A stretch of 64,000 nucleotides of DNA from a virus (lineage: Duplodnaviria > Heunggongvirae > Uroviricota > Caudoviricetes). The notes under the pieces were generated by a model. That model saw nothing but the letters and a program-made list of their open reading frames with translations. It was not told where the DNA came from and did no database searches. Made by a program: the position numbers and the translations under genes. The stretch is taken from IMG/VR virus record IMGVR_UViG_3300028534_000001, positions 132,338 to 196,337 of that record; one strand, 5' to 3'. This document shows positions 1-64,000 of this stretch, piece by piece (the stretch's first letter is position 1; every line of letters begins with the position of its first letter).

Positions 1-510
1 AAATTACTTAATAAAATTGATATAAATATTGAAGAAAAAAATAAAAATTCTTCAATAAAAAAATCTAAAAATGAATTTTTAGAAATGCTTATTGAAAAAT
101 TTGGTGATAAAGCTAAATCTTATTATGATAATTATATGACTAAATTAAAATCAATTATTAAATCTTTAAATAATCCTCCTATGGCTTATAAAAAATCTAC
201 TTTATTCTATTATAGAATAATAGAAGACAATAAAATTTTTTATGGTTTAGAAATAATTGATGGTATTGACGATAAATTAAATTCAAATTTAAATTTAACT
301 ATATTAGATATAAAATGGGGTGATTATTTTGATTTATTTTATATTTCACAATCTATTTTAAGAGAATTCAAACATAAAAGAACTGCTGAAATATTTAAAG
401 GTTATTTATTTCTTGAAGGATTTTCAGAAGATGTTTTAAATGGTAATCTCCCTGAATATCCTTTGCAAAAAATAGAATATATGGATAAAATTAAAATAGG
501 TGAAATTTAA
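1..510 (+). CDS. hypothetical protein, 5' end outside window
   Basis: The frame is open from nt 1 with no stop until TAA at 508-510. Composition is protein-like. It is the only plausible + strand gene and converges on 507..1253. Confidence 0.35.
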   Translation, partial: KLLNKIDINIEEKNKNSSIKKSKNEFLEMLIEKFGDKAKSYYDNYMTKLKSIIKSLNNPPMAYKKSTLFYYRIIEDNKIFYGLEIIDGIDDKLNSNLNLTILDIKWGDYFDLFYISQSILREFKHKRTAEIFKGYLFLEGFSEDVLNGNLPEYPLQKIEYMDKIKIGEI

Positions 511-1253
511 ATTTTATATTTCTTTTTAATTTTAATCCATTCTAAATATTTTTTATGAATTTTTTTCAAATATTTAATATTTTTTGTACCACCATTATAT
601 CTACTTATAGCTATATGATAAGGGTCTTTATAACCTTTTAATTTATAAGTATTATATAAATAAATAAAATAAATTGTCATTATTTTAGTATTAAATGTAT
701 AATCTGTTAAAAGATATTGAGCTAATTGAATATCTTTTTCATATTGATTTTTATAAGGTTTTATTTTATTTTTATAATAATTAAGTTCTTTTTTAGACCA
801 TTTAATAACTTTAATATCTCTTTTAGATTTATTTTTCTTATGTGAATACCTATAATAAACATCTTGAAAATAATTTATTTTTTCAAAATATATAGCATAT
901 TTTTTATATAAAAATGGATTTTTATTATTTATTAAATTTTTAATTTTATTATCAAAAAATTGTGGATATTTTTTTATTACAATGATAGCTGTCTCTAATT
1001 TGACTTGACCTACACCTAAACTTTTTAAAAGAAAAGGTTTTTCACTACCACTATTAAAATAATTATCACCTATTATAAATTTACCAGCACTACTTTCACC
1101 TAAAATAATAGAACAAATAGTATCAGGGAATGTTCTATTATCAATAGATTTATATTTTGATGCTATATTATATGATGTTTTTAATAAATTTATTTGACCT
1201 TGACTTAAAGCAAATAAATTTACAAATAATAATAAAAATAAAATTTTCTTCAT
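507..1253 (-). CDS. secreted lytic transglycosylase-like protein (SLT domain)
   Basis: It carries the signal peptide MKKILFLLLFVNLFALSQG. The ILGESSAGKF, GVGQV and ISRYNGG motifs fit the SLT catalytic region (E-S...AYN.G). Confidence 0.45.
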   Translation of the reverse strand: MKKILFLLLFVNLFALSQGQINLLKTSYNIASKYKSIDNRTFPDTICSIILGESSAGKFIIGDNYFNSGSEKPFLLKSLGVGQVKLETAIIVIKKYPQFFDNKIKNLINNKNPFLYKKYAIYFEKINYFQDVYYRYSHKKNKSKRDIKVIKWSKKELNYYKNKIKPYKNQYEKDIQLAQYLLTDYTFNTKIMTIYFIYLYNTYKLKGYKDPYHIAISRYNGGTKNIKYLKKIHKKYLEWIKIKKKYKI

Positions 1254-1261
1254 TTTAATCC

Positions 1262-1519
1262 TTATTTTTCAAAAAGTCTTTTTAAATCTCTTTCTGGATT
1301 ATAAGATTGCCATACTACATAATTTTGACCTCTAAATTTTTTACCACCTAATTTTTCTTTTAAAAAATTGATAGCGTTTAAAGGATTTTCATATATATTT
1401 TCAATTCCTCTTATTTCATTACCATAACTAAAATGAATTTTATATCTAGGATTACCATAAATATCATTATCAATTCTTCTATATTCAATTGTAATTCCAT
1501 TTTGTGTATAAGTTTTCAT
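1262..1519 (-). CDS. hypothetical protein
   Basis: An 85 aa ORF lies directly downstream of the consensus promoter at 1547..1575. Confidence 0.45.
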   Translation of the reverse strand: MKTYTQNGITIEYRRIDNDIYGNPRYKIHFSYGNEIRGIENIYENPLNAINFLKEKLGGKKFRGQNYVVWQSYNPERDLKRLFEK

Positions 1520-1546
1520 GTTTTCTCCTTTTGTTTTTATATTATA

Positions 1547-1575
1547 ATTATATCAAAAAATAGAATAAAAGTCAA
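1547..1575 (-). promoter_or_regulatory. sigma70-type early promoter TTGACT-N17-TATAAT
   Basis: On the + strand attata lies at 1547-1552 and agtcaa at 1570-1575. The reverse complement gives TTGACT, a 17 nt spacer and TATAAT. Confidence 0.7.
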
Positions 1576-1581
1576 GAAAAA

Positions 1582-2283
1582 TTAAATTTCTATTTTTGAA
1601 ATATAATTATAAAGACATATATAAGGTCCATACATTTTATCTATATGAAAATGTCCAAAAAACCAAGTATTAAATTCTATATTATCTAATATATTATCTA
1701 AGAATTTAGATACAGGGTCAGACAATTTGACAAATCCAACATTTTCAGGTAAATAATTTTCTATTAAAAATTTAGGGCAAGTATGTGATACTACATAATC
1801 AAAATTTGGATTTGATTCTATAATATTTAAAATTGTATTTTCTTCTTCTTTTGATAATAATTCTTGTTTCCACCAAGAAATATTTTCTTTTCTATGATGT
1901 TTATCAATAGATTCAGCTCCTCTTATACATAAAAATCTTTTATTATTTATAAACATTTCTGGATATTTGATAAAATGGAATCTAAAACCATCAATTTCTT
2001 TGTACCAAAATTCGCCTTTTATATTATCATTCATTTTAATAATAGGTAAATCCATAATTAAATTATAATTTTCGTGATTACCTGGGATAATAAATAATTT
2101 TATATTTTTATCTTTTAATTTATCAATCCATTTATAATAACAATTAACATCTCCTTGATTTCCTGACCACATACATCCAAAATCACCTAATTGAATTATA
2201 ATTGAATTTTCTTCAAAATCCATATTTTGGACTTTACCTATATCAATTTCTCCATGTGTATCACCAATAAAATAAATATTCAT
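1582..2283 (-). CDS. calcineurin-like metallophosphoesterase
   Basis: The GDTHGE, GDFG, GNHE and GHFH motifs are present. Confidence 0.65.
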   Translation of the reverse strand: MNIYFIGDTHGEIDIGKVQNMDFEENSIIIQLGDFGCMWSGNQGDVNCYYKWIDKLKDKNIKLFIIPGNHENYNLIMDLPIIKMNDNIKGEFWYKEIDGFRFHFIKYPEMFINNKRFLCIRGAESIDKHHRKENISWWKQELLSKEEENTILNIIESNPNFDYVVSHTCPKFLIENYLPENVGFVKLSDPVSKFLDNILDNIEFNTWFFGHFHIDKMYGPYICLYNYISKIEI

Positions 2284-2292
2284 ATAAAACCT

Positions 2293-2487
2293 TTATAATA
2301 CATTAAAATAAATACTTTCTGTCCCATAAGTATCATATAATGCTTTTTCTAATTTTATTTTATCAACATTTTTAACATAAACAATTATTTCTATTTCTTC
2401 GTCTTCATATATAATATAATCAACTTTTACATCTTCTGCACCATATCCTAAAGCAAAATTTTCAACTTTTAGTAATAATTCTTTCAT
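2293..2487 (-). CDS. hypothetical protein
   Basis: A 64 aa ORF with an AAGGAG RBS (rc of tctcctt at 2493) sits behind promoter 2515..2543. Confidence 0.4.
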   Translation of the reverse strand: MKELLLKVENFALGYGAEDVKVDYIIYEDEEIEIIVYVKNVDKIKLEKALYDTYGTESIYFNVL

Positions 2488-2514
2488 ATTTTCTCCTTGA
2501 TTTTATATATTATA

Positions 2515-2543
2515 ATTATAATAAATTTTTTTAAAAAAGTCAA
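2515..2543 (-). promoter_or_regulatory. sigma70-type early promoter
   Basis: The attata element is at 2515-2520 and agtcaa at 2538-2543, with a 17 nt spacer. Confidence 0.7.
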
Positions 2544-2550
2544 GGAAAAA

Positions 2551-2763
2551 TTAAAATATTTTTGATAAAATTATTAAAAATAATGATGAAATATTGAATA
2601 ATAATAATTCATTTGTACAAAATGTATTTGTATATTTATTATATAAATAACTAGATATTTTTGAATTATCTAAACCTAATCTTTTAGATTCTTTAACTGC
2701 TTTTTTAAAATCTACATTTTTATAATATCTACTTTTTTTATCTTTAATGTTTGGTAAATTCAT
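2551..2763 (-). CDS. hypothetical small protein
   Basis: The start was moved to the internal ATG at 2763, which is preceded by an AGGAG RBS. The C-terminus is hydrophobic. Confidence 0.3.
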   Translation of the reverse strand: MNLPNIKDKKSRYYKNVDFKKAVKESKRLGLDNSKISSYLYNKYTNTFCTNELLLFNISSLFLIILSKIF

Positions 2764-2788
2764 GTTTTCTCCTTTTAATTTTTCATGT

Positions 2789-2977
2789 TTAAGCTGCATA
2801 ATCATAAGGGATTTTTTTCATTTTTTGACGATTATAAGCTTTTTTCTTATTTTTAATTTTTCTTTCACATAAATTGATTTCACCTTTAATATGCATTTCA
2901 ATATTTTTATCTCTTCTTTTTATATTTTTAATTTCTTCTTGCAATTGTTTAAAAGATTTAATATTTTTTCTTTTCAT
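2789..2977 (-). CDS. hypothetical basic protein
   Basis: A 62 aa Lys/Arg-rich ORF with an AAGGA RBS follows promoter 3008..3036. Confidence 0.35.
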   Translation of the reverse strand: MKRKNIKSFKQLQEEIKNIKRRDKNIEMHIKGEINLCERKIKNKKKAYNRQKMKKIPYDYAA

Positions 2978-3007
2978 TTTATATCCTTTTTTATTATTTA
3001 TATTAAA

Positions 3008-3036
3008 ATTATATCAAAAAATAAATTAAAAGTCAA
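3008..3036 (-). promoter_or_regulatory. sigma70-type early promoter
   Basis: The attata element is at 3008-3013 and agtcaa at 3031-3036, with a 17 nt spacer. Confidence 0.7.
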
Positions 3037-3043
3037 GAAAATA

Positions 3044-3487
3044 TTATAAATATTTTCCTGAATTTTGATAATTTTCAATTTCTTCTGGACATTTATCATA
3101 AGCTTTTTTAATTGTTTTATAAATATTTTTAATTATTTTTTGAATATCAGAATTTAAATCTTTAAAATTACCTTCTGTTTCTATTTTAGTTTGATAAATT
3201 TTAAATTTTTTTAATCCTTCAATTTGTAAAGAATATCTAACACCATTTTTGTCATCACAATAAAATTCTAAAAATTCTGGGTTTGAAACATCTGCTAAAA
3301 TTGCGTTCATATTTCCAATAGGTAATTCAAATTCATATTTTTCATTGTATAATTTATCTAAAACAGAATAAAAATTCTTAACACATTTTGTTTCTAATTC
3401 TTTTTTGTCTTTATTTGCTTGATCAGCTGCTTTTGCAGTTTTGTCATATTCATTTTCTTTTAATTCTTTTAAAATTTCTTTTAACAT
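3044..3487 (-). CDS. MLKEIL-family hypothetical protein
   Basis: The codons lie on the minus strand: the rc of 3479-3487 reads ATGTTAAAA and the TAA stop is the rc of 3044-3046. The ORF track lists this ORF as + strand. The N-terminus MLKEILKEL is shared with at least 10 other ORFs. Confidence 0.5.
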   Translation of the reverse strand: MLKEILKELKENEYDKTAKAADQANKDKKELETKCVKNFYSVLDKLYNEKYEFELPIGNMNAILADVSNPEFLEFYCDDKNGVRYSLQIEGLKKFKIYQTKIETEGNFKDLNSDIQKIIKNIYKTIKKAYDKCPEEIENYQNSGKYL

Positions 3488-3738
3488 AATTTTAATTCCT
3501 TTTTTAATGTATTTAATAAATAATTAAATTTATTTTCATTTAGACTTATAGAATCTTCTATATCCATACATTCTTTATCAAAAACATAATATGAACCATT
3601 ATCTTTATAAACTATAAAAGGTAATGTAATATTACCTTTTTCTACATCATAATTTACTGTAGTATAATCAACAAAATAATCTTCTATTTCTTTAATTTCT
3701 TCTTTATTTCTTACAATTTTAATAATTTCTAAATTCAT
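3481..3738 (-). CDS. hypothetical protein
   Basis: An 85 aa ORF with an AGGAG RBS follows promoter 3766..3794. Confidence 0.45.
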   Translation of the reverse strand: MNLEIIKIVRNKEEIKEIEDYFVDYTTVNYDVEKGNITLPFIVYKDNGSYYVFDKECMDIEDSISLNENKFNYLLNTLKKELKLC

Positions 3739-3765
3739 TTTTTCTCCTTGATTTTTTATATTATA

Positions 3766-3794
3766 ATTATACTACATTTTTATTAAAAAGTCAA
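3766..3794 (-). promoter_or_regulatory. sigma70-type early promoter
   Basis: The attata element is at 3766-3771 and agtcaa at 3789-3794, with a 17 nt spacer. Confidence 0.7.
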
Positions 3795-3804
3795 GAAAAA
3801 TTTA

Positions 3805-5439
3805 TTATTTTATTTCTATAATAGCATCTTTAACATATAATGGTAAAAATGAACTATTTTTAAATTTTTCAAAATTTTTATCAAAAATATAAAAAATAGC
3901 TTTATCATTTTTATGTCTAACAGCTCTACCATAACTTTGGATTATTTTATTAGCTGCATCTTGTTGATACCATTTAGGATATAATTGTGTTTTAATTTTA
4001 ACATAAGTATCTCCTAAACTAGCATAAGGAATTTTAGTTAAAATTTGCCATCTTGCAAAATCATCTTTAAAATCATGACCCTCATATAAAGTAGGTCCTA
4101 TTAAGATTTTTTTACCTTTGTATTTATTTATAGTTTCACTATCTTTTGCTACTACAATTTTATTACTATATTTAGAATTATTTTTAATTTCCCAAGCTAT
4201 ATTATAACTTGAAGTATGTATAATACCATTTTCATTTGAATGTTTTTCTATAATCTTATCAACTATTTTTGATATTTGTTTTATTGCATTATCAAAATTA
4301 TTATAATTAAAATCAATAACAGGTTTATATACTATTTTTCTATTTTTAATAGGGAAAGGACTATTACATTCATAACTACTATAATTTTTAATACCATTTT
4401 CTTTTGCATATACTTCAATATCACCTATTGTTGCTGATAAATGAATAAAAAAACTTCCTTTATTAAAAATATAATTAGCTATTTGATTAGCAAAAATAGG
4501 TTTTATACTAATAATTTTATATGGTTCATTAAAAGCATCTTCATTTATTTTTGTTAAATTTAATATAAATTCCCCTGAAGAATTATGAAAAATTTCTACT
4601 TTATTTATTAAATTTTCAACATAATTATATAATTTATTAAAAAATGAATTTTCATCTTTTAATTCTTCTAATTCTTCAAATCTATCTTTTAATACATTTA
4701 ATAAATTTTTACTCATATTTGCTAATTCTTTTGATGATAAAACAATTTTATTTATTTTACTAATAAAATCTTCTAATGAAATTATTATAGTTTCAAAATT
4801 TAAATATGCATTATCTAAACTTTTTTCTTTAAAAAAATTTATTTCTTTTTCATCTATTGTTAATGTCCCAAAATTAACTAATTCATCACTTAAAGTATGA
4901 CATTCATCAATAATTACTATATCAGAATTAGCTTTCTTATAACTAACATAAAAACTCATATTTGTTATTCTATCTTCTTCAGTATTTTCCCAAAAAGTTC
5001 TTTGTTTTAAATATGGACAATTTTCTCTATTACATTTTTTTGATTTTACTAATTTTAAACATTCATCTGTAGTATATGAAGTCCCAAATGAACAAATATA
5101 ATTTGTTTTTCCTTTAATGTCAACTAATTCAGGAAATTCATTAGTATATTGATCTTGTAAAGCTTTTGTTTTTGTTAAAATAACACTTCTTTTTAAATGA
5201 GAATTTATTTCTTTTAAAATTTTAGGTATAATTATTGCTATATAACTTTTACCTACACCTGTTGGTAATTGTCCTATAAAATGATCTTTATTATTTATAT
5301 AAGCTTCTATTATTTTATAAATAGTTTCTAATTGTTCTTTTCTTGGAGTTTTACCAAAAGGGAAATATTTTTTAATTAAATTATCAATTGATTCTTTATT
5401 TATTATATTATTCATATTATTACTCCTAAAATTTTTCAT
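3805..5439 (-). CDS. SF2 DinG/XPD-like ATP-dependent helicase with Fe-S domain
   Basis: Walker A is QLPTGVGKS and motif II is IIDECH. Four Cys (ICSFG, ECLKL, KKCNR, ENCPY) lie between motifs Ia and II as in the XPD Fe-S insertion. QSYGRAVRH fits motif VI. Confidence 0.6.
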   Translation of the reverse strand: MKNFRSNNMNNIINKESIDNLIKKYFPFGKTPRKEQLETIYKIIEAYINNKDHFIGQLPTGVGKSYIAIIIPKILKEINSHLKRSVILTKTKALQDQYTNEFPELVDIKGKTNYICSFGTSYTTDECLKLVKSKKCNRENCPYLKQRTFWENTEEDRITNMSFYVSYKKANSDIVIIDECHTLSDELVNFGTLTIDEKEINFFKEKSLDNAYLNFETIIISLEDFISKINKIVLSSKELANMSKNLLNVLKDRFEELEELKDENSFFNKLYNYVENLINKVEIFHNSSGEFILNLTKINEDAFNEPYKIISIKPIFANQIANYIFNKGSFFIHLSATIGDIEVYAKENGIKNYSSYECNSPFPIKNRKIVYKPVIDFNYNNFDNAIKQISKIVDKIIEKHSNENGIIHTSSYNIAWEIKNNSKYSNKIVVAKDSETINKYKGKKILIGPTLYEGHDFKDDFARWQILTKIPYASLGDTYVKIKTQLYPKWYQQDAANKIIQSYGRAVRHKNDKAIFYIFDKNFEKFKNSSFLPLYVKDAIIEIK

Positions 5440-5444
5440 GGTTT

Positions 5445-5464
5445 TAATGGGTAAAAACCCATTA
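5445..5464 (-). other. GC-containing hairpin (8 bp stem taatgggt/acccatta, loop aaaa)
   Basis: A perfect inverted repeat lies between the HU stop and the helicase RBS. No U-tract follows it on the minus-strand RNA. Confidence 0.4.
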
Positions 5465-5467
5465 AAA

Positions 5468-5773
5468 TTATTTATTGATAGATTCTTTTAATGATTTACT
5501 AGGTTCTAATTTAGCTCTTTTTCCAGCTGGTACATCATATGGAATTTCTTCTCCATCTCTTTTAATAACACCTTTTCTTGGTGCTTTATCAACAATTTTA
5601 ACTTTACCAATACCAGGGATTACAACTTCACCATCTTTTACTAAAGAATCTGTAATTGCTCCAAATAGAGTTTCTGTAATTTCTTTTGCATCTTTGTTTG
5701 TTACTTTTACAGTTTCTCCAAATTTACCTACTAAAATTTCTTTTACTTTTACTACTAATTCTGATTTATTCAT
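5468..5773 (-). CDS. HU/IHF-like histone-like DNA-binding protein
   Basis: The 101 aa protein begins MNKSELV. GIGKVKIVDKAPRKG followed by P.G fits the HU arm and fold pattern. Confidence 0.7.
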   Translation of the reverse strand: MNKSELVVKVKEILVGKFGETVKVTNKDAKEITETLFGAITDSLVKDGEVVIPGIGKVKIVDKAPRKGVIKRDGEEIPYDVPAGKRAKLEPSKSLKESINK

Positions 5774-5862
5774 TAAATCTCCTTTTTTATTTTATTTAAT
5801 TTTTTTAAGATTTATTTTCAAACTATTTCATCAATCTTATATATGTATATTTATTTAAAATT

Positions 5863-7959
5863 TTAATAAAGATTAGTTAAAAGAAAATTAACTAATTCAT
5901 TTAAATCTTTAATGATATTAGGTTTATTTTCTTCAATTTCTTTTTTAAATTTTTCTAATTCTTCTTCATTTAATCCTTCAGGAATTTTTGTTTCTTCATA
6001 AATTAAATTTTCATCTAATATTTCATTTAATGATAATTTATTTGTATGCAATAAAATAGCATCTTCATTCATATCATAAGATACAATTTCATATGCTTTA
6101 ATATTACAAGGATATAATAATCCTAATTTAATATCAACTAAACCTACAAATAATTCATTATTTTCATCAAATGAATTTGAATATCCTACTTTTAATTTTT
6201 CAGGTTTAAAATATTCAGTAGAATTTTTTGAAACATTTTTTGTAATAGGTTCTATATTACTCATAATTCCTATATAAAAATTTTTAGGTGTTCCTGAATA
6301 TTTATTTACTTTTAATCCTATAAATCTAATGTTACTTGGATTATTTATATCAATAAATTCAGCTGCTCCATTAGGTGCATCTGTAACATCACCACTAAAT
6401 ACAACAGAACCATCATCAGTTTTATAATTTCCATTCCATCCAATTTTTTTAATTTTATTGTCTTCAAGTTTTAAAATAGCACTTAAATCTAAATCTACTC
6501 TACTTTCAGAGTTTTCCCAATAGATTCCACATCTTAAAGTTTTAGTTACATCAAATTTTATTGAACTTCCTAACTCATAATAAAATGTACTGTTTTCATT
6601 TATTCTTAGAGATACTGGATATTTAATATCATTTTCTAAAATATAATCTAAAAGATTTAAATCAATTTTAGTATTTTTTTCTTCAAATAAATTTACTAAA
6701 TTTCTTTTTATTACTTCTGATAAATTACTATCTAATTTTAATAGTCTTCTAGCCTCAGGTTCTGTTAAAACATCTTCAATATTTTCTTTTGTAAAAGATG
6801 CGTGTGGTAAAACATATGTTTCAGTTAAATCTCTCCCTGTTTTAATTAAATTGTGTTTTGTTAATACTTTTCTAATATAATTTAAAACTTGAACTTGATT
6901 TTTAATAGACATTTTTTCAAAATTTTCAATAATTTTATTGTCATCATAAACTCTAAAATATTCAATAAATTTATCTCTCATTACATCTAAATGAGATTTT
7001 AAATGGTTTGTACTTTTATTTAAAACTTTACTATATTTAGTTTTAATTTTTTGAATTTTTTTATTTTCTCTTAAAAATGGTTTAATTTTATCATATAAAT
7101 CACTTTTATTATATTCAATCACAGCAAGTAATTTTTTAACCATTCTTCTTTTTTGTTTTAAAAGTTCTAAAAATGAATTATCAGCATCACTTTCTACAAT
7201 ACCATCAATAATATTTCTTGCTTTTGATTTAATTGATTCATCAATATGATTACTTACCATATATTTTAATTGTTTAGTATATAACATATTAGGACTTAAA
7301 CCTAAAATATGTTTAACAAATCTAATTGCTAAATCTGGATTAGTTGTCTTAAATCCATTTTCTAAAAGTTTAATTTGATTTTCTTTAAATACCATTTTTT
7401 CTAATTTTACAGGGATTTTTTCTTCTAAAATTATTTTAATATCTAAAATTGATAAAGGTCTAGCATAATTTTCATAAAATTTTGCTAATTCTTCTTTAAC
7501 ATCATCAATATATTTAAAATTTACATTGATAATATTATCTTTAAATTCAACTTCTTCTAACATTTCTTTAATTTTAGAATATTTAGATTTATCTTCTTCA
7601 GACATTTCATTAGGAAAATATGTATCAATATCTACACCGAAAAATTCTGCACCATATGTTGACATATAATGTAAAAGTGTTTTTAATCTTGCTAATTCTT
7701 CATTTTCTATAACTTCATCAAAAGAAAATAAAGTATTTTCCCAATTATTATCTAAACCTCTAATATTAGCAATTACTTTAATTACTTTTTTAATAGATTT
7801 AGGAGTTCCTTTAACATTTTCAAAACCACCTTCAACAACAACACCTAATTTTGCTAATCTATGTGCAGCTAAAACTTTTTCTTTCTCTGTAAGAGTATCT
7901 TTTTCAAAAGGTACTACATTTAAATTTAAAATACTAACTCTTACTAAATCTTTTTTCAT
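5863..7959 (-). CDS. large multidomain protein with C-terminal TerD-like domain
   Basis: The 698 aa protein has GIYWENSESRVDLDLSAIL...DGSVVFSGDVTDAPNGAAEFIDI at residues about 480-560. This matches the TerD core (GLGWD...DLDASA...DGSV.HSGDN.TGEG). The N-terminal roughly 450 aa are unassigned. Confidence 0.5.
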   Translation of the reverse strand: MKKDLVRVSILNLNVVPFEKDTLTEKEKVLAAHRLAKLGVVVEGGFENVKGTPKSIKKVIKVIANIRGLDNNWENTLFSFDEVIENEELARLKTLLHYMSTYGAEFFGVDIDTYFPNEMSEEDKSKYSKIKEMLEEVEFKDNIINVNFKYIDDVKEELAKFYENYARPLSILDIKIILEEKIPVKLEKMVFKENQIKLLENGFKTTNPDLAIRFVKHILGLSPNMLYTKQLKYMVSNHIDESIKSKARNIIDGIVESDADNSFLELLKQKRRMVKKLLAVIEYNKSDLYDKIKPFLRENKKIQKIKTKYSKVLNKSTNHLKSHLDVMRDKFIEYFRVYDDNKIIENFEKMSIKNQVQVLNYIRKVLTKHNLIKTGRDLTETYVLPHASFTKENIEDVLTEPEARRLLKLDSNLSEVIKRNLVNLFEEKNTKIDLNLLDYILENDIKYPVSLRINENSTFYYELGSSIKFDVTKTLRCGIYWENSESRVDLDLSAILKLEDNKIKKIGWNGNYKTDDGSVVFSGDVTDAPNGAAEFIDINNPSNIRFIGLKVNKYSGTPKNFYIGIMSNIEPITKNVSKNSTEYFKPEKLKVGYSNSFDENNELFVGLVDIKLGLLYPCNIKAYEIVSYDMNEDAILLHTNKLSLNEILDENLIYEETKIPEGLNEEELEKFKKEIEENKPNIIKDLNELVNFLLTNLY

Positions 7960-8054
7960 TTTTATTCTCCTTAAATTTTTAAATTTACATGTATTAAAAT
8001 GAATAAGTATAATAAATTTAATTTTAAGTAACTTATTCTATTTTTAACTTTATA

Positions 8055-8083
8055 ATTATATCATAATTTGGATAAAAAGTCAA
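8055..8083 (-). promoter_or_regulatory. sigma70-type early promoter
   Basis: The attata element is at 8055-8060 and agtcaa at 8078-8083, with a 17 nt spacer. It probably drives 5863..7959, the HU gene and the helicase gene. Confidence 0.65.
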
Positions 8084-8101
8084 CTTTTTTAATAAAAATT
8101 T

Positions 8102-8467
8102 TTAATAATTTTTTAAAGCTTCAATAAATGTTAAAGATTCATTTTTTAAATTTTCAAAATTTGAAAATTTTGGTGGTGTAGTATTTTCTAAAATTTCTAA
8201 AAAAGATATTATATCATCTATTAAAGAATAATATAAAATTTCATTTTTAGGTATTATTTCTATTTTATTATTTAAAATAATACTATGATCTGATATTTCT
8301 AAATATAATTTTTGATTTTTTGAAATAATGATATTATATTTATCTAATATATTACCTTCTTCATCTAATATTGTATAATTATCATAAGCTATTATATTTA
8401 GAATTTTAATATCATCTATATTTAAATTATTTCCAATATTATCAACTAATTGATCTAATAAATCCAT
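8102..8467 (-). CDS. hypothetical acidic protein
   Basis: 121 aa ORF. Confidence 0.4.
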   Translation of the reverse strand: MDLLDQLVDNIGNNLNIDDIKILNIIAYDNYTILDEEGNILDKYNIIISKNQKLYLEISDHSIILNNKIEIIPKNEILYYSLIDDIISFLEILENTTPPKFSNFENLKNESLTFIEALKNY

Positions 8468-8476
8468 TTTAACTCC

Positions 8477-8680
8477 TTATAACCATATTAAAAAACAAAT
8501 AACAAATGTTAAAAATGCACTTATTTTAGCTAATGCTAAATTTATAATTTTTAATCTATCTTCCATATTTAAATTCATAATTATATGATTTATATCAGCT
8601 CCTTTTTCAATTTCGTCTTCAAATCCAAAAGGGATGCTTAAAACAATAACTAAAATTAAGATACTCGTTAATAAATACAT
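8477..8680 (-). CDS. small membrane protein
   Basis: The 67 aa ORF has two hydrophobic segments. Confidence 0.3.
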   Translation of the reverse strand: MYLLTSILILVIVLSIPFGFEDEIEKGADINHIIMNLNMEDRLKIINLALAKISAFLTFVICFLIWL

Positions 8681-8707
8681 GATTTTTCCTTTTATATAAA
8701 GGAGAAA

Positions 8708-9289
8708 TTATTCTCCTTTTTTTGCTTTTTTATTTTTTGAATATTTATTTACTATTTCTTCATAATTATCATCAGTACTTTTAACAAAAGTTCCATCTGG
8801 TGTTAAAAAACCTGTTCTATCTTTGATAACATTATAAGCAGCTTCTACACATTCATTAAATTCTAAACCATTTTCTAATGATAAATTTGATAAATATGGT
8901 AATGATTCATTTAAAAATTCTACTGCTTTTTCCATTTGATTTTTAGCAATAGCATCAGCTACTTCTCCTAAAATAACATCTAAATGAGTTAAATTTAATA
9001 AAATAGTTTTAACATTTTTATCTTCATTTAATTTAGATAAATTTAATTTTACATTATTATCTTTTTTAATAATTTCTGTTACCATAACTATAGTTACAAA
9101 TGTATCACCAATAGCATCTTTGAATTCTTCTTTATCATCTTCTAAAAATGCTTTTGAAATTTCTGATTTTTCAGAAATTGTTTTTAAAAATTGAATATTT
9201 GCTTTGGCATTTTGAATAATACCATTTTTTTCACCCCATTCTTTAATTTTATCATATAATTCTTGGATTTTTTTTGTATTTTTTGACAT
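8708..9289 (-). CDS. MazG-like NTP pyrophosphohydrolase (all-alpha)
   Basis: EKSEISKAF (E..E) and AIGDTFVTIVMV (E-L-G-D-V-L-like) are spaced as in the MazG metal-binding helices. GEVADAIAK is also present. Confidence 0.4.
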   Translation of the reverse strand: MSKNTKKIQELYDKIKEWGEKNGIIQNAKANIQFLKTISEKSEISKAFLEDDKEEFKDAIGDTFVTIVMVTEIIKKDNNVKLNLSKLNEDKNVKTILLNLTHLDVILGEVADAIAKNQMEKAVEFLNESLPYLSNLSLENGLEFNECVEAAYNVIKDRTGFLTPDGTFVKSTDDNYEEIVNKYSKNKKAKKGE

Positions 9290-9290
9290 A

Positions 9291-9656
9291 TTATTCTCCT
9301 TCTTTAAATTTATCTTTCATAATTGCTGGTTTAATGATATTTTCCCATAACATTTTATGATTTTCTTTTAATTTTTCTATATTTTCTAATAATTTTTTAA
9401 AATCTTCATCAGATAATGAATTAAATCTATTATCAGATGGAATTTCTTTTAATAATTTATCTAAAATTTCTTTAATACAATCACTATTTTCGCATTTAGA
9501 AAATAAAAATAAAATTCCTTCATCTAAAATAGTTGTATAATCATCATCAACTTCTTTCCAAATAGTCCCTAAATCTGGTAAAGATAAACTTTCAATTTCA
9601 TTTTGATTTTTGTCTTCTTTTTCATTTTTAATTTCATTTAATAATTCTTTTAACAT
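9291..9656 (-). CDS. MLKEIL-family hypothetical protein
   Basis: N-terminus is MLKELLNEIKNE. 121 aa. Confidence 0.45.
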   Translation of the reverse strand: MLKELLNEIKNEKEDKNQNEIESLSLPDLGTIWKEVDDDYTTILDEGILFLFSKCENSDCIKEILDKLLKEIPSDNRFNSLSDEDFKKLLENIEKLKENHKMLWENIIKPAIMKDKFKEGE

Positions 9657-10063
9657 TAAATTTCCTTTAAAATTTGACTAGCAACTTTCATATCAAATGT
9701 TCCATCATTTAATTTTTTCAATTGACCCATAATTTTTCCAAAATCTTTAGGTAAAGTAAATTCATTAGAAGATAAAATATTTTGAATAATTATTTTCATT
9801 TCGTCTTTTGATTTAATTTTAGGTAAAAAATTTAAACTTAAAATAAAATCTAATTCATCTTTAACATCCATTCCATTTTGCATAGAATCTTCTAATTGTT
9901 TAACATATTTTTTTGTACCTTCAACAATCATTTCATCTTCTGATTTCTTTTTTTCTTTTGCTAGTTTTTGAATAGTATCAATTAACATCATTAAAGCATA
10001 AGCTTTATTAGGTGCTTCTTTTTTATATTTAAACATTAGTTTTTTCAATTCAATCATTTTCAT
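9656..10063 (-). CDS. hypothetical protein
   Basis: 135 aa ORF. Confidence 0.4.
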   Translation of the reverse strand: MKMIELKKLMFKYKKEAPNKAYALMMLIDTIQKLAKEKKKSEDEMIVEGTKKYVKQLEDSMQNGMDVKDELDFILSLNFLPKIKSKDEMKIIIQNILSSNEFTLPKDFGKIMGQLKKLNDGTFDMKVASQILKEI

Positions 10064-10355
10064 TTGTATCTCCTCTTATAATTGCTTTAATATCTCTTAA
10101 TTCTAAAAGAAAAAATTCACCTTCTTCAAATTTAATAGCAGTTGATATTGGCATTCTTCCATAATAAACAGAATCTCCTACAGAAATTTTATCATTTAAA
10201 TCTTTAAAAACTGCTACAACTTTACCTGTTTCAGGTTCTTTAGATGTTTGTAAAACTATTCCACTTGATGTTGTTTCTTCTTTATTTATTTCTATTAAAA
10301 TTCTCCCACCAATAGGTTCAAAATTTTTAATTGTCATTTTGTTTCTCCTTGACAT
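10050..10355 (-). CDS. GroES-like co-chaperonin (Hsp10)
   Basis: The FEPIGGRILIE, SGIVL, GKVVAV, VGDSV and DIKAII motifs align to the GroES IRPLHDRVIVK, GGIVL, GEVLAV, VGDIV and DILAIV motifs. Confidence 0.6.
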   Translation of the reverse strand: MSRRNKMTIKNFEPIGGRILIEINKEETTSSGIVLQTSKEPETGKVVAVFKDLNDKISVGDSVYYGRMPISTAIKFEEGEFFLLELRDIKAIIRGDTNEND

Positions 10356-10723
10356 TTTTCTTTATGTTTTTGATAACTAGAAAATCTTTTATATTCTTTT
10401 TTACAATTTTCACATATAAATGTTAAATCAATTTGTTTATTATATTTTTTTAAAAGATTTAATAATTTTTGTTTTTCTTGATTATTTAATAAAGAATTTA
10501 AAGGAATTAAATCAAATATTTTCGAATTTATAAATTCTTCAAATTCTTGATTTTCTTTATCAGAAAATCCATCAGTATAATATTTATCTATCATATATAT
10601 CAAATATTTTTTTAAATTATAAGCTGCTTGGGCTTCAAATAATACTCTTTTTTGTTCTTCTTTTAAATATTTTTTAAATTTTTTTAATTTTTTTCTTTTA
10701 ATATTCCTTTCAAATTTACCCAT
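10334..10723 (-). CDS. hypothetical protein with C-terminal C2HC-like zinc finger
   Basis: CENCKKEYKRFSSYQKHKEKC lies at the C-terminus. Confidence 0.4.
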   Translation of the reverse strand: MGKFERNIKRKKLKKFKKYLKEEQKRVLFEAQAAYNLKKYLIYMIDKYYTDGFSDKENQEFEEFINSKIFDLIPLNSLLNNQEKQKLLNLLKKYNKQIDLTFICENCKKEYKRFSSYQKHKEKCQGETK

Positions 10724-10732
10724 TTTTAATCC

Positions 10733-11299
10733 TTAAATTTTATATTGTTCTACAATTATACCACATTCTTTTAAAAAATCCAAACTTTTAGTATCTCTAT
10801 ATTTTTCTTTATAAACAACTCTTTTAATTCCTGCTTGAATAATCATTTTAGCGCATTCAAAACAAGGTGAAAGTGTAACATATAAAGTAGCTCCATTTGT
10901 ACTTATTCCATTTTTTGTACAAAATAAAATAGCATTTGCTTCAGCATGAACTACTTCTGGAATTGTTTTATTATTACATTCACATTTATCTTCTCTAATT
11001 TCTTTTTTACCTGTACCACCACATTCATAACATAAAATTTCATTTTTATCAGGTATACTAAATCCATAAACATCACTTAAAGGTATTTTTAAATTTTCTT
11101 TATCTAAAATACCTTTACCATTACATAATTTACAAGTTTCTAATTTTTTTATAGTATAACCTGAAGGTAATCCATTATAACCTATACTTATGATTCTTCC
11201 ATCTTTTACTAAAACAGCTGCTACTTTTTTTCTTGTACATTTACTTTGATTTTTCCAAACATCAGCTGTTTCCATCATAACTTTATCATATTTTTTCAT
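10733..11299 (-). CDS. cd: dCMP deaminase with inserted DnaJ-type zinc-finger module
   Basis: GYNGLPSG, HAEANAI and SPCFECA are the CDA zinc motifs. A roughly 45 aa insert between YNG and HAE carries CKLCNGKG and CYECGGTG. Confidence 0.8.
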   Translation of the reverse strand: MKKYDKVMMETADVWKNQSKCTRKKVAAVLVKDGRIISIGYNGLPSGYTIKKLETCKLCNGKGILDKENLKIPLSDVYGFSIPDKNEILCYECGGTGKKEIREDKCECNNKTIPEVVHAEANAILFCTKNGISTNGATLYVTLSPCFECAKMIIQAGIKRVVYKEKYRDTKSLDFLKECGIIVEQYKI

Positions 11300-11368
11300 A
11301 TATACTCCTAATTTTAAAAATATTTTATAATATAATTATAATATAAAAAATTAAAAAATATAACTTAT

Positions 11369-12196
11369 TTACCATTGAATTTTTTTAAATCTCATATCTT
11401 GAAAAGTATTTTGTTTAATATTAACATTTATAGTATTTTTAGAAGGTTTATTAGAATCTTCTCCTGTACTTATTCCTCCCCAATATTTACTACTTTCACC
11501 TACATTTAAATCAGTTTTTCCATAAATTTCTCTTATATCTAAAGGTGTATCATTTTTATCAATATCACAATAATGATAATCATAAAGAGTTATACTATGT
11601 TTTCCATTTTTAAAAGAAGCATAAATATAATTAGGATATATAGAATATTTCATTTTATTACCTTTTATTGAAGGTATATTATTATAAGATGTTTTATTAC
11701 CTATAAAATCAATAGCATTATAATTTATTTTATAAATTCTTCCTTCTTTTAAACTATTGGGAACATCAAAAGTAAAAGTATAAGGTCTTATACAAAAATG
11801 ATCTTTACTATATTCAGTTTTTATTTTTCCATCAGCTAATTTAAATGTTATTTTATATCTAGCATCTCTACTAATTTTATCAAATTTAGGAAATAAAAAA
11901 ATACCTATTCTTTTAACATTTCCAATTTTTTCATCTTTATTATTTACAATTGAAATATCATAAATTTTTATTATAGGACAAAATATTTGAATATTTTCAA
12001 AAGCACTTTTACCTTTTATTTTTGTTCCTATAATAGATAATATTTCATTTTTACATGAAACATCAACAACATTAACACATCTATGCATAATAGGATTAGT
12101 TTCTGGATGTTTGACATATGGGTGTTTTATGTTTGTATAATTTTCACTATATAAAAAACTAATCAAAATAACAATAAACATTAAAATTTTTTTCAT
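11369..12196 (-). CDS. secreted/membrane-anchored hypothetical protein
   Basis: The N-terminus has a hydrophobic signal/anchor MKKILMFIVILISFLYS. It overlaps the Sir2 gene by 4 nt (ATGA). Confidence 0.45.
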   Translation of the reverse strand: MKKILMFIVILISFLYSENYTNIKHPYVKHPETNPIMHRCVNVVDVSCKNEILSIIGTKIKGKSAFENIQIFCPIIKIYDISIVNNKDEKIGNVKRIGIFLFPKFDKISRDARYKITFKLADGKIKTEYSKDHFCIRPYTFTFDVPNSLKEGRIYKINYNAIDFIGNKTSYNNIPSIKGNKMKYSIYPNYIYASFKNGKHSITLYDYHYCDIDKNDTPLDIREIYGKTDLNVGESSKYWGGISTGEDSNKPSKNTINVNIKQNTFQDMRFKKIQW

Positions 12197-12903
12197 AATA
12201 TCCCCTTATTTTTTAATAATATTTCTAATTCTTTAGGGTTGCTACAATAATTATTATAACCTTTTCTATTATTTTTATCAACTAAAAAGGTCTCACAATT
12301 TGCAAATTTTGCTATTCCATCAATATCTATAACTATAGAACTACTACCTATTACAATTAACTTACTATTAGGGTTTTGTAAATATTCAAAAGCTCTTCTC
12401 ATATATGTATATAACCAAGCATATCCATTAAAAAATACAATATCAGGTTTTACTCCTTTTATACTATTACAATTTGGACATCTATCTTTTTCACAATCCC
12501 AATTTTTATATTTTATTTCAAATTTATTACCACAAGCTGTACATTCCATTTTAGTAATTTTACCATGTACATACATTGTAGGTATTTTTAATCTATCAAA
12601 AAAATCAGATATATTAGTTGTGATATTTATTAAAGTATCTTTATATTTATCATTTAATTTTTTTATAATATAATGATATTCATTACATTTAGAAGATTTT
12701 ATTTGATTTCTTAAAATATTATAAAATTCATGCATAACACAAAAATTTTTCTTCCAAGTTTTATCATTACAAACTATATCTTTGTTATATTTTTCCCAAA
12801 TAGAATCTTTTCCTCTAAATGTAGATAAACCAGACAAAATATCTAATCCTGCACCACTAAAAATTATAATTTTTTCACTACCATCATATCTAGGAATAAA
12901 CAT
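12193..12903 (-). CDS. Sir2-family NAD-dependent deacylase / ADP-ribosyltransferase
   Basis: GAGLDILSGLSTFRG is the Sir2 GAGIS..GIP.FR motif. The catalytic HG is present (YVHGKI). A zinc ribbon is formed by CTACG and CPNCNS. VIGSSSIV is also present. Confidence 0.7.
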   Translation of the reverse strand: MFIPRYDGSEKIIIFSGAGLDILSGLSTFRGKDSIWEKYNKDIVCNDKTWKKNFCVMHEFYNILRNQIKSSKCNEYHYIIKKLNDKYKDTLINITTNISDFFDRLKIPTMYVHGKITKMECTACGNKFEIKYKNWDCEKDRCPNCNSIKGVKPDIVFFNGYAWLYTYMRRAFEYLQNPNSKLIVIGSSSIVIDIDGIAKFANCETFLVDKNNRKGYNNYCSNPKELEILLKNKGIL

Positions 12904-12915
12904 ATGTACTCCTTT

Positions 12916-13221
12916 TTATATTACATCTTTTGATATACTAAAAATATTATGAAGTTCTAATATAAAAAATTTTATATTTTCACAAAAATTTTCAGGGAAA
13001 TTTTTATAAAAAGATATAGATTCTAATCTATGGATATTATTATCTTCGTTTAAAACTACATCAACAAGTTTTTTTTGATTTTCATTTAATTGTTCATAAT
13101 AATTTAAAATTTTGTCTACTAAATTATTTTTTTCTATGTATAAATACATATCTTTACAATCCATATCATAAACTTTTATAAGTTCGTTTAATAGTTCTTT
13201 CATAACGAACTCCTTTAACAT
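12916..13221 (-). CDS. MLKE-family hypothetical protein
   Basis: N-terminus is MLKEFVMKELLNEL. Confidence 0.4.
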   Translation of the reverse strand: MLKEFVMKELLNELIKVYDMDCKDMYLYIEKNNLVDKILNYYEQLNENQKKLVDVVLNEDNNIHRLESISFYKNFPENFCENIKFFILELHNIFSISKDVI

Positions 13222-13751
13222 TTTATATCAATATTATTTAAAATTTTTTTAATATCCTTTAAAGTTTCTGGTTTTTCGAATGTTTCTTCATTATTTTGAT
13301 TTTTAATTGTATTTTCTTTTTGTATTTGTTTAAAATCATTTTGAATATTTTTAGGTTTTATTTTTGTTAATACATCATATTCATATTTTAAATCATTATA
13401 TTTAGTTAATAATTTTTTATTTTTATCTTTCAAATTATCTAATTCTTCTAATAATAATAATTCAACTTTTTGTAAATTATTAAATTTTTTTTCTATTTTT
13501 CCTAATTTACTTTTTAGATTTTTTATTTCAACATATGATTTTTTTAATTTTTGTAAATAATGCTGTTCATAATCAAATTTATCATTTTCACAATTATTAA
13601 GAGTTACTCCAATAAATTCATAAAATCCTACAACATTTTCAAGGTATTCAACTTTGTGTAAAAGATTATCTCTTTCTCTTAAAATTTCTTTAAACATTTC
13701 AATAGAAATTTTATCTTCTTTATTGAATAAATTTTTTAGCCATTTAAACAT
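13215..13751 (-). CDS. coiled-coil hypothetical protein
   Basis: 178 aa with heptad-rich sequence. Confidence 0.4.
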   Translation of the reverse strand: MFKWLKNLFNKEDKISIEMFKEILRERDNLLHKVEYLENVVGFYEFIGVTLNNCENDKFDYEQHYLQKLKKSYVEIKNLKSKLGKIEKKFNNLQKVELLLLEELDNLKDKNKKLLTKYNDLKYEYDVLTKIKPKNIQNDFKQIQKENTIKNQNNEETFEKPETLKDIKKILNNIDIKC

Positions 13752-13753
13752 TT

Positions 13754-14032
13754 TTACTCCTTGTTAGCTTTTTCAAACATATCACAAGTTTTGACTTTGA
13801 TATCATTTAAATAAATAACATCCCATTCTTTTTTTAAAGATTCTAAATATTCATCTAATTCATCTATTACTATAAAATCAGTATCTAAATATTCAAAAGC
13901 TAGCGAAGGTAGCTCTTCGCAATTATATTTAAAATAATCTACATCAAAAGTATATTCACCTTTTGATTTTATTATTACTAAACCTATTTCATTTTTATTA
14001 AAATAATGATTATTTTTGCTTTTTATTTTCAT
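13754..14032 (-). CDS. hypothetical protein
   Basis: The start was moved to the ATG at 14032, because the track start at 14086 overlaps the -35 of promoter 14058..14086. Confidence 0.4.
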   Translation of the reverse strand: MKIKSKNNHYFNKNEIGLVIIKSKGEYTFDVDYFKYNCEELPSLAFEYLDTDFIVIDELDEYLESLKKEWDVIYLNDIKVKTCDMFEKANKE

Positions 14033-14057
14033 GATTTTACCTTTTTCTTTTTTTGTT

Positions 14058-14086
14058 ATTATACAATAAATCAAAAGAAAAGTCAA
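14058..14086 (-). promoter_or_regulatory. sigma70-type early promoter
   Basis: The attata element is at 14058-14063 and agtcaa at 14081-14086, with a 17 nt spacer. Confidence 0.7.
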
Positions 14087-14452
14087 CTAATCTTTTGATT
14101 TTAAACAGAAAAATCCTTCTAATGCTGAATCTGTTTCTAATGTAATAAAATATAATCCTTTTTTATTAGGTGTTTCACTTACATAAATTAAAATATTACC
14201 AGCTTCATAAATTTTAAATTTAGTATTATTAAAAGTTGTCCCACCTGATCTATAAAAAGTTGCGTGTGCTTTTCTATTAGTATTGATATTTTTAAGAGCA
14301 ATTTTTAATGTGTCTTCTTTTTCAATAGCATATAACATATCTTTATTATAACTAAATGCTTTACCATCAACTTGTTTTTTAACTGAAATACATTTATATT
14401 CTGACGCAAATAGACCTACAACAAACATTAACATTAACATAACTTTTTTCAT
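14087..14452 (-). CDS. secreted hypothetical protein
   Basis: Signal peptide MKKVMLMLMFVVGLFASEYKC is present. Confidence 0.45.
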   Translation of the reverse strand: MKKVMLMLMFVVGLFASEYKCISVKKQVDGKAFSYNKDMLYAIEKEDTLKIALKNINTNRKAHATFYRSGGTTFNNTKFKIYEAGNILIYVSETPNKKGLYFITLETDSALEGFFCLKSKD

Positions 14453-15550
14453 TTAAATCTCCTTTTTATTTATTATAATTTTAATTTCATCAAATTCATA
14501 CCCAAGAGGCATTTCTAAATTTTTCATCATATTATATAATACATTTTCAGGAATAAATTTTCCTTCAGTTTCAAATCTGTATTTATTTCTAAAAAATAAT
14601 TCTTTAATTGGTGTTAATAAAGTAATAGCAATAGGTGAATGATTTTTTAGATTTGTTAACCATTTTCTTCTACTTTTCCAAGTCATATTAGTCATATCTA
14701 TAATAAAATCTTCATTTGAATTTTTTAATTCAGTAAATTTTTTAGAAACTCTTCTATCAATTTCTTTATGATCATCTTCAGTTAACATATTCCAACCATC
14801 ACTATATGTAGGATAACCTTTGCCTTTGCATTTATTACAAATTGAATGATCTAAATTATCACCTACATATCCTTCAATATAACCTTTGCCATTACAAAAA
14901 TTACAAATAAATTTTTCTTTGATATAATTCATCAAAATATTATCTCTACTTAAAACTTTTAAATTAGGTAAATTTTCCTTAATATAAGTTGATTTTCCAC
15001 TTAAAGGTGTTCCGATCATAATATAACATTTATTTTTTTTAACACCTCTTTTTATGTCTTTAAAATCAACAATGCATTCTTTTGCTTTTCTATTATTTTC
15101 ATTATCGAAAAAAATATTACCAGCTTTATCAAATAATGAAAAATTATATATTTTAAGATATTTATCAATATTTTTAGCAAAATAATGTTTTATTTGTTTT
15201 TCACTTTTTTGCCATAACATCCCGTGATAATTGATTGTATATAAAACATCTAAAATTTTATCTTTACCTAAAATTCTTTCAATATCATCAATATATTCTA
15301 ATGCTTCAAAAGTCGAAATACCTTCGTGACCTCTGTAATAATCTTTTCCATCTTTGTGAGTTTTAGCATTTGGTTTTCCCAAATCATGTAACAAACCAAC
15401 AATTTTATTAAAATCATCATTTGCTTTGCTAAATACAAGACAAGTATGAGTCCAAGTATCACCTTCTAAATGGTATTTTTCACTATGTAAAATAACATTT
15501 CTCAATTTTTCAAAATGATCTTTTTTTATTTTTTTAAATAATGTTTCCAT
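14453..15550 (-). CDS. HD-phosphohydrolase + T4 Pnk-type polynucleotide 5'-kinase fusion with DnaJ-type zinc-finger insert
   Basis: The N-terminal HD domain is marked by H..H and GLLHDLGKP. The C-terminal IMIGTPLSGKSTYI, SRDNI and DMTNMTWKSRRKW align to T4 Pnk IGCPGSGKSTWA, NRDDY and DTNLNPERRLAW. The insert carries CNFCNGKG and CNKCKGKG. Confidence 0.6.
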   Translation of the reverse strand: METLFKKIKKDHFEKLRNVILHSEKYHLEGDTWTHTCLVFSKANDDFNKIVGLLHDLGKPNAKTHKDGKDYYRGHEGISTFEALEYIDDIERILGKDKILDVLYTINYHGMLWQKSEKQIKHYFAKNIDKYLKIYNFSLFDKAGNIFFDNENNRKAKECIVDFKDIKRGVKKNKCYIMIGTPLSGKSTYIKENLPNLKVLSRDNILMNYIKEKFICNFCNGKGYIEGYVGDNLDHSICNKCKGKGYPTYSDGWNMLTEDDHKEIDRRVSKKFTELKNSNEDFIIDMTNMTWKSRRKWLTNLKNHSPIAITLLTPIKELFFRNKYRFETEGKFIPENVLYNMMKNLEMPLGYEFDEIKIIINKKEI

Positions 15551-15553
15551 ATT

Positions 15554-15715
15554 TTACTCTTTATTTTTAGATTTTTTTGATTTTAAATTTTTTCTAAGAT
15601 TTTCTAATGGATTAGTTTCTGATTTACCAAAAATATAATCCATAACACTTTGTCTATTTTCTTTTGAACTTCTAATCCATTCTGTGATAATTTTTGCTTC
15701 TCCTGTTTGAATCAT
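15554..15715 (-). CDS. small hypothetical protein (53 aa), absent from ORF track
   Basis: An ATG at 15715 with an AAGGAG RBS lies immediately downstream of promoter 15745..15773. The stop TAA is the rc of 15554-15556. Confidence 0.3.
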   Translation of the reverse strand: MIQTGEAKIITEWIRSSKENRQSVMDYIFGKSETNPLENLRKNLKSKKSKNKE

Positions 15716-15744
15716 TTTTTCTCCTTTTTTATTTTCTTAATATA

Positions 15745-15773
15745 ATTATACCAAAATTTTATAAAAAAGTCAA
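15745..15773 (-). promoter_or_regulatory. sigma70-type early promoter
   Basis: The attata element is at 15745-15750 and agtcaa at 15768-15773, with a 17 nt spacer. Confidence 0.7.
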
Positions 15774-15779
15774 GAAAAT

Positions 15780-16265
15780 TTAAGAAATTTTTTCTAATAT
15801 TTTGATAACTTGATTTTTTAAATGTTCTAAATCTTTTGTATTATCTATAATATAATCAAACAATTCATCTGATAAATCTTGTTCTGTTATATGATTATCT
15901 TCATTTTTATTAAATCTTTTTACTTTTATTAGTATAGCATTCTGTTTTTTAAGAAATTCAATTTCATTCATAAATCTAACATCTGTAACTATTATTTTAT
16001 TTTTTAAATTTTGATCTACATAATTTATAAATTGATTCTCATCATATTTTCTCATTAACATACCTATATTTCTGAATATATGTCTCCAATAAGGTATTCT
16101 TTTTAGTGTATCATATGTATGTTCATCTATTTGAAATATTTTAAAAATTTCTTTTTTAATTGGGTCTGCAAAAGCAATTTTATTAAATTCATTATCTATT
16201 TCTTTTATAATTTGATATACTGTATCTTTTCCACTTCCTTTTAAACCATGTAAACCTATAATCAT
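15780..16265 (-). CDS. deoxynucleoside monophosphate kinase (T4 gp1-like)
   Basis: MIIGLHGLKGSGKDT matches T4 gp1 MKLIFLSGVKRSGKDT. DPIKKEI matches GPIKDAL and DNHITE matches DTHITE. Confidence 0.7.
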   Translation of the reverse strand: MIIGLHGLKGSGKDTVYQIIKEIDNEFNKIAFADPIKKEIFKIFQIDEHTYDTLKRIPYWRHIFRNIGMLMRKYDENQFINYVDQNLKNKIIVTDVRFMNEIEFLKKQNAILIKVKRFNKNEDNHITEQDLSDELFDYIIDNTKDLEHLKNQVIKILEKIS

Positions 16266-16303
16266 AAAAATCTCCTCAATTTTTAATTAAAAGAAAAAAT
16301 CTT

Positions 16304-17434
16304 TTAATTATCTAAATTTTTGATAAATTCTCTTGCTTTAGTAAGTTTAGAATTATCTTTTATTATTTTTTCTTTTAATAATTTATCTAAATCATTTTCA
16401 TTCTTTGCTTTCATTATAACTCCAAAATATGGGTATTTATTATATTTCATTGCAAATTCTTTTCTTTCCATATTTAGTTTTTCTTTAAAAAGATTTAAAC
16501 ATTTATTATATGTATGATTATAAAAATGTGAAACTTTGTTTGTTAATTCAGATATAATTTTATGTTTTTCACCTTTTAAATTTGATAAAATATCATCAAT
16601 TGTTTCATTTATAATATGTTCTATAAGTTTATTTTCAACTAATTCATTAGGTGATAATAATTTATGTAATGTAAAATACCACATTGTTTTAAATTTTCTA
16701 AAAGATGTTTTGAGTGGGTGATTATAATTTCTTACTACCCATCCTTCAATTCCTTCTTTTGTTTCTAGTAATTTTCTTAATTCTGATAATGTATAATTAT
16801 ATTTTTTTGCTAATTTTAAATTAAATTCTTTTGAAAAATGTTTTAAATCTTCATAATGTAAATATTCACCTGTAAATTTATTTCTTATTTGAATTAGTCT
16901 AAGTTCAAATTCTTCTTCATAATTAACAACAATTAAATTTTTCCACCCAACTAATTCAAAAAATGGAATAAATCCAATAAGTTTACAAGCTTTAATAAAA
17001 TTTAAATAATTTTCATTATTTTTAATAAATTTATTTGCTAAATCAGCTTGTTCTGAATAAAAAGAACCTTTAGTTCTAAGTAAAAAATTACCTTTTGAAG
17101 AAAATGTAGGAACAATTAAACTTCCATCTAATTTTTCCATAATTTCTAATTTATCATTATCATTCCAAGGTTTTTCTAATTCTTTATCAATAGTTAAAGG
17201 ATTTTCATTATCATTAAAAAATTTATGAAGACCTAACCATCTTTCTCCTGTATCCAAATTAAAACATAATCCTCTCATTTCTAATCTTTTAAAATCTTCA
17301 CTAAAATCGGTAAAACTTGCTAATCTATAATTAAAAATTCTAAATTTTTCTCCATCAAATTCCTCATCTTTATAATAAAAAGATTCATTATTTTCAACTA
17401 CTTTCATTGCTTCTTCTAAAGTTATTAAATTCAT
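16304..17434 (-). CDS. rnlA: RNA ligase 1 (T4 RnlA-like)
   Basis: At 376 aa it is close to T4 RnlA (374 aa). N-terminal FYYKDEEFDGEKFRIFNYRLASFTDF matches FFYSDDVS.GRTYRIFSYNYASYSDW. Motif I is EKLDGSL. Confidence 0.75.
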   Translation of the reverse strand: MNLITLEEAMKVVENNESFYYKDEEFDGEKFRIFNYRLASFTDFSEDFKRLEMRGLCFNLDTGERWLGLHKFFNDNENPLTIDKELEKPWNDNDKLEIMEKLDGSLIVPTFSSKGNFLLRTKGSFYSEQADLANKFIKNNENYLNFIKACKLIGFIPFFELVGWKNLIVVNYEEEFELRLIQIRNKFTGEYLHYEDLKHFSKEFNLKLAKKYNYTLSELRKLLETKEGIEGWVVRNYNHPLKTSFRKFKTMWYFTLHKLLSPNELVENKLIEHIINETIDDILSNLKGEKHKIISELTNKVSHFYNHTYNKCLNLFKEKLNMERKEFAMKYNKYPYFGVIMKAKNENDLDKLLKEKIIKDNSKLTKAREFIKNLDN

Positions 17435-17470
17435 TTTTATTCCTTATAATTATCATGGATATTTTATATA

Positions 17471-17499
17471 ATTATACTAAATTTTCAAATAAAAGTCAA
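17471..17499 (-). promoter_or_regulatory. sigma70-type early promoter
   Basis: The attata element is at 17471-17476 and agtcaa at 17494-17499, with a 17 nt spacer. Confidence 0.7.
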
Positions 17500-17507
17500 G
17501 AGAAATA

Positions 17508-18524
17508 TTAAATTTCTCTTTTTAAAATATCCCTTACTATTTCTTGAGCTGAAGGTCTTGCTAAATTTTGAATAATTTTTTTCTCGCCTTTATCTAATTC
17601 ATTAAATTTAGGATTATCTTTAATAAAATCTTCTAAAGCATCTTTGAAAAATAATCCTACAATTTTACCAAATTGTTTCCAATCTTTTTCAACTTCACCT
17701 TTTGAAAATAAATTATGAAGTCTATTAACTTCAAAGTATTTTGTAATTTCTTCTGCCCATTTTCTTTGTTCATCTGTAATTACAATTTGTTTTTTATTTT
17801 TAATTTTTTTAATTTTACCTTTTTCTTTAAATTTATCATTTTTATTTTTAAGAATAACTCTATCACCATTAGGCAATGTTTTATTAACTACTGGTTTAAT
17901 TACAACACCTTCACAAATATTTCCTTCTATAGGATTTAATCCATACAATTCAGGGATTTTTGTAGGAAATTCATTTGAAAATTGTAAACATTCTTCAAAT
18001 GTTCCTCTAAATAATTCTGGAACTACTTTAAATTCACAATTAAAAGCTAAATTTTTAACTTTATCCCATTCTAAAAATTCAGCATTTTCATCCTCATCAA
18101 CAGTCATAATATCAAAAACCATAAAATCAGTAAATGGAATATAATGAACTTCTTTTTGAATTTTTGTAAACCCTGGTTTAGTTTCACCATTAAAAATACC
18201 ACCAAAATGTTCTCCAAAAATTTGAACTTGTTTAATTTTTGGATTTTGTGAAATTAAAAAAGATGCAACTTTTTTAGCTGATTCTCTGTAATTTTCAAGC
18301 ATAATATCTGCATCATAAAATTTTTCTAATTCATTATCATTTAAAACAGATGTTCTTTTAGCAACTTTAACATTTTCTCCATCTGAAATGAAGCTAAAAT
18401 TTGTCCCGTGAATTTTTTCAGTAACTACCCATTCACAACAATCTATAATTCCACTTGTGATAATTCTTTTAATTTCTTTTTCTCTGTAAGAATTTTCAAT
18501 TGATGAATATTTTTTAAATTTCAT
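17508..18524 (-). CDS. rnlB: RNA ligase 2 (T4 Rnl2-like)
   Basis: MKFKKYSSIENSYREKEI...CEWVVTEKIHGTNFS is nearly identical to the T4 Rnl2 N-terminus and motif I EKIHGTN. At 338 aa it is close to T4 Rnl2 (334 aa). Confidence 0.8.
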   Translation of the reverse strand: MKFKKYSSIENSYREKEIKRIITSGIIDCCEWVVTEKIHGTNFSFISDGENVKVAKRTSVLNDNELEKFYDADIMLENYRESAKKVASFLISQNPKIKQVQIFGEHFGGIFNGETKPGFTKIQKEVHYIPFTDFMVFDIMTVDEDENAEFLEWDKVKNLAFNCEFKVVPELFRGTFEECLQFSNEFPTKIPELYGLNPIEGNICEGVVIKPVVNKTLPNGDRVILKNKNDKFKEKGKIKKIKNKKQIVITDEQRKWAEEITKYFEVNRLHNLFSKGEVEKDWKQFGKIVGLFFKDALEDFIKDNPKFNELDKGEKKIIQNLARPSAQEIVRDILKREI

Positions 18525-18557
18525 ATTTTCTCCTTTTGATTTATTTTTTATAATATA

Positions 18558-18586
18558 ATTATATCATATTTTAATAGAAAAGTCAA
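18558..18586 (-). promoter_or_regulatory. sigma70-type early promoter
   Basis: The attata element is at 18558-18563 and agtcaa at 18581-18586, with a 17 nt spacer. Confidence 0.7.
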
Positions 18587-18975
18587 GAATTTTCTTTTAA
18601 TTTTAATAATTTTTCTTTAATTTCTTTCCATATTTTATTTTTTTGTTGGTTAAATTCTAAGACATCATCACTAGGAGCACTAAAATAAAATCCTATTCCT
18701 TCGTCAAATTTATAAATTACATTTGGATTTAATAATTTTTTTAATTCATCAATTTCTACATCATTAGAAAAAGAAATATAAGGCACCCATCTTTCATCAA
18801 CTTTACCATTTTTACATAAAAGATGACCTTCACAACTCCAAGTAGTTGTATATCCTAATTCATTAAACAAAGGTATAATTTCTTGAATCATTTCATCTAT
18901 TAAAACTTTTTTTCCATTTATAATGACTGGTACTTGCATTTTTACTTCCTTATTTAATTTTTTGATAATATTCAA
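18583..18975 (-). CDS. hypothetical protein
   Basis: 130 aa ORF. Confidence 0.4.
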   Translation of the reverse strand: MNIIKKLNKEVKMQVPVIINGKKVLIDEMIQEIIPLFNELGYTTTWSCEGHLLCKNGKVDERWVPYISFSNDVEIDELKKLLNPNVIYKFDEGIGFYFSAPSDDVLEFNQQKNKIWKEIKEKLLKLKENS

Positions 18976-19402
18976 TTATTTTTTTAGAAAATTCTTCTAA
19001 AATATTTTCTAAATTTATATCAATTTTATCATTTACATTAGAATTTAATTTTGTTAAAATGTTTAATTTTTCTTTAAAATCATCTTTTAAATCTTCAATA
19101 TTTTCATCTATTGAAACACCATTTAATAATTTTTTTTCTAAATCTAAAATTTTATTAAATTCTAATTTTAATTCTTCTATATTAAAAGGGATTTTTACAA
19201 CTCTTTTTTTCACTTCTTCATTTAATTTGAATTTTATAAATTCTTTTAAATTAGTTTCAATATATTTTTCTGTCGTATATGTATGATTAAAAGGAATTTC
19301 AACATCAAACGGAATTTTACTTGATGACTCTAACAAAACTTTTATTTCCAAAATATCTTCTAATGTCTTTAAATCTTTTTTTACTGATGTAAATAATTTC
19401 AC
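18950..19402 (-). CDS. hypothetical protein
   Basis: 150 aa ORF. Confidence 0.4.
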   Translation of the reverse strand: MKLFTSVKKDLKTLEDILEIKVLLESSSKIPFDVEIPFNHTYTTEKYIETNLKEFIKFKLNEEVKKRVVKIPFNIEELKLEFNKILDLEKKLLNGVSIDENIEDLKDDFKEKLNILTKLNSNVNDKIDINLENILEEFSKKIIEYYQKIK

Positions 19403-19411
19403 TTTTTCTCC

Positions 19412-19633
19412 TTACTTAAAAATAAATAAATCTAATGGATAAAATATAAATGCTCCTATTATTGAAACAATTACTAAATGTATATATTCTTGATATTTAC
19501 CTTTACAACAATCATATTTTACTAAGATATATAAAGGTAACATCATAATAAAAGCACTTAAAATCCATCTGAATAAATAAATTAAAAAAATTTTAGTTAA
19601 ATATATACTAACAACACTCACATAATTCTCCAT
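19412..19633 (-). CDS. small membrane protein
   Basis: 73 aa with two hydrophobic helices. Confidence 0.3.
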   Translation of the reverse strand: MENYVSVVSIYLTKIFLIYLFRWILSAFIMMLPLYILVKYDCCKGKYQEYIHLVIVSIIGAFIFYPLDLFIFK

Positions 19634-20057
19634 TTTCTAATATTTCATAATTATTAAATTTATTTATAGCATAATTAAATGTTGGAATATTAGAATATAA
19701 ATTTTTAATTTTTGCTAAACAAGTTTTTTTATTTATTACAATATTTTTATCAAATTCAAAATTATCTATTATTACTTTTTTTACTATACAATTTTTATTA
19801 GTATAATAAGATATATTATAAATTAAAACATATAACATTTTTACAAATTCTTCATAATTTATATTAGATAAAATATATTTTTCGGATAAATTTTTATCAT
19901 TAGTTATAAATATATTATCAATAGAATTCAAAAAACATTCAATGTTTTTTTCACAGGATATATCAGAAATATCTATTTTTATATTTATATCTTTTACATC
20001 TAAATTGTTTGAAGCAAAACAAATTTTTATTTGTTTATTCAATTTTATCCTCCTCAA
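19608..20057 (-). CDS. hypothetical Cys-containing protein
   Basis: 149 aa ORF. Confidence 0.35.
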   Translation of the reverse strand: MRRIKLNKQIKICFASNNLDVKDINIKIDISDISCEKNIECFLNSIDNIFITNDKNLSEKYILSNINYEEFVKMLYVLIYNISYYTNKNCIVKKVIIDNFEFDKNIVINKKTCLAKIKNLYSNIPTFNYAINKFNNYEILENGELCECC

Positions 20058-20361
20058 ATAAATATTCTTCTTTAATTCCTTTAGAGTCTAAAATAAATTT
20101 TATTGTATTGTGAATTCTTTTTCCATTATCGTCTTTGAATTCAGTTAATAAAGAATTAAAACTAATTGGTTTAATTAAAATATTAACATTTTCAGATAAT
20201 TTATTTAATAAATCATAATAAAATTTTATTTCTTTTGTATTATTTACTTTTATATATAAAGAAGATGTATTTGGAAAAAAACAATTACCTAAAATATCCA
20301 TAATAAATTTTATAGTTTTGTCTTTTTCTATACTTAAATGTAATTTTTCTACATTTATCAT
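20035..20361 (-). CDS. hypothetical protein
   Basis: 108 aa ORF. Confidence 0.4.
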   Translation of the reverse strand: MINVEKLHLSIEKDKTIKFIMDILGNCFFPNTSSLYIKVNNTKEIKFYYDLLNKLSENVNILIKPISFNSLLTEFKDDNGKRIHNTIKFILDSKGIKEEYLFEEDKIE

Positions 20362-20406
20362 TTTAAAAATCCTTTTTATTTTATTATATCATATATATTA
20401 AAATTA

Positions 20407-21039
20407 TCAAACTTTTTTAGGGGCTACTTTTCTAAATTCACTCATAAGATTATTAAAAATTGGTTTATATTTTTTATTTATACAATCCCATTCAAAATTA
20501 CAATTTTTATAATCTTTTAAAATTTCATCTAAAGATATATAATAAGGAAATTCATATGCTCTTTTATCATTTTTAGCAATAAATGTTGCCCAATATATTA
20601 GTCTTAAACTATGAAAAAGACTCTTAGCAGAAATTAAAATTTCATTATGTAAATTTAATTTTTTCTTTGCTTTTACATATGAATTATTAACTTTTTTAGA
20701 TATAAATTTTCTTAATTTTATTTTATCAATATCATTTATTAGTAAATTAAAATTATATTTTTTAATAGGATTTTTATTGAAAAACATTGCTAAAAACATG
20801 TCATTACATTCATTTATTAAATCTATTAAATTTTCTTCAGATATAATATGTATATCAATTTTTTTACTTTCATAAATATCATAATAAATATCTTTATAAT
20901 TAGTAATTATTAAAAAATCATAATCAGAATTTTCATTGTTTGAACCATATAATCTAGAACCATATTCATAAATTCCTAAAATATTTTCTTTTGATATATT
21001 ATAATTTTCTTTTAAAATTTTATATATTAAATTTTCCAT
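20407..21039 (-). CDS. pol-beta superfamily nucleotidyltransferase
   Basis: GSRLYGSNNENSDYDFLII is the GS...D.D nucleotidyltransferase motif. It is paralogous to 25218..26225. Confidence 0.5.
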   Translation of the reverse strand: MENLIYKILKENYNISKENILGIYEYGSRLYGSNNENSDYDFLIITNYKDIYYDIYESKKIDIHIISEENLIDLINECNDMFLAMFFNKNPIKKYNFNLLINDIDKIKLRKFISKKVNNSYVKAKKKLNLHNEILISAKSLFHSLRLIYWATFIAKNDKRAYEFPYYISLDEILKDYKNCNFEWDCINKKYKPIFNNLMSEFRKVAPKKV

Positions 21040-21041
21040 AT

Positions 21042-21560
21042 TTACTCCTTTTTGTGTTTAATCAATTCTTCAACAAAACTATACATATTTTTTGGAATTT
21101 CATATAAATCCTCAGCAAATAAATAATATTTATTATCAATTTCACAAATATACTCAGGTTCTTCCATATAAGAATTTTTAGTATTTTTTATTTTAATTTT
21201 ATATGATTTTACTTTATTTCCTCTTAATTTATTAAGTTTTTCTGACAAAGAATTAAAATAAATTTTTACTTTTTCTTTTAAATCTTCAAAAAAATATCCT
21301 TTTATTTTTAATAAATCTTTATAATCACCATAAGATTGTTGTCCAAATTCTTTAGGATATATTTCGTATATATTATAAATAAAAATTTCTTCGTAAGGTT
21401 TATCAGAAATTATATTTTTAGCATTTTTTTTAATAAGTTTTAAAGTATCTTCCAAATTATTTGGAAGTACAATTAAATCTTGATACCCTAATTCTTCCCC
21501 ATATAATTGAATTCTATAACCTTTAAATTTTAATTTTACATTTACATTTAATTCTTTCAT
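21042..21560 (-). CDS. hypothetical protein
   Basis: 172 aa ORF. Confidence 0.4.
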   Translation of the reverse strand: MKELNVNVKLKFKGYRIQLYGEELGYQDLIVLPNNLEDTLKLIKKNAKNIISDKPYEEIFIYNIYEIYPKEFGQQSYGDYKDLLKIKGYFFEDLKEKVKIYFNSLSEKLNKLRGNKVKSYKIKIKNTKNSYMEEPEYICEIDNKYYLFAEDLYEIPKNMYSFVEELIKHKKE

Positions 21561-21622
21561 ATTTTTAAACCTTTATTCAATGTATGTACAAAATGAAATA
21601 GAGTAAATAAATTTACTTCCAA

Positions 21623-21910
21623 TTATACTAAAAACCATACCAACATTATTGATGTGTAAAATAAAAAAGTTAAAAACGTTACGCTTTTCCAATTAGATTC
21701 ATTTACTAATAATAAAATAATAATACTAGGTAAAATACCTAAAGAAGGGCTTACTAATATATTTATAGCTATATTTATAAAAATATTTAACAAAGCTATT
21801 ATAATAAATATAAAATCATAATTTTTAAATCTATTTTCAAATTTTTGAAAAGACATCAATCTTTTCAAAATATTATCTAATTTTTCTTTTTTAGATATTC
21901 TTTTAATCAT
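21623..21910 (-). CDS. small membrane protein
   Basis: 95 aa with hydrophobic segments. Confidence 0.35.
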   Translation of the reverse strand: MIKRISKKEKLDNILKRLMSFQKFENRFKNYDFIFIIIALLNIFINIAINILVSPSLGILPSIIILLLVNESNWKSVTFLTFLFYTSIMLVWFLV

Positions 21911-21919
21911 ATTTACCCT

Positions 21920-22876
21920 TTAATATTTTTCATATTTTAACCTTGGTTTAATATTACCATTTAATAAAGGTGTATTTTCTACTGTTTTAATATAAGATGT
22001 AATTTCTTTATTTAATTCTTCTTTTTTAATTTCTAATTGATTTACTAAACTATCTAATTCTTTTTTGAAATTTAATCTACTATCAGTTAAAGTTTTTACT
22101 GTTTTTGCTTCAATTAAATTATCTTGACTAAGTTCAATAGCATCTTTAATAGCTTCTTTTGTATTTTTATCATTTAGTATTATGAATTCATTTAAAACTT
22201 CTTTAACTACATCATAATTTTGTTTAATATTTTTCATTTTATTATTTTGTGATGCAATTACAAATTGCATTTTTAACATAGATTGAATTTGTGGAGACAT
22301 TTCTTCTGCTTTTTGTTTCATACTAGCAAAAGATTGAATTTGTAATCTACATTCCTCTAAATTATTTGTATTGATGACATTTAAACTTTTTAAACTTCTA
22401 ATCATATTATCAATTTCAATTTTTTCAAGTTCATTTCTAGGTTTTAATTTTTTTAATTCTTTAATTTGATTTTCAATATCTTTTTTTGCTTGTTCATTTA
22501 CTACATAAATTTCTTTATAATATTGAAATTTTTCTTCAGTATCTTTAATTATTTCATCTTGAATTCTTTTTAAATCATCAGAAATATCTTTTAATGAACT
22601 TCTATTTATTTCAAAATCATCTATTTTTTCTTTTACAAAAGGGACATATGACAAAACTTTACCAAAAAATGTTTGTTTTCTAGATGTATCTAATAATTGT
22701 CTTGCTTGCATCAATTTAGATACTAATTCTTGGAAATTTTCATTTAATTCATCAACATTAGTATTAGATAAAATATCATCTGTTACATTTTCAATATTTT
22801 CTTGGATTCTTTTATATTCATATTTTATTTCTGTTAAAGTGTCTTCATAATACCCTTCAAAAATTTCTTTATTCAT
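21920..22876 (-). CDS. coiled-coil hypothetical protein
   Basis: 318 aa ORF. Confidence 0.45.
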   Translation of the reverse strand: MNKEIFEGYYEDTLTEIKYEYKRIQENIENVTDDILSNTNVDELNENFQELVSKLMQARQLLDTSRKQTFFGKVLSYVPFVKEKIDDFEINRSSLKDISDDLKRIQDEIIKDTEEKFQYYKEIYVVNEQAKKDIENQIKELKKLKPRNELEKIEIDNMIRSLKSLNVINTNNLEECRLQIQSFASMKQKAEEMSPQIQSMLKMQFVIASQNNKMKNIKQNYDVVKEVLNEFIILNDKNTKEAIKDAIELSQDNLIEAKTVKTLTDSRLNFKKELDSLVNQLEIKKEELNKEITSYIKTVENTPLLNGNIKPRLKYEKY

Positions 22877-22887
22877 TTTAACTCCTT

Positions 22888-23877
22888 TTAATATTGGTAA
22901 ACATAAGTTAAATTAGGAATATTGCCTAATAAATTTTGTAATTCATATAACATTTCTTTGTTATCAATTTTATATACAATTTTTAAATCATCTTTTGTGT
23001 CATTATTTTTTAAATACAATCCTATAATATAAGATGTTAAAAATTTATTTCTATTAAAATATTTATCTTTTTGAATATCAAGTAAAGAATTTATATTTTT
23101 TATTTCAATATTTAAATATTTTTTTACTTTTTTTGGTAATAAAGATGGACTATCTAAATAATTGTTTAAAATCATATATAATAATCCAAATTCTTGTTGA
23201 ATATTTTTATCATCTAAAATTTTAGTTTGAATTCTAAATGAATTATTTATTGTAATTTCTTCACTTAAAAAACTTTTTTTTGATTTTTCACAATATGTCA
23301 TTCCAATATATTTTGGAAATACACCTAAAAACATCAATTCTTCTTTAAAAATATTATAATCAGATTTTAAATTATTTATTGTTGTTTTTACCATTTTTTC
23401 AATTTCTTTTTCATTATTTTCTTTGATTTTTTTTGCTTTTTCAATAAATTCTAAACTTTCTAAATATCTTTTAATAAAATTTAAAAGTTTATCATTTACT
23501 TTTATGTTTACTTTATTATTTTTAAAATTATTATAACTTTCATCAAATAAAATTTTTTTATTTTTAGGTTTTAATAATATATGATATCCTTTTTCTTTAA
23601 GTATATCTTGAAGTATAAACACATTATAATCTTTACTAAATATATCATTAAAAAAAGATTCTGGTATCATATATGGAGTATTTTTTGATAAATTTACAAA
23701 TATTGAATTAGAATTATATATTTTTGTTTCTTCAATAATATATCCATCTAAAAATTCTTCATAATTTTTTAAAATATTTTCTATTTTTTCTAATTCTTTA
23801 ATAGTTTCAAAAATAGATAATTTTTCTACTTTATGTTCTTTTATATTTTTTAATTTTAAAAATCCAAATAAATTCAT
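22888..23877 (-). CDS. hypothetical protein
   Basis: 329 aa ORF. Confidence 0.45.
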   Translation of the reverse strand: MNLFGFLKLKNIKEHKVEKLSIFETIKELEKIENILKNYEEFLDGYIIEETKIYNSNSIFVNLSKNTPYMIPESFFNDIFSKDYNVFILQDILKEKGYHILLKPKNKKILFDESYNNFKNNKVNIKVNDKLLNFIKRYLESLEFIEKAKKIKENNEKEIEKMVKTTINNLKSDYNIFKEELMFLGVFPKYIGMTYCEKSKKSFLSEEITINNSFRIQTKILDDKNIQQEFGLLYMILNNYLDSPSLLPKKVKKYLNIEIKNINSLLDIQKDKYFNRNKFLTSYIIGLYLKNNDTKDDLKIVYKIDNKEMLYELQNLLGNIPNLTYVYQY

Positions 23878-23886
23878 ATTTTCTCC

Positions 23887-24264
23887 TTATAATTGATTAA
23901 CAATATAATTCCCTGCTTCAATAATTGCTTCTATCTCTGTATTACCAAAAAATTCCTTATTTAATAATGATATATAACATATAGATTTATTTTTATTACA
24001 AAATGAACTATTTAGAATATAACCTTGGTAATCATAAGCCCATTTTTTTATTTCAAAAACAAATTCAAAAACATTTAATTCTTTATAAAAATTTTGTTTA
24101 GTGTTATAATAATCATTTTGCAAATGTTTATTAAATTCTGTTTTATGTAATTCATTAGGAGTGCAATAAATTTTACAAATTATTTTATTACCTTCAATAG
24201 TAATATATTCAATAAATTTTTCATCAATTCCTATAATTTTACTAAATAATTTTTTACTAATCAT
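23887..24264 (-). CDS. hypothetical protein
   Basis: The start was moved to the ATG at 24264 with an AAGGAG RBS, because the track start overlaps the promoter -10. Confidence 0.4.
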   Translation of the reverse strand: MISKKLFSKIIGIDEKFIEYITIEGNKIICKIYCTPNELHKTEFNKHLQNDYYNTKQNFYKELNVFEFVFEIKKWAYDYQGYILNSSFCNKNKSICYISLLNKEFFGNTEIEAIIEAGNYIVNQL

Positions 24265-24291
24265 GATTTCTCCTTGACTTTTTATAATATA

Positions 24292-24320
24292 ATTATACAA
24301 TAAAAAAAGAAAAAAGTCAA
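24292..24320 (-). promoter_or_regulatory. sigma70-type early promoter
   Basis: The attata element is at 24292-24297 and agtcaa at 24315-24320, with a 17 nt spacer. Confidence 0.7.
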
Positions 24321-24526
24321 GGTTTTTTAATATAAATTTGATTTTTATATTTAATACCTTTATTTATACATTTTCCTGTTTGTTTACTATATTCAAAACA
24401 TATCTCTTCTACATCAGGTTTTGTAAAAGCTTTATATATACCATAAAATAGAAAAAATATCATTACTAATAATATTAAATTTCCTATAATTTTTTCTTCT
24501 AAAGTTGGTTTAGGGAAATAACCCAT
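24317..24526 (-). CDS. small membrane protein
   Basis: 69 aa with one transmembrane helix. Confidence 0.35.
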   Translation of the reverse strand: MGYFPKPTLEEKIIGNLILLVMIFFLFYGIYKAFTKPDVEEICFEYSKQTGKCINKGIKYKNQIYIKKP

Positions 24527-24553
24527 AATTTATCCTTTTAATTTAAAAATTTT

Positions 24554-25141
24554 TTAATTTTTTAAAAAATTATAAAGTTTTAACATTGGAGGATTATATA
24601 AATTATTTTTATCATAAGTATCTAATTGAATTAAATCTTTTTTAATATCTTTAAGTGTTAAAGGATGTAATGATATATATCTAACATCTCTTTGCCAAGA
24701 CATAGAACTTCTTTCGAAACCTTTAAAAGAAAATATAAATACTAATTCATCTCTTTTAATATCCATAAATGATGTTCTTCCATCAGGAACTAATCTATCT
24801 GTAATAATAAAAACATATTTAAAAGATATAACTTTTTTAATTGTTTTTTTATTTTTAGAATAAATATCATTAAAAAAATCTTCAAAATCATTTTTTAAAA
24901 AAGATATAAATTCTTTATCATTATCAAAAAATATTCTTATTTCTTTTTTTGTAAAAAGTTTAAATGCATGATTTTTTAAACCTTTTCTTATTTTTTTAGC
25001 ATAACTTTTTAAGTTGAAATTTTTCTTTTCAATTTCATCTAATACTAAATCAAAAACTACTCTATCAAATTCATTATCAAGTAATTTATAAATTAACTTA
25101 TGCGATATTGAATGTTTTAATTCTTTTAAACTTATTTTCAT
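24554..25141 (-). CDS. hypothetical protein
   Basis: 195 aa ORF. Confidence 0.4.
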   Translation of the reverse strand: MKISLKELKHSISHKLIYKLLDNEFDRVVFDLVLDEIEKKNFNLKSYAKKIRKGLKNHAFKLFTKKEIRIFFDNDKEFISFLKNDFEDFFNDIYSKNKKTIKKVISFKYVFIITDRLVPDGRTSFMDIKRDELVFIFSFKGFERSSMSWQRDVRYISLHPLTLKDIKKDLIQLDTYDKNNLYNPPMLKLYNFLKN

Positions 25142-25192
25142 GTGAAATCCTTATATTTTTACAAAATTTTTTCATATTTTTTATATATAATA

Positions 25193-25221
25193 ATTATAAC
25201 AAAAAAGAAAGGAAAAGTCAA
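25193..25221 (-). promoter_or_regulatory. sigma70-type early promoter
   Basis: The attata element is at 25193-25198 and agtcaa at 25216-25221, with a 17 nt spacer. Confidence 0.7.
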
Positions 25222-26225
25222 GAACAAAATTCTTTTTTAAGCAATTTCATAAACATTTTTTCTAATTCATTCCAATTTGCTTTTTTAGGTAAATTTTCTT
25301 TTGCTACATCTTGAAGTTTTTCAAAATTTGCGAACTCAATTTCCATTTTTTCTTCTAATTCTTCAAGTGTAAATTCTAAATTTCTAATTTTTTTAAGTTC
25401 TTCAGCATTTTCTAATGGGAATTTTAACTGTTTTTTAACAATTAAATCTCTACCTTCTTCTAATAATCTAAATAAATGAAGAAAAAATTTAGCATCGTAT
25501 CCAAATTCTTTCCATTGTTCTGCTCTATGACTTGCACTAGTAATCTTTTCTTTCATCATTTTGTTTGCTTTTTTAATAAATAAATTTCTTGGAAATGTTA
25601 AATTACTTACAACAATTCCATCTTTTTTGAATAAATGTTTAAAAGGTGCAAATTCATTATAATGTTGAATTTCTCCAACTGTCATAATTCCATCGTGATT
25701 TTCAATAAATTTTTCAATTGTTTTTTGTAATGAAATTAAGTCTTTATAATTTACTGCTTTGTTTTTACCTTTTTTCATTTGACTTTTAGCATAACCCATA
25801 AATGAATGAAATACTCTTTGATTGATAAATAATTCACTATTATTTTGAAATTCTTCAAATTCTGGTGTATTGAATACAACTGCTTCAGGATTTGTATTGG
25901 CAAAAAGTAATTCTACAATGTTCGGATTTACATCTCCAGCTAATTTTAAAAATTTTTTTAATTCATAAACTTTACAATCTAATGCATCTTTTGTATTTTT
26001 ACCACTTTCATCTTTTACAACTTCTGATAAATCAACTTCTTCAACATTTTTAAAACCTAAGTGAAATTCAGGATTAGCTAAGAATACACCTAAAAAATCT
26101 ATGTCTGATTCAGGTGTATTTGTTCCATATAATTGACTACCACTTTTTGTCAAAAATAATAATCTCCCAAAAGGTTTAATTCTTTCTTTTACCATTTCTA
26201 AAATTTCTTGATTTGTTTTTAACAT
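25218..26225 (-). CDS. pol-beta superfamily nucleotidyltransferase
   Basis: LTKSGSQLYGTNTPESDIDFLGVF is the GS...D.D nucleotidyltransferase motif. 335 aa. Confidence 0.5.
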   Translation of the reverse strand: MLKTNQEILEMVKERIKPFGRLLFLTKSGSQLYGTNTPESDIDFLGVFLANPEFHLGFKNVEEVDLSEVVKDESGKNTKDALDCKVYELKKFLKLAGDVNPNIVELLFANTNPEAVVFNTPEFEEFQNNSELFINQRVFHSFMGYAKSQMKKGKNKAVNYKDLISLQKTIEKFIENHDGIMTVGEIQHYNEFAPFKHLFKKDGIVVSNLTFPRNLFIKKANKMMKEKITSASHRAEQWKEFGYDAKFFLHLFRLLEEGRDLIVKKQLKFPLENAEELKKIRNLEFTLEELEEKMEIEFANFEKLQDVAKENLPKKANWNELEKMFMKLLKKEFCS

Positions 26226-26255
26226 TTTTTCTCCTTGATTTTTATATATAATATA

Positions 26256-26283
26256 ATTATATCAAAAATAATAAAAAAGTCAA
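26256..26283 (-). promoter_or_regulatory. sigma70-type early promoter (16 nt spacer)
   Basis: The attata element is at 26256-26261 and agtcaa at 26278-26283. Confidence 0.55.
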
Positions 26284-26432
26284 CTATTTCAATTATTTTT
26301 TTATTTATATCTTCATGAAACTTACTAATGTTTTTGAAACCAAATCTATATGTTGAAAATAAAGTGTAATTATTGCAAATGCTTTTTTATTATCTATTTC
26401 AAAAATTTTAAATCCATATTTTATTTTTAAAA

Positions 26433-26744
26433 TTATTCTTCAATTTTTTCATATTCAATAATTTTAACAATTTTTTCAATAGGTTTGACTTTTACAATTT
26501 TTGTATTTTTCTCAAAAAACGATAAATCATTATCACAATCATAAAACCCATAAACCATAAAATATTCTTCATCTATTTTAATTATTAAATTTTCTCTATC
26601 TTTATTATAATCTGCTGAAATTGTATGATTTTTATATTCAAAATTTTTATATAAAAAATAACCAAAGTCAATCCATCCATTTTTATATATAGTTTCATTA
26701 TAATAAATTTCAGCTAATAATTCTCTTGCTTCTTTAGTATTCAT
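26433..26744 (-). CDS. hypothetical protein
   Basis: 103 aa ORF with a GGAG RBS. Confidence 0.4.
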   Translation of the reverse strand: MNTKEARELLAEIYYNETIYKNGWIDFGYFLYKNFEYKNHTISADYNKDRENLIIKIDEEYFMVYGFYDCDNDLSFFEKNTKIVKVKPIEKIVKIIEYEKIEE

Positions 26745-26957
26745 TTTAACTCCTATAATATATATATAATTTTAATAAGAAATTTTTTCAATTTCATAAA
26801 TATCTAATCCAAATGTTTCACTAAATGCTACTTTTATTTCATCTTCAATATCTTTTTTAGAAATAAAAGTCATTGTCATTGATGGCATTACTCCATTATA
26901 AGCATCAAAATAACATTCATATCCTTCAACATAAGATATTAAAACTCCTTAAACCAT

Positions 26958-27047
26958 CATAAGTTCTTTAAATTTTTTTCTAATTGATATAAATTATAAT
27001 TATCTTCCATTCCTTCGATATTTTCACTCCATACTCTATATTTCATG
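26958..27047 (-). CDS. small hypothetical protein (29 aa)
   Basis: MKYRVWSENIEGMEDNYNLYQLEKNLKNL lies directly downstream of promoter 27080..27108. It is below the ORF-track size cutoff. Confidence 0.25.
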
Positions 27048-27079
27048 ATTTTTCCTTTTTCTTTATTTTTTACATTATA

Positions 27080-27108
27080 ATTATATTAAAAATAAAAGGA
27101 AAAGTCAA
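27080..27108 (-). promoter_or_regulatory. sigma70-type early promoter
   Basis: The attata element is at 27080-27085 and agtcaa at 27103-27108, with a 17 nt spacer. Confidence 0.7.
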
Positions 27109-27416
27109 GAAATATCTTTAAATTTATCCCAATTTTTTAACTTTTCAATTAAAAATAAAATTTCATCGACATTTCTAATTTCAGGTAATATTTTATATAA
27201 TATTTTAATTACATCATATTTAGAAATACCAAATATATCTTCAATTATTTTATTTTTTAACAAAGATTCAATTTCACCTTTTGCTAAATTTTCATAATCA
27301 ATAGAAGAAATATTAAAATTAGGTGGTAGATTTACTTCAACATAATCTGTTTCTAATTTGCATTTAATAGATTTATAACCCATAATACTAGTGTCTTTTG
27401 TAACTAAATTTAACAT
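27105..27416 (-). CDS. hypothetical protein
   Basis: 103 aa ORF. Confidence 0.4.
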   Translation of the reverse strand: MLNLVTKDTSIMGYKSIKCKLETDYVEVNLPPNFNISSIDYENLAKGEIESLLKNKIIEDIFGISKYDVIKILYKILPEIRNVDEILFLIEKLKNWDKFKDIS

Positions 27417-27535
27417 ATTTTCTCCTTATTTTTTTTTAATTTATAATAAATTAAGGAATTTAATCCCTATTTATAATAAAAGAATTATTTTTATAAGTAA
27501 TATAATTCTTATTATTAAATCTATTTTTTATAATA

Positions 27536-27757
27536 TTATTCTAAATTTGTAATTACGACTCCAAAATTACCTTTATCTGTGGTAACAACTTCACCTTCTC
27601 CAATTTTTACATTGTTAGCAAAAATCTCTACTTTTTCATTAACCTCTTTATCAAATTTAATTAAATCTTCAACTTTCAATGATTCAATTTCACTAAGTTT
27701 CATTTTAGTATCACATAATTTAACAAAAACATCAACTTTTACATCTTTTAAATTCAT
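27536..27757 (-). CDS. fliN: FliN/SpoA-domain flagellar motor switch-like protein
   Basis: The 73 aa protein DVKVDVFVKL..T.MKLSEIESLKVEDLIKFDK...VEIFANNVKIGEGEVVTTD..FGVVITNL fits the FliN C-terminal SpoA pattern. It overlaps the fliM-like gene by 4 nt. Confidence 0.55.
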   Translation of the reverse strand: MNLKDVKVDVFVKLCDTKMKLSEIESLKVEDLIKFDKEVNEKVEIFANNVKIGEGEVVTTDKGNFGVVITNLE

Positions 27758-28572
27758 TGTATCTCCTTTATATTATCATTTATTTTAATAGCAAAATCAT
27801 TTAATAATAAAGTATCTCCAACTTTAAAATTATCAATTTCTTTTACATTATATTTTTTAGTTTTACCTATTTCGATATCTAAATTAAAATCAAAATTTTT
27901 TTCTTTTTTATTGTTTTCTTTGAAAAAATCTTTAAATTCTTCATAAGGTAAACAAATATTTACCATACCTGAACTACTACCTACTATTATTTCAAATACA
28001 GCCATTATTGACGTTGAATGTTTTTTAGGTCTATAATAAGGTTGACTAAAATGAAAATCTATTATTTCTATATCATCACCAATTCTTTCAAAATCCTCTG
28101 AATATATAAAGGTATTTACTAATTTTCTCATTATTTCATTAGAAACTATTTTTTCAACATTATTGAATTGAATTTCACAAGATTCCATAAATGATTGTAT
28201 TAAAGATGGATTTATTTCAACAAAAAATGTTCTACCATCAAGTTTTAACTCATAAAAGAATGTTGGATGTGGTAAACACATAAGAAATTCATCAAATGTC
28301 AAAACATCTACACTATGCAATTGCATTTCAACTTCTTTTTTAACTAGACTTCTCAATTCAGGTAAAACATTATAAACAAATCTATCTAAAAGCCTTCTTA
28401 TATTTCTTAAATTTTGTTTAGAAACAATATTAGGCCTTTTAAAATCATAATATGTATATTTGTTTTGTTGATTTGAAACTTGTTCATCTTTAAATCTATT
28501 AGGTTGTATATCATCTTCTTCAACCATTTCTAAAAAAGCTTCAATTTCTTCTTGTGACATAATATCAGCCAT
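27754..28572 (-). CDS. fliM: FliM-like flagellar motor switch protein (lacks C-terminal FliN-like domain)
   Basis: MADIMSQEEIEAFL matches the FliM/FliY N-terminal LSQ-E/D-EIDALL. YDFKRPN..S...LRNIRRLLDRF matches FliM YDPNTQRRV..ERLQALEIINERF. GMVNICLPY matches GEFNICLPF and FKVGDTLLL matches LNPGDVLPI. Confidence 0.6.
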   Translation of the reverse strand: MADIMSQEEIEAFLEMVEEDDIQPNRFKDEQVSNQQNKYTYYDFKRPNIVSKQNLRNIRRLLDRFVYNVLPELRSLVKKEVEMQLHSVDVLTFDEFLMCLPHPTFFYELKLDGRTFFVEINPSLIQSFMESCEIQFNNVEKIVSNEIMRKLVNTFIYSEDFERIGDDIEIIDFHFSQPYYRPKKHSTSIMAVFEIIVGSSSGMVNICLPYEEFKDFFKENNKKEKNFDFNLDIEIGKTKKYNVKEIDNFKVGDTLLLNDFAIKINDNIKEIQ

Positions 28573-28594
28573 TCTTTCTCCTTTTTGTAAAATT

Positions 28595-29068
28595 TTAAGC
28601 TAATTCTTTAGCTACTTTTAACATTTCATTCCAAATAGGAATTGTATTGTTATCAAAAATAACATTTAATACAACATTACCAGCCATTCCACATTGAAAA
28701 TCAAATTGTTTTCTAGCTTCTTGAAATCCAACATTTACAGCTGATTCATAAGCTAATTGAATTTCATTATTATTAAAATCTGCTTCATTATTTGAATCAA
28801 TTAAATCAATTAAAGGTTCTAATATACAATAATTTTTTAAATCAAATAAAAAGTCTTGTTTACTTTTTGTATTATTTGGACAAAATAAATCATAAGGAGA
28901 TTTTTTTCCACCTGAAATAATTTTTTTAAGTAAACTTTCTGATGTAATTTCACCTTTGATCGAATACCAAAATTGTTGTTCATTCCCAAAAGCATCTTTA
29001 AACTTATTTGACTCAATAATTTTTGTATATTTTTTAACTTTTAATTCTTCAATTATTTCTTTTAACAT
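28595..29068 (-). CDS. MLKEIL-family hypothetical protein
   Basis: The preferred start is the ATG at 29068 (MLKEIIEEL) with an AAAGGTG RBS. The track start is a GTG 3 codons upstream. Confidence 0.4.
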   Translation of the reverse strand: MLKEIIEELKVKKYTKIIESNKFKDAFGNEQQFWYSIKGEITSESLLKKIISGGKKSPYDLFCPNNTKSKQDFLFDLKNYCILEPLIDLIDSNNEADFNNNEIQLAYESAVNVGFQEARKQFDFQCGMAGNVVLNVIFDNNTIPIWNEMLKVAKELA

Positions 29069-29087
29069 TACAAACACCTTTTTATTT

Positions 29088-29507
29088 TTATTTAATATGT
29101 TTTGCCCATTTTATTTTTGGTTTTAATAATTTTAATATTTCATTATATATTTTAGATTGGTTTTTTGAAATTTCATTCAAATTATCTATATTTAACCATT
29201 TAGCTTCATAAATTTCTCTTTTTTGAAATTTAAAATTATATTCATTATTTGTAAAATTATATAAAAATATACCTATGTTTTTTGAAGGATTAGTTTGAAA
29301 AAAATAATTTTCTAATTCATTTTCATTTAATTTAATACCAGTTTCTTCTTGAAATTCTCTTAAAGCACATTCTTTAAAAGTTTCCCCATTTTCAATTTTA
29401 CCTTTAAAAAAATTCCATTTACTATATTTGTTACATTTATTCATTAAAATTTCTATTTTACCATTTTTTATTCTATAAGGACAAATACCATAAGAATGTG
29501 CTTTCAT
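29088..29507 (-). CDS. Nudix hydrolase
   Basis: The Nudix box FFKGKIENGETFKECALREFQEETGI matches MutT FPGGKIEMGETPEQAVVRELQEEVGI. Confidence 0.7.
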   Translation of the reverse strand: MKAHSYGICPYRIKNGKIEILMNKCNKYSKWNFFKGKIENGETFKECALREFQEETGIKLNENELENYFFQTNPSKNIGIFLYNFTNNEYNFKFQKREIYEAKWLNIDNLNEISKNQSKIYNEILKLLKPKIKWAKHIK

Positions 29508-29509
29508 TT

Positions 29510-30001
29510 TTACTCCTTTAATGGGTTTTTACAATAAATATTTGTAGAAACAAAATCATATTTCAAAAATAATTTTTTATATGGATGTATTTCTTTTATA
29601 TAATAATAATTTTTACAAATAGGCAAATTAACTTTTTTTCTTATTTTTAATATATTATTATCTTGATAAATAAATATAAAATGATCATTTTCTATTGACG
29701 GGTATATTTTTTGTACATTTTCAATTATACTTTTTTCAAAATGAATCATTTTAATACTAATATAAATGTTTGTTAAAAACATTAAAAATAAAATTATTGA
29801 AAATATTTCCATACTAATAAATGAAACTACAATAATAAAAAAACCTAAAACAATCATTTCTAAATTTCCAAAAAATATAAATAACATTCCTATTATATAT
29901 AAATTATAAGAATATTTATCTTTTTTATAAAAATTTTTAAAATTATTAAAATACATTTTTAATTTATTCATTTGAATTTCCATATTTTTTCTCAATTTCA
30001 A
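29510..30001 (-). CDS. membrane protein
   Basis: 163 aa with two or three transmembrane helices and a C-terminal soluble domain. Confidence 0.4.
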   Translation of the reverse strand: MKLRKNMEIQMNKLKMYFNNFKNFYKKDKYSYNLYIIGMLFIFFGNLEMIVLGFFIIVVSFISMEIFSIILFLMFLTNIYISIKMIHFEKSIIENVQKIYPSIENDHFIFIYQDNNILKIRKKVNLPICKNYYYIKEIHPYKKLFLKYDFVSTNIYCKNPLKE

Positions 30002-30554
30002 TAATATTCAAAATTCTATCAATTTGTTCAAATAAATCTTCTTTATTTTCATTATATATAACAAATTTAGAATTTTTAATTTTTGAATAATCATCTAATT
30101 GTTTTTTAACAATATTTTCTGCTTCTAAATATGTAACTTTATCCCTAGTAACAATTCTTTCAATTCTAGTAATATCATCTGCATAAACACAAATTACATT
30201 ATCTTTAAACATTTCATATAATTTACCTTTTTTCTCAAAATATAAAGGATGTTCTATAAAATAAAGTTCTCCACTTTCTTCTAATTTTTTAACTACTCTT
30301 AAAATTCTATTTATAATAGTGGAGTGTAAAATTTTTTCTAAAATTTTTAATTTTTTATCATCTTCAAAAACAATTTTTCTTATTTCTTTTCTATTAGATG
30401 TTCCAAAAATTTGTTTTATTTCATTTTCTTTTTCTTCAAATACTTCTTTAGAAATATTATCCATATAAATTACTTTATAACCTTTTGTATTCAAAATATC
30501 AGCTACTGTAGATTTTCCACTACCTATACTTCCTGTGATAATATATCCATTCAT
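29964..30554 (-). CDS. dephospho-CoA kinase-like P-loop kinase
   Basis: YIITGSIGSGKSTVADIL..GYKVIYMD matches CoaE ALTGGIGSGKSTVA..G..VIDAD. C-terminal ITRIERIVTRDKVT.EAENIVKKQ matches the CoaE QL.R...RD..T.E....I..Q motif. Confidence 0.55.
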   Translation of the reverse strand: MNGYIITGSIGSGKSTVADILNTKGYKVIYMDNISKEVFEEKENEIKQIFGTSNRKEIRKIVFEDDKKLKILEKILHSTIINRILRVVKKLEESGELYFIEHPLYFEKKGKLYEMFKDNVICVYADDITRIERIVTRDKVTYLEAENIVKKQLDDYSKIKNSKFVIYNENKEDLFEQIDRILNIIEIEKKYGNSNE

Positions 30555-30565
30555 AATTTTATTCC

Positions 30566-30751
30566 TTATTTTAAAATTACAATAATTGCTCCAATAATAC
30601 CTAATAATTGCTGTAATGATAAAGGTCCAATTACAATAGGTCCTGTAAAAAATATTATAATAAATCCTATAAAATATCCTACACTAAACCCAATTATGAT
30701 TGAAATAATAAAAATAAAAAATACTAAAATTCCCAATTTTAACAATTGCAT
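30566..30751 (-). CDS. small hydrophobic membrane protein
   Basis: 61 aa, almost entirely hydrophobic. Confidence 0.3.
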   Translation of the reverse strand: MQLLKLGILVFFIFIISIIIGFSVGYFIGFIIIFFTGPIVIGPLSLQQLLGIIGAIIVILK

Positions 30752-30762
30752 AAAATCTCCTT

Positions 30763-31191
30763 TTAAAATTTAATTCTATTTATACTATTTTTACATTTAA
30801 TAATATTATATTTACTACCATCTGAATTATAACCACCTATTAAAATCAATGATACACCAGTTGATGAAGAATTTTCAATTTTGATTTTTTTAGGTTCAAG
30901 ATATAATATTTCAATATTTCCATTTTGATGTGCTTTAAAAATTATTTTATTTATCAAACCATTATAACATATTTCTCCTTTAGCAATAATAGTATTACCA
31001 TCTAAATAATTTTCTTGTTTTCTAAAAATAGAAATTTTATTTTTATTAGCAAATTCATTTAATAATTTATTTTCTTGTTTTAAAACTTGAGGGTTTTTAT
31101 TTGATTCATTTATTTTTACTACAATATAAAAAAATGCTAAAAGTGCAAACAAAATAAATAATACTGTAAATTCTTCTTTAAATTTTTTCAT
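30763..31191 (-). CDS. single-pass membrane protein (FliL-like architecture, speculative)
   Basis: An N-terminal transmembrane helix FTVLFILFALLAFFYIVV is followed by a roughly 110 aa extracytoplasmic domain. Confidence 0.4.
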   Translation of the reverse strand: MKKFKEEFTVLFILFALLAFFYIVVKINESNKNPQVLKQENKLLNEFANKNKISIFRKQENYLDGNTIIAKGEICYNGLINKIIFKAHQNGNIEILYLEPKKIKIENSSSTGVSLILIGGYNSDGSKYNIIKCKNSINRIKF

Positions 31192-31241
31192 AAATTATTC
31201 CTTATTTTAAAAATCAATTGATTTTTAATAATTTTTTATTT

Positions 31242-31457
31242 TTATCTTATAATAAATGTTATTTCATTATTTTCTCTTATGATTTTATCTATTAAATATA
31301 AATTTTCAACTCTAAAAAATTCTTCAAATTTTTCATTTAAATTTTCATTTTCATAACTTGAAACTATAAATTCTACTTGGTTTTCACTTTGAATAGGAAT
31401 AATATCTAAAATAATGCCTTCTTTTATAATTTCTTTTTGGAATTCTCTAATATTCAT
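31242..31457 (-). CDS. hypothetical protein
   Basis: A 71 aa ORF follows promoter 31491..31519. Confidence 0.4.
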   Translation of the reverse strand: MNIREFQKEIIKEGIILDIIPIQSENQVEFIVSSYENENLNEKFEEFFRVENLYLIDKIIRENNEITFIIR

Positions 31458-31490
31458 GTTTTTTCCTTTTTCTTTATTTTTTATATTATA

Positions 31491-31519
31491 ATTATACTAA
31501 ATTTTTAAAGAAAAGTCAA
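31491..31519 (-). promoter_or_regulatory. sigma70-type early promoter
   Basis: The attata element is at 31491-31496 and agtcaa at 31514-31519, with a 17 nt spacer. Confidence 0.7.
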
Positions 31520-31540
31520 GAGAAATTTAAAAAATTTCTC

Positions 31541-32434
31541 TTATTTCTTTTGATTTAATAAAAAATTTGTATTTTTCATCATATCATAAGGCATATATAC
31601 TACATTAGAATTACCTTTTAAATTTTCCATCATCTTTTCTTGAATTTCCATTTCTCTCCATTTAATTAAATTTGGAGTTATTGATTTGCTTAAAAGTAAA
31701 TTTGCATCGTGTTGTCTTTGAACTTCTGCCATTTTTACAGCATATTCAGCTTTTGCAATTTTAATCTTAGCGGCAGCTCTTGTTTGTGCAATTGCTGCAT
31801 CTGCTTCAGCTTTTTTAATTTCAAGTTCTCTCTTTTTAGCATTTTCAATTGCATCATTATAAATTTTAGGATAAACAAATTTACCTATTGAAAAGTCAAC
31901 TAATTGTAAAGGTGTATTTTTAAATTCTTTTTGAATTCTATTGAAAACTTGACCTGAAATTCTAGTATAATTTAATCTTGCTTCATCAATTGTATATTCA
32001 CTTAAAACTTCTCTAATAATTCTAGATACTTTAGATTGACCATAAATTGCATAAACTGAATTTAAAGTAATAATACTATCTTTATTTGGTTTAACATCAT
32101 TGAATAATTGATTTAAAGATTTTTTATCTTTTTTAGGTTGAACTACAATTCTAACATATTGAACTTGTAAATTCATATTATCTTTCATTCTGATAGTAAC
32201 ATTATCAACAAATTGTTTTTTAGCTGTTTCTAATAAAATAAGTTTATTATAACAATTAAAATCAAATAAACTACAAACGTGAATTGCACCAGGTTGATAT
32301 ACTTCTGGGGCATATCCATTTGATGTTAAGATTTTACCATCATATCCTACTGGAATTCTTTCTTTTTTTTGAGAACATCCACTAAAACTAAAAATAGCAA
32401 TAATTGTTGCTATAAGTATTAAAATTTTTTTCAT
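31541..32434 (-). CDS. SPFH/band-7 (prohibitin/HflKC-like) lipoprotein
   Basis: The lipobox is IFSFSGC. An Ala/Glu-rich helical segment KKAEADAAIAQTRAAAKIKIAKAEYAVKMAEVQRQ follows a beta-rich core, as is typical of SPFH proteins. Confidence 0.5.
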   Translation of the reverse strand: MKKILILIATIIAIFSFSGCSQKKERIPVGYDGKILTSNGYAPEVYQPGAIHVCSLFDFNCYNKLILLETAKKQFVDNVTIRMKDNMNLQVQYVRIVVQPKKDKKSLNQLFNDVKPNKDSIITLNSVYAIYGQSKVSRIIREVLSEYTIDEARLNYTRISGQVFNRIQKEFKNTPLQLVDFSIGKFVYPKIYNDAIENAKKRELEIKKAEADAAIAQTRAAAKIKIAKAEYAVKMAEVQRQHDANLLLSKSITPNLIKWREMEIQEKMMENLKGNSNVVYMPYDMMKNTNFLLNQKK

Positions 32435-32438
32435 TATT

Positions 32439-32708
32439 TTACTCCCTAATAATTTTTTCTATATTATAATTTTTTTCAAAATAATTTTTATTTATAAACC
32501 ATAAATCTAATTTATTTTTTGAATTTAATTCTTCAATGTCTCCTGATATATATCCTACTATATCATCATTTTCAAATTTTAATAAAAAATTTTTATCAAA
32601 TTCTGATATAGAAATAGGAAAATTAACTGACATATCTTTTAATTCTTGTTTAGTAACTTCTAAAACTTTTGTTTTTAAAGGTTTTTTGCTACAAATTATT
32701 TTTCTCAT
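32439..32708 (-). CDS. hypothetical protein
   Basis: 89 aa ORF. Confidence 0.35.
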   Translation of the reverse strand: MRKIICSKKPLKTKVLEVTKQELKDMSVNFPISISEFDKNFLLKFENDDIVGYISGDIEELNSKNKLDLWFINKNYFEKNYNIEKIIRE

Positions 32709-32934
32709 TTAATTTTCCTTTAATTTTTTCTACTTTTTCAGTAGGAATACATTTATATGATAAAAGAATTTTACCATCTTTTATAATTTCAATATTATCA
32801 AATTCATTTAAATTTAATGTTTTTGTTTCTAATCCTACAATAGTTATAGAATTTTTATTTTTTTCTAAAATAATATTATTAACTTCTATTAAAGTAGTAA
32901 TATTATCTTTATAATGTTCAATTATTAAAACCAT
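32689..32934 (-). CDS. hypothetical protein
   Basis: 81 aa ORF. Confidence 0.35.
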   Translation of the reverse strand: MVLIIEHYKDNITTLIEVNNIILEKNKNSITIVGLETKTLNLNEFDNIEIIKDGKILLSYKCIPTEKVEKIKGKLNEKNNL

Positions 32935-32958
32935 AGTTAACTCTTTAAATAAAAAATG

Positions 32959-33372
32959 TTAAGATTTTAAAATTCTTAGCATAAATACTTTAGTATCGTT
33001 ATCAATAGATTCATCTTCTAAAATTGAAATTTCTAAATTTTTTAAATCTTCTTCATTCAATGAATTTTTTAGTAAATTAACAAATTTATGAATAATTTCA
33101 TATAAAATTTCATTTTCAATTTGAAGATCATTTGCATATTCTTCACATTTGTCAATTTCTTCATAACATTCATTACAATTTTCATTTTCAACATTTTCAT
33201 TAAAATCATCATCTTCTTTTTTTAAATTTAAAAATTCTTTTAAATCTTCTGGCATATTTTTTTGAATTTCTTGAGCAATTTCTTCTGGTGTTTTGCCAAA
33301 AATTTGTTTAGAAACATCCTTTAATAATTCTTTATTACCACTTAAAATTTCTTCAATATTTATTTTTTCCAT
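32959..33372 (-). CDS. acidic hypothetical protein
   Basis: 137 aa, rich in Glu and Asp. Confidence 0.4.
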   Translation of the reverse strand: MEKINIEEILSGNKELLKDVSKQIFGKTPEEIAQEIQKNMPEDLKEFLNLKKEDDDFNENVENENCNECYEEIDKCEEYANDLQIENEILYEIIHKFVNLLKNSLNEEDLKNLEISILEDESIDNDTKVFMLRILKS

Positions 33373-33740
33373 TATTTTTCCTTTTTGTTTATATTTTCGT
33401 GTATTTGATTTGCTTGTTGTTCAATATAATTAGTTGTCGAAATATCTTTAACTTTAATTATATTTGGTAAAACTTTTTCTTTAATTTCACTTTTTTGAAT
33501 CATTGCTTTTGAATGTTCTTCAATTCTTTTTTGATCTAATTTTTCATTTTTAGCAAAATTAAAATTTAAAGTAGAAATAACATAAATAATTATCCCTAAA
33601 AGACTTAAATAAGCTATTTTAATATTTTTATTAAATTTATCATCTTTTGAAAACCTTGTTTTAATAATTTTATATGCTGAAAAAATTAACACTAATTCAA
33701 CTATTAGTTTCAAAAGAAAAAAATAACTAAATACCATCAA
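33372..33740 (-). CDS. membrane protein
   Basis: 122 aa with two transmembrane helices. Confidence 0.4.
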   Translation of the reverse strand: MMVFSYFFLLKLIVELVLIFSAYKIIKTRFSKDDKFNKNIKIAYLSLLGIIIYVISTLNFNFAKNEKLDQKRIEEHSKAMIQKSEIKEKVLPNIIKVKDISTTNYIEQQANQIHENINKKEK

Positions 33741-33749
33741 ACCTCCTTT

Positions 33750-34394
33750 TTAGATTAAAATTTCATTTGTCAATTTAACAATTATTTTAATATCTTCTTT
33801 TGCAATTTTTCCAATAACTTTTTTATACTTTTTAAAATATTTAGCAACACCATACTTTTTGTTCAATTTAACAGTTGTAAAAATTTCTATAGTTACACTA
33901 TTAGAATAACCATAAATATTATATGTAAAAGGTAAACAACCCATATTCTTAACACCAAAATCTTTTAAAACATCATTCATAAATAAAATCCTATCGAAAT
34001 GTTTTTTAGTTTTAGGTTTTTTAGCCATTATTTTTTTAACATATCCTGAATGATAAGGAGTTGCTTTCATTAAAAATTCAATTAAACCTTTATTTATATC
34101 CCTTTTACCTGATAATATCAAATTATTACTATCTCTATCTTTGATTAAAATTCTATTTTTTCTTACAACAATTTTATAAAAATTTTTTAAATCTTCTGTG
34201 GTAATAAATCCATTAAACCCTAATTGTGAATATTTTTTAAATGGGTTTGTTACATCATAATATTTAGGATTATCACATTTTCTAAAAAATATTTCATTTG
34301 AAGTATTTTCATCATTTTCAATTTTATCTCTTGAAATTAAAATAATATCATTTTTAAATAAATCTATTAAAATTTCTTTAATTGATTTTCTCAT
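33750..34394 (-). CDS. hypothetical protein
   Basis: 214 aa ORF. Confidence 0.4.
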   Translation of the reverse strand: MRKSIKEILIDLFKNDIILISRDKIENDENTSNEIFFRKCDNPKYYDVTNPFKKYSQLGFNGFITTEDLKNFYKIVVRKNRILIKDRDSNNLILSGKRDINKGLIEFLMKATPYHSGYVKKIMAKKPKTKKHFDRILFMNDVLKDFGVKNMGCLPFTYNIYGYSNSVTIEIFTTVKLNKKYGVAKYFKKYKKVIGKIAKEDIKIIVKLTNEILI

Positions 34395-34440
34395 TTATTT
34401 TTTTCTCCTTCATATTAAAATTATATCATATTTTATAAAA

Positions 34441-35100
34441 TTAAGAAACTTTTTCTAAAAGTTTTAATTCTATTTCAGTTATATAAAAATCTCTAACTAA
34501 AATATCTTTAATGTATTTTTTAGAACTTCTTTCTTTACATAATTTATAATAATTCCCAATATATTCAATTAAACAACTATCTAATCTTGAACCAAATACT
34601 TGATGAACTCTTACATCTCCTATGTTTCTAACATAATCTAAAATTTTAATAACTAAATCTTCATCAATTTTAATTAAATCTTTTGTAAGTTCTTTTTTGA
34701 TTTTTTCTTTTTCTAATTTATTGATTTCTATATTTAATTTATTGATTTTTAAATCAATAGCATATAAATGTTTAACCATTTCTTTATAATTATTTTTTTC
34801 TATAAATTCAATAAGTTTAGAAGTTATATAATTCATTTCATAAAGTGCTTGTTGTTCATCATTCCAACCACCTGAACTAGTTTTAAACTCAAAACCTTTG
34901 TTTGTTAAATATAAAGTTATAACACGTGACCACGCAGATTTTGGTTTGATTTCGATATATAAAGAATTATTATATCCTAAACTTATATTTACATCTTCTA
35001 TAATATCATCTTTTAACATATCTTCAATTTTTCTTGTTAAGTCTTTTAATTCTTCTTTTAAAAATCTTCTTTCTTCTCTTAGTGCTTCAATATTTCTCAT
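34441..35100 (-). CDS. hypothetical protein
   Basis: A 219 aa ORF follows promoter 35142..35170. Confidence 0.4.
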   Translation of the reverse strand: MRNIEALREERRFLKEELKDLTRKIEDMLKDDIIEDVNISLGYNNSLYIEIKPKSAWSRVITLYLTNKGFEFKTSSGGWNDEQQALYEMNYITSKLIEFIEKNNYKEMVKHLYAIDLKINKLNIEINKLEKEKIKKELTKDLIKIDEDLVIKILDYVRNIGDVRVHQVFGSRLDSCLIEYIGNYYKLCKERSSKKYIKDILVRDFYITEIELKLLEKVS

Positions 35101-35141
35101 GTTTTCTCCTTGTTTTGTTCTTTATTTCTTTTTACATTATA

Positions 35142-35170
35142 ATTATACTAAATTTTTAAAGAAAAGTCAA
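35142..35170 (-). promoter_or_regulatory. sigma70-type early promoter
   Basis: The attata element is at 35142-35147 and agtcaa at 35165-35170, with a 17 nt spacer. Confidence 0.7.
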
Positions 35171-35185
35171 CACTTTATATAACAT

Positions 35186-35362
35186 TTATACTAGATTTTG
35201 AAATTTCGAATGTATATTTATCGTTTATAGTAACTTTATATGAAATTGTAAACACAGATGCTCTTGACCTTATAGAAATGTATTCATTAGCTTCTTGTTC
35301 TTCAATTTTAATTGCTTCGATACCAAAAGTTGGTTTTTATTGTATTTTTTCATGATTGCTTC
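35186..35362 (-). pseudogene. frameshifted small ORF between two promoters
   Basis: An ATG at about 35360 is read as MKKYNKNQLLVSKQLKLKNKKLMNTFL*. From just after NQ, another frame encodes about 50 more residues (FGIEAIKIEEQEANEYISIRS...SSINVI) to a stop near 35190. Confidence 0.2.
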
Positions 35363-35385
35363 CTTTTTATTCTTTCTATATTATA

Positions 35386-35414
35386 ATTATACACAAAAAG
35401 AAAAGAAAAGTTAA
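35386..35414 (-). promoter_or_regulatory. sigma70-type early promoter, TTAACT -35 variant
   Basis: The attata element is at 35386-35391 and agttaa at 35409-35414, with a 17 nt spacer. Confidence 0.55.
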
Positions 35415-35426
35415 GAGATTTAGACT

Positions 35427-36020
35427 TTATCCTCTAACAAATTCTAAATATTTAAAATAACTTAAATTATTCATATAAATTGATAATTCATAACCATTAT
35501 ATTCACCTACAATTTCAGTGAAACCTTCATTTTTGAAATCTTCAAAACTACTAATAATTTTAATGACTTCACCTTTTTTAATTGTCATAGTCTCTTTAGA
35601 ATTTTTTAATCTAAATTCTTTTTGTTTTTTAACAATTGCTTTAACAGGTCCTTTTTCAAGTAATTTTATAAGGTTTATTAAAGGTTTTATATTTTTAACA
35701 TTATAAGGTTCATCATTTACAATATCTTCTGTTGCCCATAAGAAATCAAAATTACTATTATATAACTCTTCATATCCATATATCCCATCAAAATTCTTGC
35801 CCCATAATGTCTTCAATACAAATTCATCGTTATCAAAATCTACTTTTTCTAATGCTACAATAGCAATTGTTTCACTACTATCTTTCTTATTTATAAAGAA
35901 AATATAACCAGGTTTCAATTCAGCAAAATTTAATAATTTATATTTTATAAAATTCCACTTATTTTTTATTTTATCTAATAATCCTTCATTTTGGATTTCT
36001 TTTAAAATTTCTTTAAGCAT
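35427..36020 (-). CDS. MLKEIL-family hypothetical protein
   Basis: N-terminus is MLKEILKEIQNEG. 197 aa. Confidence 0.45.
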   Translation of the reverse strand: MLKEILKEIQNEGLLDKIKNKWNFIKYKLLNFAELKPGYIFFINKKDSSETIAIVALEKVDFDNDEFVLKTLWGKNFDGIYGYEELYNSNFDFLWATEDIVNDEPYNVKNIKPLINLIKLLEKGPVKAIVKKQKEFRLKNSKETMTIKKGEVIKIISSFEDFKNEGFTEIVGEYNGYELSIYMNNLSYFKYLEFVRG

Positions 36021-36052
36021 ACAGTGTCCTTTTTATACTTATTTAAATAATG

Positions 36053-37420
36053 TTATTTTCTTTTTCTTTTAAATTCGTGAACATCATTAAACATAATTTG
36101 AACAATTTTATCACTTTGTTCAATTTGAATTATATGTTTTTCATCTTTAGATAATTCTAAAAATGTTTTCCCATCACACCAAATATGAAAAGGTTTTCTT
36201 GATTTTATTTTAATTGTTAAATTTTGAGGTTCTAAAACATAATGGATTTTTCTATTAGTTTTATCTCCTGTTATAACCCAATTATTTGAAGTTAAAGGTA
36301 AAATAACACCACCATTATTTTTATTTATACCAGTACTACCTTGAGCAGTTGATACAATTATACCACTACCTTTGAAATCTTCAATTTGTTCATCTTTATC
36401 ATCAACACTAAAATCAATCCAAGACGACATATCACCACCTATACATATTTCATTAAAAGCTAAATGCCAATTATTTTCATATTTTACTTTTAATAAATGT
36501 AGTGAAATAATTTCAGGATTTGATATATTTTCTTCTTTATTCATAAGAAAATTTAAAGTACCTTTTCCAACACCATAAAAAGGTTTGTTTTTAAAAGAAA
36601 ATTCTCTTATAGCAAGAAGCATTGTTCCATCACCACCATATACTTTAATAAAATTTGTATATTCTACTATTTTATAATATTTATCAAATGTTTTTAATTC
36701 CCAAATAATTTCACCCCAAAATTTCCATTCATTTAATAATTTGAATGTTTTTTCAAAAAGGTATTTTTTACCTAATTCTTTATTTTTTCTAATTTCTCTT
36801 GCGTGAATAACATTTCCATTATTAGTAAATTCTTCAATATTTTTAATGTGATATCCTTCTAATCCAAAAATAGTAGGATAATTACCGTGATATTTTTTAT
36901 TTTTATATTCAAAATCAATCTTATCGACATCTTTTAAATGTGAATATAAAATAATATTTTTTTTAGATGATATGTCTAAAATTTGTTTTTCTATATTTTC
37001 AAACCATTTATCCCAAGATTCATAGTCATTAGCTCCTATTATAATAGCATTTGGGTATATTTTTTCAATAATTTCTTTTCTTTGTTCAAAAGATAAAGGA
37101 TTTTTATCATCAAGTATTTTATTTATACTACCTATTACAATTATAGGTATTAAACCATCTTCAATAATTTTATTAACAATACTAGCATGTCCTTTGTGGA
37201 AAGGTTGAAATCTTCCTAGAAATAATCCATATTTTTGGTTATAATTTTCATCACATATAAAACTTTCAATAAAAAATTGACCTCCCATAGGAGTATCAGA
37301 ACCTACTTTAAATCCACATTTAGAACATTTATAAATAGTTACTCCATTTCCTTTATATTCTTCTTCAATTATTTCTCTATAATTTTTTGAATATATTCCA
37401 CATTTAGGACATTTATACAT
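36053..37420 (-). CDS. bifunctional NMN adenylyltransferase (NadM-type) / NAD kinase fusion with N-terminal zinc ribbon
   Basis: The N-terminus is CPKCG...CSKCG. GLFLGRFQPFHKGHASIV...IIVIGS matches the archaeal NadM motif GRFQPFH.GH...IG.GS. The C-terminal domain carries the NAD kinase motifs GGDGTMLLA, GVGKGTLNFL, NEICIGG and GIIVSTAQGSTGINKNNGGVILP. Confidence 0.7.
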   Translation of the reverse strand: MYKCPKCGIYSKNYREIIEEEYKGNGVTIYKCSKCGFKVGSDTPMGGQFFIESFICDENYNQKYGLFLGRFQPFHKGHASIVNKIIEDGLIPIIVIGSINKILDDKNPLSFEQRKEIIEKIYPNAIIIGANDYESWDKWFENIEKQILDISSKKNIILYSHLKDVDKIDFEYKNKKYHGNYPTIFGLEGYHIKNIEEFTNNGNVIHAREIRKNKELGKKYLFEKTFKLLNEWKFWGEIIWELKTFDKYYKIVEYTNFIKVYGGDGTMLLAIREFSFKNKPFYGVGKGTLNFLMNKEENISNPEIISLHLLKVKYENNWHLAFNEICIGGDMSSWIDFSVDDKDEQIEDFKGSGIIVSTAQGSTGINKNNGGVILPLTSNNWVITGDKTNRKIHYVLEPQNLTIKIKSRKPFHIWCDGKTFLELSKDEKHIIQIEQSDKIVQIMFNDVHEFKRKRK

Positions 37421-37431
37421 TTTTTCTCCTT

Positions 37432-38322
37432 TTAAAATATTCCTAATTTCTCTGAATATTCATTTATAATATCACTATTTATTATATTTTTTCTTATATA
37501 TTTTTTCAAAGCTTTTTTAAAACCTTCATCATAAACTTTACCTTTTATAATATTAACATATATTATTTTTAAATATGAAATAATATCTATTTTAGGATAT
37601 TTTATGTTAATAGCTGTATAAAAATAATCATCAATTATTTCAAAATTAACACCAACATATTCATAATAATCTTCTTTTAAAGAATAAGACATAATAATTT
37701 CTTTTTGAATAGTATTATTTGATAAATTTTTAATAAAATCAACTTCAATAATATCACTAATTGAAAAATATCCATCTAATACTTCAATATCTTTATCTTC
37801 TAAATTGAGATCTAAATTAAAAGTTTTAATTTCATTATTTGTCATAATAGAAATTGTATTTTCTTCATAATTAACTTCAACTATTGTTCCATTTTTATTA
37901 TTTATTTTAATGTTTAAATCACAACTATTTTTAACAATATATTCATATAATTCTTTAAAATTTTTAACTAATATATTACTATAATCCATTTTGTCTCCTT
38001 CTTTTACATTTTTAACATTTTCTAAAGGCGTATCATTAAATTTATAATCAAGTAATTTAATGTTTCTATCAAATTCATCTATTACAAAAAATACATCATA
38101 TAATATATTTTCATATTTAAAAGATATATAAAATTCATTTAAATTATATTTTTGAATTTTTTCAAATCTTAAAATTTTATAATTTTTATCTAAATTTGGT
38201 TTTAATTCACATATAATTTTATCATAATTTTTTGTATATATATTAAAAATTTTAGAAATATGATCTTTAATTAAAGATTCATATTCCCCTGTTTTAAATG
38301 AATTTATTTTATCATAAAACAT
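37432..38322 (-). CDS. hypothetical protein
   Basis: 296 aa ORF. Confidence 0.4.
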   Translation of the reverse strand: MFYDKINSFKTGEYESLIKDHISKIFNIYTKNYDKIICELKPNLDKNYKILRFEKIQKYNLNEFYISFKYENILYDVFFVIDEFDRNIKLLDYKFNDTPLENVKNVKEGDKMDYSNILVKNFKELYEYIVKNSCDLNIKINNKNGTIVEVNYEENTISIMTNNEIKTFNLDLNLEDKDIEVLDGYFSISDIIEVDFIKNLSNNTIQKEIIMSYSLKEDYYEYVGVNFEIIDDYFYTAINIKYPKIDIISYLKIIYVNIIKGKVYDEGFKKALKKYIRKNIINSDIINEYSEKLGIF

Positions 38323-39428
38323 TATAAAAGTTCTCCTGAAATTATTATTTCATTTGGTGTATTTTTTTCTTTAACATATGGTTCATTTACTTGTAAAATT
38401 TTATTCCAGTCAATACTTTTTGATTTATTCCATACATTTTGTAAATAACTATAAAGCATATCTGGATTAGTTGCTAATTCATCATTTTCTAAAACAATTA
38501 ACATTTGATAAATTAGTTCTTTTAATAATTCAAAACTTTTAACATCTTTAGGTGTATAATCTATATCAAGTTTTCTCATTAAATCTCTTGTATCTTTTGC
38601 TCCTAAAAATTCTTGTAAATTTTTATCATTTAATAATTCAAAAACTTCTTTATATAATTTTAAAGACTCATTAACAATAATATTATTTAGTCCTGCAAAA
38701 ACTTTATTTGTATTAACTGCTAAATCTTCACTTGCTATAATTAAATTATCAATATTTACATCTTCTACTTTTTTAGTTTTTAAATTTTTAGCTAATATAA
38801 TTGAATTAAAATCACTCATACTTATTCTAAAATTTAATGCTTCATTGATAAAACCAACAATTGAAGGAACCATTTTATTTTTTATTTCTTTTACTACTTG
38901 GTGTCTTTTAGGAAGTAAACTTAAATTAAAATCTAAAACAGCTGCAACATTTTCATCAAAATTTCTAAATTTTGCTACTAATTTATAAATTTCAATAATT
39001 CTATTATTTGCAGGTTCTTCTAATTCTTTCATTCTTTGTTCTACTAATAAAAGAATTTCTTGTCCAATTTTATCTATATTCATTCCACTTAACATAGCCA
39101 TTTCAATAAAATTTACAATTCTTTCTACATCAATTTCTGTTTTACCAGTTACTTCAAGTTTAATACTTGATAAATCTTTTGGCATTTTTGGTATTTCAAC
39201 TTTTACTTCTTTTCTATTAAGTTTTTTTACTGCTTCTACTAATTTTGCTACTTTTACTTTTTTATATCCAAAAATGTCTGCAATATCTTCATTTTTAAGA
39301 TATCTTAAATCAGAAATTTCTTCTACTTCTTCTACATCTAATAAATTTACTATTTTTTCAATTTTACTATCTTCTTCTTTAATTCCTGCTAATTCTAATA
39401 ATTCTTTAACACTTTCTTCTGTGATCAT
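38322..39428 (-). CDS. hypothetical protein
   Basis: A 368 aa ORF follows promoter 39452..39480. Confidence 0.45.
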   Translation of the reverse strand: MITEESVKELLELAGIKEEDSKIEKIVNLLDVEEVEEISDLRYLKNEDIADIFGYKKVKVAKLVEAVKKLNRKEVKVEIPKMPKDLSSIKLEVTGKTEIDVERIVNFIEMAMLSGMNIDKIGQEILLLVEQRMKELEEPANNRIIEIYKLVAKFRNFDENVAAVLDFNLSLLPKRHQVVKEIKNKMVPSIVGFINEALNFRISMSDFNSIILAKNLKTKKVEDVNIDNLIIASEDLAVNTNKVFAGLNNIIVNESLKLYKEVFELLNDKNLQEFLGAKDTRDLMRKLDIDYTPKDVKSFELLKELIYQMLIVLENDELATNPDMLYSYLQNVWNKSKSIDWNKILQVNEPYVKEKNTPNEIIISGELL

Positions 39429-39451
39429 TTTTTCTCCTTTATTTTTTTATA

Positions 39452-39480
39452 ATTATACCAAAAATTTTATTAAAAGTCAA
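39452..39480 (-). promoter_or_regulatory. sigma70-type early promoter
   Basis: The attata element is at 39452-39457 and agtcaa at 39475-39480, with a 17 nt spacer. Confidence 0.7.
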
Positions 39481-39485
39481 GAATT

Positions 39486-40037
39486 TTAACAAAAAATATT
39501 AAATTTTTTAAGCATTTGTTTAGGATATGTAATTAAAACATCTATAAAATACTTATTCAAAGCATAATCAAAAAGCCAATAATTTACATCACTTTTAAAT
39601 AAATTTTGATATATAGATTTAAAAATTATTTCTATTTTTATACTACCAAAAGATACAAACATTTCATAATATGGTGTTCCGTATTTTATTTGTACATTAG
39701 TAGTATAATATTCTAAATTTTTATTTTTTATAATTATACTATTTATAATTTTATTATCAATAACATTTGTTAAAATATAATTTTTTGTAATACTACTAAT
39801 AAACTCTTCATAAGAAATTTTTTCATATTTTATAATTCTTTTATTTAAACTATCATAAATATTAAATTTCTTTATTTCACCTTTTTCATTTTTTATTTGA
39901 ATCATTTCTTCATCATAATTTATACTTTCAATTTTTCCTTTTTTACCATCAATTTCAATATTTAAATTGCCACCATTTTCAAATAAAAAAACTACAAGTT
40001 GTAGAAAATTTTCAATTTTCTTTTCTATTAAAATCAT
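39486..40037 (-). CDS. hypothetical protein
   Basis: 183 aa ORF. Confidence 0.4.
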   Translation of the reverse strand: MILIEKKIENFLQLVVFLFENGGNLNIEIDGKKGKIESINYDEEMIQIKNEKGEIKKFNIYDSLNKRIIKYEKISYEEFISSITKNYILTNVIDNKIINSIIIKNKNLEYYTTNVQIKYGTPYYEMFVSFGSIKIEIIFKSIYQNLFKSDVNYWLFDYALNKYFIDVLITYPKQMLKKFNIFC

Positions 40038-40047
40038 TTTGATTACC

Positions 40048-40590
40048 TTATAAGTTAAATTCTTTAAAGTGGTATGCCAAATAAATGTAAAACATTTTAT
40101 CTAAAACCATTTGAATTGTTTCATCTAAAGTGTTATAAAATTGTATATCATTTTTCATAAATTCTTTTATATATCTTACTTTTTCGGCATTTTTAGGAAT
40201 ACCTACAATTAACTTTTTATAATTTTTTGAATACCAATAACCTAATTCAAATTGTGTACTCATTCCTATCATTTTATTCATTTCTCTTGGTATCCAAAAC
40301 ATAATAAGTTGAGATTTATTCATAGCATCTTTTTCATTTTCAATTTGATTAACTAATTTCTTATCATCTAAAATAATTTGTCTTTTAGGTGTTATTAAAT
40401 TAACATCAAAATTAAATCTTTTATAAATAGGATTTTCTAACATTTTTTCAAAAATTTTATAAGCATTTTCATGCCAATCATTTTCTTTTCCTCTGACAAT
40501 AGGACCTGCTAAAAATATTGAATTTTTATATTCAATATCTTTATCAATCACATTATAAATTTTCATTGATTCTCCTTTCAATAATAACAA
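40048..40590 (-). CDS. nucleoside 2-deoxyribosyltransferase-like protein (PF05014-like)
   Basis: SIFLAGPIVRGKENDW...LITP...QLIMFWIP...STQFELGYW resembles the deoxyribosyltransferase flavodoxin-like core (S.YLAGP...W......E.G.A). Confidence 0.35.
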   Translation of the reverse strand: MLLLKGESMKIYNVIDKDIEYKNSIFLAGPIVRGKENDWHENAYKIFEKMLENPIYKRFNFDVNLITPKRQIILDDKKLVNQIENEKDAMNKSQLIMFWIPREMNKMIGMSTQFELGYWYSKNYKKLIVGIPKNAEKVRYIKEFMKNDIQFYNTLDETIQMVLDKMFYIYLAYHFKEFNL

Positions 40591-40996
40591 TAGGTTTTAA
40601 ATCATTTTTATATTTGAAAAAAATGTTTATATATTTATCACATTCATTTATAATTAAATTTTCTTTAAAGTTTATTTTTTCGACAAATTTCTCATATATA
40701 TAATCTTGTAAGAAAATTAAACTTAAATTTTTATCTAAAAGTTCTTCGTATGTTTTTGTTCTATCTAAAAATCCATTATTAAAAATACCAACATTTCTTA
40801 AAACTAATGAACCACAATTTTGGTGTATAATTTTTCCTAATGTTTTTTTAGCAAAATCTTCTAAAGATTTTTTATAATTTTTTATATTATTTTTATAAAA
40901 TAAAATTTCATATTTTAAATCTTTAAAATATTTGTACATATTTTTATCTAATTCTTCTAAAATTTTTTGTTCTAATGTTTGTAAATTAAAATCCAT
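40553..40996 (-). CDS. hypothetical protein
   Basis: The 147 aa ORF overlaps the downstream gene by 38 nt. Confidence 0.35.
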   Translation of the reverse strand: MDFNLQTLEQKILEELDKNMYKYFKDLKYEILFYKNNIKNYKKSLEDFAKKTLGKIIHQNCGSLVLRNVGIFNNGFLDRTKTYEELLDKNLSLIFLQDYIYEKFVEKINFKENLIINECDKYINIFFKYKNDLKPIVIIERRINENL

Positions 40997-40998
40997 TT

Positions 40999-41898
40999 TT
41001 ACTCCTTATTTTTTATCATAAAATTTATATAATTATATAAAACATTTACATTATCTTTAAAATATACAAATGCTTTATTTTTAGTAATAGAATTATGATA
41101 ATCATTATTCAAACAACTTTTTAAACAACTTTTTACATCATTTATCATATAATCTTTAAATATAATAATAAATGAATCTTCTAAAATTTTATTATGATAT
41201 ATATAAAATTTATCAGCAAATTCAAATGAAGTTATGTATCTTTCAAATTCTCCTTCATATATATTTTTAGGAATTTTTGAATTTTGAACAAATAATTGTT
41301 TTAATTCTTTATCATTATATTCAAATTCAAATTTTCTTATATCTTTATTATTATATAAAACTATCCCAATATACTTAGATATTTTTGATTTTCTTTTAGA
41401 AATTAAATTATTTTTATTATTTATTTTTAAAAATAATTCAAATTTTTCTACTAATTTTTCAAAATTATCTGCATAATTTTTTTCTATAAAATCATAAAAT
41501 AATTTAAAATCATTATTTATGTTTTTATATAAAATTAAAATTTGTGGAACATAATTATCTTCTATATTATAAAATATCATAAAATTATCTCTAGTATCTA
41601 TAGATTTTTTATAAAATAACCAATTTTTTTCATCGTCATTAAATATATTTTCAAATAAATCAAAAGATATATCTATTATTTTATAATGAATGTGACATTT
41701 TAAAACCATTTCTTCTATAATTTTTTTATCAATATTTAATGTTTGTGTTATTTTTTCTATATTATTTTCATCTATTAAAATTATATTATATTCATTATTT
41801 TTCTCTTCTTTTTCTTTTTTTAAATCATTAAAATTACAAAAATAATTACATAATTTTAATTTTAATTTATCCATTATAGTCATTTTATATATAGCCAT
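40999..41898 (-). CDS. hypothetical protein
   Basis: 299 aa ORF. Confidence 0.4.
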   Translation of the reverse strand: MAIYKMTIMDKLKLKLCNYFCNFNDLKKEKEEKNNEYNIILIDENNIEKITQTLNIDKKIIEEMVLKCHIHYKIIDISFDLFENIFNDDEKNWLFYKKSIDTRDNFMIFYNIEDNYVPQILILYKNINNDFKLFYDFIEKNYADNFEKLVEKFELFLKINNKNNLISKRKSKISKYIGIVLYNNKDIRKFEFEYNDKELKQLFVQNSKIPKNIYEGEFERYITSFEFADKFYIYHNKILEDSFIIIFKDYMINDVKSCLKSCLNNDYHNSITKNKAFVYFKDNVNVLYNYINFMIKNKE

Positions 41899-42227
41899 TA
41901 TAAAATTCCTTTTTCTTTTAATTTATTAACAGTATGATTTATTTTTCTTTCAATATTACTTAAATCATTTTCTAATAAATCTAATTTAATATAATTTTTA
42001 TATCTTAAATTTTTATAAGTCTTCAATTCTATATATAAATGAACATTTTTATTAAGTGCTTTTAATTTTTGTCTCATTACATTTAATTCTTCTAGTTTTG
42101 AAATAGTGATATTTTTAATTTCACCTAATTCTTCAATATCTAAATTTTTATTTACGTTTTTTAATTTAGATATTTTTCTATTTAATTCATCAATTTTTGT
42201 TTCAATTTTTCTCTTTAAATTCTCCAT
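41898..42227 (-). CDS. coiled-coil hypothetical protein
   Basis: 109 aa ORF. Confidence 0.4.
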   Translation of the reverse strand: MENLKRKIETKIDELNRKISKLKNVNKNLDIEELGEIKNITISKLEELNVMRQKLKALNKNVHLYIELKTYKNLRYKNYIKLDLLENDLSNIERKINHTVNKLKEKGIL

Positions 42228-42242
42228 GTTTTCTCCTTAATT

Positions 42243-42569
42243 TTAAAAATATAATTCAATTATTTCATATAATTTATTTCTGTTTTCTAAACATATAAAA
42301 TTTTTTGTTAATTTAAATTCTAATAAATTATTTTCTAATTTTTCTTTTAATTTAAAAAATTTATCTCCTTTAATTTCTTTTTTATTTATAATAATACTTT
42401 CAAGTGTAAATTTTTTACATTTAATTTTTTTAGTATATTTGAAATGTGCATCAAAAATTATACCATCAACAAAACCTACTATATAAAAATTTAATTTTTT
42501 TCCATGAGTTTTATCTAAAATACTAAATTTTTCTTTTTCTAAAAATGTTACTTCTTTAGTATAAATCAT
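42243..42569 (-). CDS. hypothetical protein
   Basis: A 108 aa ORF follows promoter 42598..42626. Confidence 0.4.
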   Translation of the reverse strand: MIYTKEVTFLEKEKFSILDKTHGKKLNFYIVGFVDGIIFDAHFKYTKKIKCKKFTLESIIINKKEIKGDKFFKLKEKLENNLLEFKLTKNFICLENRNKLYEIIELYF

Positions 42570-42597
42570 TTTATATCCTTTTTCTTTTTATATTATA

Positions 42598-42626
42598 ATT
42601 ATACAATAAAAAAAGAAAAAAGTCAA
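42598..42626 (-). promoter_or_regulatory. sigma70-type early promoter
   Basis: The attata element is at 42598-42603 and agtcaa at 42621-42626, with a 17 nt spacer. Confidence 0.7.
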
Positions 42627-42638
42627 GAAAAAATAAAA

Positions 42639-43160
42639 TTATTCTTCCATAACTTTCATAAGTTTAATATCAACTAAATCATTAGAATAGTAATAATTTT
42701 TCATTAAATGGTATTCAACTATTGCATCCTCTTTGTTATCAAACACAATAGTTTCAACATCAACTTTTTCAATAAATTCAATGTCCATACCTATATCTCC
42801 ATCGTAATAACTTGATTTGCTTGCTTTTAAAATTTGAATGACCCATTTTTCTTTATATTTAGAAATAATTTCTTTTTTAATTCTTTTAAAGAAGTCTTTA
42901 TAATTTTCTATTTCAAATGAAATATCATAATAGTCAGTTTCAACATTTTTAAAAACATCTTTTAATAATTTTATTAAATATTTTTTATCTTCGTTTAATT
43001 CTTTATTCGTTACATTATAGTGATCAAAACCATATGTTCCAAATTCACACTGCACAATCAATTTATCATCTTTAAACGAATATGATATATATCTTAGACA
43101 AAAATAATTTGATTTGAATTTTTCAAGTTCATATTTTAAGAGTTTTTTTATATCTAACAT
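42639..43160 (-). CDS. hypothetical protein
   Basis: 173 aa ORF. Confidence 0.4.
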   Translation of the reverse strand: MLDIKKLLKYELEKFKSNYFCLRYISYSFKDDKLIVQCEFGTYGFDHYNVTNKELNEDKKYLIKLLKDVFKNVETDYYDISFEIENYKDFFKRIKKEIISKYKEKWVIQILKASKSSYYDGDIGMDIEFIEKVDVETIVFDNKEDAIVEYHLMKNYYYSNDLVDIKLMKVMEE

Positions 43161-43169
43161 CTTTTCTCC

Positions 43170-43442
43170 TTATATACATTCAAAATTATATTTTTTTGTA
43201 TTTAGAACATATTCTGATTTTACATTTTTAATAGATTTAATTATATTATCAATTAAAAAATCAACTTTATCTTCTTGTTTGTTTATTAAATTTTTATTTA
43301 TATGTGTTTTTAAATGATAATTTGTAATACCATTTGAAATATAAAAAACTTCCCAAATTCCATCATTAAAATGTTTTATTTTATATTCATCTTTTAAAAG
43401 TTCATTAACAATTTCTAAAGTTTCATTTATAATTTCTTTCAT
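43170..43442 (-). CDS. hypothetical protein
   Basis: A 90 aa ORF follows promoter 43465..43493. Confidence 0.4.
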   Translation of the reverse strand: MKEIINETLEIVNELLKDEYKIKHFNDGIWEVFYISNGITNYHLKTHINKNLINKQEDKVDFLIDNIIKSIKNVKSEYVLNTKKYNFECI

Positions 43443-43464
43443 GGATTTTCCTTATTTTTTTATT

Positions 43465-43493
43465 ATTATACAATAAAAATAAAGAAAAGTCAA
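43465..43493 (-). promoter_or_regulatory. sigma70-type early promoter
   Basis: The attata element is at 43465-43470 and agtcaa at 43488-43493, with a 17 nt spacer. Confidence 0.7.
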
Positions 43494-43515
43494 GAAAATT
43501 TAAGAGAAAAAAAGA

Positions 43516-44901
43516 TTATTTATCTATATTTTCTCTAATTTTATCAAGTGTTATTTCGTTTTTTATTTCTCCATTCTCAAAAACAACTTTTAGCATATCA
43601 ATATCGTTAGGTTGTTTTTCACTTTCTTTAATACAGATAATTTTATCATTTCTTTTAACAGTAATTACTTTACCTTTTTTAGATTGTTTTTTACTATCTG
43701 TTATAGGATTTTTAAACACTTCAACTCCAACTTTTTTACTATCTATATTTCTTTCAATATAAGAACATTTCATAGCAAAACTAAATGTATCTCTATCAAT
43801 TCCAGTTTGCCCTAATTGTGTTCCACTACCAAAAACAAAATTTTCAGCTGCATATCCTCTTTCTGTAAATATTTTAAGGATGTTATCAATTGTTTCAGGA
43901 TTAACACCATCACCCCATAGCACGCTCGTCCAACTACTTGCTTTCTTTCCATTTATTTCAATATCAAAAACATTGTTTTTTTCCATAATTTCAAACATTT
44001 TAGAAATGACTTCAATTGGGTTTCCACTATCTGGACGAATAACAAATGTTTGATTATTTTTAATAATTGATTTTCTAATATTACTTTCAGGTTTTGTAAC
44101 TTCATTTGTAAAATTATAAATATCATAACTATCTGCCACAAATGATAGGATAGCACCTTCTTTATCATTTTCTCTAACCATTCTTTCAATAAATGCTATT
44201 TCTTTTTCAGTTGAACCTTCAGCGTTAGCAGTAGTTGAACTATGTTCCGACGCAAATACGCTAAAAGCGCTTATTTCAGAACTATAAAAATCTCTTGCGA
44301 ATTTAAGAGAATTAAAATTATCTGTCCCATAAAATACACAATTATGAGCGAAACCACTAATTGCTGCTGATTCTACACTTGTCATACTTCTATCCCCAAA
44401 GTTATGATAAGCAAATCTTGCCCATTCTTCACTTCCATATTTTTTAAGCATTTCAAAAACCTGTTTGCTTTTAGTTGTAATAACTGTAGGATACCATATT
44501 TTCATAAGTATTGTCTCCACCCATCCTACTATCCACGGAACATTTTCATCTGTGCTTTCTACTATTACAAGTGGAACACCAGGTTTAACTTTTACACCTT
44601 CTTCAATTGCTTTAATTTTAATAGGAAGTCTTCCATCAAGTTCTTTAGCAATATACATCCAACCATCATAATTAAAATCTATTCCGTGAAGTTTAGCAAA
44701 TTTTGCTGCTTCTTCTACCATTTCTGTAGTAATTCTTTGACTAAGATACCTTTTTAGGTAATATTGAAGACCACTCATAATAATTGTATCAGGACCTTTT
44801 CTTGCCTCGATATAATCATACATATAACACATATCTTTTGGGTATTGTTTATAATGACCATATTTATAAGAATCACTCATCATTACTATATTTTCAACCA
44901 T
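43516..44901 (-). CDS. nadV: nicotinamide phosphoribosyltransferase (NadV/NAMPT)
   Basis: SDSYKYGHYKQYP matches NAMPT TDSYKVTHYKQYP. ADSYDIYN, VIRPDSGNP, FGSG, KCSY and VFKNP..D..K.SKKG all match NAMPT signature blocks. The length is 461 aa. Confidence 0.85.
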   Translation of the reverse strand: MVENIVMMSDSYKYGHYKQYPKDMCYMYDYIEARKGPDTIIMSGLQYYLKRYLSQRITTEMVEEAAKFAKLHGIDFNYDGWMYIAKELDGRLPIKIKAIEEGVKVKPGVPLVIVESTDENVPWIVGWVETILMKIWYPTVITTKSKQVFEMLKKYGSEEWARFAYHNFGDRSMTSVESAAISGFAHNCVFYGTDNFNSLKFARDFYSSEISAFSVFASEHSSTTANAEGSTEKEIAFIERMVRENDKEGAILSFVADSYDIYNFTNEVTKPESNIRKSIIKNNQTFVIRPDSGNPIEVISKMFEIMEKNNVFDIEINGKKASSWTSVLWGDGVNPETIDNILKIFTERGYAAENFVFGSGTQLGQTGIDRDTFSFAMKCSYIERNIDSKKVGVEVFKNPITDSKKQSKKGKVITVKRNDKIICIKESEKQPNDIDMLKVVFENGEIKNEITLDKIRENIDK

Positions 44902-44944
44902 TTTAAACTCCTTTTTTTAATTATAATATAATTTTTAATAAAAA

Positions 44945-45220
44945 CTAACTTTTTTGAAAATATTTTTTAAAATAATTATAAATTAAACTAATTATAAAAT
45001 TTATTGGTAAAAATAAAGTCAATATTATAAAAAATACAAATGATAAAATTATAACTAAAGAAACTATAGGTGTTCCTATTAAAATCCACAAATAAGTTAT
45101 AATATATTCTTTTATATTTTTAAATTTTAATTCAAATACAATTTTTCCATTTTTTTCTTTTACATAAAACAAAATCAATAATGAAAATGAAATATATAAA
45201 TACAAAATTAAATAAATCAT
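44945..45220 (-). CDS. small membrane protein
   Basis: 91 aa with two or three transmembrane helices. Confidence 0.35.
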   Translation of the reverse strand: MIYLILYLYISFSLLILFYVKEKNGKIVFELKFKNIKEYIITYLWILIGTPIVSLVIILSFVFFIILTLFLPINFIISLIYNYFKKYFQKS

Positions 45221-45484
45221 TTAATTTCCTTTTTCTAAATATTTTAAACAATGAATTTCATAAGGTTTTATACATACATATCCATAATTATCTTCATAAG
45301 GTGAAGTATAACACAAATAAATAACCCATTTTTTATTTTTATATTTTATATAAGAATCCATAGGATTTATTTTTTTATTTGTAAATACATCTAATGTAAA
45401 TTTACTAAATTTATAAATGTCTTTTAAAACTTCTAATTCTTTTAAAAGTTCATCAATACCATTAACTATACATAAGATATCCAT
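45221..45484 (-). CDS. hypothetical protein
   Basis: 87 aa ORF. Confidence 0.4.
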   Translation of the reverse strand: MDILCIVNGIDELLKELEVLKDIYKFSKFTLDVFTNKKINPMDSYIKYKNKKWVIYLCYTSPYEDNYGYVCIKPYEIHCLKYLEKGN

Positions 45485-45525
45485 TTTAAATCCTTTAATA
45501 ATTACAATTACCTATTTTAACTCCT

Positions 45526-45885
45526 TTAATATCTTTCTCTTATTAAATTATATGAAAATGAAACATTATCAATATTAGATAATATTTTAATCATATCTTT
45601 AATATTTGATTTTTCAACTAATAAACCTATATTATCAAAAATAAAATAATTAGGTTTATTTGTCTTATTATTATCATTCACTTTAGACATCATTTCTAAT
45701 AAATCTATAATAGATTTAAACTTATCATTTAAAACATTTGTAGATGAATCTAAACCTTTTTCATATAAATTAAAATCACTTTCTTCACAATTAAAGAAAA
45801 AAACATTATGTGTTCTAATTATATCATTTGCTATACTAATCAACAATTTTGTTTTACATTCATGAGAACGACCACCTATTACCAT
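45526..45885 (-). CDS. hypothetical protein
   Basis: 119 aa ORF. Confidence 0.35.
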   Translation of the reverse strand: MVIGGRSHECKTKLLISIANDIIRTHNVFFFNCEESDFNLYEKGLDSSTNVLNDKFKSIIDLLEMMSKVNDNNKTNKPNYFIFDNIGLLVEKSNIKDMIKILSNIDNVSFSYNLIRERY

Positions 45886-45902
45886 TTTCTATCTCCTTTA
45901 AT

Positions 45903-46049
45903 TTACAATATAAGTATTATCTATAATTATATTAGAATTTTCATTTTTATCTTTTTTAAATCTTTTTTTATCTTCATTCGTTATTTTTAATTCTTTTGGT
46001 AATTTAATACCTGATAATTTTAATAAAAATCTTGCTAACTTTTCCATTT
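45903..46049 (-). CDS. small hypothetical protein (about 49 aa), absent from ORF track
   Basis: MEKLARFLLKLSGIKLPKELKITNEDKKRF... lies immediately downstream of the variant promoter 46072..46100. Confidence 0.25.
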
Positions 46050-46071
46050 ATTCTCCTTTTTTTATAATATA

Positions 46072-46100
46072 ATTATACCAAAAAAGAAAAGAAAAATCAA
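46072..46100 (-). promoter_or_regulatory. sigma70-type early promoter, TTGATT -35 variant
   Basis: The attata element is at 46072-46077 and aatcaa at 46095-46100, with a 17 nt spacer. Confidence 0.5.
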
Positions 46101-46107
46101 CAAAAAA

Positions 46108-46707
46108 TTATTTTTTTAAAACAATTTTATCTTTTAATTTATAATAATTTAAAGGTTTTAAAAGATTTTGAAAAGATACCATATCCATTTCACTTCTATG
46201 AACAAACATATTTTCTACTATATGATCTTTTAAATTTACATCTTCATTCTTAACTAATTTATATAAATTATTCAAATATTCAAATTTTTTTAATAATTTT
46301 AATTTTTTATCTTTTTTAAATCTTTTAGAATTTATAATTGTTTCAATTTCTTTAATATCCATAAAAAGAATTAAAAAATCTTCTAATAATTCAAAAAACA
46401 ATTCAATATCAATAAAATTTTTACTATTGTTTAAAATATAACTATATATAACACCAGATGCATATAAAATAACATCTTCTTTTCTTTTTATTTGAAATAA
46501 TGACATTTCAGCTTCATAAACTAGTTTTGCAATATTTACAAAACCTGGTATTTTTTGTAATAAAATAGGAACATTATTATTTTCAATTTCATAATTTAAT
46601 TCATTATTAGGAATATTTACATTGAGACTTCCACCTAATGATTTATCAATTATTCCTTTAATTCCTTTATCATTTTTTAAATTTAAAATTATTTCATACA
46701 TACTCAT
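46108..46707 (-). CDS. hypothetical protein
   Basis: 199 aa ORF. Confidence 0.4.
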   Translation of the reverse strand: MSMYEIILNLKNDKGIKGIIDKSLGGSLNVNIPNNELNYEIENNNVPILLQKIPGFVNIAKLVYEAEMSLFQIKRKEDVILYASGVIYSYILNNSKNFIDIELFFELLEDFLILFMDIKEIETIINSKRFKKDKKLKLLKKFEYLNNLYKLVKNEDVNLKDHIVENMFVHRSEMDMVSFQNLLKPLNYYKLKDKIVLKK

Positions 46708-46709
46708 AT

Positions 46710-47120
46710 TTACTCCTTACATAAAAATGAATGATATGGACAATTACAATTTATAATTCTACCATAACCATATCTTTCTTTATTGTCTTCTTTTGGGCAT
46801 TCACAACCTGGTAATAAATTCCAATAAGTATAATAATTAGAGTCTTTTTCAAAACACCAAAGCTCTTGTAAATTTTCTTCTAATTTTTCTAATTTTTGAC
46901 CTATATCTTTTGCTATTCTTTTTCTAGTTTCATTCCATCCATTTAATTCTACTGTTTCATATAAATAATTAGCATTATCAAATAATTTTTTTAATTCTTT
47001 ATATTTTTCTTTCATTTTTTTGATGTTATTTTCTGGAACATTATTTTTAGTAAGTAATTTAACATTTAATTGTAATTCATTAACTATTTGCCTTGTTTCT
47101 TCAGAAACTTTACTCATCAT
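46710..47120 (-). CDS. Cys-rich hypothetical protein
   Basis: 136 aa with C-terminal PGCECPKED...NCNCPYHSFLC. Confidence 0.4.
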   Translation of the reverse strand: MMSKVSEETRQIVNELQLNVKLLTKNNVPENNIKKMKEKYKELKKLFDNANYLYETVELNGWNETRKRIAKDIGQKLEKLEENLQELWCFEKDSNYYTYWNLLPGCECPKEDNKERYGYGRIINCNCPYHSFLCKE

Positions 47121-47140
47121 ATTTACTCCTTCGTAAATTT

Positions 47141-47491
47141 TTAATTTACTTTAATACCTTCAATATATTTAGAACCTCTTTTAGAATATTTATAACCTTT
47201 ACCTGCTTCAATATACCATAAAATTTTATCAATATCTTTAATTTCTTTATCAGTATATTCTTTTAAAATATTCATTAAAATACTTTTTCTTTCTTCTCTA
47301 TCAATACTTCTTTCTACAACATGTTTAATTTTACCAAAACCATTCCATTCTTTATAATGATCAATTGTATATAAAGTATATTCTTTTCTACCTATTTTAA
47401 TTCTAATTTCTTCAGTTTTAAAATAACCTGTTTCTCCAACTTTTAAAAATCTTGAATTGATTGTTTTATTTAATGTTTTTATTTTTATCAT
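47141..47491 (-). CDS. hypothetical protein
   Basis: A 116 aa ORF follows promoter 47522..47550. Confidence 0.4.
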   Translation of the reverse strand: MIKIKTLNKTINSRFLKVGETGYFKTEEIRIKIGRKEYTLYTIDHYKEWNGFGKIKHVVERSIDREERKSILMNILKEYTDKEIKDIDKILWYIEAGKGYKYSKRGSKYIEGIKVN

Positions 47492-47521
47492 GATTTTTTC
47501 CTTGACTTTTTTTTATATTAT

Positions 47522-47550
47522 AATTATAACATATTTTTATTAAAAAGTCA
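47522..47550 (-). promoter_or_regulatory. sigma70-type early promoter
   Basis: The attata element is at 47522-47527 and agtcaa at 47545-47550, with a 17 nt spacer. Confidence 0.7.
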
Positions 47551-47567
47551 AGGATTTTTTTAAAAAA

Positions 47568-47813
47568 TTATTTTATTTTTTCAAATTTTATTTCTTTTAC
47601 GAAATCTTCTTTTTCATCTTCTGTAAACATAGCAATATAAAATTTATTTTTAATATTTAAAATATATTTAACAAAACTTTTTGAAGTTGTTAATTGAGCA
47701 TATTCAATTTCATTTAATCTAATTTTCATATCTTCAGCAATTTTTTCAAGTCTTGATTTTAATTGCTCTTTATCTAATTCAAAGTTTCTTGATTCTAAAA
47801 TTTCTTTTAACAT
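47568..47813 (-). CDS. MLKEIL-family small protein
   Basis: N-terminus is MLKEILESRNF. It is the first of four consecutive MLKEIL-family genes. Confidence 0.4.
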   Translation of the reverse strand: MLKEILESRNFELDKEQLKSRLEKIAEDMKIRLNEIEYAQLTTSKSFVKYILNIKNKFYIAMFTEDEKEDFVKEIKFEKIK

Positions 47814-47823
47814 AATTATCCTT

Positions 47824-48036
47824 TTATTTAAATTTATTTACAAATAAAAAATTTTTGATTTCTATATATTTTGAATTTATAATTTTTAATTCATTTTTTA
47901 AATCTATATCATTTTTCATTAAAAAATGTTCTAAAGAATCTACATCTTGAACAGATTGAATTTCTTCATTTTTAATATCAATTATTAAAATATCAATTTT
48001 TTCAGGTTTATTTTTATTTAATATTTCTTTTAACAT
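47824..48036 (-). CDS. MLKEIL-family small protein
   Basis: N-terminus is MLKEILNKNKPE. Confidence 0.4.
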   Translation of the reverse strand: MLKEILNKNKPEKIDILIIDIKNEEIQSVQDVDSLEHFLMKNDIDLKNELKIINSKYIEIKNFLFVNKFK

Positions 48037-48045
48037 AATTACCCT

Positions 48046-48357
48046 TTATTCAAATGTATCTTTTTCGTTATCAAGATACCAACAATTATCTTTAGGATGT
48101 TTAACAAGATAAACAGGGTCTCCACTTGCAATTGAAGTATAACCTCTACAATTTGGTGATATTGTTTTTCTTCCTATACATTTTTGTATAATTAAAGAAA
48201 TACCACCTTTATCATCAATATCTGTAACTTGTCCCATCCTACCAATAAGAACACTTTTAACACATTCACCTTTATCTAAAAGTTCTTTGACTTTTTGAAT
48301 AACTTTTTTTCTTTCTTCAGGTGATTGTTTAATTCCTTCTAAAACAATTTTTAACAT
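48046..48357 (-). CDS. MLKEIL-family small protein
   Basis: N-terminus is MLKIVLEGIKQ. Confidence 0.4.
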   Translation of the reverse strand: MLKIVLEGIKQSPEERKKVIQKVKELLDKGECVKSVLIGRMGQVTDIDDKGGISLIIQKCIGRKTISPNCRGYTSIASGDPVYLVKHPKDNCWYLDNEKDTFE

Positions 48358-48359
48358 TT

Positions 48360-48668
48360 TTAGACCTTTAAATTATAATAATTTTTTATAAAATTTTTTA
48401 ATTCTTTTATATAAGCAAATTTAAAAATTTCTTTATCATCTTTATAAACTTTATTATTTTTTAATATAAGATAATTTAATTTTGTATAATCAACTCCACC
48501 TATTCTATTATCACCTTTAAAATCTCCTTTTAAAAGTTTTTCAAGATAAGTTTCAAGATTACCAAAATTAACTATTTGTGAAGTTTTACCATCACTTATA
48601 ATAAACTCATCATCTTCAATATAAGCAATTACATTATTTGATAAACTTTCTAAAATTTTTTTTAACAT
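48360..48668 (-). CDS. MLKEIL-family small protein
   Basis: N-terminus is MLKKILESLSN. Confidence 0.4.
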   Translation of the reverse strand: MLKKILESLSNNVIAYIEDDEFIISDGKTSQIVNFGNLETYLEKLLKGDFKGDNRIGGVDYTKLNYLILKNNKVYKDDKEIFKFAYIKELKNFIKNYYNLKV

Positions 48669-48761
48669 TATATCTCACCCTCTATAATTTTAATATTTAA
48701 ATGTGGAAAATTTATGTTAAATTCATCAATATCACTTATATATTTTATTTCAAATCCTTTT

Positions 48762-49304
48762 TTATTTATTTAATTGATATGCCCATTTTGTAAAAATAAA
48801 AATTGATTTCCAATCACTATTTTCAATAAGTTCATCTACATTTAACCAAATAATTTTCTCATCTTCATCTGCACCTACAAAGTCAACATTAGTTACATCA
48901 ACAACATAACCTTTTAACATTTGATTAGATTGAGTTGAAACCATTGTTTTACCTATATATGTAATATTTCTATTATCAACTTTATAACCAGCTTCTTCTT
49001 TAACTTCTTCAATGACAATTTTTTCAGGTTCAATATTTTTATCTAAACTTCCACCAAAAGCAGTAGCTAATCTTTTAATTCCTCTTTCATATAAAGGTGG
49101 TTTAATTTCTTGAATAAGACCAATTTTATCTTTGTTATTATCAATTAAAATAAAGGCAACACTATCAATACCTGCTCTTTCTGAATATAAGTAATAACCA
49201 TCTGCTTTTTTAATTTTCATAAAAGGTTCATTATTAAGGGGATTTTTGCTATCACTTTGCCAAATTATTTCAGGTTTTTCACTTTCCATTTTTTCTATAA
49301 TCAT
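48762..49304 (-). CDS. Nudix-like hydrolase (ADP-ribose pyrophosphatase-like)
   Basis: FGGSLDKNIEPEKIVIEEVKEEAGY is a degenerate Nudix box (GG...E.E....EE..EE.G). Confidence 0.45.
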   Translation of the reverse strand: MIIEKMESEKPEIIWQSDSKNPLNNEPFMKIKKADGYYLYSERAGIDSVAFILIDNNKDKIGLIQEIKPPLYERGIKRLATAFGGSLDKNIEPEKIVIEEVKEEAGYKVDNRNITYIGKTMVSTQSNQMLKGYVVDVTNVDFVGADEDEKIIWLNVDELIENSDWKSIFIFTKWAYQLNK

Positions 49305-49319
49305 AATTTTTCTCCTTAA

Positions 49320-49421
49320 AATTTAAATCCATTTATAGCTAAATATCCTATTGCTGCAATACTTTCAATAGCTATCCATAAAAATATAATAGTTGCAATT
49401 GTTTCAAAAAATATCATTTTA
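49320..49421 (-). CDS. small membrane peptide (about 33 aa), absent from ORF track
   Basis: MIFFETIATIIFLWIAIESIAAIGYLAINGFKF lies between two genes. Confidence 0.2.
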
Positions 49422-49427
49422 TTCTCC

Positions 49428-49610
49428 TTATTTATTATAAAAATCTTGACTATTTCCATCTAACATACAAGCATAATTACAATAATTGTCGTCATATTTT
49501 TTATCAACTTCTTCTAAAATTTTTTCTTTTAGAATTTTTTTCATTTCTTTTTTTATTTTTTTCTTTTGTTCTTTTGTTAAAAGTGATTCAAATTTTGATT
49601 TTATCTTCAT
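49428..49610 (-). CDS. hypothetical protein
   Basis: A 60 aa ORF follows promoter 49638..49666. Confidence 0.35.
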   Translation of the reverse strand: MKIKSKFESLLTKEQKKKIKKEMKKILKEKILEEVDKKYDDNYCNYACMLDGNSQDFYNK

Positions 49611-49637
49611 GTTTTCTCCTTGACTTTTTATATTATA

Positions 49638-49666
49638 ATTATAATATATTTTTATTAAAAAGTCAA
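49638..49666 (-). promoter_or_regulatory. sigma70-type early promoter
   Basis: The attata element is at 49638-49643 and agtcaa at 49661-49666, with a 17 nt spacer. Confidence 0.7.
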
Positions 49667-49683
49667 GGATTTTTAAATATTTT

Positions 49684-49926
49684 TTAAAATTTAACTACTA
49701 AATAATCTCCAGCATTAAAAATTTTACCTGTTTTAAGATTTTTAATTTTTAAAATATCTTCTTCGTCAAATCCCATATCTTCATTAAAAAAACTTTCAAA
49801 ATTTTCTACAATAATAATATTTTTATTATCATAAGCTTCAATAAATACCCAACTATCTTTTGTAACATTTATTGTTTGAAAATTTTTTCCTTCTTCAATT
49901 TTTGTTTCAATAATTTCTTTTAACAT
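49684..49926 (-). CDS. MLKEIL-family small protein
   Basis: N-terminus is MLKEIIETKIEEG. Confidence 0.4.
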   Translation of the reverse strand: MLKEIIETKIEEGKNFQTINVTKDSWVFIEAYDNKNIIIVENFESFFNEDMGFDEEDILKIKNLKTGKIFNAGDYLVVKF

Positions 49927-49941
49927 TTTTATATCCTTTTT

Positions 49942-50187
49942 TTAATTATTACATAAATATAATTCAAATTCTTTTTTTAATTTTGTTACAACTAATTTTT
50001 TAAATTTAGATGGAATAGAAAAATAATAAAAACCATTATCATTTTCTGTCCAATTTTCTACATCTTTATCATTTAAACCATTTTTAACTAATTCATCATA
50101 AACTTTATTAGCATTATCTAAATTTTTGAATACTAATGTAATATTATTAGATTCTTCTATTTTAGATTTGATTATTTCTTTTAACAT
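49942..50187 (-). CDS. MLKEIL-family small protein
   Basis: N-terminus is MLKEIIKSKIEES. Confidence 0.4.
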   Translation of the reverse strand: MLKEIIKSKIEESNNITLVFKNLDNANKVYDELVKNGLNDKDVENWTENDNGFYYFSIPSKFKKLVVTKLKKEFELYLCNN

Positions 50188-50216
50188 ATAAAACCTTTAA
50201 AATATTTTTATATTAT

Positions 50217-50699
50217 TTAATTATTTATAATTTCAAAATTTAATTTTTGAACTATATTTCTTATTTTATCTATATCTTTTAATTGTAAATCATTTTTAAA
50301 TTTCAAATTTTCTAATTTATGATAAGGTCCACTAATTTCTATATCTTGAAAAGGTGTTTTAACATAATTTTGTGGGTAATATACAGCATATAATCCTTTA
50401 GATAAAATTCTAAATGGAATTTCAACATAATAATTTTTAACATTTTTAATTGTTTTTGTAACTATAGGAAATTCCCATTTAAAAATTTTAATAGTTTTTA
50501 AAATTTTTTTCTTTATTATAGTAATAGGTATTTCTAAGGCAATAGAATACATATATTCTTTTCTTCCTGAATTAAAAGTTATTTCATATTCTTTATATAA
50601 AAAAGTTTTAAAATTAGTATTATTAAAAACTTCTTTTCTTGAATTTAAAATTTTTGTTTGTTTTGAAATTATAGGAGTATTTGGACATATCATACTCAT
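50217..50699 (-). CDS. hypothetical protein
   Basis: 160 aa ORF. Confidence 0.4.
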   Translation of the reverse strand: MSMICPNTPIISKQTKILNSRKEVFNNTNFKTFLYKEYEITFNSGRKEYMYSIALEIPITIIKKKILKTIKIFKWEFPIVTKTIKNVKNYYVEIPFRILSKGLYAVYYPQNYVKTPFQDIEISGPYHKLENLKFKNDLQLKDIDKIRNIVQKLNFEIINN

Positions 50700-50866
50700 T
50701 TTATATCCATTTTTTTATAAATTTCATTTATAATTTCTTTAATTTTTTTATCATCAGTATAATATAATAAATCATTACCTATTACTTCTTCAATCATTGA
50801 AATTATTTGTCCTAATCTTAAACCTTTTTTATTCATTTTTCTAATTTTTTTACATGTTTTTTTCAT
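50696..50866 (-). CDS. hypothetical basic protein
   Basis: The start was moved to the ATG at 50866 with an AAAGGAG RBS, because the track start overlaps the -35 of promoter 50886..50914. Confidence 0.35.
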   Translation of the reverse strand: MKKTCKKIRKMNKKGLRLGQIISMIEEVIGNDLLYYTDDKKIKEIINEIYKKMDIK

Positions 50867-50885
50867 AATTTTCTCCTTTTTTATA

Positions 50886-50914
50886 ATTATACTAAAAATA
50901 AAGTAAAAAGTCAA
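50886..50914 (-). promoter_or_regulatory. sigma70-type early promoter
   Basis: The attata element is at 50886-50891 and agtcaa at 50909-50914, with a 17 nt spacer. Confidence 0.7.
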
Positions 50915-50915
50915 C

Positions 50916-51449
50916 TTATTTTAAAGTTACTTTTACTTCACAATTATTTTCTTCATTTTTATTTTGGGTTTTTTCTTTATTTTGAAAATTTTCACAAGAT
51001 TCTTTATTTTCTATATTTTCTTTATTTTTAAAATTACAAGATTCTTTATTTTTAGAGTCTTTTTCATTTTGTGAATTTTCATTACAATTTTCTTTTTCAA
51101 CTTTCCAAGTTGTTAAAATTTTTTCTATTTTAATATTACCATCTTTATCACAAACTTCTCTACAAGTTATTTCTTGTTTACAATAATATTCTTTATTATC
51201 TGGTGTACATATTAAAAAACAATCATTTTCAGCTATAAAATTCATAGCATCTAAAAAATTAACATAACCTTCTTTATCTTGAAATTGAAATTCTTTAAAT
51301 TGTATATCTATTGTTTTGTCTTTATTTGTTTTTAAAATTTCTGTTACAGCATTATATTTATTTTCATCACAATTAAAATAAAATTTACCACTTCTAATTT
51401 CATCTACTCCAAAATTTTCAAATGTTTTAAACATATCATAAACTCTCAT
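50916..51449 (-). CDS. hypothetical protein with C-terminal Cys-containing tandem peptide repeats
   Basis: The C-terminus reads KNKESCNFKNKENIENKESCENFQNKEKTQNKNEENNC. The DNA at about 50960-51075 is internally repetitive. Confidence 0.4.
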   Translation of the reverse strand: MRVYDMFKTFENFGVDEIRSGKFYFNCDENKYNAVTEILKTNKDKTIDIQFKEFQFQDKEGYVNFLDAMNFIAENDCFLICTPDNKEYYCKQEITCREVCDKDGNIKIEKILTTWKVEKENCNENSQNEKDSKNKESCNFKNKENIENKESCENFQNKEKTQNKNEENNCEVKVTLK

Positions 51450-51948
51450 CTAAATCCCTTACTATAATTTTTCTCTTTGGATCACCTATCATAAAAGCTT
51501 CACCTTGAATTATATCATTTAAATTTTTAAACAATTTATAAAATAATCTTAATATTTTAATTTCATCTTCTATTTTATAATTATTAGATATTAAATATGA
51601 AATTCTATTTTTAAATTCATAAAAATTTTTTAAAAGACTATTAACATAAAAATATAATCTTTGTTCTTTTATATCTAATTTTAAAAAATTTTTATAATCA
51701 TTTTTATTTAATTCAATCTTATCATTTTTAAAAAATTCTATTTTATCAGGGAGTTTGGAAGTAGAAAAATTATAATCAATTATTTTTCTTTCTAATTTAG
51801 AAAATAAATTATGAAGATAAATAGTTTTTTGTTTAGACAAAATTTTTAATTGTTTTCTTTTTTCTTTGTCTTTTTCGTGAATAAAAGAAAAAGAAAGATT
51901 ATATAAATTAACCATTTCTTTTTCAATTAAATCAAATAATTTTTCCAT
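51436..51948 (-). CDS. hypothetical protein
   Basis: 170 aa ORF. Confidence 0.4.
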   Translation of the reverse strand: MEKLFDLIEKEMVNLYNLSFSFIHEKDKEKRKQLKILSKQKTIYLHNLFSKLERKIIDYNFSTSKLPDKIEFFKNDKIELNKNDYKNFLKLDIKEQRLYFYVNSLLKNFYEFKNRISYLISNNYKIEDEIKILRLFYKLFKNLNDIIQGEAFMIGDPKRKIIVRDLDESL

Positions 51949-51967
51949 AATGTCTCCTTATAAATTA

Positions 51968-53455
51968 TTAAGCATTTAGATATATGTATGTATCGGGATA
52001 AATCATATCACCAACATCACTTGTAATTTTAAATTGAAAACTTCTTCCTTTTTTGAAAACAACATCATAATTATAAGTTATTCTATCAAAATAAGTCAAA
52101 TTATTAGTAATCATATTATCTATTGGATATTCTTCTTTAATATTAAATGCTGATTGATTTTCATATTGATCATCCCAATTATTATCAATACTATCATCAT
52201 CTGGTGCTAAACTACAATATAATTTATTATTAGAAATTCTATATATTATGGAAGGAGCAGATTCTAATTTATTTCCTGAAATATCAATTTTATAAATAGT
52301 TTTTTCATCTTTTCTATTTATATAATCATAATATTCTTCAGTATTATAAACACCAATATTATATTCAAATTGAGCAAATTTATTACCAATTGTTTTACTA
52401 AAAAATTCTAATAAAGTATATCTATAATCTTCTTTTCTCCAATCACTATTTTCATTTGTCTTTTGAATAGCTTTACTATTATGTCCATCTAAAACTTTTT
52501 TATTATTAACAAAAACTATAAATCTTCCATCACTTGTTAATTGAACTATAATTGAATGATATTGATCTTTTGTAAAAATAACATCTTCAGTTGTAACATC
52601 ATATGCATTTTCATCATCATTAGCTGGATATTTATAATTTTCAGTATAACTATCAAAATATCCAAATCTAATTCTTAATTTATTATCTGTTGTTTGGAAA
52701 ATATCACAAAAATAAGGTATATATTTTTTTTTACCACTATAATAATAACTTGATAATGATCCAGTAGCAAATCTATATAATAAATCGTCTTCTTCTAAAT
52801 TATCTGAAGCAGGTTTAAAAAATATAGAAGTAAATCTATCTTTAGAATAAACCATTTTATTAAAAATATTTTGGTCAAATAAATTTAATTGTACTTTTTC
52901 TACATTTCCATTTTCATCTGCTGCTGTTTTTAATACTAAACCATTTTCATCATTTTCAAAAGGACTATCTGCTTCTTGAACATATGTTCCTTTTGTTACT
53001 AATTGTTCTGTTGGTATTTTATATAAAATATCATCAAAATTTATATTAGCATAATTTTTTTGTCCATCTTTTAACATAGGTTTTGCAAAAGAATAAACAA
53101 CTAAAGGTTCAACTTCATCTTCTTTTTCAAAAGAAGAATATTCTCTAAATAAACCTTTTATTTCTGTTACTTCACCTGCAGTTATAAATTTTCCATTTGG
53201 GTTTTCATTATTAACAATGTAAAATTGTTTATCTTTTTCAATTCTACTTTGTTCTAAAAGTTGTTTAGTTAAATATATTTCATCTTTTGTTATGTTTGGA
53301 TAACCTGGAATTTCAATAATAGGTAATCTTTGTAAACCCATATTAAAATTTCTAACTTGGTAGCTAGACCAATCTGGTTGATCATCATATTGGTGTTTAA
53401 TTTCACTTTCCCAAATACTACCATCTTTTATTGAATATATTTTATCATAAGCCAT
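51968..53455 (-). CDS. hypothetical protein (possible virion/late protein)
   Basis: The 495 aa ORF has no early-promoter consensus upstream. It is the first of three large consecutive genes. Confidence 0.4.
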   Translation of the reverse strand: MAYDKIYSIKDGSIWESEIKHQYDDQPDWSSYQVRNFNMGLQRLPIIEIPGYPNITKDEIYLTKQLLEQSRIEKDKQFYIVNNENPNGKFITAGEVTEIKGLFREYSSFEKEDEVEPLVVYSFAKPMLKDGQKNYANINFDDILYKIPTEQLVTKGTYVQEADSPFENDENGLVLKTAADENGNVEKVQLNLFDQNIFNKMVYSKDRFTSIFFKPASDNLEEDDLLYRFATGSLSSYYYSGKKKYIPYFCDIFQTTDNKLRIRFGYFDSYTENYKYPANDDENAYDVTTEDVIFTKDQYHSIIVQLTSDGRFIVFVNNKKVLDGHNSKAIQKTNENSDWRKEDYRYTLLEFFSKTIGNKFAQFEYNIGVYNTEEYYDYINRKDEKTIYKIDISGNKLESAPSIIYRISNNKLYCSLAPDDDSIDNNWDDQYENQSAFNIKEEYPIDNMITNNLTYFDRITYNYDVVFKKGRSFQFKITSDVGDMIYPDTYIYLNA

Positions 53456-53568
53456 TTCCTGTCCTTTTATTTTTATTTATTCAAACAATACATTAACAAT
53501 ATAAAAAATCTTTAATAATATTATTAAATTCAATTTTAAACACAATTTTATTATAATTTGATTTTAAA

Positions 53569-54855
53569 TCATTCTATTACTTTGTCTTGATAATATTGAG
53601 CTTGTCCAAAAATATTTTTCTTAATATAATAATTATCAAATTCTGTTCTAATTATAATTCTATCAGGACTTGATTTTAAATTAGAAATTTGTTTTGACAT
53701 ATATTTAATATTATTTTCAAAACTATCTTTTGATGTATAAAAATTATTAAATTCAGTTTCAATTATAATTTTATCTTTAAAAGAATTTTTTGTAATTAAA
53801 TTTTTAATTCTAAATGATATATTATTTTCAAAGGCATCTTTTAATATATAAAAATCATTGAATTCTGTTCTAATTACAACTTTATCTTTACTATCAACAA
53901 TATCAATGGATTTATTCATAAATGTAATATTATTTATATAATCTGTTTTTAATAAATAATAATCGTCAAATTCTGTTCTAATTACAACTTTATCTTTACT
54001 ATCAACAATATCAATAGATTTATTCATAAATGTAATATTATTTACAAATTCTGTTTTTAATAAATAATAATCATCAAATTCTGTTCTAATTATTGTTCTA
54101 TCTTTTGAATTAACTATTATATCATCTTTTCTTAAATATTTTATATTTTTTATAAAAGAATCACTATATTTAAAAATATTATCAAATTCTGTTCTAATTA
54201 TTATATTATCTCTAATATTAGATAAATAAATATTTTTATCTATAAATCCAATGTCGTAAATAAAACCTTCTGATATTTTAAATTTAGATAAATCAGGTAA
54301 AACAAAATTATATTCTGGTTGACTTTCTGATGTTTCTTTAGGAATTTCAATAGAAAAATTTGTACCTACCAAAGGTATAGGAAATGTTATTTTATAATCA
54401 TCAAAATTATCTCCATTATAATTTCCGTAATATTTTATTACGACTTCTGCTTCAAAAGGTTCTTTGAAAGAATTTCTCCAATTTCCTTTTAAAGGGAATT
54501 TTATTAAAATTTCTTCTTCTTTATTGTTATATGCAAATGCAATAAATGTTGGTTCCCCATTTGGGGCATCTTTCCATAATTTTGACCAATCTTCTTCATA
54601 TAAATTTTGGAAATCATTTAAATTATTACCATTTTCTAATATTTTTTCTACATCTTCTTCAGGTAATCTATCAAGTCTTGAATCTTTGATACCTTCATAT
54701 ACTAATTTCCATTCTTTATCATCAAAGTCATAATAATACCATTTTAATAAATCTGTAGTTACTAATACTTTAGCGTTGATTGATACCTTACTTCTTAATT
54801 GAAAAATTTTATCAAATGGATACAAATCCACCAATCTTTTTGGTGTAAAAATCAT
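53569..54855 (-). CDS. repeat-containing protein (about 36 aa IIRTEFD..Y..K..F.NNI.FM.K repeats)
   Basis: At least six tandem peptide repeats are present. Two adjacent DNA copies at 53861..54076 are nearly identical. Confidence 0.45.
   Translation of the reverse strand: MIFTPKRLVDLYPFDKIFQLRSKVSINAKVLVTTDLLKWYYYDFDDKEWKLVYEGIKDSRLDRLPEEDVEKILENGNNLNDFQNLYEEDWSKLWKDAPNGEPTFIAFAYNNKEEEILIKFPLKGNWRNSFKEPFEAEVVIKYYGNYNGDNFDDYKITFPIPLVGTNFSIEIPKETSESQPEYNFVLPDLSKFKISEGFIYDIGFIDKNIYLSNIRDNIIIRTEFDNIFKYSDSFIKNIKYLRKDDIIVNSKDRTIIRTEFDDYYLLKTEFVNNITFMNKSIDIVDSKDKVVIRTEFDDYYLLKTDYINNITFMNKSIDIVDSKDKVVIRTEFNDFYILKDAFENNISFRIKNLITKNSFKDKIIIETEFNNFYTSKDSFENNIKYMSKQISNLKSSPDRIIIRTEFDNYYIKKNIFGQAQYYQDKVIE
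53861..54076. repeat. intragenic tandem direct repeat, 2 x about 108 bp, near-identical
   Basis: aattctgttctaattacaactttatctttactatcaacaatatcaat[g/a]gatttattcataaatgtaatattattta... occurs twice back to back. More diverged copies extend across about 53600-54250. Confidence 0.6.
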
Positions 54856-54893
54856 ATCATATCCTTTTATCTAATAAAGGAAAAAATCCCTTA

Positions 54894-56330
54894 TTAGAAT
54901 TGTTTATCCATATTTTCTACAGTAACTCTAATTTTAGAAGCACTTGTTAGATCAATATGAATAGTATTAGCATCAATAACACTTATTGTAGCACTGTCAT
55001 TGTAATATTTTTTCTCATCATCATCATAAACCCATAACATAACATCTATAAATTCACTTCCAAGATTGTGTTTAATATCAAAACTTGTAGCTTCATCACT
55101 TGATTCATATGTATATCTAATTGAATTTATTTCAGTTCTAATTGTAGTGTTATTTGTATCACATTTATCACTTACAGATTTAATAGCTGCGTCTAATTTA
55201 TTATCAGCATCTGCTAAACTTGAAGCTCCAGAAATGTAATTAGCATTACTATTTACTACATAATTTCCATCAGAATCTAAACCAGCTCCTGCTTCTACTC
55301 TATCAACTTCTTTTTGAAGAGCATCTGCATCACCACCAGTTGCAACTTTAACTAAAATATAATTACCATTAGAATCTTTTTCACCTGTTGGGATTTTTAC
55401 AGTATCATCATTTTCATCCCAAATTAGTAATGGCATAATACCTTCTTTACCTCTATTTACTTCCATACCTGCATTTTCTGTAGGGTCTGCATCATTAGGT
55501 ACATCAGAATTTAAAGTAAAGATATTATCTGATATTAACATTTGTTTAGTATTTACTTGTGTTACTTCACCTTTAATAGTTAAATCACCATTAACATATA
55601 GATTTTTTTGGAATGTAACATTACTTGCAACTGTTTGATCATCTGTAGTAACTTTATCTAAAAATCTACCATTAGCATCAGCTTCAAAATCATCAATTTG
55701 TTTTTGAAGAGCAGCATCAGCATCTTTTCTATCTGAAACTTCTTGTACTAAACTTTTATCTAATAATTGTGTTGCTTCATTTATTGATTTAGCATCTTTA
55801 ATATATGCTCCATTATCATAAGGAACATAATTTCCATCTTTATCTAATCCAGCTCCAGATTGAGTATTATCTAATTCATCTTGAACTTTAGAAATATCAT
55901 CTTCTGCTTTAGCTAAATTGTCGTCAATAACTTTTCTATCAGCATCAATACCATCTACTAAAGATTTTAATGTATCTTCTAAATTTCCTGAAGGAATACT
56001 AAATTTATCATTAGCTCCATCGTGACCCATAAATCCAACTAAATGAGAACCTTCACCTGGTTTTACAGAAGCTAATTTTTCAATAAATCCATAAAATTCT
56101 TCTGCTGTATTAAATTTAAAAATTTTAGGAGTTTCTGTAGTATTTCCATCACTATCTTTTGTTTCTTCTACAAAAACACCTTTAAAACATTTATCATTTG
56201 AATTATACCAAATTCTACCTGGTACTAATTCTGTAGGGTCTTTTTCTAAATTTTCAAAAACTGCATTTCTAAAATCAGCATTAGGTGCTAATTCAATACA
56301 GTGAAATTTTTGAACTCTACTCATAATCAT
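54894..56330 (-). CDS. tail-fiber-like protein (speculative)
   Basis: The 478 aa protein has an internal duplicated motif, SGAGLDKDGNYVPYDNGAYI and EAGAGLDSDGNYVVNSNANYI. There is no early promoter upstream. Confidence 0.35.
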   Translation of the reverse strand: MIMSRVQKFHCIELAPNADFRNAVFENLEKDPTELVPGRIWYNSNDKCFKGVFVEETKDSDGNTTETPKIFKFNTAEEFYGFIEKLASVKPGEGSHLVGFMGHDGANDKFSIPSGNLEDTLKSLVDGIDADRKVIDDNLAKAEDDISKVQDELDNTQSGAGLDKDGNYVPYDNGAYIKDAKSINEATQLLDKSLVQEVSDRKDADAALQKQIDDFEADANGRFLDKVTTDDQTVASNVTFQKNLYVNGDLTIKGEVTQVNTKQMLISDNIFTLNSDVPNDADPTENAGMEVNRGKEGIMPLLIWDENDDTVKIPTGEKDSNGNYILVKVATGGDADALQKEVDRVEAGAGLDSDGNYVVNSNANYISGASSLADADNKLDAAIKSVSDKCDTNNTTIRTEINSIRYTYESSDEATSFDIKHNLGSEFIDVMLWVYDDDEKKYYNDSATISVIDANTIHIDLTSASKIRVTVENMDKQF

Positions 56331-56433
56331 ATCCTTTAAATATATTTTAGTATATTTTTAATATACTTTCATATATATTTAATAAAAGCTATGATTATTG
56401 CAAGTTATTGACATAAAAATTACAAAAATAAAA

Positions 56434-56712
56434 TTATAATTTTTCAATATATCTTTTATAATTAAAATTTTCTTTATATGAAAAAGATAATAATTTTAAA
56501 TTTTTTATTTTATAATTTTTAAAAAATCTTTTTACTATAATATAACAAAATTTAAATTCATCTCTAGGTGCTTGTTCATCTATAATAATTTTTATAATTT
56601 TTCCACTTATAATTTTATTTTTTATTGGGTGAGGAAAATAAACTTTATCTTTTAATTTAAAACCCATAAATTCATCAATATTTTTATAATTTGGACTCCA
56701 TTCATAAATCAT
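56434..56712 (-). CDS. hypothetical protein
   Basis: 92 aa ORF. Confidence 0.35.
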   Translation of the reverse strand: MIYEWSPNYKNIDEFMGFKLKDKVYFPHPIKNKIISGKIIKIIIDEQAPRDEFKFCYIIVKRFFKNYKIKNLKLLSFSYKENFNYKRYIEKL

Positions 56713-56723
56713 AAAATTATCCT

Positions 56724-57113
56724 TTATAAAGAAATTATCATTTCATCTTTATTAGTATGATAATCTACTACAATTTTATTATAAATTTTACTAAGTTCTT
56801 TATTAACAATTTCTAAAATTTCAGATTCATAAAGGCTTATATCATTAAATACAATTTTTAATTTATTTTTATCTTTATCATATTCAAATTCTTCAATATC
56901 ATATTTTTCATCTAATTTTTCAAAAATTTCATCAATTGTTTCTTCATAAATTGAATTATCAATTAAATTATTTTCATTGTAAATATCTTCGATAAGTTGT
57001 TTTAAATTTCTAGATAATAAACTATAACCTGCTTCCTTTTTACCTTTTCTAATTAAATTAAATGCTTCTTTTATTGTAAAATCAATTTTTTTTAATGCTT
57101 CATGTTTATTCAT
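56724..57113 (-). CDS. hypothetical protein
   Basis: 129 aa ORF. Confidence 0.4.
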   Translation of the reverse strand: MNKHEALKKIDFTIKEAFNLIRKGKKEAGYSLLSRNLKQLIEDIYNENNLIDNSIYEETIDEIFEKLDEKYDIEEFEYDKDKNKLKIVFNDISLYESEILEIVNKELSKIYNKIVVDYHTNKDEMIISL

Positions 57114-57139
57114 TCTTTTTCCTTTGTTTTTATATTATA

Positions 57140-57166
57140 ATTATGCCAAAAAAGAAAAAAATTCAA
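57140..57166 (-). promoter_or_regulatory. weak variant of early promoter (TTGAAT / CATAAT, about 15 nt spacer)
   Basis: The context tatattataattatgccaaaaaagaaaaaaattcaataa resembles the other promoters, but both hexamers are degenerate. Confidence 0.3.
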
Positions 57167-57384
57167 TAATTTAGAATTTTTTTCCATTCTTTTATATCAC
57201 ATTCCATACCTGCTCTATTTTGTTCAATTGCTTCTTCAATTTCTTTTTTTATTAAATTTTTTAAATTATTATCTATATTATCCCAATTTTTTAAAATGTC
57301 TTCTACAACAGAACTAACAATATATGTTTGTCTTCCTAAAGCATATCTAAAAGCTGCTAATATTGTATCATTACTAATATTCAT
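57163..57384 (-). CDS. hypothetical protein
   Basis: 73 aa ORF. Confidence 0.35.
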   Translation of the reverse strand: MNISNDTILAAFRYALGRQTYIVSSVVEDILKNWDNIDNNLKNLIKKEIEEAIEQNRAGMECDIKEWKKILNY

Positions 57385-57386
57385 TT

Positions 57387-57803
57387 TTAATCCTTATATC
57401 CTTTAATTTCTCTAAGAACTTCTAGTTCAACTTTAAATTCTGGATGCATAGGATAATCAAAAATATTTTTATCAGAAAAATCCATTAACATAATACCATA
57501 CATTTCTGAAAATAAATGTTCAGCATTTGCAAATCTTTTAAAAATATTATTAAATTCAAAAACATTAGCTTCATACAAATAGAAACCAGTTTTAGGATTT
57601 AATCTGTCGTCTTTAATTTGTTTAAGTCTATCTTTATTTAGATTAAAATTTATTTCTTCTAATGTTTCTCTAAGTATAGCATCAATTGGATTTTCATTAA
57701 CATCTAATTCAATTTTACCACCAGGTAATCCTATAATGTTATCGTGTCTATAAATTGTTACTAATCTTTTATTATATACAATTGCTACAAATACATTTTC
57801 CAT
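57387..57803 (-). CDS. Nudix hydrolase (MutT-like box)
   Basis: LPGGKIELDVNENPIDAILRETLEE matches MutT FPGGKIEMGETPEQAVVRELQEE. Confidence 0.55.
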   Translation of the reverse strand: MENVFVAIVYNKRLVTIYRHDNIIGLPGGKIELDVNENPIDAILRETLEEINFNLNKDRLKQIKDDRLNPKTGFYLYEANVFEFNNIFKRFANAEHLFSEMYGIMLMDFSDKNIFDYPMHPEFKVELEVLREIKGYKD

Positions 57804-57814
57804 ATTAGTTCCTT

Positions 57815-58141
57815 TTAAACTTTACAAGTTTCAACTAACATTTCAGTTAAATCAGTCCCACCATTATAATAAGAGCAAACAAATAAAACTTTATTACTTG
57901 TTTTAATTGTGATAGGTTCTAATTCTTCAGTTCTTTCTTTATGTAAAATTTTGAATAATTTATTATTTTTAAAAAAATATCCAGATTCATCATAATTTAT
58001 ACATTCAATAATATTATTATAAAAATCACAATTTAATTTTAATTCTTTTGATAAATTTTTTAAATATTCTTCAACATTTTCATTTTCTTCAAATGTTCTT
58101 ACTAATTCCATTTCTACAATTCCAGTTTCTGTATAACTCAT
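57815..58141 (-). CDS. hypothetical protein
   Basis: 108 aa ORF. Confidence 0.4.
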   Translation of the reverse strand: MSYTETGIVEMELVRTFEENENVEEYLKNLSKELKLNCDFYNNIIECINYDESGYFFKNNKLFKILHKERTEELEPITIKTSNKVLFVCSYYNGGTDLTEMLVETCKV

Positions 58142-58272
58142 TCTTTCTCCTTAAAAAAATTTACAATTACATCTGTATCAGGTGATATTATGTGTTCTCT
58201 TTCATTTTTTAATAAAAATTTTATCAATCTTTCTTTTTGATACTCAAATTCCTCTTCAAATAATCAATAATT

Positions 58273-58527
58273 TCATTTAAAATATGATTTTTTTTCTAAT
58301 ATAGAATTTTCACAAGTATTAAGTCTTAATATTCTAAGTTCAATAAAATCAAAAATTTTAGTTTCAATTATATTTTTTATAATTTCTTTTGTTAAAAATA
58401 CATCTAAAGGATTATCATTAACACCTTTAATAAACATATTATGAAATATAATATTAAATTTTATTTTTGATAAATCTTCGTGAATATATTTATAAGTTGT
58501 TTTATCATTTGGCGTATATATTTTCAT
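58273..58527 (-). CDS. hypothetical protein
   Basis: 84 aa ORF. Confidence 0.35.
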   Translation of the reverse strand: MKIYTPNDKTTYKYIHEDLSKIKFNIIFHNMFIKGVNDNPLDVFLTKEIIKNIIETKIFDFIELRILRLNTCENSILEKKSYFK

Positions 58528-58877
58528 TTTAAATCTTCTTTTATATAATTTTTAAAAATTTTATAAATTATATTTATAATAAATCTACATATTTTTTTAG
58601 TATAATGATCTTCAAAATATTTTGATTCATTGAATATTAGAATAATACTAAATAAAATATTTATAACAGGTATCAAACTAACAACAAATAAAAATACAAT
58701 AATATCAAAATTTAATGCAAATCTATTTTTTATAATTTCATCTACATCATATTTTTCTGATAATTTTTCTTTAAATTTAATTTCATTTTTTGTTTCTTCT
58801 TTTATTAAATTTAACTTATAATGAAAGAATATTTCTAAAGAAATTAAAATTGAAATTATATAAAAAGTCCAAAACAT
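58524..58877 (-). CDS. membrane protein
   Basis: The start was moved to the ATG at 58877 (MFWTFYI) with an AAAGGAG RBS, because the track start overlaps the promoter -35. Two transmembrane helices are present. Confidence 0.35.
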   Translation of the reverse strand: MFWTFYIISILISLEIFFHYKLNLIKEETKNEIKFKEKLSEKYDVDEIIKNRFALNFDIIVFLFVVSLIPVINILFSIILIFNESKYFEDHYTKKICRFIINIIYKIFKNYIKEDLK

Positions 58878-58920
58878 TTTTTCTCCTTTTAGATGTTTTT
58901 TATTTTGTTTTCTTAATATA

Positions 58921-58949
58921 ATTATATCAAAAAATATTAAAAAAGTCAA
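58921..58949 (-). promoter_or_regulatory. sigma70-type early promoter
   Basis: The attata element is at 58921-58926 and agtcaa at 58944-58949, with a 17 nt spacer. Confidence 0.7.
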
Positions 58950-58958
58950 GAAATTTTA

Positions 58959-59780
58959 TTAAATTTTTAATAATTTTTCAAATTCTGTTCTAACTCTTTC
59001 AGGATTAGCTTTTTTCATCATATAATCAAAATTTCTTCTAGCTGCTTCTAAAGTTCCTTTAATAGGTTTAAATCCTTTTTTAATAAATTTATATACTCTA
59101 ATAACTCTTAATGCATCTTCGTTTATTCTATCTTCAGGTTTTCCTATAAATGAAAATTCTTTATTTAAACAATGTCTAATACCTCTTTTAGAAGAGTCAA
59201 TAATAATATTTGTTTTTAAATCAAAATATAAAGCATTGATAGTAAAATCTCTTCTTTGCCAATCATCTTCTAAATTACCAAAATTGACTTCATCTGCTCC
59301 CAATCCTTTTGATTTATTATAAACATCTTTTCTAAATGTTGCTATTTCAAATGATTCTTTTGCTTTAATCATAATAACACCAAAATGTTCTCCAACTAAA
59401 TCTAATTTAATATCTTCATCTTTTAAAATATCAACAATTTCATTAGGTTTTAAATTTGTAACTAGATCAATATCTTTTGGTTTTAAACCTGCTAAAATAT
59501 CCCTAACAAACCCTCCTACAATATAAACATTACCTTTTTCTAAAAGTTTTTCAATCCATTTATTTTCTTTTTTAAATTGATTAGAATTATCTTTTAAATT
59601 TAAATATCTTTCAAATAATAAATCAAATTCTTTTAAATTTGTTTCTTCTAAAATTTTTAGTGGATTTTTATCTAATTTTTTTAAAAATTCTTTTTCAAAA
59701 ATCTTAGAATTATCATTAGTAAATTCAATACCATTTTTAAAAGCTAATTCTCTAAATTTTTCTAAAATATAATTTTTCAT
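58959..59780 (-). CDS. compact tRNA nucleotidyltransferase (CCA-adding / polyA polymerase head domain)
   Basis: YIVGGFVRDILAGLKPKDIDLVT matches GGAVRD.LLG....D.D. FEIATFRKDVY matches EVTTFR.E. QRRDFTINAL matches RRDFT.NA. The protein is only 273 aa, with an extra N-terminal segment of about 80 aa. Confidence 0.7.
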   Translation of the reverse strand: MKNYILEKFRELAFKNGIEFTNDNSKIFEKEFLKKLDKNPLKILEETNLKEFDLLFERYLNLKDNSNQFKKENKWIEKLLEKGNVYIVGGFVRDILAGLKPKDIDLVTNLKPNEIVDILKDEDIKLDLVGEHFGVIMIKAKESFEIATFRKDVYNKSKGLGADEVNFGNLEDDWQRRDFTINALYFDLKTNIIIDSSKRGIRHCLNKEFSFIGKPEDRINEDALRVIRVYKFIKKGFKPIKGTLEAARRNFDYMMKKANPERVRTEFEKLLKI

Positions 59781-59782
59781 TT

Positions 59783-60073
59783 TTACTCCTCAATATTTAT
59801 AATATCATCAATTTCAAATTTTCTATCAAATTCTTTCTCTAAATCTTCTTTTACTTTATTAACATCTACATTTAAATCATAAATTTTAGTTGTATATCTT
59901 TCAAGATCCATTCTATATAAATAATGTCTTTCTCCTTCTTTAAACCAAGGAAATTCTATTTCTAATGTAATAGTTTTTTTACCTTTTGATTTAACAATAG
60001 CTTTATAAAAACTTATTGTTTCTTCATATACTTTTACTACAATTACTTTATCATTTTTTCTTAAATCTTTCAT
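59783..60073 (-). CDS. hypothetical protein
   Basis: A 96 aa ORF follows promoter 60087..60115. Confidence 0.4.
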   Translation of the reverse strand: MKDLRKNDKVIVVKVYEETISFYKAIVKSKGKKTITLEIEFPWFKEGERHYLYRMDLERYTTKIYDLNVDVNKVKEDLEKEFDRKFEIDDIINIEE

Positions 60074-60086
60074 GATATCTCCTTAA

Positions 60087-60115
60087 CTTTTATATTATTA
60101 TATCATATTTTTAAT
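60087..60115 (-). promoter_or_regulatory. sigma70-type early promoter
   Basis: The attata element is at 60087-60092 and agtcaa at 60110-60115, with a 17 nt spacer. Confidence 0.7.
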
Positions 60116-60156
60116 AAAAAGTCAAGAAAATTTAAAAAAGATTTAAGGATATTTTA

Positions 60157-60195
60157 AAATTAAAAGTTGTATAATTATAATAGAAAAAAGAAAGA
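60157..60195 (+). repeat. promoter-like element lacking -35, inverted relative to the copies at 62129..62290
   Basis: The + strand reads aaaagttgTATAATtataatagaaaaaagaaagaat, which is about 85% identical to the reverse complement of the 62129..62290 repeat unit. Confidence 0.45.
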
Positions 60196-60248
60196 ATTTT
60201 TATTTTTTAAAATTTTAATTTAAGAATTTTAAATAATAATGAAATAAA

Positions 60249-61913
60249 TTAAGAAATATAATTTAAAAATTTCTTATTTATTTTATCAATTGATATATCA
60301 TAATCAAAATTTTCTAGAGTGTTTTTAATTGATTTTATATCATTTGATTTCACAAATAATGCATCGTGAATTCTTACACTTACAAGATTTAAAAGTGATG
60401 ATAATTCTTTCATCACTCTTTCCTCTCTTTTAGTATATTCCACAAATACAATATTGTCTTCATTAACACTCTTATCTTTTAATTCCTTATTATAAAACTT
60501 CAATTTATTTTCTACATAAAAATTTTTAAATTTAACATAAGTATCCTCTATAGCTTTCCCATAATTTTTTATAAATTCAATTGTTTCATTGTCTAATCTA
60601 TTAGTAAAATAATAAGGAACAAATTCTGCTGGCATTCCATTCATAATACTAATCCAATAAGTTTTTAATGTCTTCCTAGATTTTTTAAACATTTTTCTTT
60701 TGTTTTCATTTTGAATTTGAATTTTAGAAGCAATGTCTTGAGAAATTTCATCTAATTTATTATAAGCATTTTCAAGCACATTACTTCTAAAGAACTTTTT
60801 TTCATTATCCTTTAATAATTGAAAATTAGAAAATTTTAAATCAATTTCATATGTGAATCCCATAAAAGAAAGAACAATCGTTCTTAGTTCTTTATGTAAT
60901 TGAGTAAATAAATTATATTCTCTACCTTGGTTTTGATACTCAGTACTTAGAATACAGTTATCCTCTATTCCTTTTATAACTTTTTCAACTTGCATAATAT
61001 GACTGTTTAATTTATTTATCTTACCTTTAATAGCATCTTTTTGAAAATCTTCTAAATCTTTAGTTAAAGCAATTTCATATTTTCTAATTTTATTTTCTAA
61101 AGTTTTTTTATAACCATTTAAAACATCTTCTAATTTTAAATTTTTAGAATTTTTAATTACTTCACTAAATTCTTCTTTAGAAATTTCATCTTTTTTAAAC
61201 ATATTTTTAGCTACTTTTGTTAAATCTTCTCCTGATAAATAAGGTTTTTCAATTTCATATTTTCTTAAATAACAACTATTTATATTTTGAGTAAAATCTT
61301 TTTTATCTAAATCAATAACTTTATAATTTCTTTTTAATAATAAAGACATTCTAATAGAAGTAGCATTATAATTATATTCTTGATTTTTATATAAAAATTC
61401 TCTAGCATCTTCATATTTTTTATTAGCTATTAAATTAAAATATTCTATAGATTTATTATAATTCATAAATGTAAATTTTATAAAAGGTAATAAATTATAT
61501 GCATTAGCAATTCTTTCTTCTTCATCTTTAGTAGGATATCCTTTTATTTTAGATAAATAAAATTCTAAAATTCTAGCAACTTTGTTAGTTGAAAATTGTT
61601 TTTGGTTCTCTAAAATAGTCCCTAAAAACATACCATTGTAAATATAGTGCTCTTCTGCAAAGTAAATTTTTAAAGCTAACATAATAAGTTTTTTGTGTGA
61701 TTTTTTAATAAGAGAGTTGAATTTATTTTCTTCAATATGATGTTCTAATTCTTTGTTTATTATAGGAACAGGAACAATTAAATTAGAAAATACTTCGTCA
61801 GTAGAATTAAATTCACCCCAAAGTTTAACGTCATTTAAAGCTTTAGCGTGAATATTGTTTTTTCTTTTCCAATTTTTTCTAGCAATTTTTTTATATAATT
61901 TATTTTTATCCAT
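60249..61913 (-). CDS. hypothetical protein (554 aa), flanked by inverted promoter-like repeats
   Basis: It is a long ORF. RIHDALFV lies near the C-terminus. No family was recognised. Confidence 0.45.
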   Translation of the reverse strand: MDKNKLYKKIARKNWKRKNNIHAKALNDVKLWGEFNSTDEVFSNLIVPVPIINKELEHHIEENKFNSLIKKSHKKLIMLALKIYFAEEHYIYNGMFLGTILENQKQFSTNKVARILEFYLSKIKGYPTKDEEERIANAYNLLPFIKFTFMNYNKSIEYFNLIANKKYEDAREFLYKNQEYNYNATSIRMSLLLKRNYKVIDLDKKDFTQNINSCYLRKYEIEKPYLSGEDLTKVAKNMFKKDEISKEEFSEVIKNSKNLKLEDVLNGYKKTLENKIRKYEIALTKDLEDFQKDAIKGKINKLNSHIMQVEKVIKGIEDNCILSTEYQNQGREYNLFTQLHKELRTIVLSFMGFTYEIDLKFSNFQLLKDNEKKFFRSNVLENAYNKLDEISQDIASKIQIQNENKRKMFKKSRKTLKTYWISIMNGMPAEFVPYYFTNRLDNETIEFIKNYGKAIEDTYVKFKNFYVENKLKFYNKELKDKSVNEDNIVFVEYTKREERVMKELSSLLNLVSVRIHDALFVKSNDIKSIKNTLENFDYDISIDKINKKFLNYIS

Positions 61914-62128
61914 AATAAATATTCCTTTCTAAATTTTGTATAATCCATAATAAATATTCCTACAATAAAGTATAATTTTAGAAAGAAATATTTATTATGG
62001 ATATGATGAATAATTTATATTATTTAATTTTTTTATATTAAAATTATACAATATTTTATAAAAATAACAAACTTTTTTGTAAAAATTTTTATTAAATTTT
62101 TTCATATTTTAAAAATCCTTTATAAGAA

Positions 62129-62290
62129 ATATTCTTTTCTTTTTTCTATATATAATTATACAATTTTAAAATTGAATTAGAAATAATATATTCTTTTCTT
62201 CTTTCTATATATAATTATACAATTTTAAAATTGAATTAGAAATAATATATTCTTTTCTTCTTTCTATATATAATTATACAATTTTAAATT
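62129..62290 (-). repeat. tandem direct repeat, about 2.7 x 58 bp, each unit with a -10-like TATAAT but no TTGACT
   Basis: The unit atattcttttcttctttctatatataattatacaattttaaaattgaattagaaataat occurs at about 62129, 62187 and 62246. The third copy is truncated and overlaps the stop of 62274..63080. Confidence 0.6.
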
Positions 62291-63080
62291 CTTCTTCATT
62301 GATATACTTATCAAATAATTCTGGTTTATAATCTTCAAGTAATTCACTCCAAGTTCTAATTCTACTTCTTTCTACTGAACCATTATTTGTTTCTTTCATA
62401 TAAAGTTCTTTTTTACAAAATGTCCCATACTTAAACCATTTAGGACTATCTCCAAAACTTTTACCTGTTTTTTCATAAGCTAAAGTAATTTGTTCATTTG
62501 CTGTTTTACCTAGGAGTTCTTTATGACTGCAATATGCTTGTGCAAACCCTGTTTTAGCATTTCTAAAAACATCGTGATTTCTCCATTTGAAATTTTCAAA
62601 AACTTCTTCAAATGTTTCAACACCATAAACTCTAGCGTCAAAAAATGCTTCAAATCTTTTACTTACAATTGTATCAAGATATTTTAAATCATTTTCATTA
62701 TTTTTATAATATTCAATTTCATATTCCCAAAAAGCATTAAATTCTTTTGTAGCAAATGCTGATAATAGACTTGCCATCTTTTGAGTTCTACCAGCAAAAG
62801 GGTGTGTCTGTTTAGCATTACATTTAAGAAAATAAAGTGTAATTTCATCAGAACCTGTATATCCTAAATTAGCATTGAATTTATTTGCTAATGCTACCAT
62901 TGTATTAACCATAACTTTACCCAAAATTTCATCATAAGGTTTTTTCAAACCTTTTGTAAATTTACTAAATTTATGTCCATCAAGTCTAACAATTAAGTGA
63001 TAATCATTTGGAATTTGAGTTTCAAATTTTTTTTCTTGTTTTTTAAAAATATTATTTTTTGTGATAATTTTTTCTTTCAA
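62274..63080 (-). CDS. Thg1-like protein (tRNA-His guanylyltransferase / tRNA 5'-end repair family)
   Basis: YHLIVRLDGHKFSKFTKG..KPYDE matches Thg1 VVVRLDGRNFHRF....KPND. LGYTGSDEITLYF matches AYGQSDEYSFVF, which holds the catalytic acidic residues. Confidence 0.7.
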   Translation of the reverse strand: MKEKIITKNNIFKKQEKKFETQIPNDYHLIVRLDGHKFSKFTKGLKKPYDEILGKVMVNTMVALANKFNANLGYTGSDEITLYFLKCNAKQTHPFAGRTQKMASLLSAFATKEFNAFWEYEIEYYKNNENDLKYLDTIVSKRFEAFFDARVYGVETFEEVFENFKWRNHDVFRNAKTGFAQAYCSHKELLGKTANEQITLAYEKTGKSFGDSPKWFKYGTFCKKELYMKETNNGSVERSRIRTWSELLEDYKPELFDKYINEEEFKIV

Positions 63081-63167
63081 TTTTTCTCCTTAATGTTTAA
63101 AACTAATATTATATATTTTAAAAAATGTTTAATAAATTTTTGTCTTTTATTAAATATATTTATTAAA

Positions 63168-63368
63168 TTAAATGTTTCTTAAATCTTTTGTTAAATTATC
63201 AGTAAATAACATTTGATAAATATTTAAACTTAATAAAAATTCCATTAAATATACTAAAAATGAATTATTTTCATTTATTATAATACCTATGCAAAATAAA
63301 AATATAAAAATTGCTGGAATAAAATAACCTAAAAATTTAAATGTGAAGTATAAAATTTTATCTTTCAT
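63168..63368 (-). CDS. small membrane protein
   Basis: A 66 aa ORF follows promoter 63403..63431. Confidence 0.35.
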   Translation of the reverse strand: MKDKILYFTFKFLGYFIPAIFIFLFCIGIIINENNSFLVYLMEFLLSLNIYQMLFTDNLTKDLRNI

Positions 63369-63402
63369 GATTGTTCCTTTTCTTTTTTCTTTTTACATTA
63401 TA

Positions 63403-63431
63403 ATTATACTAAAAATAAAAAGAAAAGTCAA
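63403..63431 (-). promoter_or_regulatory. sigma70-type early promoter
   Basis: The attata element is at 63403-63408 and agtcaa at 63426-63431, with a 17 nt spacer. Confidence 0.7.
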
Positions 63432-63446
63432 GAGTTTATAAATTAT

Positions 63447-64000
63447 TTTATATAATTTTTAACTCTTTTAAAATATAAATTTCTTTCAAGTTTCTTCCAA
63501 TTTTCAAAGTCATATTTTTTAAGAATGCTATGTAAAGCGCTAGAGTCTCTTTCTTTAGCTCTATCGTAAATAGGGTTTTTGTTTAATTTGTATCTATAAT
63601 AAATAAACCCATCTTCATATTTTGCTTCTAATGAAATAAAACTATATTCAAAAGGTTCATCGAATAAACAATATGGATTTATTTCATTTCCATATTCATC
63701 AAAAGCATCAAATGTAAAATTTCTATCATTATATGTTTCTCTAGTGATTATAAATTTATCATATATAATACCTTCATCTTTATCATAATACTTAACTAGC
63801 TCAATATCACCTACGTTATATTTTTTATAAGAAAATCTAAATAGAAAATAAGTAAAACTATCGTCAATTTCTTTTTGAGATAATTTTTTCCCTTTTATTT
63901 TTCTACTTATTTTACCTTTTGTTTTAACAAATTCAAATACCCAAGCATCGTAATTTTTTTGGTAATTTCCAAAGACTCTTACTTTTTTACCTTTTTCATC
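63447..64000 (-). CDS. hypothetical protein, 5' end outside window
   Basis: A minus-strand frame is open from the window end down to a stop near 63447, with Lys/Tyr-rich protein-like composition. Confidence 0.3.

Follow-up and report, generated by a model that had tools for sequence, protein, structure and literature searches.

Phage-borne FliM-like and FliY-type SpoA proteins as a possible decoy of the host flagellar switch

It is already known that phages exploit flagella as receptors and that they can inhibit type IV pili intracellularly. Our literature search found no report of phage-encoded homologues of flagellar rotor or switch proteins. From the letters of a 64,000-nucleotide stretch of phage-like DNA (hereafter the window), however, two adjacent genes had been predicted to encode FliM-like and FliN-like proteins. 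We wanted to know whether these genes really encode flagellar switch proteins, where they came from, and what such a pair might do in a phage.

The first gene is located at positions 27754–28572 on the minus strand and encodes a product of 272 amino acids. Profile, sequence and structure matches all bore out its assignment as FliM-like. The Pfam FliM profile PF02154 matched residues 42–211 with an E-value of 1.3e-19 and 71.4 bits (cut-off 27); TIGR01397 gave 85.6 bits, below its equivalog cut-off of 219.6, and NF005194 gave 24 bits against a cut-off of 206. A phmmer search of PDB sequences matched the Helicobacter pylori FliM structures 4FQ0, 4GC8 and 5X0Z at E-values of about 1e-26. The AlphaFold (AF2) model of the protein, which has a pLDDT of 79 overall and above 90 in the middle domain, was compared with the same three structures using Foldseek, resulting in E-values of 1e-15 to 1e-13 and TM-scores of 0.81–0.86. 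Together with the results for the second protein described below, the profile searches and the structure comparison place the pair in the FliM and FliMN_C families, the first protein having the fold of H. pylori FliM.

Overall, the window FliM is 31–38% identical to cellular FliMs. Its layout comprises a predicted N-terminal peptide for docking phosphorylated CheY (CheY-P), a CheC-like FliM middle domain (27928–28422, minus strand; about codons 51–215), and a truncated C-terminal SpoA remnant. The N-terminus and several internal blocks had been said to align to FliM, and they do: the N-terminal segment MADIMSQEEIEAFL aligns with MADILSQEEIDALL, a conserved FliM block, NICLP with NICYP, and GDTLL with GDIIRL. 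The YDFKRP block (28432–28449, minus strand; codons 42–47) is identical to the cellular consensus, and is almost unvarying across 131 FliMs and across the phage set described below. We also screened for the CheC phosphatase motif, [DS]-x3-E-x2-N-x22-P, using a regular expression. Only one protein matched this pattern, and it did so twice: the FliM of a related locus, L095. The window FliM, the remaining six phage FliMs, the phage FliY-like proteins and cellular FliYs of Campylobacterota gave no match.

The second gene, at positions 27536–27757 on the minus strand, encodes a protein of 73 amino acids that had been taken for a separate SpoA/FliN domain. The SpoA assignment holds, as Pfam FliMN_C (PF01052) matched residues 3–72 with an E-value of 4.4e-17 and 62.2 bits (cut-off 23.8). 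TIGR02480 scored 58.8 bits, below its cut-off of 84.05, and the FliY models NF005995 and NF006272 scored 39–41 bits against cut-offs of about 219. Among solved structures in the PDB, H. pylori FliY (5XRW_C) comes closest, and Thermotoga maritima FliN was also matched. The C-terminus of a Nautiliaceae FliY is 37% identical to the 73-residue protein (E = 5.6e-11), and tblastn searches align the protein with the C-terminal end of both Nautiliaceae FliY and phage FliY-like proteins. Judged by these similarities, the "FliN" is best regarded as equivalent to the C-terminal domain of a Campylobacterota FliY. We also made a manual alignment with E. coli FliN. Residues L14, V39, V57, V58, T59 and D61 presumably correspond to L68, A93, V111–V113 and D116 of E. 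coli FliN, so that the hydrophobic patch contacting FliH and CheY-P would be partly conserved. The numbering of the E. coli patch agrees with that in the literature (PMC6700473). With the SpoA domain at the end of Campylobacterota FliY as the nearest counterpart of the 73-residue protein, the pair is a reduced copy of the host fliM–fliY gene pair.

The cellular relatives point to the same source. When 185,579 species genomes were searched, all of the best 80 cellular FliM relatives belonged to the Campylobacterota, the phylum that includes Helicobacter and Campylobacter, with Nautiliaceae on top. In those genomes, fliY is located directly 3' of fliM, a gene order also described in PMC6946799. 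The phage host is probably a member of the Campylobacterota, as judged solely from a protein similarity of 31–38%. The GC content of the window fliM is 23%, versus 35–40% for cellular fliM genes. The best explanation is an ancient capture of the pair from a host, with subsequent drift to the base composition of the phage.

Next, we compared which parts of FliM have been kept and which have been lost. The EIDAL-type CheY-P docking motif of FliM_N is located at 28531–28566 (minus strand; codons 3–14, DIMSQEEIEAFL), and nine of its 12 residues agree with the Campylobacterota consensus DILSQEEIDALL. Identity to the cellular consensus falls from 75% in both the docking motif and the YDFKRP block to 31% across the middle domain and to 16% (with 40% gaps) in the C-terminus, where the AF2 model is of low confidence. 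The first two are thus the best-kept segments, and the window FliM retains a predicted CheY-P docking peptide. In contrast, E130 is followed directly by S131 (near nucleotides 28182/28183), where the GGXG loop has been deleted: the alignments show a gap of 10–11 residues right where cellular FliMs carry DRLLGGxGE. GGXG of FliM and EHPQR of the FliG middle domain (FliG_M) constitute the FliM–FliG interface (review PMC6700473). The SpoA domain of FliM_C is reduced to a degenerate remnant (27757–27900, minus strand; about codons 225–272), which lacks about the final 25–30 residues as well as the C-terminal helix specific to Campylobacterota. Alignment to cellular FliMs stops after about the third SpoA strand, and PF01052 did not match the window FliM even at E ≤ 1.

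This pattern bears on the suggestion in the original prediction that the pair might hijack or jam the host C ring or the CheY interface. The comparative evidence favours that idea, because the docking peptide is best kept, the GGXG loop is deleted and the SpoA domain of FliM is truncated; with the docking site kept and the rotor-attachment loop lost, interference with the host motor is likelier than motor building. We therefore put forward, tentatively and at a little short of an even chance, that the pair is an early-made decoy or dominant-negative switch subcomplex that would uncouple or disable the motor of the host. A sink for CheY-P needs just the peptide of about 16 residues, and the retained middle domain and SpoA partner therefore require an extra reason. 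The truncation of FliM_C counts against a decoy insofar as it puts SpoA pairing or entry into the C ring in doubt.

Could the pair instead keep the motor running? Like psbA of cyanophages, it might be a maintenance gene set that supplies fresh C-ring subunits, so that the infected cell continues to swim and respond chemotactically after shut-off of host expression. FliM and FliN are motor parts known for turnover (PMC6700473), the docking motif and the YDFKRP block are well preserved, and some of the relatives described below retain GGXG together with a near-complete switch set of FliM, FliY, FliN and FliG_M. We nevertheless consider maintenance unlikely, as three features are missing from the window FliM: the loop that binds FliG, the distal strands of SpoA and a host-type C-terminal helix. 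Moreover, subunits meant to replace those of a densely packed ring should remain near the host version rather than at 31–38% identity, and a FliG middle domain by itself cannot transmit torque.

The genetic organization of the locus indicates how the two proteins may be produced. As read from the sequence, fliM ends and fliN begins within a shared ATGA (27754–27757, minus strand), in line with the predicted translational coupling. The Shine–Dalgarno sequence AAGGAGA precedes both genes: the copy of fliM is located at 28577–28583 (minus strand; the upstream region reads ...AAAAAGGAGAAAGA ATG) and that of fliN lies inside the 3' end of fliM. The pair had been noted to lack the consensus early promoter, which is literally true but turned out not to be meaningful. 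The consensus TTGACTTT-N14-16-TATAAT occurs 24 times, in all cases on the minus strand, versus 0.06 occurrences expected, which amounts to about one per four genes. The closest such sigma-70-type promoter upstream of fliM is found at 31491–31519 (minus strand; TTGACT, 17 nt, TATAAT). It is likely the start of a unit of nine genes (27105–31191, minus strand), inferred from the ORF list, Pfam matches, and promoter and terminator scans, in which the pair occupies places 7 and 8. Because the pair sits inside this unit, the lack of a promoter of its own is unremarkable. A scan for intrinsic terminators between the promoter at 31519 and fliN did not reveal any terminator-like site.

The order of products encoded by the unit is 142 aa, 61 aa, a CoaE-like kinase, 163/157 aa, NUDIX, 160/157 aa, FliM, FliN and 103 aa. 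The 142-aa, 61-aa and 163/157-aa products are apparently membrane proteins, as judged by eye from their hydrophobic stretches, and the 160/157-aa and 103-aa products are unknowns. The 119-nt spacer 3' of fliN contains an AT-rich hairpin whose fold is not significant (z = −0.8), so the place of the 103-aa gene in the unit is uncertain. The next downstream consensus promoter (27080–27108, minus strand) overlaps the end of the 103-aa ORF and starts the next transcription unit. The 103-aa and 160-aa genes were considered as members of the module, for instance as an equivalent of FliG_M, and rejected: they had no Pfam, PHROG or PADLOC matches, and no homologues were found in the related loci at E ≤ 1e-5. 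Their sole similarity was one of 16 residues to ORF151 of the related locus L007 (E = 0.008, in a single comparison).

The window belongs to a phage-like contig of about 207–222 kb with a GC content of 20% and nearly all ORFs on the same strand. PHROG and Pfam searches identified phage-type genes encoding a helicase (phrog_2488), RnlA, Rnl2, a PNK-like protein, a dNMP kinase, NAMPT, Thg1 and a CCA-adding enzyme, with Apyc1 just beyond the window end. No cellular housekeeping genes were seen. The label "phage" rests on gene content and architecture, because the approximately 72 kb inspected did not reveal genes for virion structural proteins. Among the genes called from window position 2.1 kb to about 72 kb, there were no FliG, FliF or export-gate domains, and the locus is, as originally stated, not a flagellar operon. 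PHROGs contain a family for neither FliM nor FliN of the window, and 20 kb of the window, queried by megablast, matched none of 50,697 phage records.

These data also bear on whether the pair is a functionless passenger in decay, or a piece of host DNA that was joined by mistake to a phage contig. The truncations and the loss of motifs do resemble decay. In addition, a tblastn search of cultured phages with the window FliM returned only Microcystis phage MaAM05/PhiMa05 (MW495066), which carries the sole FliM match in 50,697 GenBank phage records (24.6% identity), and this lone match is most likely a bacterial fragment; FliN returned four weak Listeria fragments. The fliM gene of MaAM05 is flanked by murJ, fabI, pomA and engB, and a published comment considers the record a bacterial fragment with a MotA-MotB-FliL-FliM-FliY cluster (PMC13623518). 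On the basis of this neighbourhood and the comment, MaAM05 is probably bacterial and was rejected as a comparable phage FliM. For the window, however, both ORFs are intact, with strong Shine–Dalgarno sequences and ATGA coupling, and the base composition fits this phage and no host. An ENA assembly and a Logan assembly are 99.9–100% identical to the window across the region, and a JGI contig of 222,650 bp carries a protein identical to that of the window. The pair is no assembly artefact. Decay or mis-joining is largely refuted because the module recurs, with conserved motifs, in eight phage-like lineages whose FliMs are 28–36% identical to one another, and we regard this explanation as highly improbable.

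The recurrence was established in at least seven other phage-like, low-GC metagenomic loci (L006, L007, L008, L009/L010, L011, L093/L094 and L095), in which fliM is followed by fliY and/or fliN. Other genes of these loci are also related to those of the window, with identities of 64% for NAMPT, 44% for NUDIX, 41% for dCMP deaminase, 38% for Thg1, 35% for Band_7 and 31% for RnlA. A full-length FliY-like protein that aligns end to end with cellular FliY is encoded by L007 and L009/L010, and L007 additionally encodes a FliG_M fragment with EHPQ kept. The CheY-docking motif is retained in seven of the eight phage-borne FliMs, the exception being that of L093. GGXG has been lost in five of the eight, including that of the window, and FliMN_C is undetectable in six. 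Single-interface fragments, FliG_M alone or SpoA alone, also occur among the relatives. Since L008 and L011 retain GGXG and L093 is devoid of the docking motif, the phage family may not share one mechanism. In a neighbour-joining tree with 100 bootstraps, a single clade of phage versions was neither supported nor rejected. Scans of IMG/VR, with the single protein as well as with a 17-sequence alignment, did not reveal a relative of the pair.

The relatives help to judge the alternative, raised in the original prediction, of a non-flagellar SpoA complex. In that case, the CheC/SpoA scaffold would have been repurposed as an assembly or sorting platform, or as a counter-defence factor that binds some phosphorylated receiver domain, not that of CheY. 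The window FliM has indeed lost the canonical FliG interface, and genes for NAMPT, a NadR-like protein, Tad2-like and Acb2/Tad1-like hairpin proteins and Apyc1, all of which we counted as counter-defence or takeover genes, abound in the surroundings of the window pair and of the related loci. However, PADLOC defence profiles did not match FliM, FliN or the two flanking unknowns at E ≤ 0.1, and the retained motif is of the flagellar EIDAL type. This motif, the FliG_M with EHPQ of one relative and the full-length alignment of the FliY-like proteins to cellular FliY tie the module to the flagellar switch. With the docking motif present in seven of the eight FliMs and the FliG_M fragment at hand, a non-flagellar role is disfavoured, and we consider it very unlikely.

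How might a decoy of the switch act? Host RNA polymerase would probably read the pair from the strong early-type promoter into a polycistronic mRNA, and translational coupling would ensure that both products are made together. The products would probably form a FliM:SpoA subcomplex, comparable to FliM–FliY of Campylobacter jejuni, in which the two proteins bind each other directly, stabilise each other and make a platform for FliH (PMC6946799). Such a subcomplex would retain the CheY-P-docking N-terminal peptide and the SpoA surface that, with FliM, makes the FliH platform. With its GGXG loop deleted, it could not be fastened to the rotor protein FliG, and it would also be devoid of the distal strands of the FliM SpoA domain and of the C-terminal helix that host FliM carries. 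Its most likely action would be to soak up CheY-P, and possibly FliH-FliI. As FliM and FliN exchange in running motors (PMC6700473), the subcomplex may also swap into the FliM/FliN(Y) portion of the C ring that turns over naturally. The outcome would be that the motor of the infected cell is severed from chemotaxis signalling, or is weakened or stopped. What the phage would gain is pure inference: candidates are the exclusion of superinfecting phages that depend on the flagellum, the saving of energy and export capacity, and the fixing of swimming behaviour.

The FliH platform admits a further explanation, in which the target is a C-ring job other than motility. A mimic of FliM–FliY might titrate FliH-FliI and thereby shut flagellar type III export, or perturb the C-ring-dependent polar localisation of FlhG, with consequences in the second case for cell division or the number of flagella. 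FliM plus the SpoA core of FliY is exactly what the window pair represents, FliM–FliY of C. jejuni is the FliH platform (PMC6946799), and the C ring of C. jejuni localises FlhG, thereby controlling division site and flagellar number (PMC6946799, PMC3228812). This explanation extrapolates from a single genus, though, and it leaves unaccounted for that the docking peptide is the best-kept segment; it seems improbable, to about the same degree as maintenance. A broader joint reading, which we find quite improbable, is that a clade of large, very AT-rich phages of Campylobacterota has domesticated FliM, FliY/FliN and sometimes FliG_M as a soluble "pseudo-switch" that would control the cell pole by hijacking, via FliH-FliI and FlhG, the C-ring circuits that in this phylum also gate export, flagellar number and division placement; its effect would thus go beyond a halt of swimming. 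If true, this would be the first virus with mimics of flagellar rotor subunits as a host-takeover device.

The presence of fliM-type genes in at least eight related, strongly diverged phage-like lineages, with as common pattern a docking peptide that is kept and a rotor attachment that is lost, is of interest beyond this locus. If the pair acts as a decoy, such proteins would be dominant-negative tools, natural and tuned by evolution, for probing C-ring assembly and CheY signalling in Campylobacterota, and intracellular sabotage of the flagellum would join the takeover strategies of phages. They would also provide a cautionary yet genuine case of "motility genes" in viral metagenomes that are not host contamination.

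The logic proposed for the decoy is shared with the type IV pili inhibitors Tip, Aqs1, PfsE and the PlzR type, and with FlaGrab of Campylobacter phage NCTC 12673. In each case a phage product disables motility machinery at the cell surface, often to exclude superinfecting phages (for example PMC11436027, PMC8764522, PMC7099621). However, the pilus inhibitors are small unrelated proteins and FlaGrab is a virion protein that binds flagellar glycans; none of them is homologous to the machine's own subunits or hits the flagellar switch from inside the cell. With Campylobacterota FliM (H. pylori 4FQ0, 4GC8 and 5X0Z), the window FliM has in common the EIDAL-type peptide, YDFKRP, the middle-domain fold and a SpoA gene next to it. 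It differs in its identity of only 31–38%, in having no GGXG loop, a truncated SpoA and no C-terminal helix, and in residing in a phage-like genome where other flagellar genes are absent from about 70 kb. Likewise, the 73-residue protein shares with Campylobacterota FliY (H. pylori 5XRW and C. jejuni) a complete SpoA domain and a gene position right after fliM, but is devoid of the approximately 190-residue N-terminal and CheC-like part. The pair also resembles SctQ/SctQ-C of injectisomes (SpaO and YscQ), in which a long protein of the FliM/FliN family and a separately translated short SpoA protein are produced from one locus. SctQ models scored 20–29 bits on the 73-residue protein, far under their cut-offs of 100–230 (TIGR02551, 28.8 versus 100.8 bits; NF006018, 28.2 versus 223 bits). 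SctQ contains neither a FliM middle domain nor an EIDAL motif, and its short SpoA product arises from an internal start, whereas in the window the long protein has both of these elements and the two products are encoded by two overlapping genes.

The two genes lie on the minus strand, as a fliM-like ORF of 272 aa (28572..27754) and a SpoA ("FliN") ORF of 73 aa (27757..27536). The ORFs, as read from the sequence, overlap in ATGA, and both are preceded by AAGGAGA. Residues 42-211 of the window FliM match Pfam FliM (E=1.3e-19, 71 bits; cut-off 27), and its TIGR01397 score is 85.6 bits, far under the full-length cut-off of 219.6. The closest solved structures by sequence are those of H. pylori FliM (4FQ0, 4GC8 and 5X0Z; E ~1e-26). 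An AlphaFold model (131 homologues; mean pLDDT 79, middle domain >90) matched the same three structures in Foldseek, with E-values of 1e-15 to 1e-13 and TM scores of 0.81-0.86; the next matches were Salmonella C-ring FliM and T. maritima FliM, followed by FliY, CheC and CheX. Several independent measures, of sequence and of predicted fold, identify the long protein as homologous to FliM. Residues 3-72 of the 73-aa protein match Pfam FliMN_C (E=4.4e-17), and judged by this alignment the protein is a whole SpoA domain, whose closest solved relative is the C-terminal domain of H. pylori FliY (5XRW_C). The original prediction of a FliM-like and a FliN-like pair was thus confirmed, as all the FliM blocks that it cited align with conserved FliM blocks.

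The GC content is 20% throughout the window, and the minus strand holds ~108 of the 132 ORFs that reach 60 aa. Identical FliM proteins are encoded on a 207,484-bp ENA contig, a 222,650-bp JGI contig and a Logan contig, and the window is 99.9-100% identical to the ENA and Logan assemblies across the region, so that a mis-join is unlikely. The predicted gene content is that of the non-structural region of a large lytic phage. Among the genes are a helicase (phrog_2488, E=5e-112; ~32% identity with Ackermannviridae-type helicases), T4-type RNA ligases 1 and 2, a PNK-like kinase, dNMP kinase, dCMP deaminase, Cpn10, HU, SIR2, NAMPT, an NMNAT-like/NAD-kinase-like protein, NUDIX, a CoaE-like kinase, an RlaP nucleotidyltransferase, a Thg1-like protein and a CCA-adding enzyme. 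No virion structural genes were seen in the ~72 kb inspected (about one third of the contig), and the label "phage" therefore rests on gene content and architecture. The same ~72 kb contain no flagellar or chemotaxis domains besides the pair, and the window has no tRNA genes.

Several other features of this region were observed. NAMPT (43516-44901; phrog_448, E=4e-119) and a cytidylyltransferase-like/NAD-kinase-C fusion protein (36053-37420) look like a phage NAD+ salvage/reconstitution set, judging by their domains; such sets are presumably linked to counter-defence. A SIR2-domain protein is encoded at 12193-12903, and a dense RNA/tRNA-repair toolkit (PNK-like kinase, RNA ligases 1 and 2, RlaP nucleotidyltransferase, CCA-adding enzyme and Thg1-like 3'-5' polymerase) at 14453-18524, 25218-26225, 58959-59780 and 62274-63080, all on the minus strand, as are NAMPT and the fusion protein. 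A 428-aa ORF (53569-54855, minus strand) with no Pfam or PHROG match houses an in-frame 108-nt tandem repeat of ~3.4 copies with 81-88% identity (53807-54200). Around the Thg1-like gene, 62163-63086 is 96.4% identical, with 3 gaps, to the ENA assembly (L096:8885-9808); on one side of this stretch, the identity is 100%. This suggests that the gene may be a local hotspot of strain variation. On the same contig, 6 kb past the window end, there is an Apyc1-type anti-Pycsar gene with a metallo-beta-lactamase fold (L096:1684-2376), near a Ham1p-like ITPase and ferritin.

A scan of the window for TTGACTTT-N14-16-TATAAT gave 24 sites, on the minus strand only, where 0.06 were expected. Examples are found at 31491-31519, 27080-27108 and 43465-43493. 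The promoters have a uniform sigma-70-type form, (T)CTTGACTTTT, ~11 nt, T(A/G)nTATAAT and then TATAAT, and always run along the gene direction; a second TATAAT-like repeat immediately 3' of the -10 element is unusual. The pair had been noted to be without a consensus promoter of its own. This is literally correct, the nearest upstream copy lying at 31519-31491 (minus strand), but it is not a special trait: with roughly one promoter per four genes, lacking one is the rule in the window. The next promoter downstream is located at 27108-27080 (minus strand), and a terminator scan revealed no terminator-like sites between the two, so the pair would constitute genes 7 and 8 of a nine-gene unit: three apparent membrane proteins (called by eye from hydrophobic stretches), CoaE, NUDIX, an unknown protein, FliM, FliN and another unknown protein. 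Folding of the 119-nt spacer 3' of fliN is not above that of shuffled sequence (z=-0.8).

An exhaustive phmmer search of the window FliM against 1.84 billion cluster representatives gave 730 matches, none above 40% identity. Several top matches are short and K/N/I-rich, and lie on phage-like contigs with a GC content of 17-27%. Among these metagenomic loci, L006 encodes FliM and an 86-aa SpoA protein; L011, FliM, a 107-aa unknown protein and an 87-aa SpoA-like protein; and L009/L010, one of which comes from a hydrothermal-vent metagenome, FliM, a 243-aa FliY-like protein and an 82-aa FliN, besides ClpB, Tad2-like, YqeY and Band_7. Locus L007 has FliM, a 240-aa FliY-like protein and a 76-aa FliN, together with Thg1, NUDIX, dCMP deaminase and an Acb2/Tad1-like hairpin; immediately 3' of its fliM-fliY-fliN genes lies a free-standing 113-aa FliG middle domain (5999-6340; Pfam FliG_M, E=3.8e-10), which retains EHPQ and is without the FliG N- or C-terminal domain. 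In L008, which also carries NAMPT, FliM is accompanied by a 213-aa protein (4341-4982) whose domain order is reversed with respect to FliY: SpoA (residues 6-76), then a CheX/CheC-like region with GGEG. L093/L094 (with NrdD, NrdG and MazG) and L095 (with RnlA and Metallophos) encode a FliM fused to a FliN-type SpoA domain plus a 77-aa FliN; a divergently oriented TnpB/Cas12f-like fragment (Cas12f1-like_TNB, L093:41-469) adjoins fliM-fliN of L093 upstream. The loci and the window have non-flagellar genes in common (NAMPT 64% identity, NUDIX 44%, dCMP deaminase 41%, Thg1 38%, Band_7 35%, RnlA 31%), which places the module in a wide group of large, related phages.

No relatives of the switch module were found in IMG/VR, and the 50,697 GenBank phage records gave a single FliM match, "Microcystis phage MaAM05". 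We rejected it as a phage fliM: the stretch (MW495066.1 102597-115292; GC 55%), with murJ, fabI, engB, pomA, ompA-like and fliM genes, reads as bacterial chromosome, and the case that this record is a fragment of bacterial DNA has been made in a published comment (PMC13623518). For the window pair, a decaying passenger or an artefact is very improbable, given that the ORFs are intact and coupled, their composition is phage-like, independent assemblies agree and the module recurs with its motifs conserved.

Among 185,579 species, scanned with one genome each, the best 80 cellular relatives of the window FliM all belong to Campylobacterota (31-38% identity), in the order Nautiliaceae, Helicobacter, Sulfurimonas, Campylobacter, Sulfurospirillum, Arcobacter and Wolinella. 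In these relatives fliY (266-287 aa) lies directly 3' of fliM, an arrangement known in C. jejuni (PMC6946799). The phage FliY-like proteins align over their full length with cellular FliY (E 1e-19 to 1e-30), and the 73-aa protein aligns with the C-terminal SpoA part of these phage proteins and with that of Nautiliaceae FliY (37% identity, E=5.6e-11). In a simple neighbour-joining distance tree, the cellular Campylobacterota FliMs form one clade (87% bootstrap), with the phage FliMs outside it on long branches (70% for the cellular and phage group) and the window FliM weakly grouped with L006 and L093. The GC content of fliM is 23% in the window vs 35-40% in cells. The simplest history for these sequences would be an old capture of fliM-fliY, and in some lineages other pieces, from a Campylobacterota host, followed by divergence and reduction; in the window lineage, FliY would have been reduced to its SpoA domain. 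We infer the host and environment of the window phage; solely from protein similarity, the host is likely a member of Campylobacterota.

Relative to the consensus of 13 cellular Campylobacterota FliMs, the window FliM is 75% identical in the 12-residue CheY-docking motif and in the YDFKRP block, 31% in the middle domain and 16%, with 40% gaps, in the C-terminal region. Across the eight phage FliMs, the window one included, identity in the docking motif is 58-100% in 7/8, and the motif is deleted in L093. The DRLLGGxGE loop, whose GGXG contacts the EHPQR motif of FliG between FliM_M and FliG_M (PMC6700473), is gone from the window FliM through a 10-11 residue deletion; L008 and L011 have it whole, L007 has part of it, and 5/8, window included, have lost it. 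For 6/8 phage FliMs, Pfam detects no FliMN_C, and a FliN-type SpoA domain replaces it in the other two; the Campylobacterota-type C-terminal helix is absent from all eight. The CheC-type phosphatase motif is absent from the window FliM, 6/7 other phage FliMs and the phage FliY-like proteins, the only two pattern matches being in the L095 FliM. With interfaces lost and identity low, a psbA-like maintenance role is unlikely.

FliM_N is the docking site of CheY-P, and in a running motor the FliM and FliN subunits are exchanged (PMC6700473). FliM and FliY of C. jejuni bind directly, stabilise each other and form a joint platform for FliH-FliI, and FlhG depends on the C ring for its localisation (PMC6946799). 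Interference with such non-motility C-ring roles in Campylobacterota (the gating of export, and the control of division and flagellar number through FlhG) has a rather small chance of being the function of the pair. By its motifs, the pair retains the end that docks CheY, a FliY-type SpoA partner and the scaffold domain, but not the clamp to the rotor. Taken over all the loci, the phage versions resemble a collection of fragments with one interface each: a FliM that has no FliG loop, an isolated FliG_M and an isolated SpoA domain. Dominant-negative inhibitors are usually built in this way. Together with the lost rotor clamp, these fragments favour the tentative reading, to which we give slightly less than an even chance, that the pair is a decoy or poison subcomplex. 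Such a subcomplex would sequester CheY-P and perhaps FliH-FliI, and/or its decoy subunits would exchange into the C ring uncoupled from FliG, leaving the motor cut off from chemotaxis or weakened. Here we infer complex formation, partners, phenotype and benefit to the phage. A scaffold repurposed for a phage-specific or counter-defence role has only a slim chance, as there was no PADLOC match.

In full-text literature searches, no account of a FliM, FliN or FliY encoded by a phage turned up; a FliG "auxiliary" gene is mentioned in passing in a river-virome paper (PMC12993620). The pair represents known families in a new setting, and falls short of several of the features that define those families: GGXG, a complete FliM_C, equivalog scores and genomic context. 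A decoy or poison subcomplex would be alike in logic to the phage type IV pili inhibitors and to the flagellum-binding FlaGrab, but, unlike the pair, neither those inhibitors nor FlaGrab are homologues of subunits of the target machine.

Follow-up and report, generated by a model that had tools for sequence, protein, structure and literature searches.

Reconstitution of NAD+ by phage-encoded pathways (NARP1, NARP2, and NARP3) is a recent class of counter-defence, and every route described ends at NAD+. The closest of these to the locus considered here is NARP2 (Osterman et al. 2024), an established counter-defence pathway (bioRxiv 10.1101/2024.02.11.579819; PMC13464706) that combines a nicotinamide phosphoribosyltransferase (NAMPT) with an NMN adenylyltransferase (NMNAT) and whose action against NAD-depleting defences has been demonstrated by experiment (bioRxiv 10.1101/2024.02.11.579819). 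At least one defence effector also acts on the phosphorylated cofactor. The TIR-APAZ effector of SPARTA cleaves NADP+ as fast as NAD+ (PMC9097488), and restoring NAD+ alone therefore need not restore NADP+. An NAD kinase (NADK) is joined to a second NAD(P)-metabolic enzyme in the archaeal NADP phosphatase/NAD kinase (MJ0917 type, NF010678), but its partner there is an NADP phosphatase of the inositol-monophosphatase type in place of an NMNAT, and the protein balances NAD and NADP instead of building them.

Here we analyzed a window of 64,000 nucleotides, the whole stretch of DNA under study, in which one gene encodes a putative N-terminal zinc ribbon, a NadM-type NMNAT, and a short NADK domain in a single polypeptide (Table 1). 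Like NARP2 and the NadV/NadM-Nudix systems of the KVP40 type, the locus pairs a NadV-type NAMPT with a NadM-type NMNAT in a large phage, so the NARP2 gene pair is present in the window. Unlike in the KVP40-type NadM-Nudix protein, the NMNAT is joined to an NADK in place of a Nudix ADPR pyrophosphatase, which would add the step from NAD+ to NADP+; the C-terminal half of the fusion is an NADK, and no Nudix domain was found in it. In joining an NMNAT and a kinase within a phage NAD pathway, the fusion also resembles NadR (NMNAT plus ribosylnicotinamide kinase) and NARP3 (PMC13464706), but the kinase of NadR is of the P-loop type and acts before the adenylyltransferase (NR to NMN), whereas the kinase here has the NADK fold and would act after it (NAD+ to NADP+).

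Neither an NMNAT-NADK fusion nor a phage NADK is described in the searched literature, which included the NARP1/2 and NARP3 papers and a survey covering 21,191 viral proteomes, in line with a preliminary description of this DNA that had called the architecture unknown. The NARP paper and a 2022 survey of viral NAD+ systems make no mention of NAD kinase. A kinase extension of NARP2 to NADP+ was also absent from the searched literature and would lengthen the known phage routes of NAD rebuilding by one step.

The NMNAT-NADK fusion is real and rare

Table 1. Coordinates of the fusion gene, its domains, and other genes of interest in the window
Feature	Position	Strand	Evidence
Zinc ribbon + NMNAT + NADK fusion gene	36053..37420	-	455 aa plus stop codon, ATG start; ORF list
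Shine-Dalgarno sequence AGGAG	37426..37430	-	5 nt before the ATG at 37420; read from the sequence
Zinc ribbon, residues 1-45	37286..37420	-	CPKC at 4-7, CSKC at 32-35
NadM-type NMNAT domain, residues 63-236	36713..37234	-	GRFQPFHKGH at 69-78, IHAREIR at 205-211
Short NADK domain, residues 237-455	36056..36712	-	GGDGT at 262-266, NE at 323-324, Gly-rich loop at 349-372
nadV (NAMPT)	43516..44901	-	NF006629, 431.6 bits vs cut-off 405; phrog_448, 4e-119
PF15891 gene (nucleoside 2-deoxyribosyltransferase-like)	40048..40590	-	Pfam, 2e-13
SIR2-family gene	12193..12903		Pfam, 9e-26

The stop of the gene upstream of the fusion lies at 37432, and the Shine-Dalgarno sequence ahead of the ATG implies that the full-length protein, zinc ribbon included, is translated. 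The AlphaFold model of the protein has a pLDDT of 85.2 and a pTM of 0.76. An identical protein is encoded on three contigs from two sources, and nine metagenomic homologs from other samples have the same architecture at 47-54% identity; these copies and homologs rule out an assembly or frameshift artefact. Of 1.84 billion cluster representatives, no more than 2 span both halves. Mean column identity among the 10 fusion proteins is 59%, and the catalytic motifs of the two halves vary little or not at all. Together with the retention of D264 and N323 in all 42 members of the NADK subfamily, this indicates that both halves are under purifying selection.

The window is of phage origin as judged from genes for T4-type Rnl1, Rnl2, and a dNMP kinase, from the 207-kb contig k141_589182 of ENA ERZ27262685, and from the listing of its relatives in IMG/VR. 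PHROGs and Pfam revealed no gene for a capsid, portal, or terminase protein among the large ORFs of the window, no tRNAs lie within it, and a 554-aa ORF gave no tblastn match to deposited phages. The genome is about 80% A+T. A scan of 185,579 species genomes returned only ordinary NADKs, at no more than 35% identity, and gave no clue to the host.

Domain identities of the fusion protein

Domains were assigned by independent methods (Pfam, NCBIfam, PDB sequence and profile searches, and Foldseek), and the matches and motifs bear out the order of zinc ribbon, NadM-type NMNAT, and NADK given in the preliminary description. The N-terminal region follows a C4-x2-C7 and C32-x2-C35 pattern, matches zinc-ribbon families in Pfam weakly (E about 0.07), and is modelled as beta strands forming a ribbon with pLDDT 72-78. 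All four cysteines are kept in one homolog (P0001) and are missing in the other eight. In an HMM test of homology to the ribbons at the N-termini of stand-alone NADKs, the window protein scored 7.9 bits, a value matched or exceeded by 37 of 500 cysteine-preserving shuffles, and P0001 scored 1.8 bits, no better than the corresponding shuffles of that protein. Stand-alone NMNATs have N-terminal extensions that are not rich in cysteine.

The NMNAT domain adopts the Rossmann-like nucleotidyltransferase fold, with NMNATs as its nearest relatives. The NadM signature that had been read from the sequence, GRFQPFHKGH followed by IGS, is found at residues 69-98, and all 10 fusions keep G69, R70, Q72, P73, and H78. 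In two of them (P0008 and P0009), Thr takes the place of the first His of the motif, as the (H/T)xGH motif allows. The second phosphate-binding motif, which resembles ISSTxxR, is present as IHAREIR; H206 and R211 are invariant in the fusions, R211 is invariant in stand-alone NMNATs as well, and position 208 (T208) is Arg in the window protein, as in P0079 and the NMNAT of contig L018. The domain scores above the cut-off for Pfam CTP_transf_like (PF01467; 5e-8, 33.7 vs 21) and well under the cut-offs of the NadM-specific NCBIfam models (NF002243, 39.9 vs 127; TIGR01527, 35.3 vs 181). In NCBIfam and the PDB it is matched best by NadM-Nudix and archaeal NMNATs, and when a profile of the family was searched against the PDB, all 12 matches were NMNATs (best 2e-16). 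The domain is predicted to convert NMN and ATP to NAD+.

The C-terminal domain has the two-domain NADK fold and is distinct from diacylglycerol and sphingosine kinases; in NADKs, the active sites are located where subunits meet. The preliminary description had credited it with all NAD kinase motifs. This holds for GGDGTML (262-268), in which D264 is the catalytic Asp, and for NEICIGG (323-329, overlapped by FNE at 322-324), where N323 is present in all 42 subfamily members and position 324 is Glu in 22 and Asp in 20. It does not hold for the nicotinamide pocket, where the canonical Asp and Tyr are replaced by S352 and I365, and the scores stay far short of the NCBIfam equivalog cut-offs. The third motif had been misquoted as DG.IVST.QGSTG; the sequence reads SGIIVSTAQGSTG, with Ser352 in place of the canonical Asp. 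The backbone of the loop, STxQGSTGINKxxGG, is conserved.

Family scores are mixed. The domain passes the Pfam cut-off for NAD_kinase_C (PF20143; 25.6 vs 23.7), and NCBIfam NAD kinase PRK04761 matches across residues 252-449 (1e-19). Alignment to PF01513, proposed earlier as a check, covers profile positions 75-112 only and falls below the cut-off (18.8 vs 25.5), with GGDG and the catalytic Asp intact. The best NCBIfam NAD-kinase equivalog gives 70.4 bits against a cut-off of 211, and every curated NCBIfam cut-off for NAD kinases is far above the score of the domain. The match to the MJ0917-type family NF010678 (2.5e-13) is confined to the kinase half. Relative to bacterial and archaeal NAD kinases (PpnK/NadK; LmNADK1 2i1w, T. 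maritima 1yt5, and P. aeruginosa 7qvs), about 30 residues are missing from the N-terminus, where the N-domain lacks its first beta-alpha unit. The domain is predicted to make NADP+, with NAD+ as its probable substrate.

NAMPT, NMNAT, and NADK genes are linked in related viral contigs

The identification of nadV as a NAMPT gene was correct; it lies about 6 kb from the fusion gene, exceeds the curated family cut-off (Table 1), and also matches Pfam NAMPT_N and NAPRTase. Its product is 85% identical to the NAMPT encoded 0.8 kb upstream of the fusion gene in contig L004. NAMPT itself occurs in 2,012 deposited phage records. The proposed connection between nadV and the fusion also stood up, since most related viral contigs carry NAMPT, NMNAT, and the NADK subfamily together. 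Among 12 IMG/VR viral contigs that encode the subfamily, an NMNAT gene was within 10 kb of the NADK gene in 10 and a NAMPT gene in nine. Two of the four distinct fusion contexts have no NAMPT gene within the DNA at hand.

Where NMNAT and NADK are separate genes, they can stand in the order of the fusion, with a 12-nt gap in L018 and a 16-nt overlap in L013. NAMPT, NadM-Nudix, and NADK are consecutive genes in L005, and NadM-Nudix likewise adjoins a separate NADK gene in L019, L022, and L023. Stand-alone versions of the kinase domain, 225-330 aa long, are encoded on more than 30 contigs. NMNAT and NADK are more often a split pair, of which the fusion is a rare variant and not a separate invention. 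In a neighbor-joining tree, the NADK domains of all 10 fusions group in a single clade, and the fusion probably arose once, from an adjacent NMNAT and NADK pair common in a clade of uncultured, low-GC, T4-like large phages.

The PF15891 gene is a tentative further member of the module. Homologs with 34-36% identity lie within 6 kb of NADK or the fusion in L004, L006, and L016, and in L006 NAMPT, NMNAT, NADK, and PF15891 are all inside 5 kb. The window also contains a separate 139-aa Nudix gene, 6.5 kb from the fusion gene.

Proposed pathway and its possible purpose

We propose that the fusion is a bifunctional enzyme that would complete a NARP2-like route, and we give this reading as a whole, the use set out below included, a probability of a little under 0.6. 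The NadM-type domain would adenylylate NMN to yield NAD+, and the fused short NADK domain would then phosphorylate the adenosine 2'-OH of NAD+ to yield NADP+, possibly with some channelling of substrate. With nadV, this would make a self-contained pathway from nicotinamide and PRPP through NMN and NAD+ to NADP+, that is, NARP2 (NAMPT and NMNAT) with a kinase step added. Most likely, the pathway would serve to replenish the two pyridine-nucleotide pools of an infected cell once they have been drained. Plausible drains are the NADase effectors of host defence, some of which cleave NADP+ too, and the phage's own demand for NAD(P). By analogy with NARP2, the NAMPT-fusion route could plausibly act in counter-defence; the window contains nothing that links the NAD genes to a particular defence system.

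The same biochemistry could instead serve auxiliary metabolism, supplying NADP(H) for deoxynucleotide synthesis (through ribonucleotide reductase with thioredoxin or glutaredoxin, and dihydrofolate reductase or ThyX), recycling nicotinamide released by the phage SIR2, or both. We give this purpose a chance of about one in four, and several observations suit it. The window encodes a SIR2-family protein, and in L017 a SIR2 gene whose product is 44% identical to it follows NADK by 0.5 kb. A dCMP deaminase and the dNMP kinase are encoded in the window, ribonucleotide reductase genes lie near NADK or the fusion in L003 and L007, and a genome so rich in A+T would be expected to place a heavy demand on dTTP. 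The NadV/NadM enzymology of KVP40-type phages was reportedly described ahead of any known defence role. Against a purely metabolic purpose stand the demonstrated action of NARP2 on NAD-depleting defences (bioRxiv 10.1101/2024.02.11.579819) and the position of the NAMPT gene in L007, where it adjoins the anti-CBASS gene Acb1. The two purposes are not mutually exclusive.

The conserved module, which takes the form of a three-gene cassette or, rarely, of the fused enzyme, has been seen in viral or metagenomic contigs only and points one step beyond the described routes, to NADP+. If it is active, rebuilding of NADP(H) would be important to phages in itself, which would fit defence NADases that cleave NADP+. 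A compact single-polypeptide enzyme from NMN to NADP+ could also find use in cofactor regeneration.

The nicotinamide subsite of the NADK subfamily is remodelled

In LmNADK1, the nicotinamide ring is held by Asp150 and Tyr163 (PMC7660225), and in other NADKs, too, an aromatic residue stacks against the ring (PMC9245612). In the subfamily described here, the position equivalent to Asp150 is Gly in 32 members, Ser in nine including the window protein, and Cys in one, and that equivalent to Tyr163 is Ile in 40 and Val in two. Since both ring-holding positions are replaced in all 42 members, recognition of NAD+ must differ, or the substrate may differ. Two further departures from PpnK/NadK kinases are an invariant change from Thr to Gln (Q360) and the invariant motif W.ITGDKTNRKI in place of the canonical segment, which in the fusion reads WVITGDKTNRKI (residues 381-392). 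For comparison, Asp paired with Tyr, Trp, or His occupies the pocket positions in 49 of 69 cellular NADK ORFs. The subfamily forms its own clade, separate from all sampled cellular NADKs, and its motifs were found in none of 80 cellular NADK loci; all its members come from viral or metagenomic contigs. As a divergent lineage, it offers material for studies of substrate recognition.

These changes could mean that the kinase acts on another substrate (NADH, NaAD, ADP-ribose, or ADPR-derived immune signals) or that it is an NADK freed from feedback inhibition by NAD(P)H. The uniformity of the remodelled subsite, the new motif, and the absence of the subfamily motifs from the cellular loci are in favor, as is the retention of the canonical residues by the NADK of phage Phosso. 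We nevertheless regard this as unlikely. The catalytic residues and the adenosine subsite have been retained, and NAD+ is the most economical choice of substrate for a kinase so tightly linked, and in places fused, to NMNAT. Furthermore, a cellular NADK clade from Erysipelotrichaceae has Ser or Cys together with Val, Ala, or Ile at the pocket positions, and one of its members passes a curated NAD-kinase cut-off (NF003424, 224.8 vs 220 bits), which suggests that such substitutions are compatible with what curators call NAD kinase. The existence of this clade led us to downgrade what would otherwise be a strong argument for an altered substrate. It is also unlikely, if somewhat less so, that the subfamily is more than a housekeeping kinase taken over by phages, that the remodelled pocket and invariant motif confer a new property (NADP+ synthesis insensitive to NAD(P)H feedback, or phosphorylation of ADP-ribose-type molecules such as ADPR or cyclic-ADPR immune signals), and that NAMPT, NMNAT, and NADK make up a distinct fourth phage route of NAD(P) reconstitution or counter-defence. 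Such a route would be needed because TIR-type effectors destroy NADP+ along with NAD+.

An NADP shunt, in which fresh NAD+ is converted to NADP+ and so hidden from NADases that act only on NAD+, appears improbable. The fusion would permit immediate conversion of nascent NAD+, and phosphorylation of the 2'-OH would on chemical grounds block 1''-2' cyclic ADPR signals too. The preliminary description had suggested that NADP is a pool these effectors cannot use, a view contradicted for at least one TIR effector, since SPARTA TIR-APAZ breaks down NADP+ about as fast as NAD+ (PMC9097488). NAD+ itself would still be needed by the phage, for example for SIR2, and no NADP phosphatase that could return NADP+ to NAD+ was seen in the window. 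A catalytically dead C-terminal domain that binds NAD(P) and serves to regulate or oligomerise the NMNAT is very improbable. The truncated N-subdomain and sub-threshold profile scores might suggest it, but against it stand the GGDG Asp and NE/D Asn, invariant in 42 of 42, and the stand-alone kinases, which have no fused partner to regulate.

A bifunctional enzyme from NMN to NADP+ remains our preferred reading, and a phage-encoded NADK near NAD-salvage genes has an independent counterpart in the cultured jumbo phage Phosso of Sinorhizobium (XYS97238; PV764938.1), where a PnuC-like transporter and an NMNAT are encoded within 7.5 kb of the kinase. Unlike the fusion, the Phosso NADK is a separate gene product with canonical pocket residues (GDG…GSTAY) and belongs to a different NADK lineage, at about 30% identity.

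Domain architecture of the fusion protein

An AGGAG ribosome-binding site lies 5 nt ahead of the ATG of the fusion gene, and the preceding gene stops 11 nt upstream of that ATG, so translation is expected from the first ATG, with the Cys-rich N-terminus included. The window has approximately 20% G+C, and nearly every gene is on the minus strand.

The combination of a zinc ribbon, a NadM-type NMN adenylyltransferase (NMNAT) and an NAD kinase (NADK) put forward in the preliminary description was borne out by Pfam, NCBIfam and PDB searches and by an AlphaFold model. Pfam placed CTP_transf_like at residues 66-146 (5e-8) and NAD_kinase_C at residues 329-436 (1e-5), both above threshold, while NCBIfam matched residues 63-165 to NadM-Nudix models (4e-13) and residues 252-449 to NAD kinase PRK04761 (1e-19), all far under the equivalog cut-offs. 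In sequence searches of the PDB, the N-terminal half matched only NMNATs (NadM-Nudix 2qjo/2qjt, archaeal 1f9a and NadR; best profile E-value 2e-16) and the C-terminal half only NAD(H) kinases (best profile E-value 5e-14). The AlphaFold model, made from a family alignment of 10 sequences, was graded confident (pLDDT 85.2, pTM 0.76), the linker at residues 55-60 being its sole poorly predicted stretch. The motifs GRFQPFHKGH…IGS (residues 69-98), GGDGTML (262-268) and NEICIGG (323-329) were present as described, but the segment given as DG.IVST.QGSTG reads SGIIVSTAQGSTG. The expected alignment to PF01513 with an intact GGDG held for the Asp of that motif, but the match to the NAD_kinase N-domain was partial, sub-threshold and confined to residues 257-294; compared with cellular NADKs, the domain lacks approximately the first 30 residues of the N-domain. 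The naming of nadV as the NAMPT gene was upheld by three family models.

Four zinc-ribbon cysteines (CPKC … CSKC) are common to this fusion and one metagenomic homolog (P0001) and are absent from the other eight fusions, while most stand-alone NADKs of the same lineage have their own N-terminal CxxC…CxxC ribbon. Clearly, the two-enzyme core does not require the ribbon.

Features of the window and of related contigs
Feature	Sequence	Position	Strand	Details
Fusion gene	window	36053..37420	−	455 aa ORF
nadV (NAMPT)	window	43516..44901		NF006629 431.6 bits (cut-off 405); Pfam NAMPT_N; phrog_448
CoaE-like gene	window	29964-30554	−	passes TIGR00152 cut-off; 40% identical to P0039 C-half
PF15891 gene	window	40048-40590	−	nucleoside 2-deoxyribosyltransferase-like
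PF15891 homolog	L004	12445-12963
PF15891 homolog	L006	11211-11666
PF15891 homolog	L016	5258-5683
Nudix hydrolase	window	29088-29507	−	139 aa; Pfam 8e-15
SIR2	window	12193-12903	−	Pfam SIR2 9e-26
SIR2 homolog	L017	11181-11801		0.5 kb downstream of NADK; 44% identity to window SIR2
RNA/tRNA repair and maturation set	window	14453-18524, 25218-26225, 58959-59780, 62274-63080	−	Pnk-like AAA_33 kinase, T4 Rnl1, T4 Rnl2, RlaP, CCA-adding enzyme head domain, Thg1 tRNA-His guanylyltransferase
Large ORFs	window	5863-7959, 51968-56330, 60249-61913	−	428-698 aa; no Pfam match
FliM-like gene	window	27754-28572	−	Pfam FliM 1.3e-19
FliM-like gene and small downstream ORF	L008	18849-19885
Cpn10 and YqeY genes	window	~9.6-10.3 kb
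Ribonucleotide reductase	L003	542-5317		1,591 aa; intein and homing-endonuclease domains
HSP20, HSP70, GrpE, DnaJ	L003	12400-17073		adjoins fusion gene
NAMPT in two pieces	L023	7818-9955		~0.7 kb apart
NADKs without canonical Asp/Tyr	L034, L061, L064, L068-L079, L083, L095, L097, L100			Erysipelotrichaceae cellular genomes

The fusion is rare and conserved in a small clade

Three contigs, originating from two sources, carry identical fusion proteins; ENA ERZ27262685 k141_589182 (207,484 bp) is among them. A search of 5.8 billion proteins retrieved nine homologs of the same architecture at 47-54% identity, followed by about 20 stand-alone NADKs at 41-50%. When the fusion profile was run exhaustively with HMMER against a set of 1.84 billion cluster representatives (50% identity), only two proteins (P0003 and P0008) matched both halves, and each other protein among the 150 best matched a single half. 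None of the deposited phages covered at least 80% of the fusion protein, and of 50,697 phage records only 15 contained an NADK-like sequence of any kind, none exceeding 32% identity, against 2,012 with NAMPT. Together, these results indicate a genuine, rare fusion that is conserved within a small clade. Literature searches turned up nothing relevant on NAD kinases of phages or on fusions of NMNAT with NADK, in keeping with the earlier suggestion that the architecture is undescribed. A survey of NAD+/ADPr systems across 21,191 viral proteomes listed NadV, NadM-Nudix and NadR and contained no NAD kinase.

Residues of the nicotinamide subsite are non-canonical in the kinase subfamily

The C-terminal half belongs to a divergent NADK lineage (hereafter, the subfamily), which has fused and stand-alone members and was encountered exclusively on contigs of viral or metagenomic origin. 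All 42 members compared retain the catalytic Asp in GGDG and the Asn in the NE/D motif. In LmNADK1, Tyr163 stacks against the base occupying subsite N and Asp150 forms a hydrogen bond with it (PMC7660225); the nicotinamide ring is stacked by a Tyr or Trp in A. fulgidus NADK and human NADK2 (PMC9245612). At the position equivalent to Asp150 the 42 members have Gly (32), Ser (9) or Cys (1), and at that of Tyr163 they have Ile (40) or Val (2); the preceding Thr is replaced by an invariant Gln, and an invariant W.ITGDKTNRKI takes the place of the canonical segment that follows the Gly-rich loop. The register of the pocket was the same in all five printed PDB alignments. By these residues, the nicotinamide subsite of the subfamily is non-canonical.

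A scan of 185,579 species genomes yielded 80 cellular NADK loci, none of which contained the subfamily motifs, and the best cellular identity was 35% or less. As a control, we tabulated the same two pocket positions in 69 cellular NADK ORFs; 49 of these have Asp at the first and Tyr, Trp or His at the second. Erysipelotrichaceae (Holdemanella, Dubosiella, Allobaculum and others, including Ileibacterium) contributed a clade with Ser/Cys and Val/Ala/Ile at these positions, in the motif GSG…STQxGSTA(V/A/I)NR; the phage subfamily is not its sister group. Since this clade has similar residues and its Holdemanella member scores 224.8 bits against NF003424, a curated NAD-kinase model with a cut-off of 220, the substitutions appear to be a real caveat on substrate recognition, yet not a disqualifying one.

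NMNAT, NAMPT and NADK form a recurrent module

The NMNAT-NADK fusion represents one of several layouts of a gene module that recurs on related contigs. On a 101-kb contig (L004), a single ORF separates a NAMPT gene 85% identical to that of the window from the fusion gene, after which come a radical-SAM-like and a PF15891 gene. A phage-like contig (L005) has consecutive NAMPT, NadM-Nudix and NADK genes, and contig L006 has NAMPT, an unannotated NMNAT of the same subfamily as that of the fusion (41% identity), a zinc-ribbon NADK and a PF15891 gene within 5 kb. On a T4-like contig (L007) encoding gp13, RNR, ligase and Acb1, NADK and NAMPT are 10 kb apart. Furthermore, a scan of IMG/VR identified 12 viral contigs bearing a full-length NADK of the subfamily, with an NMNAT of the small NadM or NadM-Nudix type within 10 kb in 10 and NAMPT within 10 kb in nine.

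On two contigs the NMNAT and NADK genes are in the same order as in the fusion, separated by 12 nt (L018) or overlapping by 16 nt (L013); if a stop codon were lost from genes arranged like this, the fusion would result. In a neighbor-joining tree of NADK domains, drawn without bootstrap, the ten fusions form a single clade, which is consistent with one fusion event. The cultured jumbo Sinorhizobium phage Phosso is an independent case of linkage between NADK and salvage genes: a PnuC-like transporter and an NMNAT are encoded no more than 7.5 kb from its annotated, canonical NAD kinase, which unlike the subfamily retains GDG…GSTAY.

Predicted pathway and its possible purpose

In the most economical reading, NadV would convert nicotinamide and PRPP to NMN, the NadM-type domain would adenylylate NMN to NAD+, and the fused kinase domain would phosphorylate NAD+ to NADP+. 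This enzymology is likely; substrate channelling by the fusion is something we only infer. The route corresponds to NARP2, the known phage NAMPT and NMNAT pathway for NAD+ reconstitution, with an added kinase step, and neither NADP nor a kinase is mentioned in the NARP1/2 paper. It differs from NARP3, where the kinase of a NadR-like enzyme acts before adenylylation. NARP2-type phage NAD salvage is thereby extended, here by fusion, to a divergent NADK subfamily. The two enzyme families were known before, as was the logic of the salvage, so this is not categorically new; the fusion is a well-defined, experimentally testable lead in an active field.

The proposal that NADP might be a pool that defense effectors cannot use is weakened by the SPARTA TIR effector, which cleaves NADP+ as fast as NAD+ (PMC9097488). 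This cleavage makes a need to rebuild the NADP pool as well a sensible rationale for the kinase. Candidate reasons other than defense are also present, namely the NAD consumption of the phage itself and nucleotide metabolism requiring NADPH. The window encodes a CobB-like SIR2, a homolog directly follows NADK on L017, and several related contigs carry RNR and other genes of NADPH-requiring nucleotide metabolism. SIR2 is an NAD consumer encoded beside the NAD(P) synthesis module; the best NCBIfam match of the window protein is a CobB-type NAD-dependent deacylase, sub-cut-off.

Associated enzymes

A 391-aa metagenomic protein (P0039) joins the phage NMNAT subfamily domain to a CoaE-type P-loop kinase (Pfam CoaE 1.5e-26; TIGR00152 above cut-off) rather than NADK, so the same NMNAT has been joined to two different adenosine-ribose kinases. 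CoaE is dephospho-CoA kinase. A stand-alone CoaE-like gene is present in the window, and another lies 3 kb from NADK on L017; dephospho-CoA, NR and NAD are candidate substrates of the CoaE-like kinase. In addition, four divergent contigs each have a PF15891 gene (34-36% identity) no more than 6 kb from NADK or the fusion gene. The PF15891 product could be a nucleotide N-glycosidase tied to NAD/PRPP metabolism, or could serve unrelated dNMP processing. The stand-alone Nudix hydrolase, for which the best matches were MutT-like and NudC-like (all sub-cut-off), shows weak similarity to the Nudix portion of the NadM-Nudix on L023 and may supply the Nudix function missing from the fusion.

Genomic context

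The window has the look of a segment from a large T4-like phage and encodes T4-type RNA ligases 1 and 2, a Pnk-like kinase, a dNMP kinase and a dCMP deaminase, as well as RlaP, a CCA-adding enzyme and Thg1, and the nearest relatives of its Rnl2 are from T4-like Vibrio and Aeromonas phages. The 64 kb contained no recognizable gene for a capsid, portal or terminase protein, and no tRNA genes were found there. Several large ORFs had no Pfam match; the only PHROG match was that of the 698-aa ORF, weak and to a family of unknown function, and a 554-aa ORF had no tblastn match among 50,697 deposited phages. By these ORFs, the lineage is very distant from cultured phages.

Other genes were found in this and related genomes. 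A FliM-like gene, with a small ORF containing a FliN C-terminal domain just downstream, places flagellar motor switch proteins inside an otherwise phage-looking genome. Cpn10 and YqeY genes are also encoded, and a relative that has the fusion gene (L003) carries a chaperone set and an intein-containing ribonucleotide reductase. On the 235-kb IMG/VR contig L023, the split NAMPT match suggests an intron, an intein or other insertion, or a disrupted gene.

Follow-up and report, generated by a model that had tools for sequence, protein, structure and literature searches.

A GC-rich nadV gene in an AT-rich T4-like jumbo phage: amino-acid constraint, probable allele exchange, and a candidate NAD+ reconstitution module

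The most GC-rich gene in the phage DNA analyzed here, a 64,000-nt stretch referred to as the window, encodes a nicotinamide phosphoribosyltransferase (NadV, or Nampt). Its elevated GC content can quite probably be put down to amino-acid constraint plus exchange of the nadV allele, within a functional-looking NARP2-type gene module. The larger share of the excess is due to the protein itself. The smaller, synonymous share is attributed, with moderate support, to an exchange of alleles with a related lineage of phages whose GC content is ~25%, followed by partial amelioration.

The window comes from a T4-like jumbo phage with a genome of ~207–222 kb and ~20% GC. Its PHROG matches include RNA ligases 1 and 2, PNK, and a helicase; the contig that carries nadV also has Apyc1, Thg1, dCMP deaminase, and further genes typical of phages, and the nearest relatives carry rIIB, Acb1, and Apyc1.

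The nadV gene (43516..44901, minus strand) has an ATG start codon, with a Shine-Dalgarno sequence (AAGGAG; 44908..44913, minus strand, read in the upstream intergenic sequence) 6 nt before it, and a predicted product of 461 aa. Its assignment, from the ORF, family, and structure-sequence matches, agrees with a preliminary description that had recognized the gene from three motifs (DSYKYGHYKQYP, DSYDIYN, and RPDSGNP), all of which are present in the ORF. Both expected Pfam domains score above their cut-offs (NAMPT_N, PF18127: E = 1.5e-26, 92.9 bits, cut-off 25; NAPRTase, PF04095, type II PRTase: E = 2.2e-29, 103.3 bits, cut-off 20.8), as does the canonical-family NCBIfam equivalog NF006629 (431.6 bits, cut-off 405). 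Solved NAMPTs align with it end to end (best E = 1.7e-83); human NAMPT (2GVG) and a bacterial homolog (7YQO) share its two-domain architecture, with full-length alignments at E = 1e-75 to 1e-83.

By alignment, human Y18, F193, R196, D219, H247, R311, D313, R392, and K400 correspond to window NadV Y12, F168, R171, D194, H220, R289, D291, R370, and K378. We take these to be catalytic or substrate residues, with Asp219 determining nicotinamide specificity and His247 being the phosphohistidine. Most are invariant across 26 homologs, and the autophosphorylated histidine and specificity aspartate of cellular NAMPTs are both kept in the window NadV (H220 and D194). Human D192 is replaced by N167, and G384 by T361, the latter change being specific to the subclade. 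It falls in the phosphate-binding loop, which reads FGSGT(Q/R/Y)xGQTG in the window subclade (P0001, P0002, P0004, and P0005) but FGSGG(D/G)L in cellular sequences. Judged by its sequence, the product is a full-length, functional-looking NadV/NAMPT, which would make NMN from nicotinamide and PRPP.

The preliminary description also noted that the gene looked GC-richer than its neighbors. When windowed GC and codon usage were computed, both were indeed atypical: nadV has a GC content of 0.292, compared with 0.199 for the window (29.2 vs. 19.9%), and ranks first among 107 ORFs, the remainder of which average 0.201 (sd 0.035). Just 0.06% of gene-length sliding windows (n = 62,615) reach its value, with the global maximum (0.2937) starting at 43526; one further region, at about 54.2–56.5 kb, has a GC content of at least 27%. 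The nadV total is +2.6 sd from the mean, which for the maximum of 107 genes is not extreme by itself. The statistically unusual part is the synonymous component: GC3s is 39/438, vs. 18.9 expected (z = 4.8), a value equalled by only two other genes. One GC-rich stretch singled out earlier, CCACCCATCCTACTATCCACGG (44517..44538; a single exact match, read on the plus strand), is the reverse complement of the minus-strand sequence encoding the conserved P122-W-I-V-G-W-V128 of NadV (PWIVGWV, aa 122–128), in which W123 and G126 are near-invariant among the 26 homologs.

Amino-acid constraint, one of two causes proposed at the outset, is supported for about three quarters of this excess. The NadV protein written in background codon usage would have a GC content of 26.8%, compared with 20.1% for background coding sequence and 29.3% observed; about 73% of the excess is thus shown to stem from the protein itself, through its amino-acid composition, and about 27% is synonymous. 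NadV is enriched in W, A, M, G, S, V, T, R, and P, and depleted in K, N, and L. Its GC12 is 0.468 in columns conserved in at least 80% of 117 homologs, vs. 0.28–0.34 in other columns and 0.266 for the background. Being slow-evolving and rich in residues with G or C at codon positions 1 and 2, NadV resisted the AT-driven drift to K, N, L, and I that marks the other phage proteins. In five related contigs (19.6–29% GC), nadV likewise ranks first to fourth in total GC, by way of GC1 and GC2 and not GC3. The only other GC-rich gene in the window, the fibre-like 54894–56330, served as a control, and has GC3s at background (17 vs. 20.9 expected). Homologs of its product point to a mosaic fibre-like protein; a PDB sequence search gave no match.

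The synonymous share consists of 39 G/C-ending codons where 19 are expected, with 22 C-ending (11.4 expected) and 17 G-ending (7.5 expected). One reading is that this too reflects constraint: nadV would be vertically inherited, and the whole of its GC excess would come from selection, on the protein and, at position 3, on codon choice, translation accuracy, or mRNA properties. In keeping with this, nadV is the top or near-top GC gene in all relatives examined, GC3s is slightly higher in the most conserved columns (0.114, vs. about 0.08), and AAC and AGC stand out among the codons in excess. Two unrelated genes (42639–43160 and 60249–61913) have GC3s as high as that of nadV with no donor identified, meaning that a gene-specific codon effect does exist in this genome. 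However, measured against their own backgrounds, the nadV genes of relatives show no excess of GC3 (z = -2.1 to +1.4), which argues that there is no general codon selection on nadV, and G-ending codons are enriched as much as C-ending ones. Translational selection for NNC codons as the sole cause can be rejected on the same two grounds. No tRNA genes that might explain codon choice were found in the 64-kb window.

The comparison with relatives also bears on this reading. Among genes of at least 150 aa, only nadV and one near neighbor have a codon choice closer to the relatives' usage than to the window's own, and in codon-usage log-likelihood favoring the relatives' usage nadV ranks first or second of 46 genes. 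One relative in particular, L003 (~25% GC), encodes a NadV 85% identical to that of the window and a Nudix hydrolase 80% identical, compared with 29–68% for other shared genes (about 21 kb of L003 was covered, and 16–21 kb per relative overall). In terms of -ln identity, the distances to L003 are 0.16 for NadV and 0.22 for Nudix, vs. 0.51–0.78 to other relatives; distances between phage copies here are simple identities. L003 is thus 3–4 times nearer to the window than other relatives are for these two genes, while the same ratio is about 1 for NMNAT, NADK, NDT-like, and dCMP deaminase sequences. If the closeness to the L003 copy were simply slow evolution, as selection alone would have it, this 3–4-fold gap in relative depth would be unexplained. 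L003 is also the most similar relative overall (several genes at 61–68%), meaning that the position of NadV is discordant in depth only, not in topology.

Nei-Gojobori dS is uninformative in this material, with ~93% A/T at third positions and pS saturating near 0.4–0.57 according to amino-acid content, and within-amino-acid permutation tests were used in its place. At identical residues, the window and L003 nadV genes use the same codon at a frequency of 0.720, vs. 0.585 ± 0.018 expected; other window/L003 orthologs are at expectation, save Nudix, which has a smaller excess (about 3–4 sd). The two nadV genes share 14 G/C-ending sites, where 6.2 are expected (0 of 2000 permutations). Only in the L003 pair is the excess strong; with distant L009 it is marginal (6 vs. 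2.5), as selection on the gene itself might produce, and hints at a little site-specific selection. Synonymous sites that are unsaturated in the L003 pair alone are not explained by protein constraint. At the DNA level, the window nadV is 85.1% identical to that of L003 over 1385 bp, and the similarity stops at the ORF ends (one end at 43518). GC3s is 0.089 in the window nadV, 0.043 as expected in the window genome, and 0.159 in the L003 copy; the last is at its own genome's codon equilibrium (z = 0.66), which indicates the direction of transfer.

Taken with the comparisons above, selection as the only cause is unlikely, if still the most credible of the alternatives considered. We infer instead, for the synonymous share, that the alleles of nadV and, separately, of Nudix would have been exchanged with an L003-type phage after most of the genome had diverged, with the G/C-ending codons of nadV only partly ameliorated since then. 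Nudix itself has background GC3s (8 vs. 7.1 expected), although it is as close to L003, a point in favor of selection. Its lack of a GC3 excess does not fit a single co-transfer of both genes with equal amelioration, and calls either for separate events or for another cause of part of the nadV GC3. The exchange is best explained as comparatively recent but not very recent, the two NadV copies differing at 15% of their amino acids. The suggestion of recent horizontal acquisition in the preliminary description therefore stands in part, for exchange with a related phage and about 27% of the excess; it does not stand for acquisition from a host or other cell (47% identity to the best cellular NadV), nor for a very recent event.

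Capture from a cellular host would be the most familiar form of acquisition, nadV being a classic auxiliary metabolic gene of cellular origin, and a bacterial or archaeal nadV still carrying host composition would be atypical for the window in both GC and codon usage, as this one is. At 29% GC, however, the gene is still extremely AT-rich, and no plausible donor was found. Among 185,579 species (one genome each), the best cellular NadV is 47% identical, and this one sits on a 3.2-kb Guaymas MAG fragment of possibly viral origin; no other exceeds 38% identity. The window NadV is deep in a clade of metagenomic contigs (plus the one short MAG fragment), apart from cellular sequences, in a neighbor-joining tree that carries no support values. 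All of the relative contigs inspected appear phage-like (L005 is unclear), and each has the same NAD module. Recent cellular capture is accordingly very improbable. Isolated phages offer no nearer donor: the clade has no members from them, and the best identity is 39%.

A still more trivial explanation, that a GC-richer piece was joined to an AT-rich phage in a chimeric contig, deserves mention for a window that comes from a metagenome assembly and has composition shifts at gene borders. It is vanishingly improbable, and is rejected on the evidence of independent assemblies: the same nadV and flanking genes are found in an ENA contig of 207 kb and in a 4.9-kb Logan contig (SRR8439170), and an identical protein is listed for a separate 222.65-kb record. 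Directly adjoining the nadV ORF, moreover, are an RBS of phage type and a copy of a conserved phage promoter cassette.

This cassette is one of a family. A highly conserved sigma-70-like early promoter plus RBS occupies about 25 of the gaps between genes, on the coding strand; a motif scan gave 29 matches (2.9 expected), with the consensus cTTGACTTTT-N14-TATAATTATAAT...AAGGAG, and relatives have similar sequences between their genes. The nearest one upstream of nadV (46072..46100, minus strand; TTGATTTTT-N14-TATAAT, 1 mismatch, from the motif scan) appears to start a transcription unit, 45885–43516, of which nadV is the last gene. Another (43465..43493, minus strand; TTGACTTTT-N14-TATAAT, from the scan and aligned cassettes) lies just past the nadV stop codon, and marks the downstream boundary of the nadV module. 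A generic promoter scan around nadV gave results at chance (24 vs. 27.8 ± 4.3), and no terminator-like sites were found in 42.5–45.6 kb; of the promoter motifs, just the extended, phage-specific one exceeds chance significantly. From these motifs, the NAD module is probably expressed early, from conserved sigma-70-like promoters.

In T4-type phages, promoter-early stem-loop (PeSL) cassettes mediate modular gene shuffling (PMC2839356, PMC4122927). The window cassettes resemble these in having a conserved sigma-70-like early promoter and SD sequence repeated between genes. They differ in that no conserved, terminator-like stem-loop was detected upstream of the promoter (only weak, non-conserved AT stems were found in the 50 nt upstream of cassettes), and at its upstream side the block of nadV similarity does not end at a cassette. 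They are a plausible recombination substrate; a role in the nadV exchange is conjecture.

The second enzyme of the module, described at the outset as an NMNAT-NADK fusion about 6 kb from nadV, was found 6.1 kb away, at 36053..37420 (minus strand). It is a predicted protein of 455 aa combining a Zn-ribbon, a NadM-type NMN adenylyltransferase, and an NAD kinase, as judged from Pfam, PDB matches, motifs (GRFQPFHKGH, GGDGT, FNE, and STAQGSTGINKNNGG), and AF2/Foldseek. The NadM-type domain occupies aa 62–167 and includes the GRFQPFHKGH motif. Pfam detects CTP_transf_like and NAD_kinase_C (25.6 bits, cut-off 23.7), with the N-terminal NAD_kinase model below its cut-off (18.8 bits vs. 25.5), and the best NCBIfam NAD kinase model reaches just 70 bits against a cut-off of 211; PDB matches are to NadM-Nudix (E = 3e-10) and to NAD kinases (E about 1e-5).

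The C-terminal half nonetheless has the NAD kinase motifs GGDGT (262–266), FNE (322–324), and a Gly-rich TAQGSTGINKNNGG (358–371). GGDGT, F322-N323, T358, Q360, G361-S362-T363-G364, N366, K367, and G371 are invariant in 10 of 10 fusion homologs; other motif positions vary, E324 being D in two. In an AF2 model (pLDDT 85, pTM 0.75), this half is predicted to have an NAD kinase fold, all of its top Foldseek matches being NAD kinases (E about 1e-13, probability 1.00, target TM about 0.6, about 220 columns), and by its motifs it appears to be a divergent member of the NAD kinase family. The fusion would turn NMN into NAD+, and then probably into NADP+.

Three further genes may be connected with this pathway. 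A 180-aa Nudix hydrolase (48762..49304, minus strand; Pfam NUDIX) is YffH/AdpP (ADP-ribose pyrophosphatase)-like, with matches to TIGR00052 (NCBIfam YffH/AdpP; E = 2e-9, below cut-off) and to PDB ADP-ribose pyrophosphatases (E about 4e-3). Its orthologs in L008 and L009 are directly upstream of nadV, and it could recycle ADP-ribose to ribose-5-phosphate and AMP. A nucleoside 2-deoxyribosyltransferase-like (NDT-like) protein of 172 aa (40048..40566, minus strand; Pfam PF15891, E = 1.8e-13) has counterparts in the NadV/NMNAT neighborhood of L003, L009, and L096. Finally, a SIR2-family, NAD+-dependent deacylase-like protein of 236 aa (12193..12903, minus strand; Pfam SIR2, E = 8.7e-26, with CobB-like NCBIfam matches below cut-off) is a putative NAD+ consumer of the same phage; a SIR2 fragment is also found near the NadV cluster in L096. 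The NAD genes span about 13 kb, a distance that grows to about 37 kb with SIR2.

Vibrio phage KVP40 is reported to have a NadV-NatV NAD+ salvage pathway, said to have been described by Lee and co-workers in 2017. NARP2 was defined by Osterman et al. (2024; bioRxiv 10.1101/2024.02.11.579819). Like KVP40 and NARP2, the window phage combines Nampt with a NadM-type Nmnat in a large T4-like phage, with an ADP-ribose pyrophosphatase-like Nudix also encoded. The phylogenetic comparison with KVP40 proposed in the preliminary description places the window NadV in a separate clade (in the neighbor-joining tree), known almost only from metagenomic contigs; KVP40 NadV aligns over 99% of its length, at 35% identity. 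In the window fusion, the partners of the Nmnat are an NAD kinase and, at the N terminus, a Zn ribbon, where KVP40 NatV has a Nudix domain. In the window, Nudix is a separate gene, which likely corresponds, by analogy, to the Nudix half of NatV, and the NAD genes are dispersed, vs. an operon.

The NARP2-like route that had been proposed fits the sequence, with Nampt and Nmnat both encoded and no Adps (PRPP-synthetase-like Pfam match) in about 70 kb (window 2–72 kb equivalent) of the ~207–222-kb genome. NadV, the NMNAT-NADK fusion, and Nudix would then constitute a NARP2-type NAD+ reconstitution module. The “NAD-jumbo phages” (Microbiome 2024, PMC11662467) similarly carry NAD+ synthesis genes (NAMPT, nadM-type) and an NAD+-using SIR2, but the window phage is far more AT-rich; NAD kinase and NADP are mentioned 0 times in that report. 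No earlier description of a phage NADP+-forming salvage module or a phage NAD kinase was found in the literature searched. NadV itself is ordinary; only the NAD-kinase extension is unusual here.

The GC bump is, in the main, the trace that a slow-evolving enzyme is expected to leave in a genome of ~20% GC and not a foreign island from a host, with a modest trace of the allele exchange among related phages that is normal phage mosaicism. It offers a worked example of splitting a compositional anomaly into its amino-acid and synonymous parts before horizontal transfer is invoked. The deep, almost metagenome-only NadV clade points to NARP2-type NAD+ reconstitution as a common trait of AT-rich jumbo phages that are uncultured, in which such a module would keep NAD(P) available during infection or counter NAD+-depleting defenses. 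More tentatively, and with real doubt, this AT-rich T4-like clade may run an extended NARP2, from NMN to NAD+ to NADP+, by way of the fusion or of an adjacent NAD kinase (in L096, the kinase is a separate gene adjoining NadV and NMNAT). Such phages would then have an NADP(H) supply of their own, for example for ribonucleotide reduction, and part of the rebuilt pool might escape NAD+-specific defense NADases. If the kinase is active, phage counter-defense or metabolic takeover would reach from NAD+ to NADP+.

The NadV (nicotinamide phosphoribosyltransferase, Nampt) ORF at 43516-44901 (-) encodes 461 aa and, at 29.2-29.3% GC, ranks first of 107 ORFs in a window of 19.9% GC whose genes are nearly all on the - strand; the other ORFs average 20.1% (sd 3.5). 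Just 0.06% of 1386-bp sliding windows reach this level, the global maximum begins at 43526, and the sole further stretch of at least 27% GC lies at about 54.2-56.5 kb. The preliminary description had reported NadV to be GC-richer than its neighbours, and windowed GC, which places it well away from the window average, bears this out as a real observation; the C/G-rich stretch it quoted, CCACCCATCCTACTATCCACGG, is at 44517-44538, where the reverse complement codes for P122-WIVGW-V128. As the maximum of 107 genes, a total GC of +2.6 sd is not extraordinary alone.

Amino-acid constraint, one of two causes proposed earlier, accounts for most of the excess. GC at the three codon positions is 0.416/0.327/0.134 in NadV (background 0.320/0.211/0.072). 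Recoded with the background codon usage of the window, the gene has 26.8% GC vs 20.1% for background coding sequence, so about 73% of the excess comes from composition: NadV is enriched 1.4- to 2.2-fold in W, A, M, G, S, V, T, R, and P, and depleted in K, N, and most of all L. GC at positions 1 and 2 together is 0.468 in columns whose window residue is found in at least 80% of 117 homologs, and 0.28-0.34 elsewhere; GC1 (0.42-0.45) and GC2 (0.32-0.34) are almost unchanged across relatives with genome GC from 23% to 29%. In each of five related contigs NadV is first to fourth by total GC, with no GC3 excess. The second GC-richest gene of the window (54894-56330, -; 478 aa, 28.7% GC), rich in D/A/G/S/T/V and with its G/C-ending share of synonymous codons (GC3s) at background, shows purely compositional GC richness. 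Mosaic homologs that include collagen, head-fibre, and coiled-coil segments mark it as a probable fibre or receptor-binding protein; it is the last of three large genes in a row (495, 428, and 478 aa; 51968-56330, -) with no Pfam or PHROG matches.

The remainder is synonymous. Leaving out Met and Trp codons, 39 of 438 NadV codons end in G or C, vs 18.9 expected (z 4.8); the codon-usage check proposed earlier thus finds the gene atypical for the window. An equal excess occurs in two other genes only, both unannotated: 42639-43160 (-; 173 aa, z 4.9), one gene away from NadV, and 60249-61913 (-; 554 aa, z 4.8); for neither was a donor or relative identified. C-ending (22 vs 11.4 expected) and G-ending codons (17 vs 7.5) are both enriched in NadV, unlike NNC-type translational selection. 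Among genes of at least 150 aa, codon choice is closer to the usage of relatives than to that of the window itself only in NadV and 42639-43160.

Comparison with the closest relative, the metagenomic contig L003 (about 25% GC; about 21 kb covered), suggests a source. NadV is 85% and a 180-aa Nudix protein 80% identical between the two, vs 29-68% for ten other common genes. Expressed as -ln(identity), NadV is at 0.16 from L003 and 0.51-0.61 from the contigs L007, L008, L009, and L096, and the Nudix at 0.22 vs 0.69-0.78. L003 is no nearer than the other relatives for NMNAT (0.81 vs 0.77-0.88), NAD kinase (0.62 vs 0.67), the NDT-like gene (1.0 vs 0.92-1.07), or dCMP deaminase (0.77 vs 0.81). (NG86 dS, tried as a divergence measure, was uninformative because of AT saturation.) Nucleotide similarity of NadV to L003 (85.1% over 1385 bp) is bounded by the start and end of the ORF. 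The same codon is used at 72.0% of identical residues, vs 58.5±1.8% expected; this excess is smaller for the Nudix, and the remaining orthologs are at expectation. G/C-ending codons fall at 14 common positions in the two NadV genes, vs 6.2 expected (0 of 2000 permutations). Both effects belong to the window-L003 pair, being absent with L005 (a further contig), L007, L008, and L096, with a marginal excess with L009; this specificity favours ancestry over site-specific selection. The L003 gene is at the codon equilibrium of its own genome (z 0.66), which would make the window lineage the recipient, or else a third phage with comparable GC the donor. A single co-transfer of NadV and Nudix with equal amelioration does not fit, since GC3 is not raised in the Nudix (8 G/C-ending codons vs 7.1 expected).

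Recent horizontal acquisition, the other cause proposed earlier, therefore stands in part. Allele exchange among related phages seems the best explanation for the smaller, synonymous share; against a cellular source, the nearest NadV among 185,579 species genomes is 47% identical (its 3.2-kb fragment was assigned to a Guaymas Basin MAG) and the remainder at most 38%. An assembly chimera is ruled out by the same gene order in independent assemblies: an identical protein is found on a 222.65-kb contig and on an ENA contig of 207 kb, and a Logan contig of 4.9 kb has the same gene order around NadV.

A possible route for such exchange, by analogy with T4-type phages, is offered by a highly conserved, extended early-promoter cassette, cTTGACTTTT-N14-TATAATTATAAT...AAGGAG, with 29 occurrences in the window vs 2.9 expected. 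Twenty-five are on the coding strand (-), with -35 hexamers starting at 1575, 2543, 3036, 3794, 8083, 14086, 15773, 17499, 18586, 24320, 25221, 27108, 31519, 35170, 35414, 39480, 42626, 43493, 46100, 47551, 49666, 50914, 58949, 60125, and 63431; checked against the ORF map, 24 exact matches and 46072-46100 are intergenic. Sequence at these intergenic positions matches many intergenic sites in L003, L009, and another contig, L004. The cassettes resemble the promoter half of T4-type promoter-early stem-loop cassettes (PeSLs), which mediate modular shuffling (PMC2839356; PMC4122927); a conserved stem-loop was looked for at the window cassettes and not found, and PeSL membership is therefore not claimed. 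With one cassette directly 3′ of its stop codon and the nearest upstream one at 46072-46100, NadV probably closes an early unit of four genes. This putative unit opens with a 119-aa ORF (45526-45885, -) whose resemblance to the DnaB-like helicase C-terminal domain is sub-threshold (E 2.9e-5).

The window comes from a T4-like jumbo phage sampled in a metagenome. It has T4-type genes (RNA ligases 1 and 2, PNK, helicase), as well as dCMP deaminase, dNMP kinase, Cpn10, Thg1, and a CCA-adding-like enzyme. An RNA repair/modification set (14453-18524, 25218-26225, 58959-59780, and 62215-63021, all -) comprises a PNK-like AAA_33 protein, RNA ligases 1 and 2, an RlaP nucleotidyltransferase, the CCA-adding/PolyA_pol-like enzyme, and Thg1; the 64-kb window has no tRNA genes. 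Two adjacent genes (27754-28572 and 27536-27757, -) have precomputed Pfam matches to FliM and FliMN_C, flagellar switch domains that a phage would not usually encode. Shortly beyond the end of the window, its own contig (L013 821-2376; about 69.5-71.1 kb equivalent) has Apyc1 and a second cytidylyltransferase-like gene, of 184 aa.

NadV itself is securely identified, in agreement with the preliminary description, whose quoted motifs are present in the product: it matches Pfam NAMPT_N and NAPRTase, scores above the curated cut-off of NCBIfam NF006629, and gives end-to-end alignments to NAMPT structures (bacterial homolog PDB 7YQO, E 1.7e-83; human enzyme, about 3e-75). The catalytic and substrate residues of the human enzyme, Y18/F193/R196/D219/H247/R311/D313/R392/K400, are kept as Y12/F168/R171/D194/H220/R289/D291/R370/K378. 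The phosphate-binding loop (aa 357-372) reads FGSGT(Q/R/Y)xGQTG in the subclade formed by the window protein (P0001; FGSGTQ) and P0002, P0004, and P0005, vs a near-universal FGSGGDLMQN outside it, with human G384 replaced by Thr; this is a conserved, clade-specific active-site change. The nearest NadVs in a collection of 5.8 billion proteins are 85% (P0002), 64%, 64%, and 58% identical, followed by a continuum to about 44%; the best GenBank phage NadV is at most 39% identical, and that of KVP40, with which a phylogenetic comparison had been suggested, 35%. In an NJ tree (no support values) the window protein and P0002 are sisters deep within a clade almost wholly from metagenomic contigs, apart from cellular NadVs and from KVP40, Mx1, RsoM2USA, and S-B23.

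The contexts of NadV in L003, L007, L008, L009, and L096 are phage-like, with NMNAT adjacent; several add a Nudix (directly upstream of NadV in L008 and L009), an NDT-like gene, or NAD kinase (a separate gene in L096, which also has a SIR2 fragment nearby). In L007 a KVP40-like NMNAT-Nudix fusion and a NADAR gene (8867-9961 and 11498-11998) flank NadV, and L009 has the anti-defence genes Apyc1 and Acb1 nearby (5534-6784). L005 (ENA ERZ27262631 k141_135172; 19.6% GC), with a 64%-identical NadV, is ambiguous between a phage, another mobile element, and a very AT-rich cell; its genes, on both strands, include MmeI-type restriction-modification, a response regulator, a T2SSE ATPase, SSB, and the RNR small subunit.

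The NMNAT-NAD kinase fusion with which the preliminary description had paired NadV, about 6 kb away, is at 36053-37420 (-), assigned from Pfam, PDB, NCBIfam, and motifs. Its product has an N-terminal Zn ribbon with two CxxC pairs, a NadM-type NMNAT domain (GRFQPFHKGH; matching NadM-Nudix structures at E 3e-10), and a NAD-kinase domain with GGDGT, FNE, and a Gly-rich motif; core motif residues are invariant in ten fusion homologs. An AF2 model (pLDDT 85), whose C-terminal half matches solved NAD kinases at E about 1e-13, confirms the predicted NAD kinase fold there. Full-length homologs are rare (nine clusters in 5.8 billion proteins), and no GenBank phage match covers at least 80% of the fusion. 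KVP40, in contrast, fuses NMNAT to Nudix; the Nudix of the window, AdpP/YffH-like, is free-standing. The phage also carries a SIR2-family protein, an NAD+ consumer, along with these salvage genes (12193-12903, -; Pfam E 8.7e-26, CobB-like below NCBIfam cut-offs).

NAD+ reconstitution pathway 2 (NARP2) is defined by Nampt and Nmnat in phages without Adps (bioRxiv 10.1101/2024.02.11.579819). Nampt and Nmnat are present here and no Adps-like gene was seen in the about 70 kb examined, which supports the NARP2-like route suggested earlier and points to a NARP2-type module with a NAD-kinase extension. That jumbo phages make and use NAD has already been described (PMC11662467), with no mention of NAD kinase, and no description of a phage NAD kinase was found in the literature searched. 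By its sequence, the gene is a bona fide NadV, and the phage NAD+ reconstitution module to which it belongs is of a known kind, with the NAD-kinase extension as the only element that might be new.
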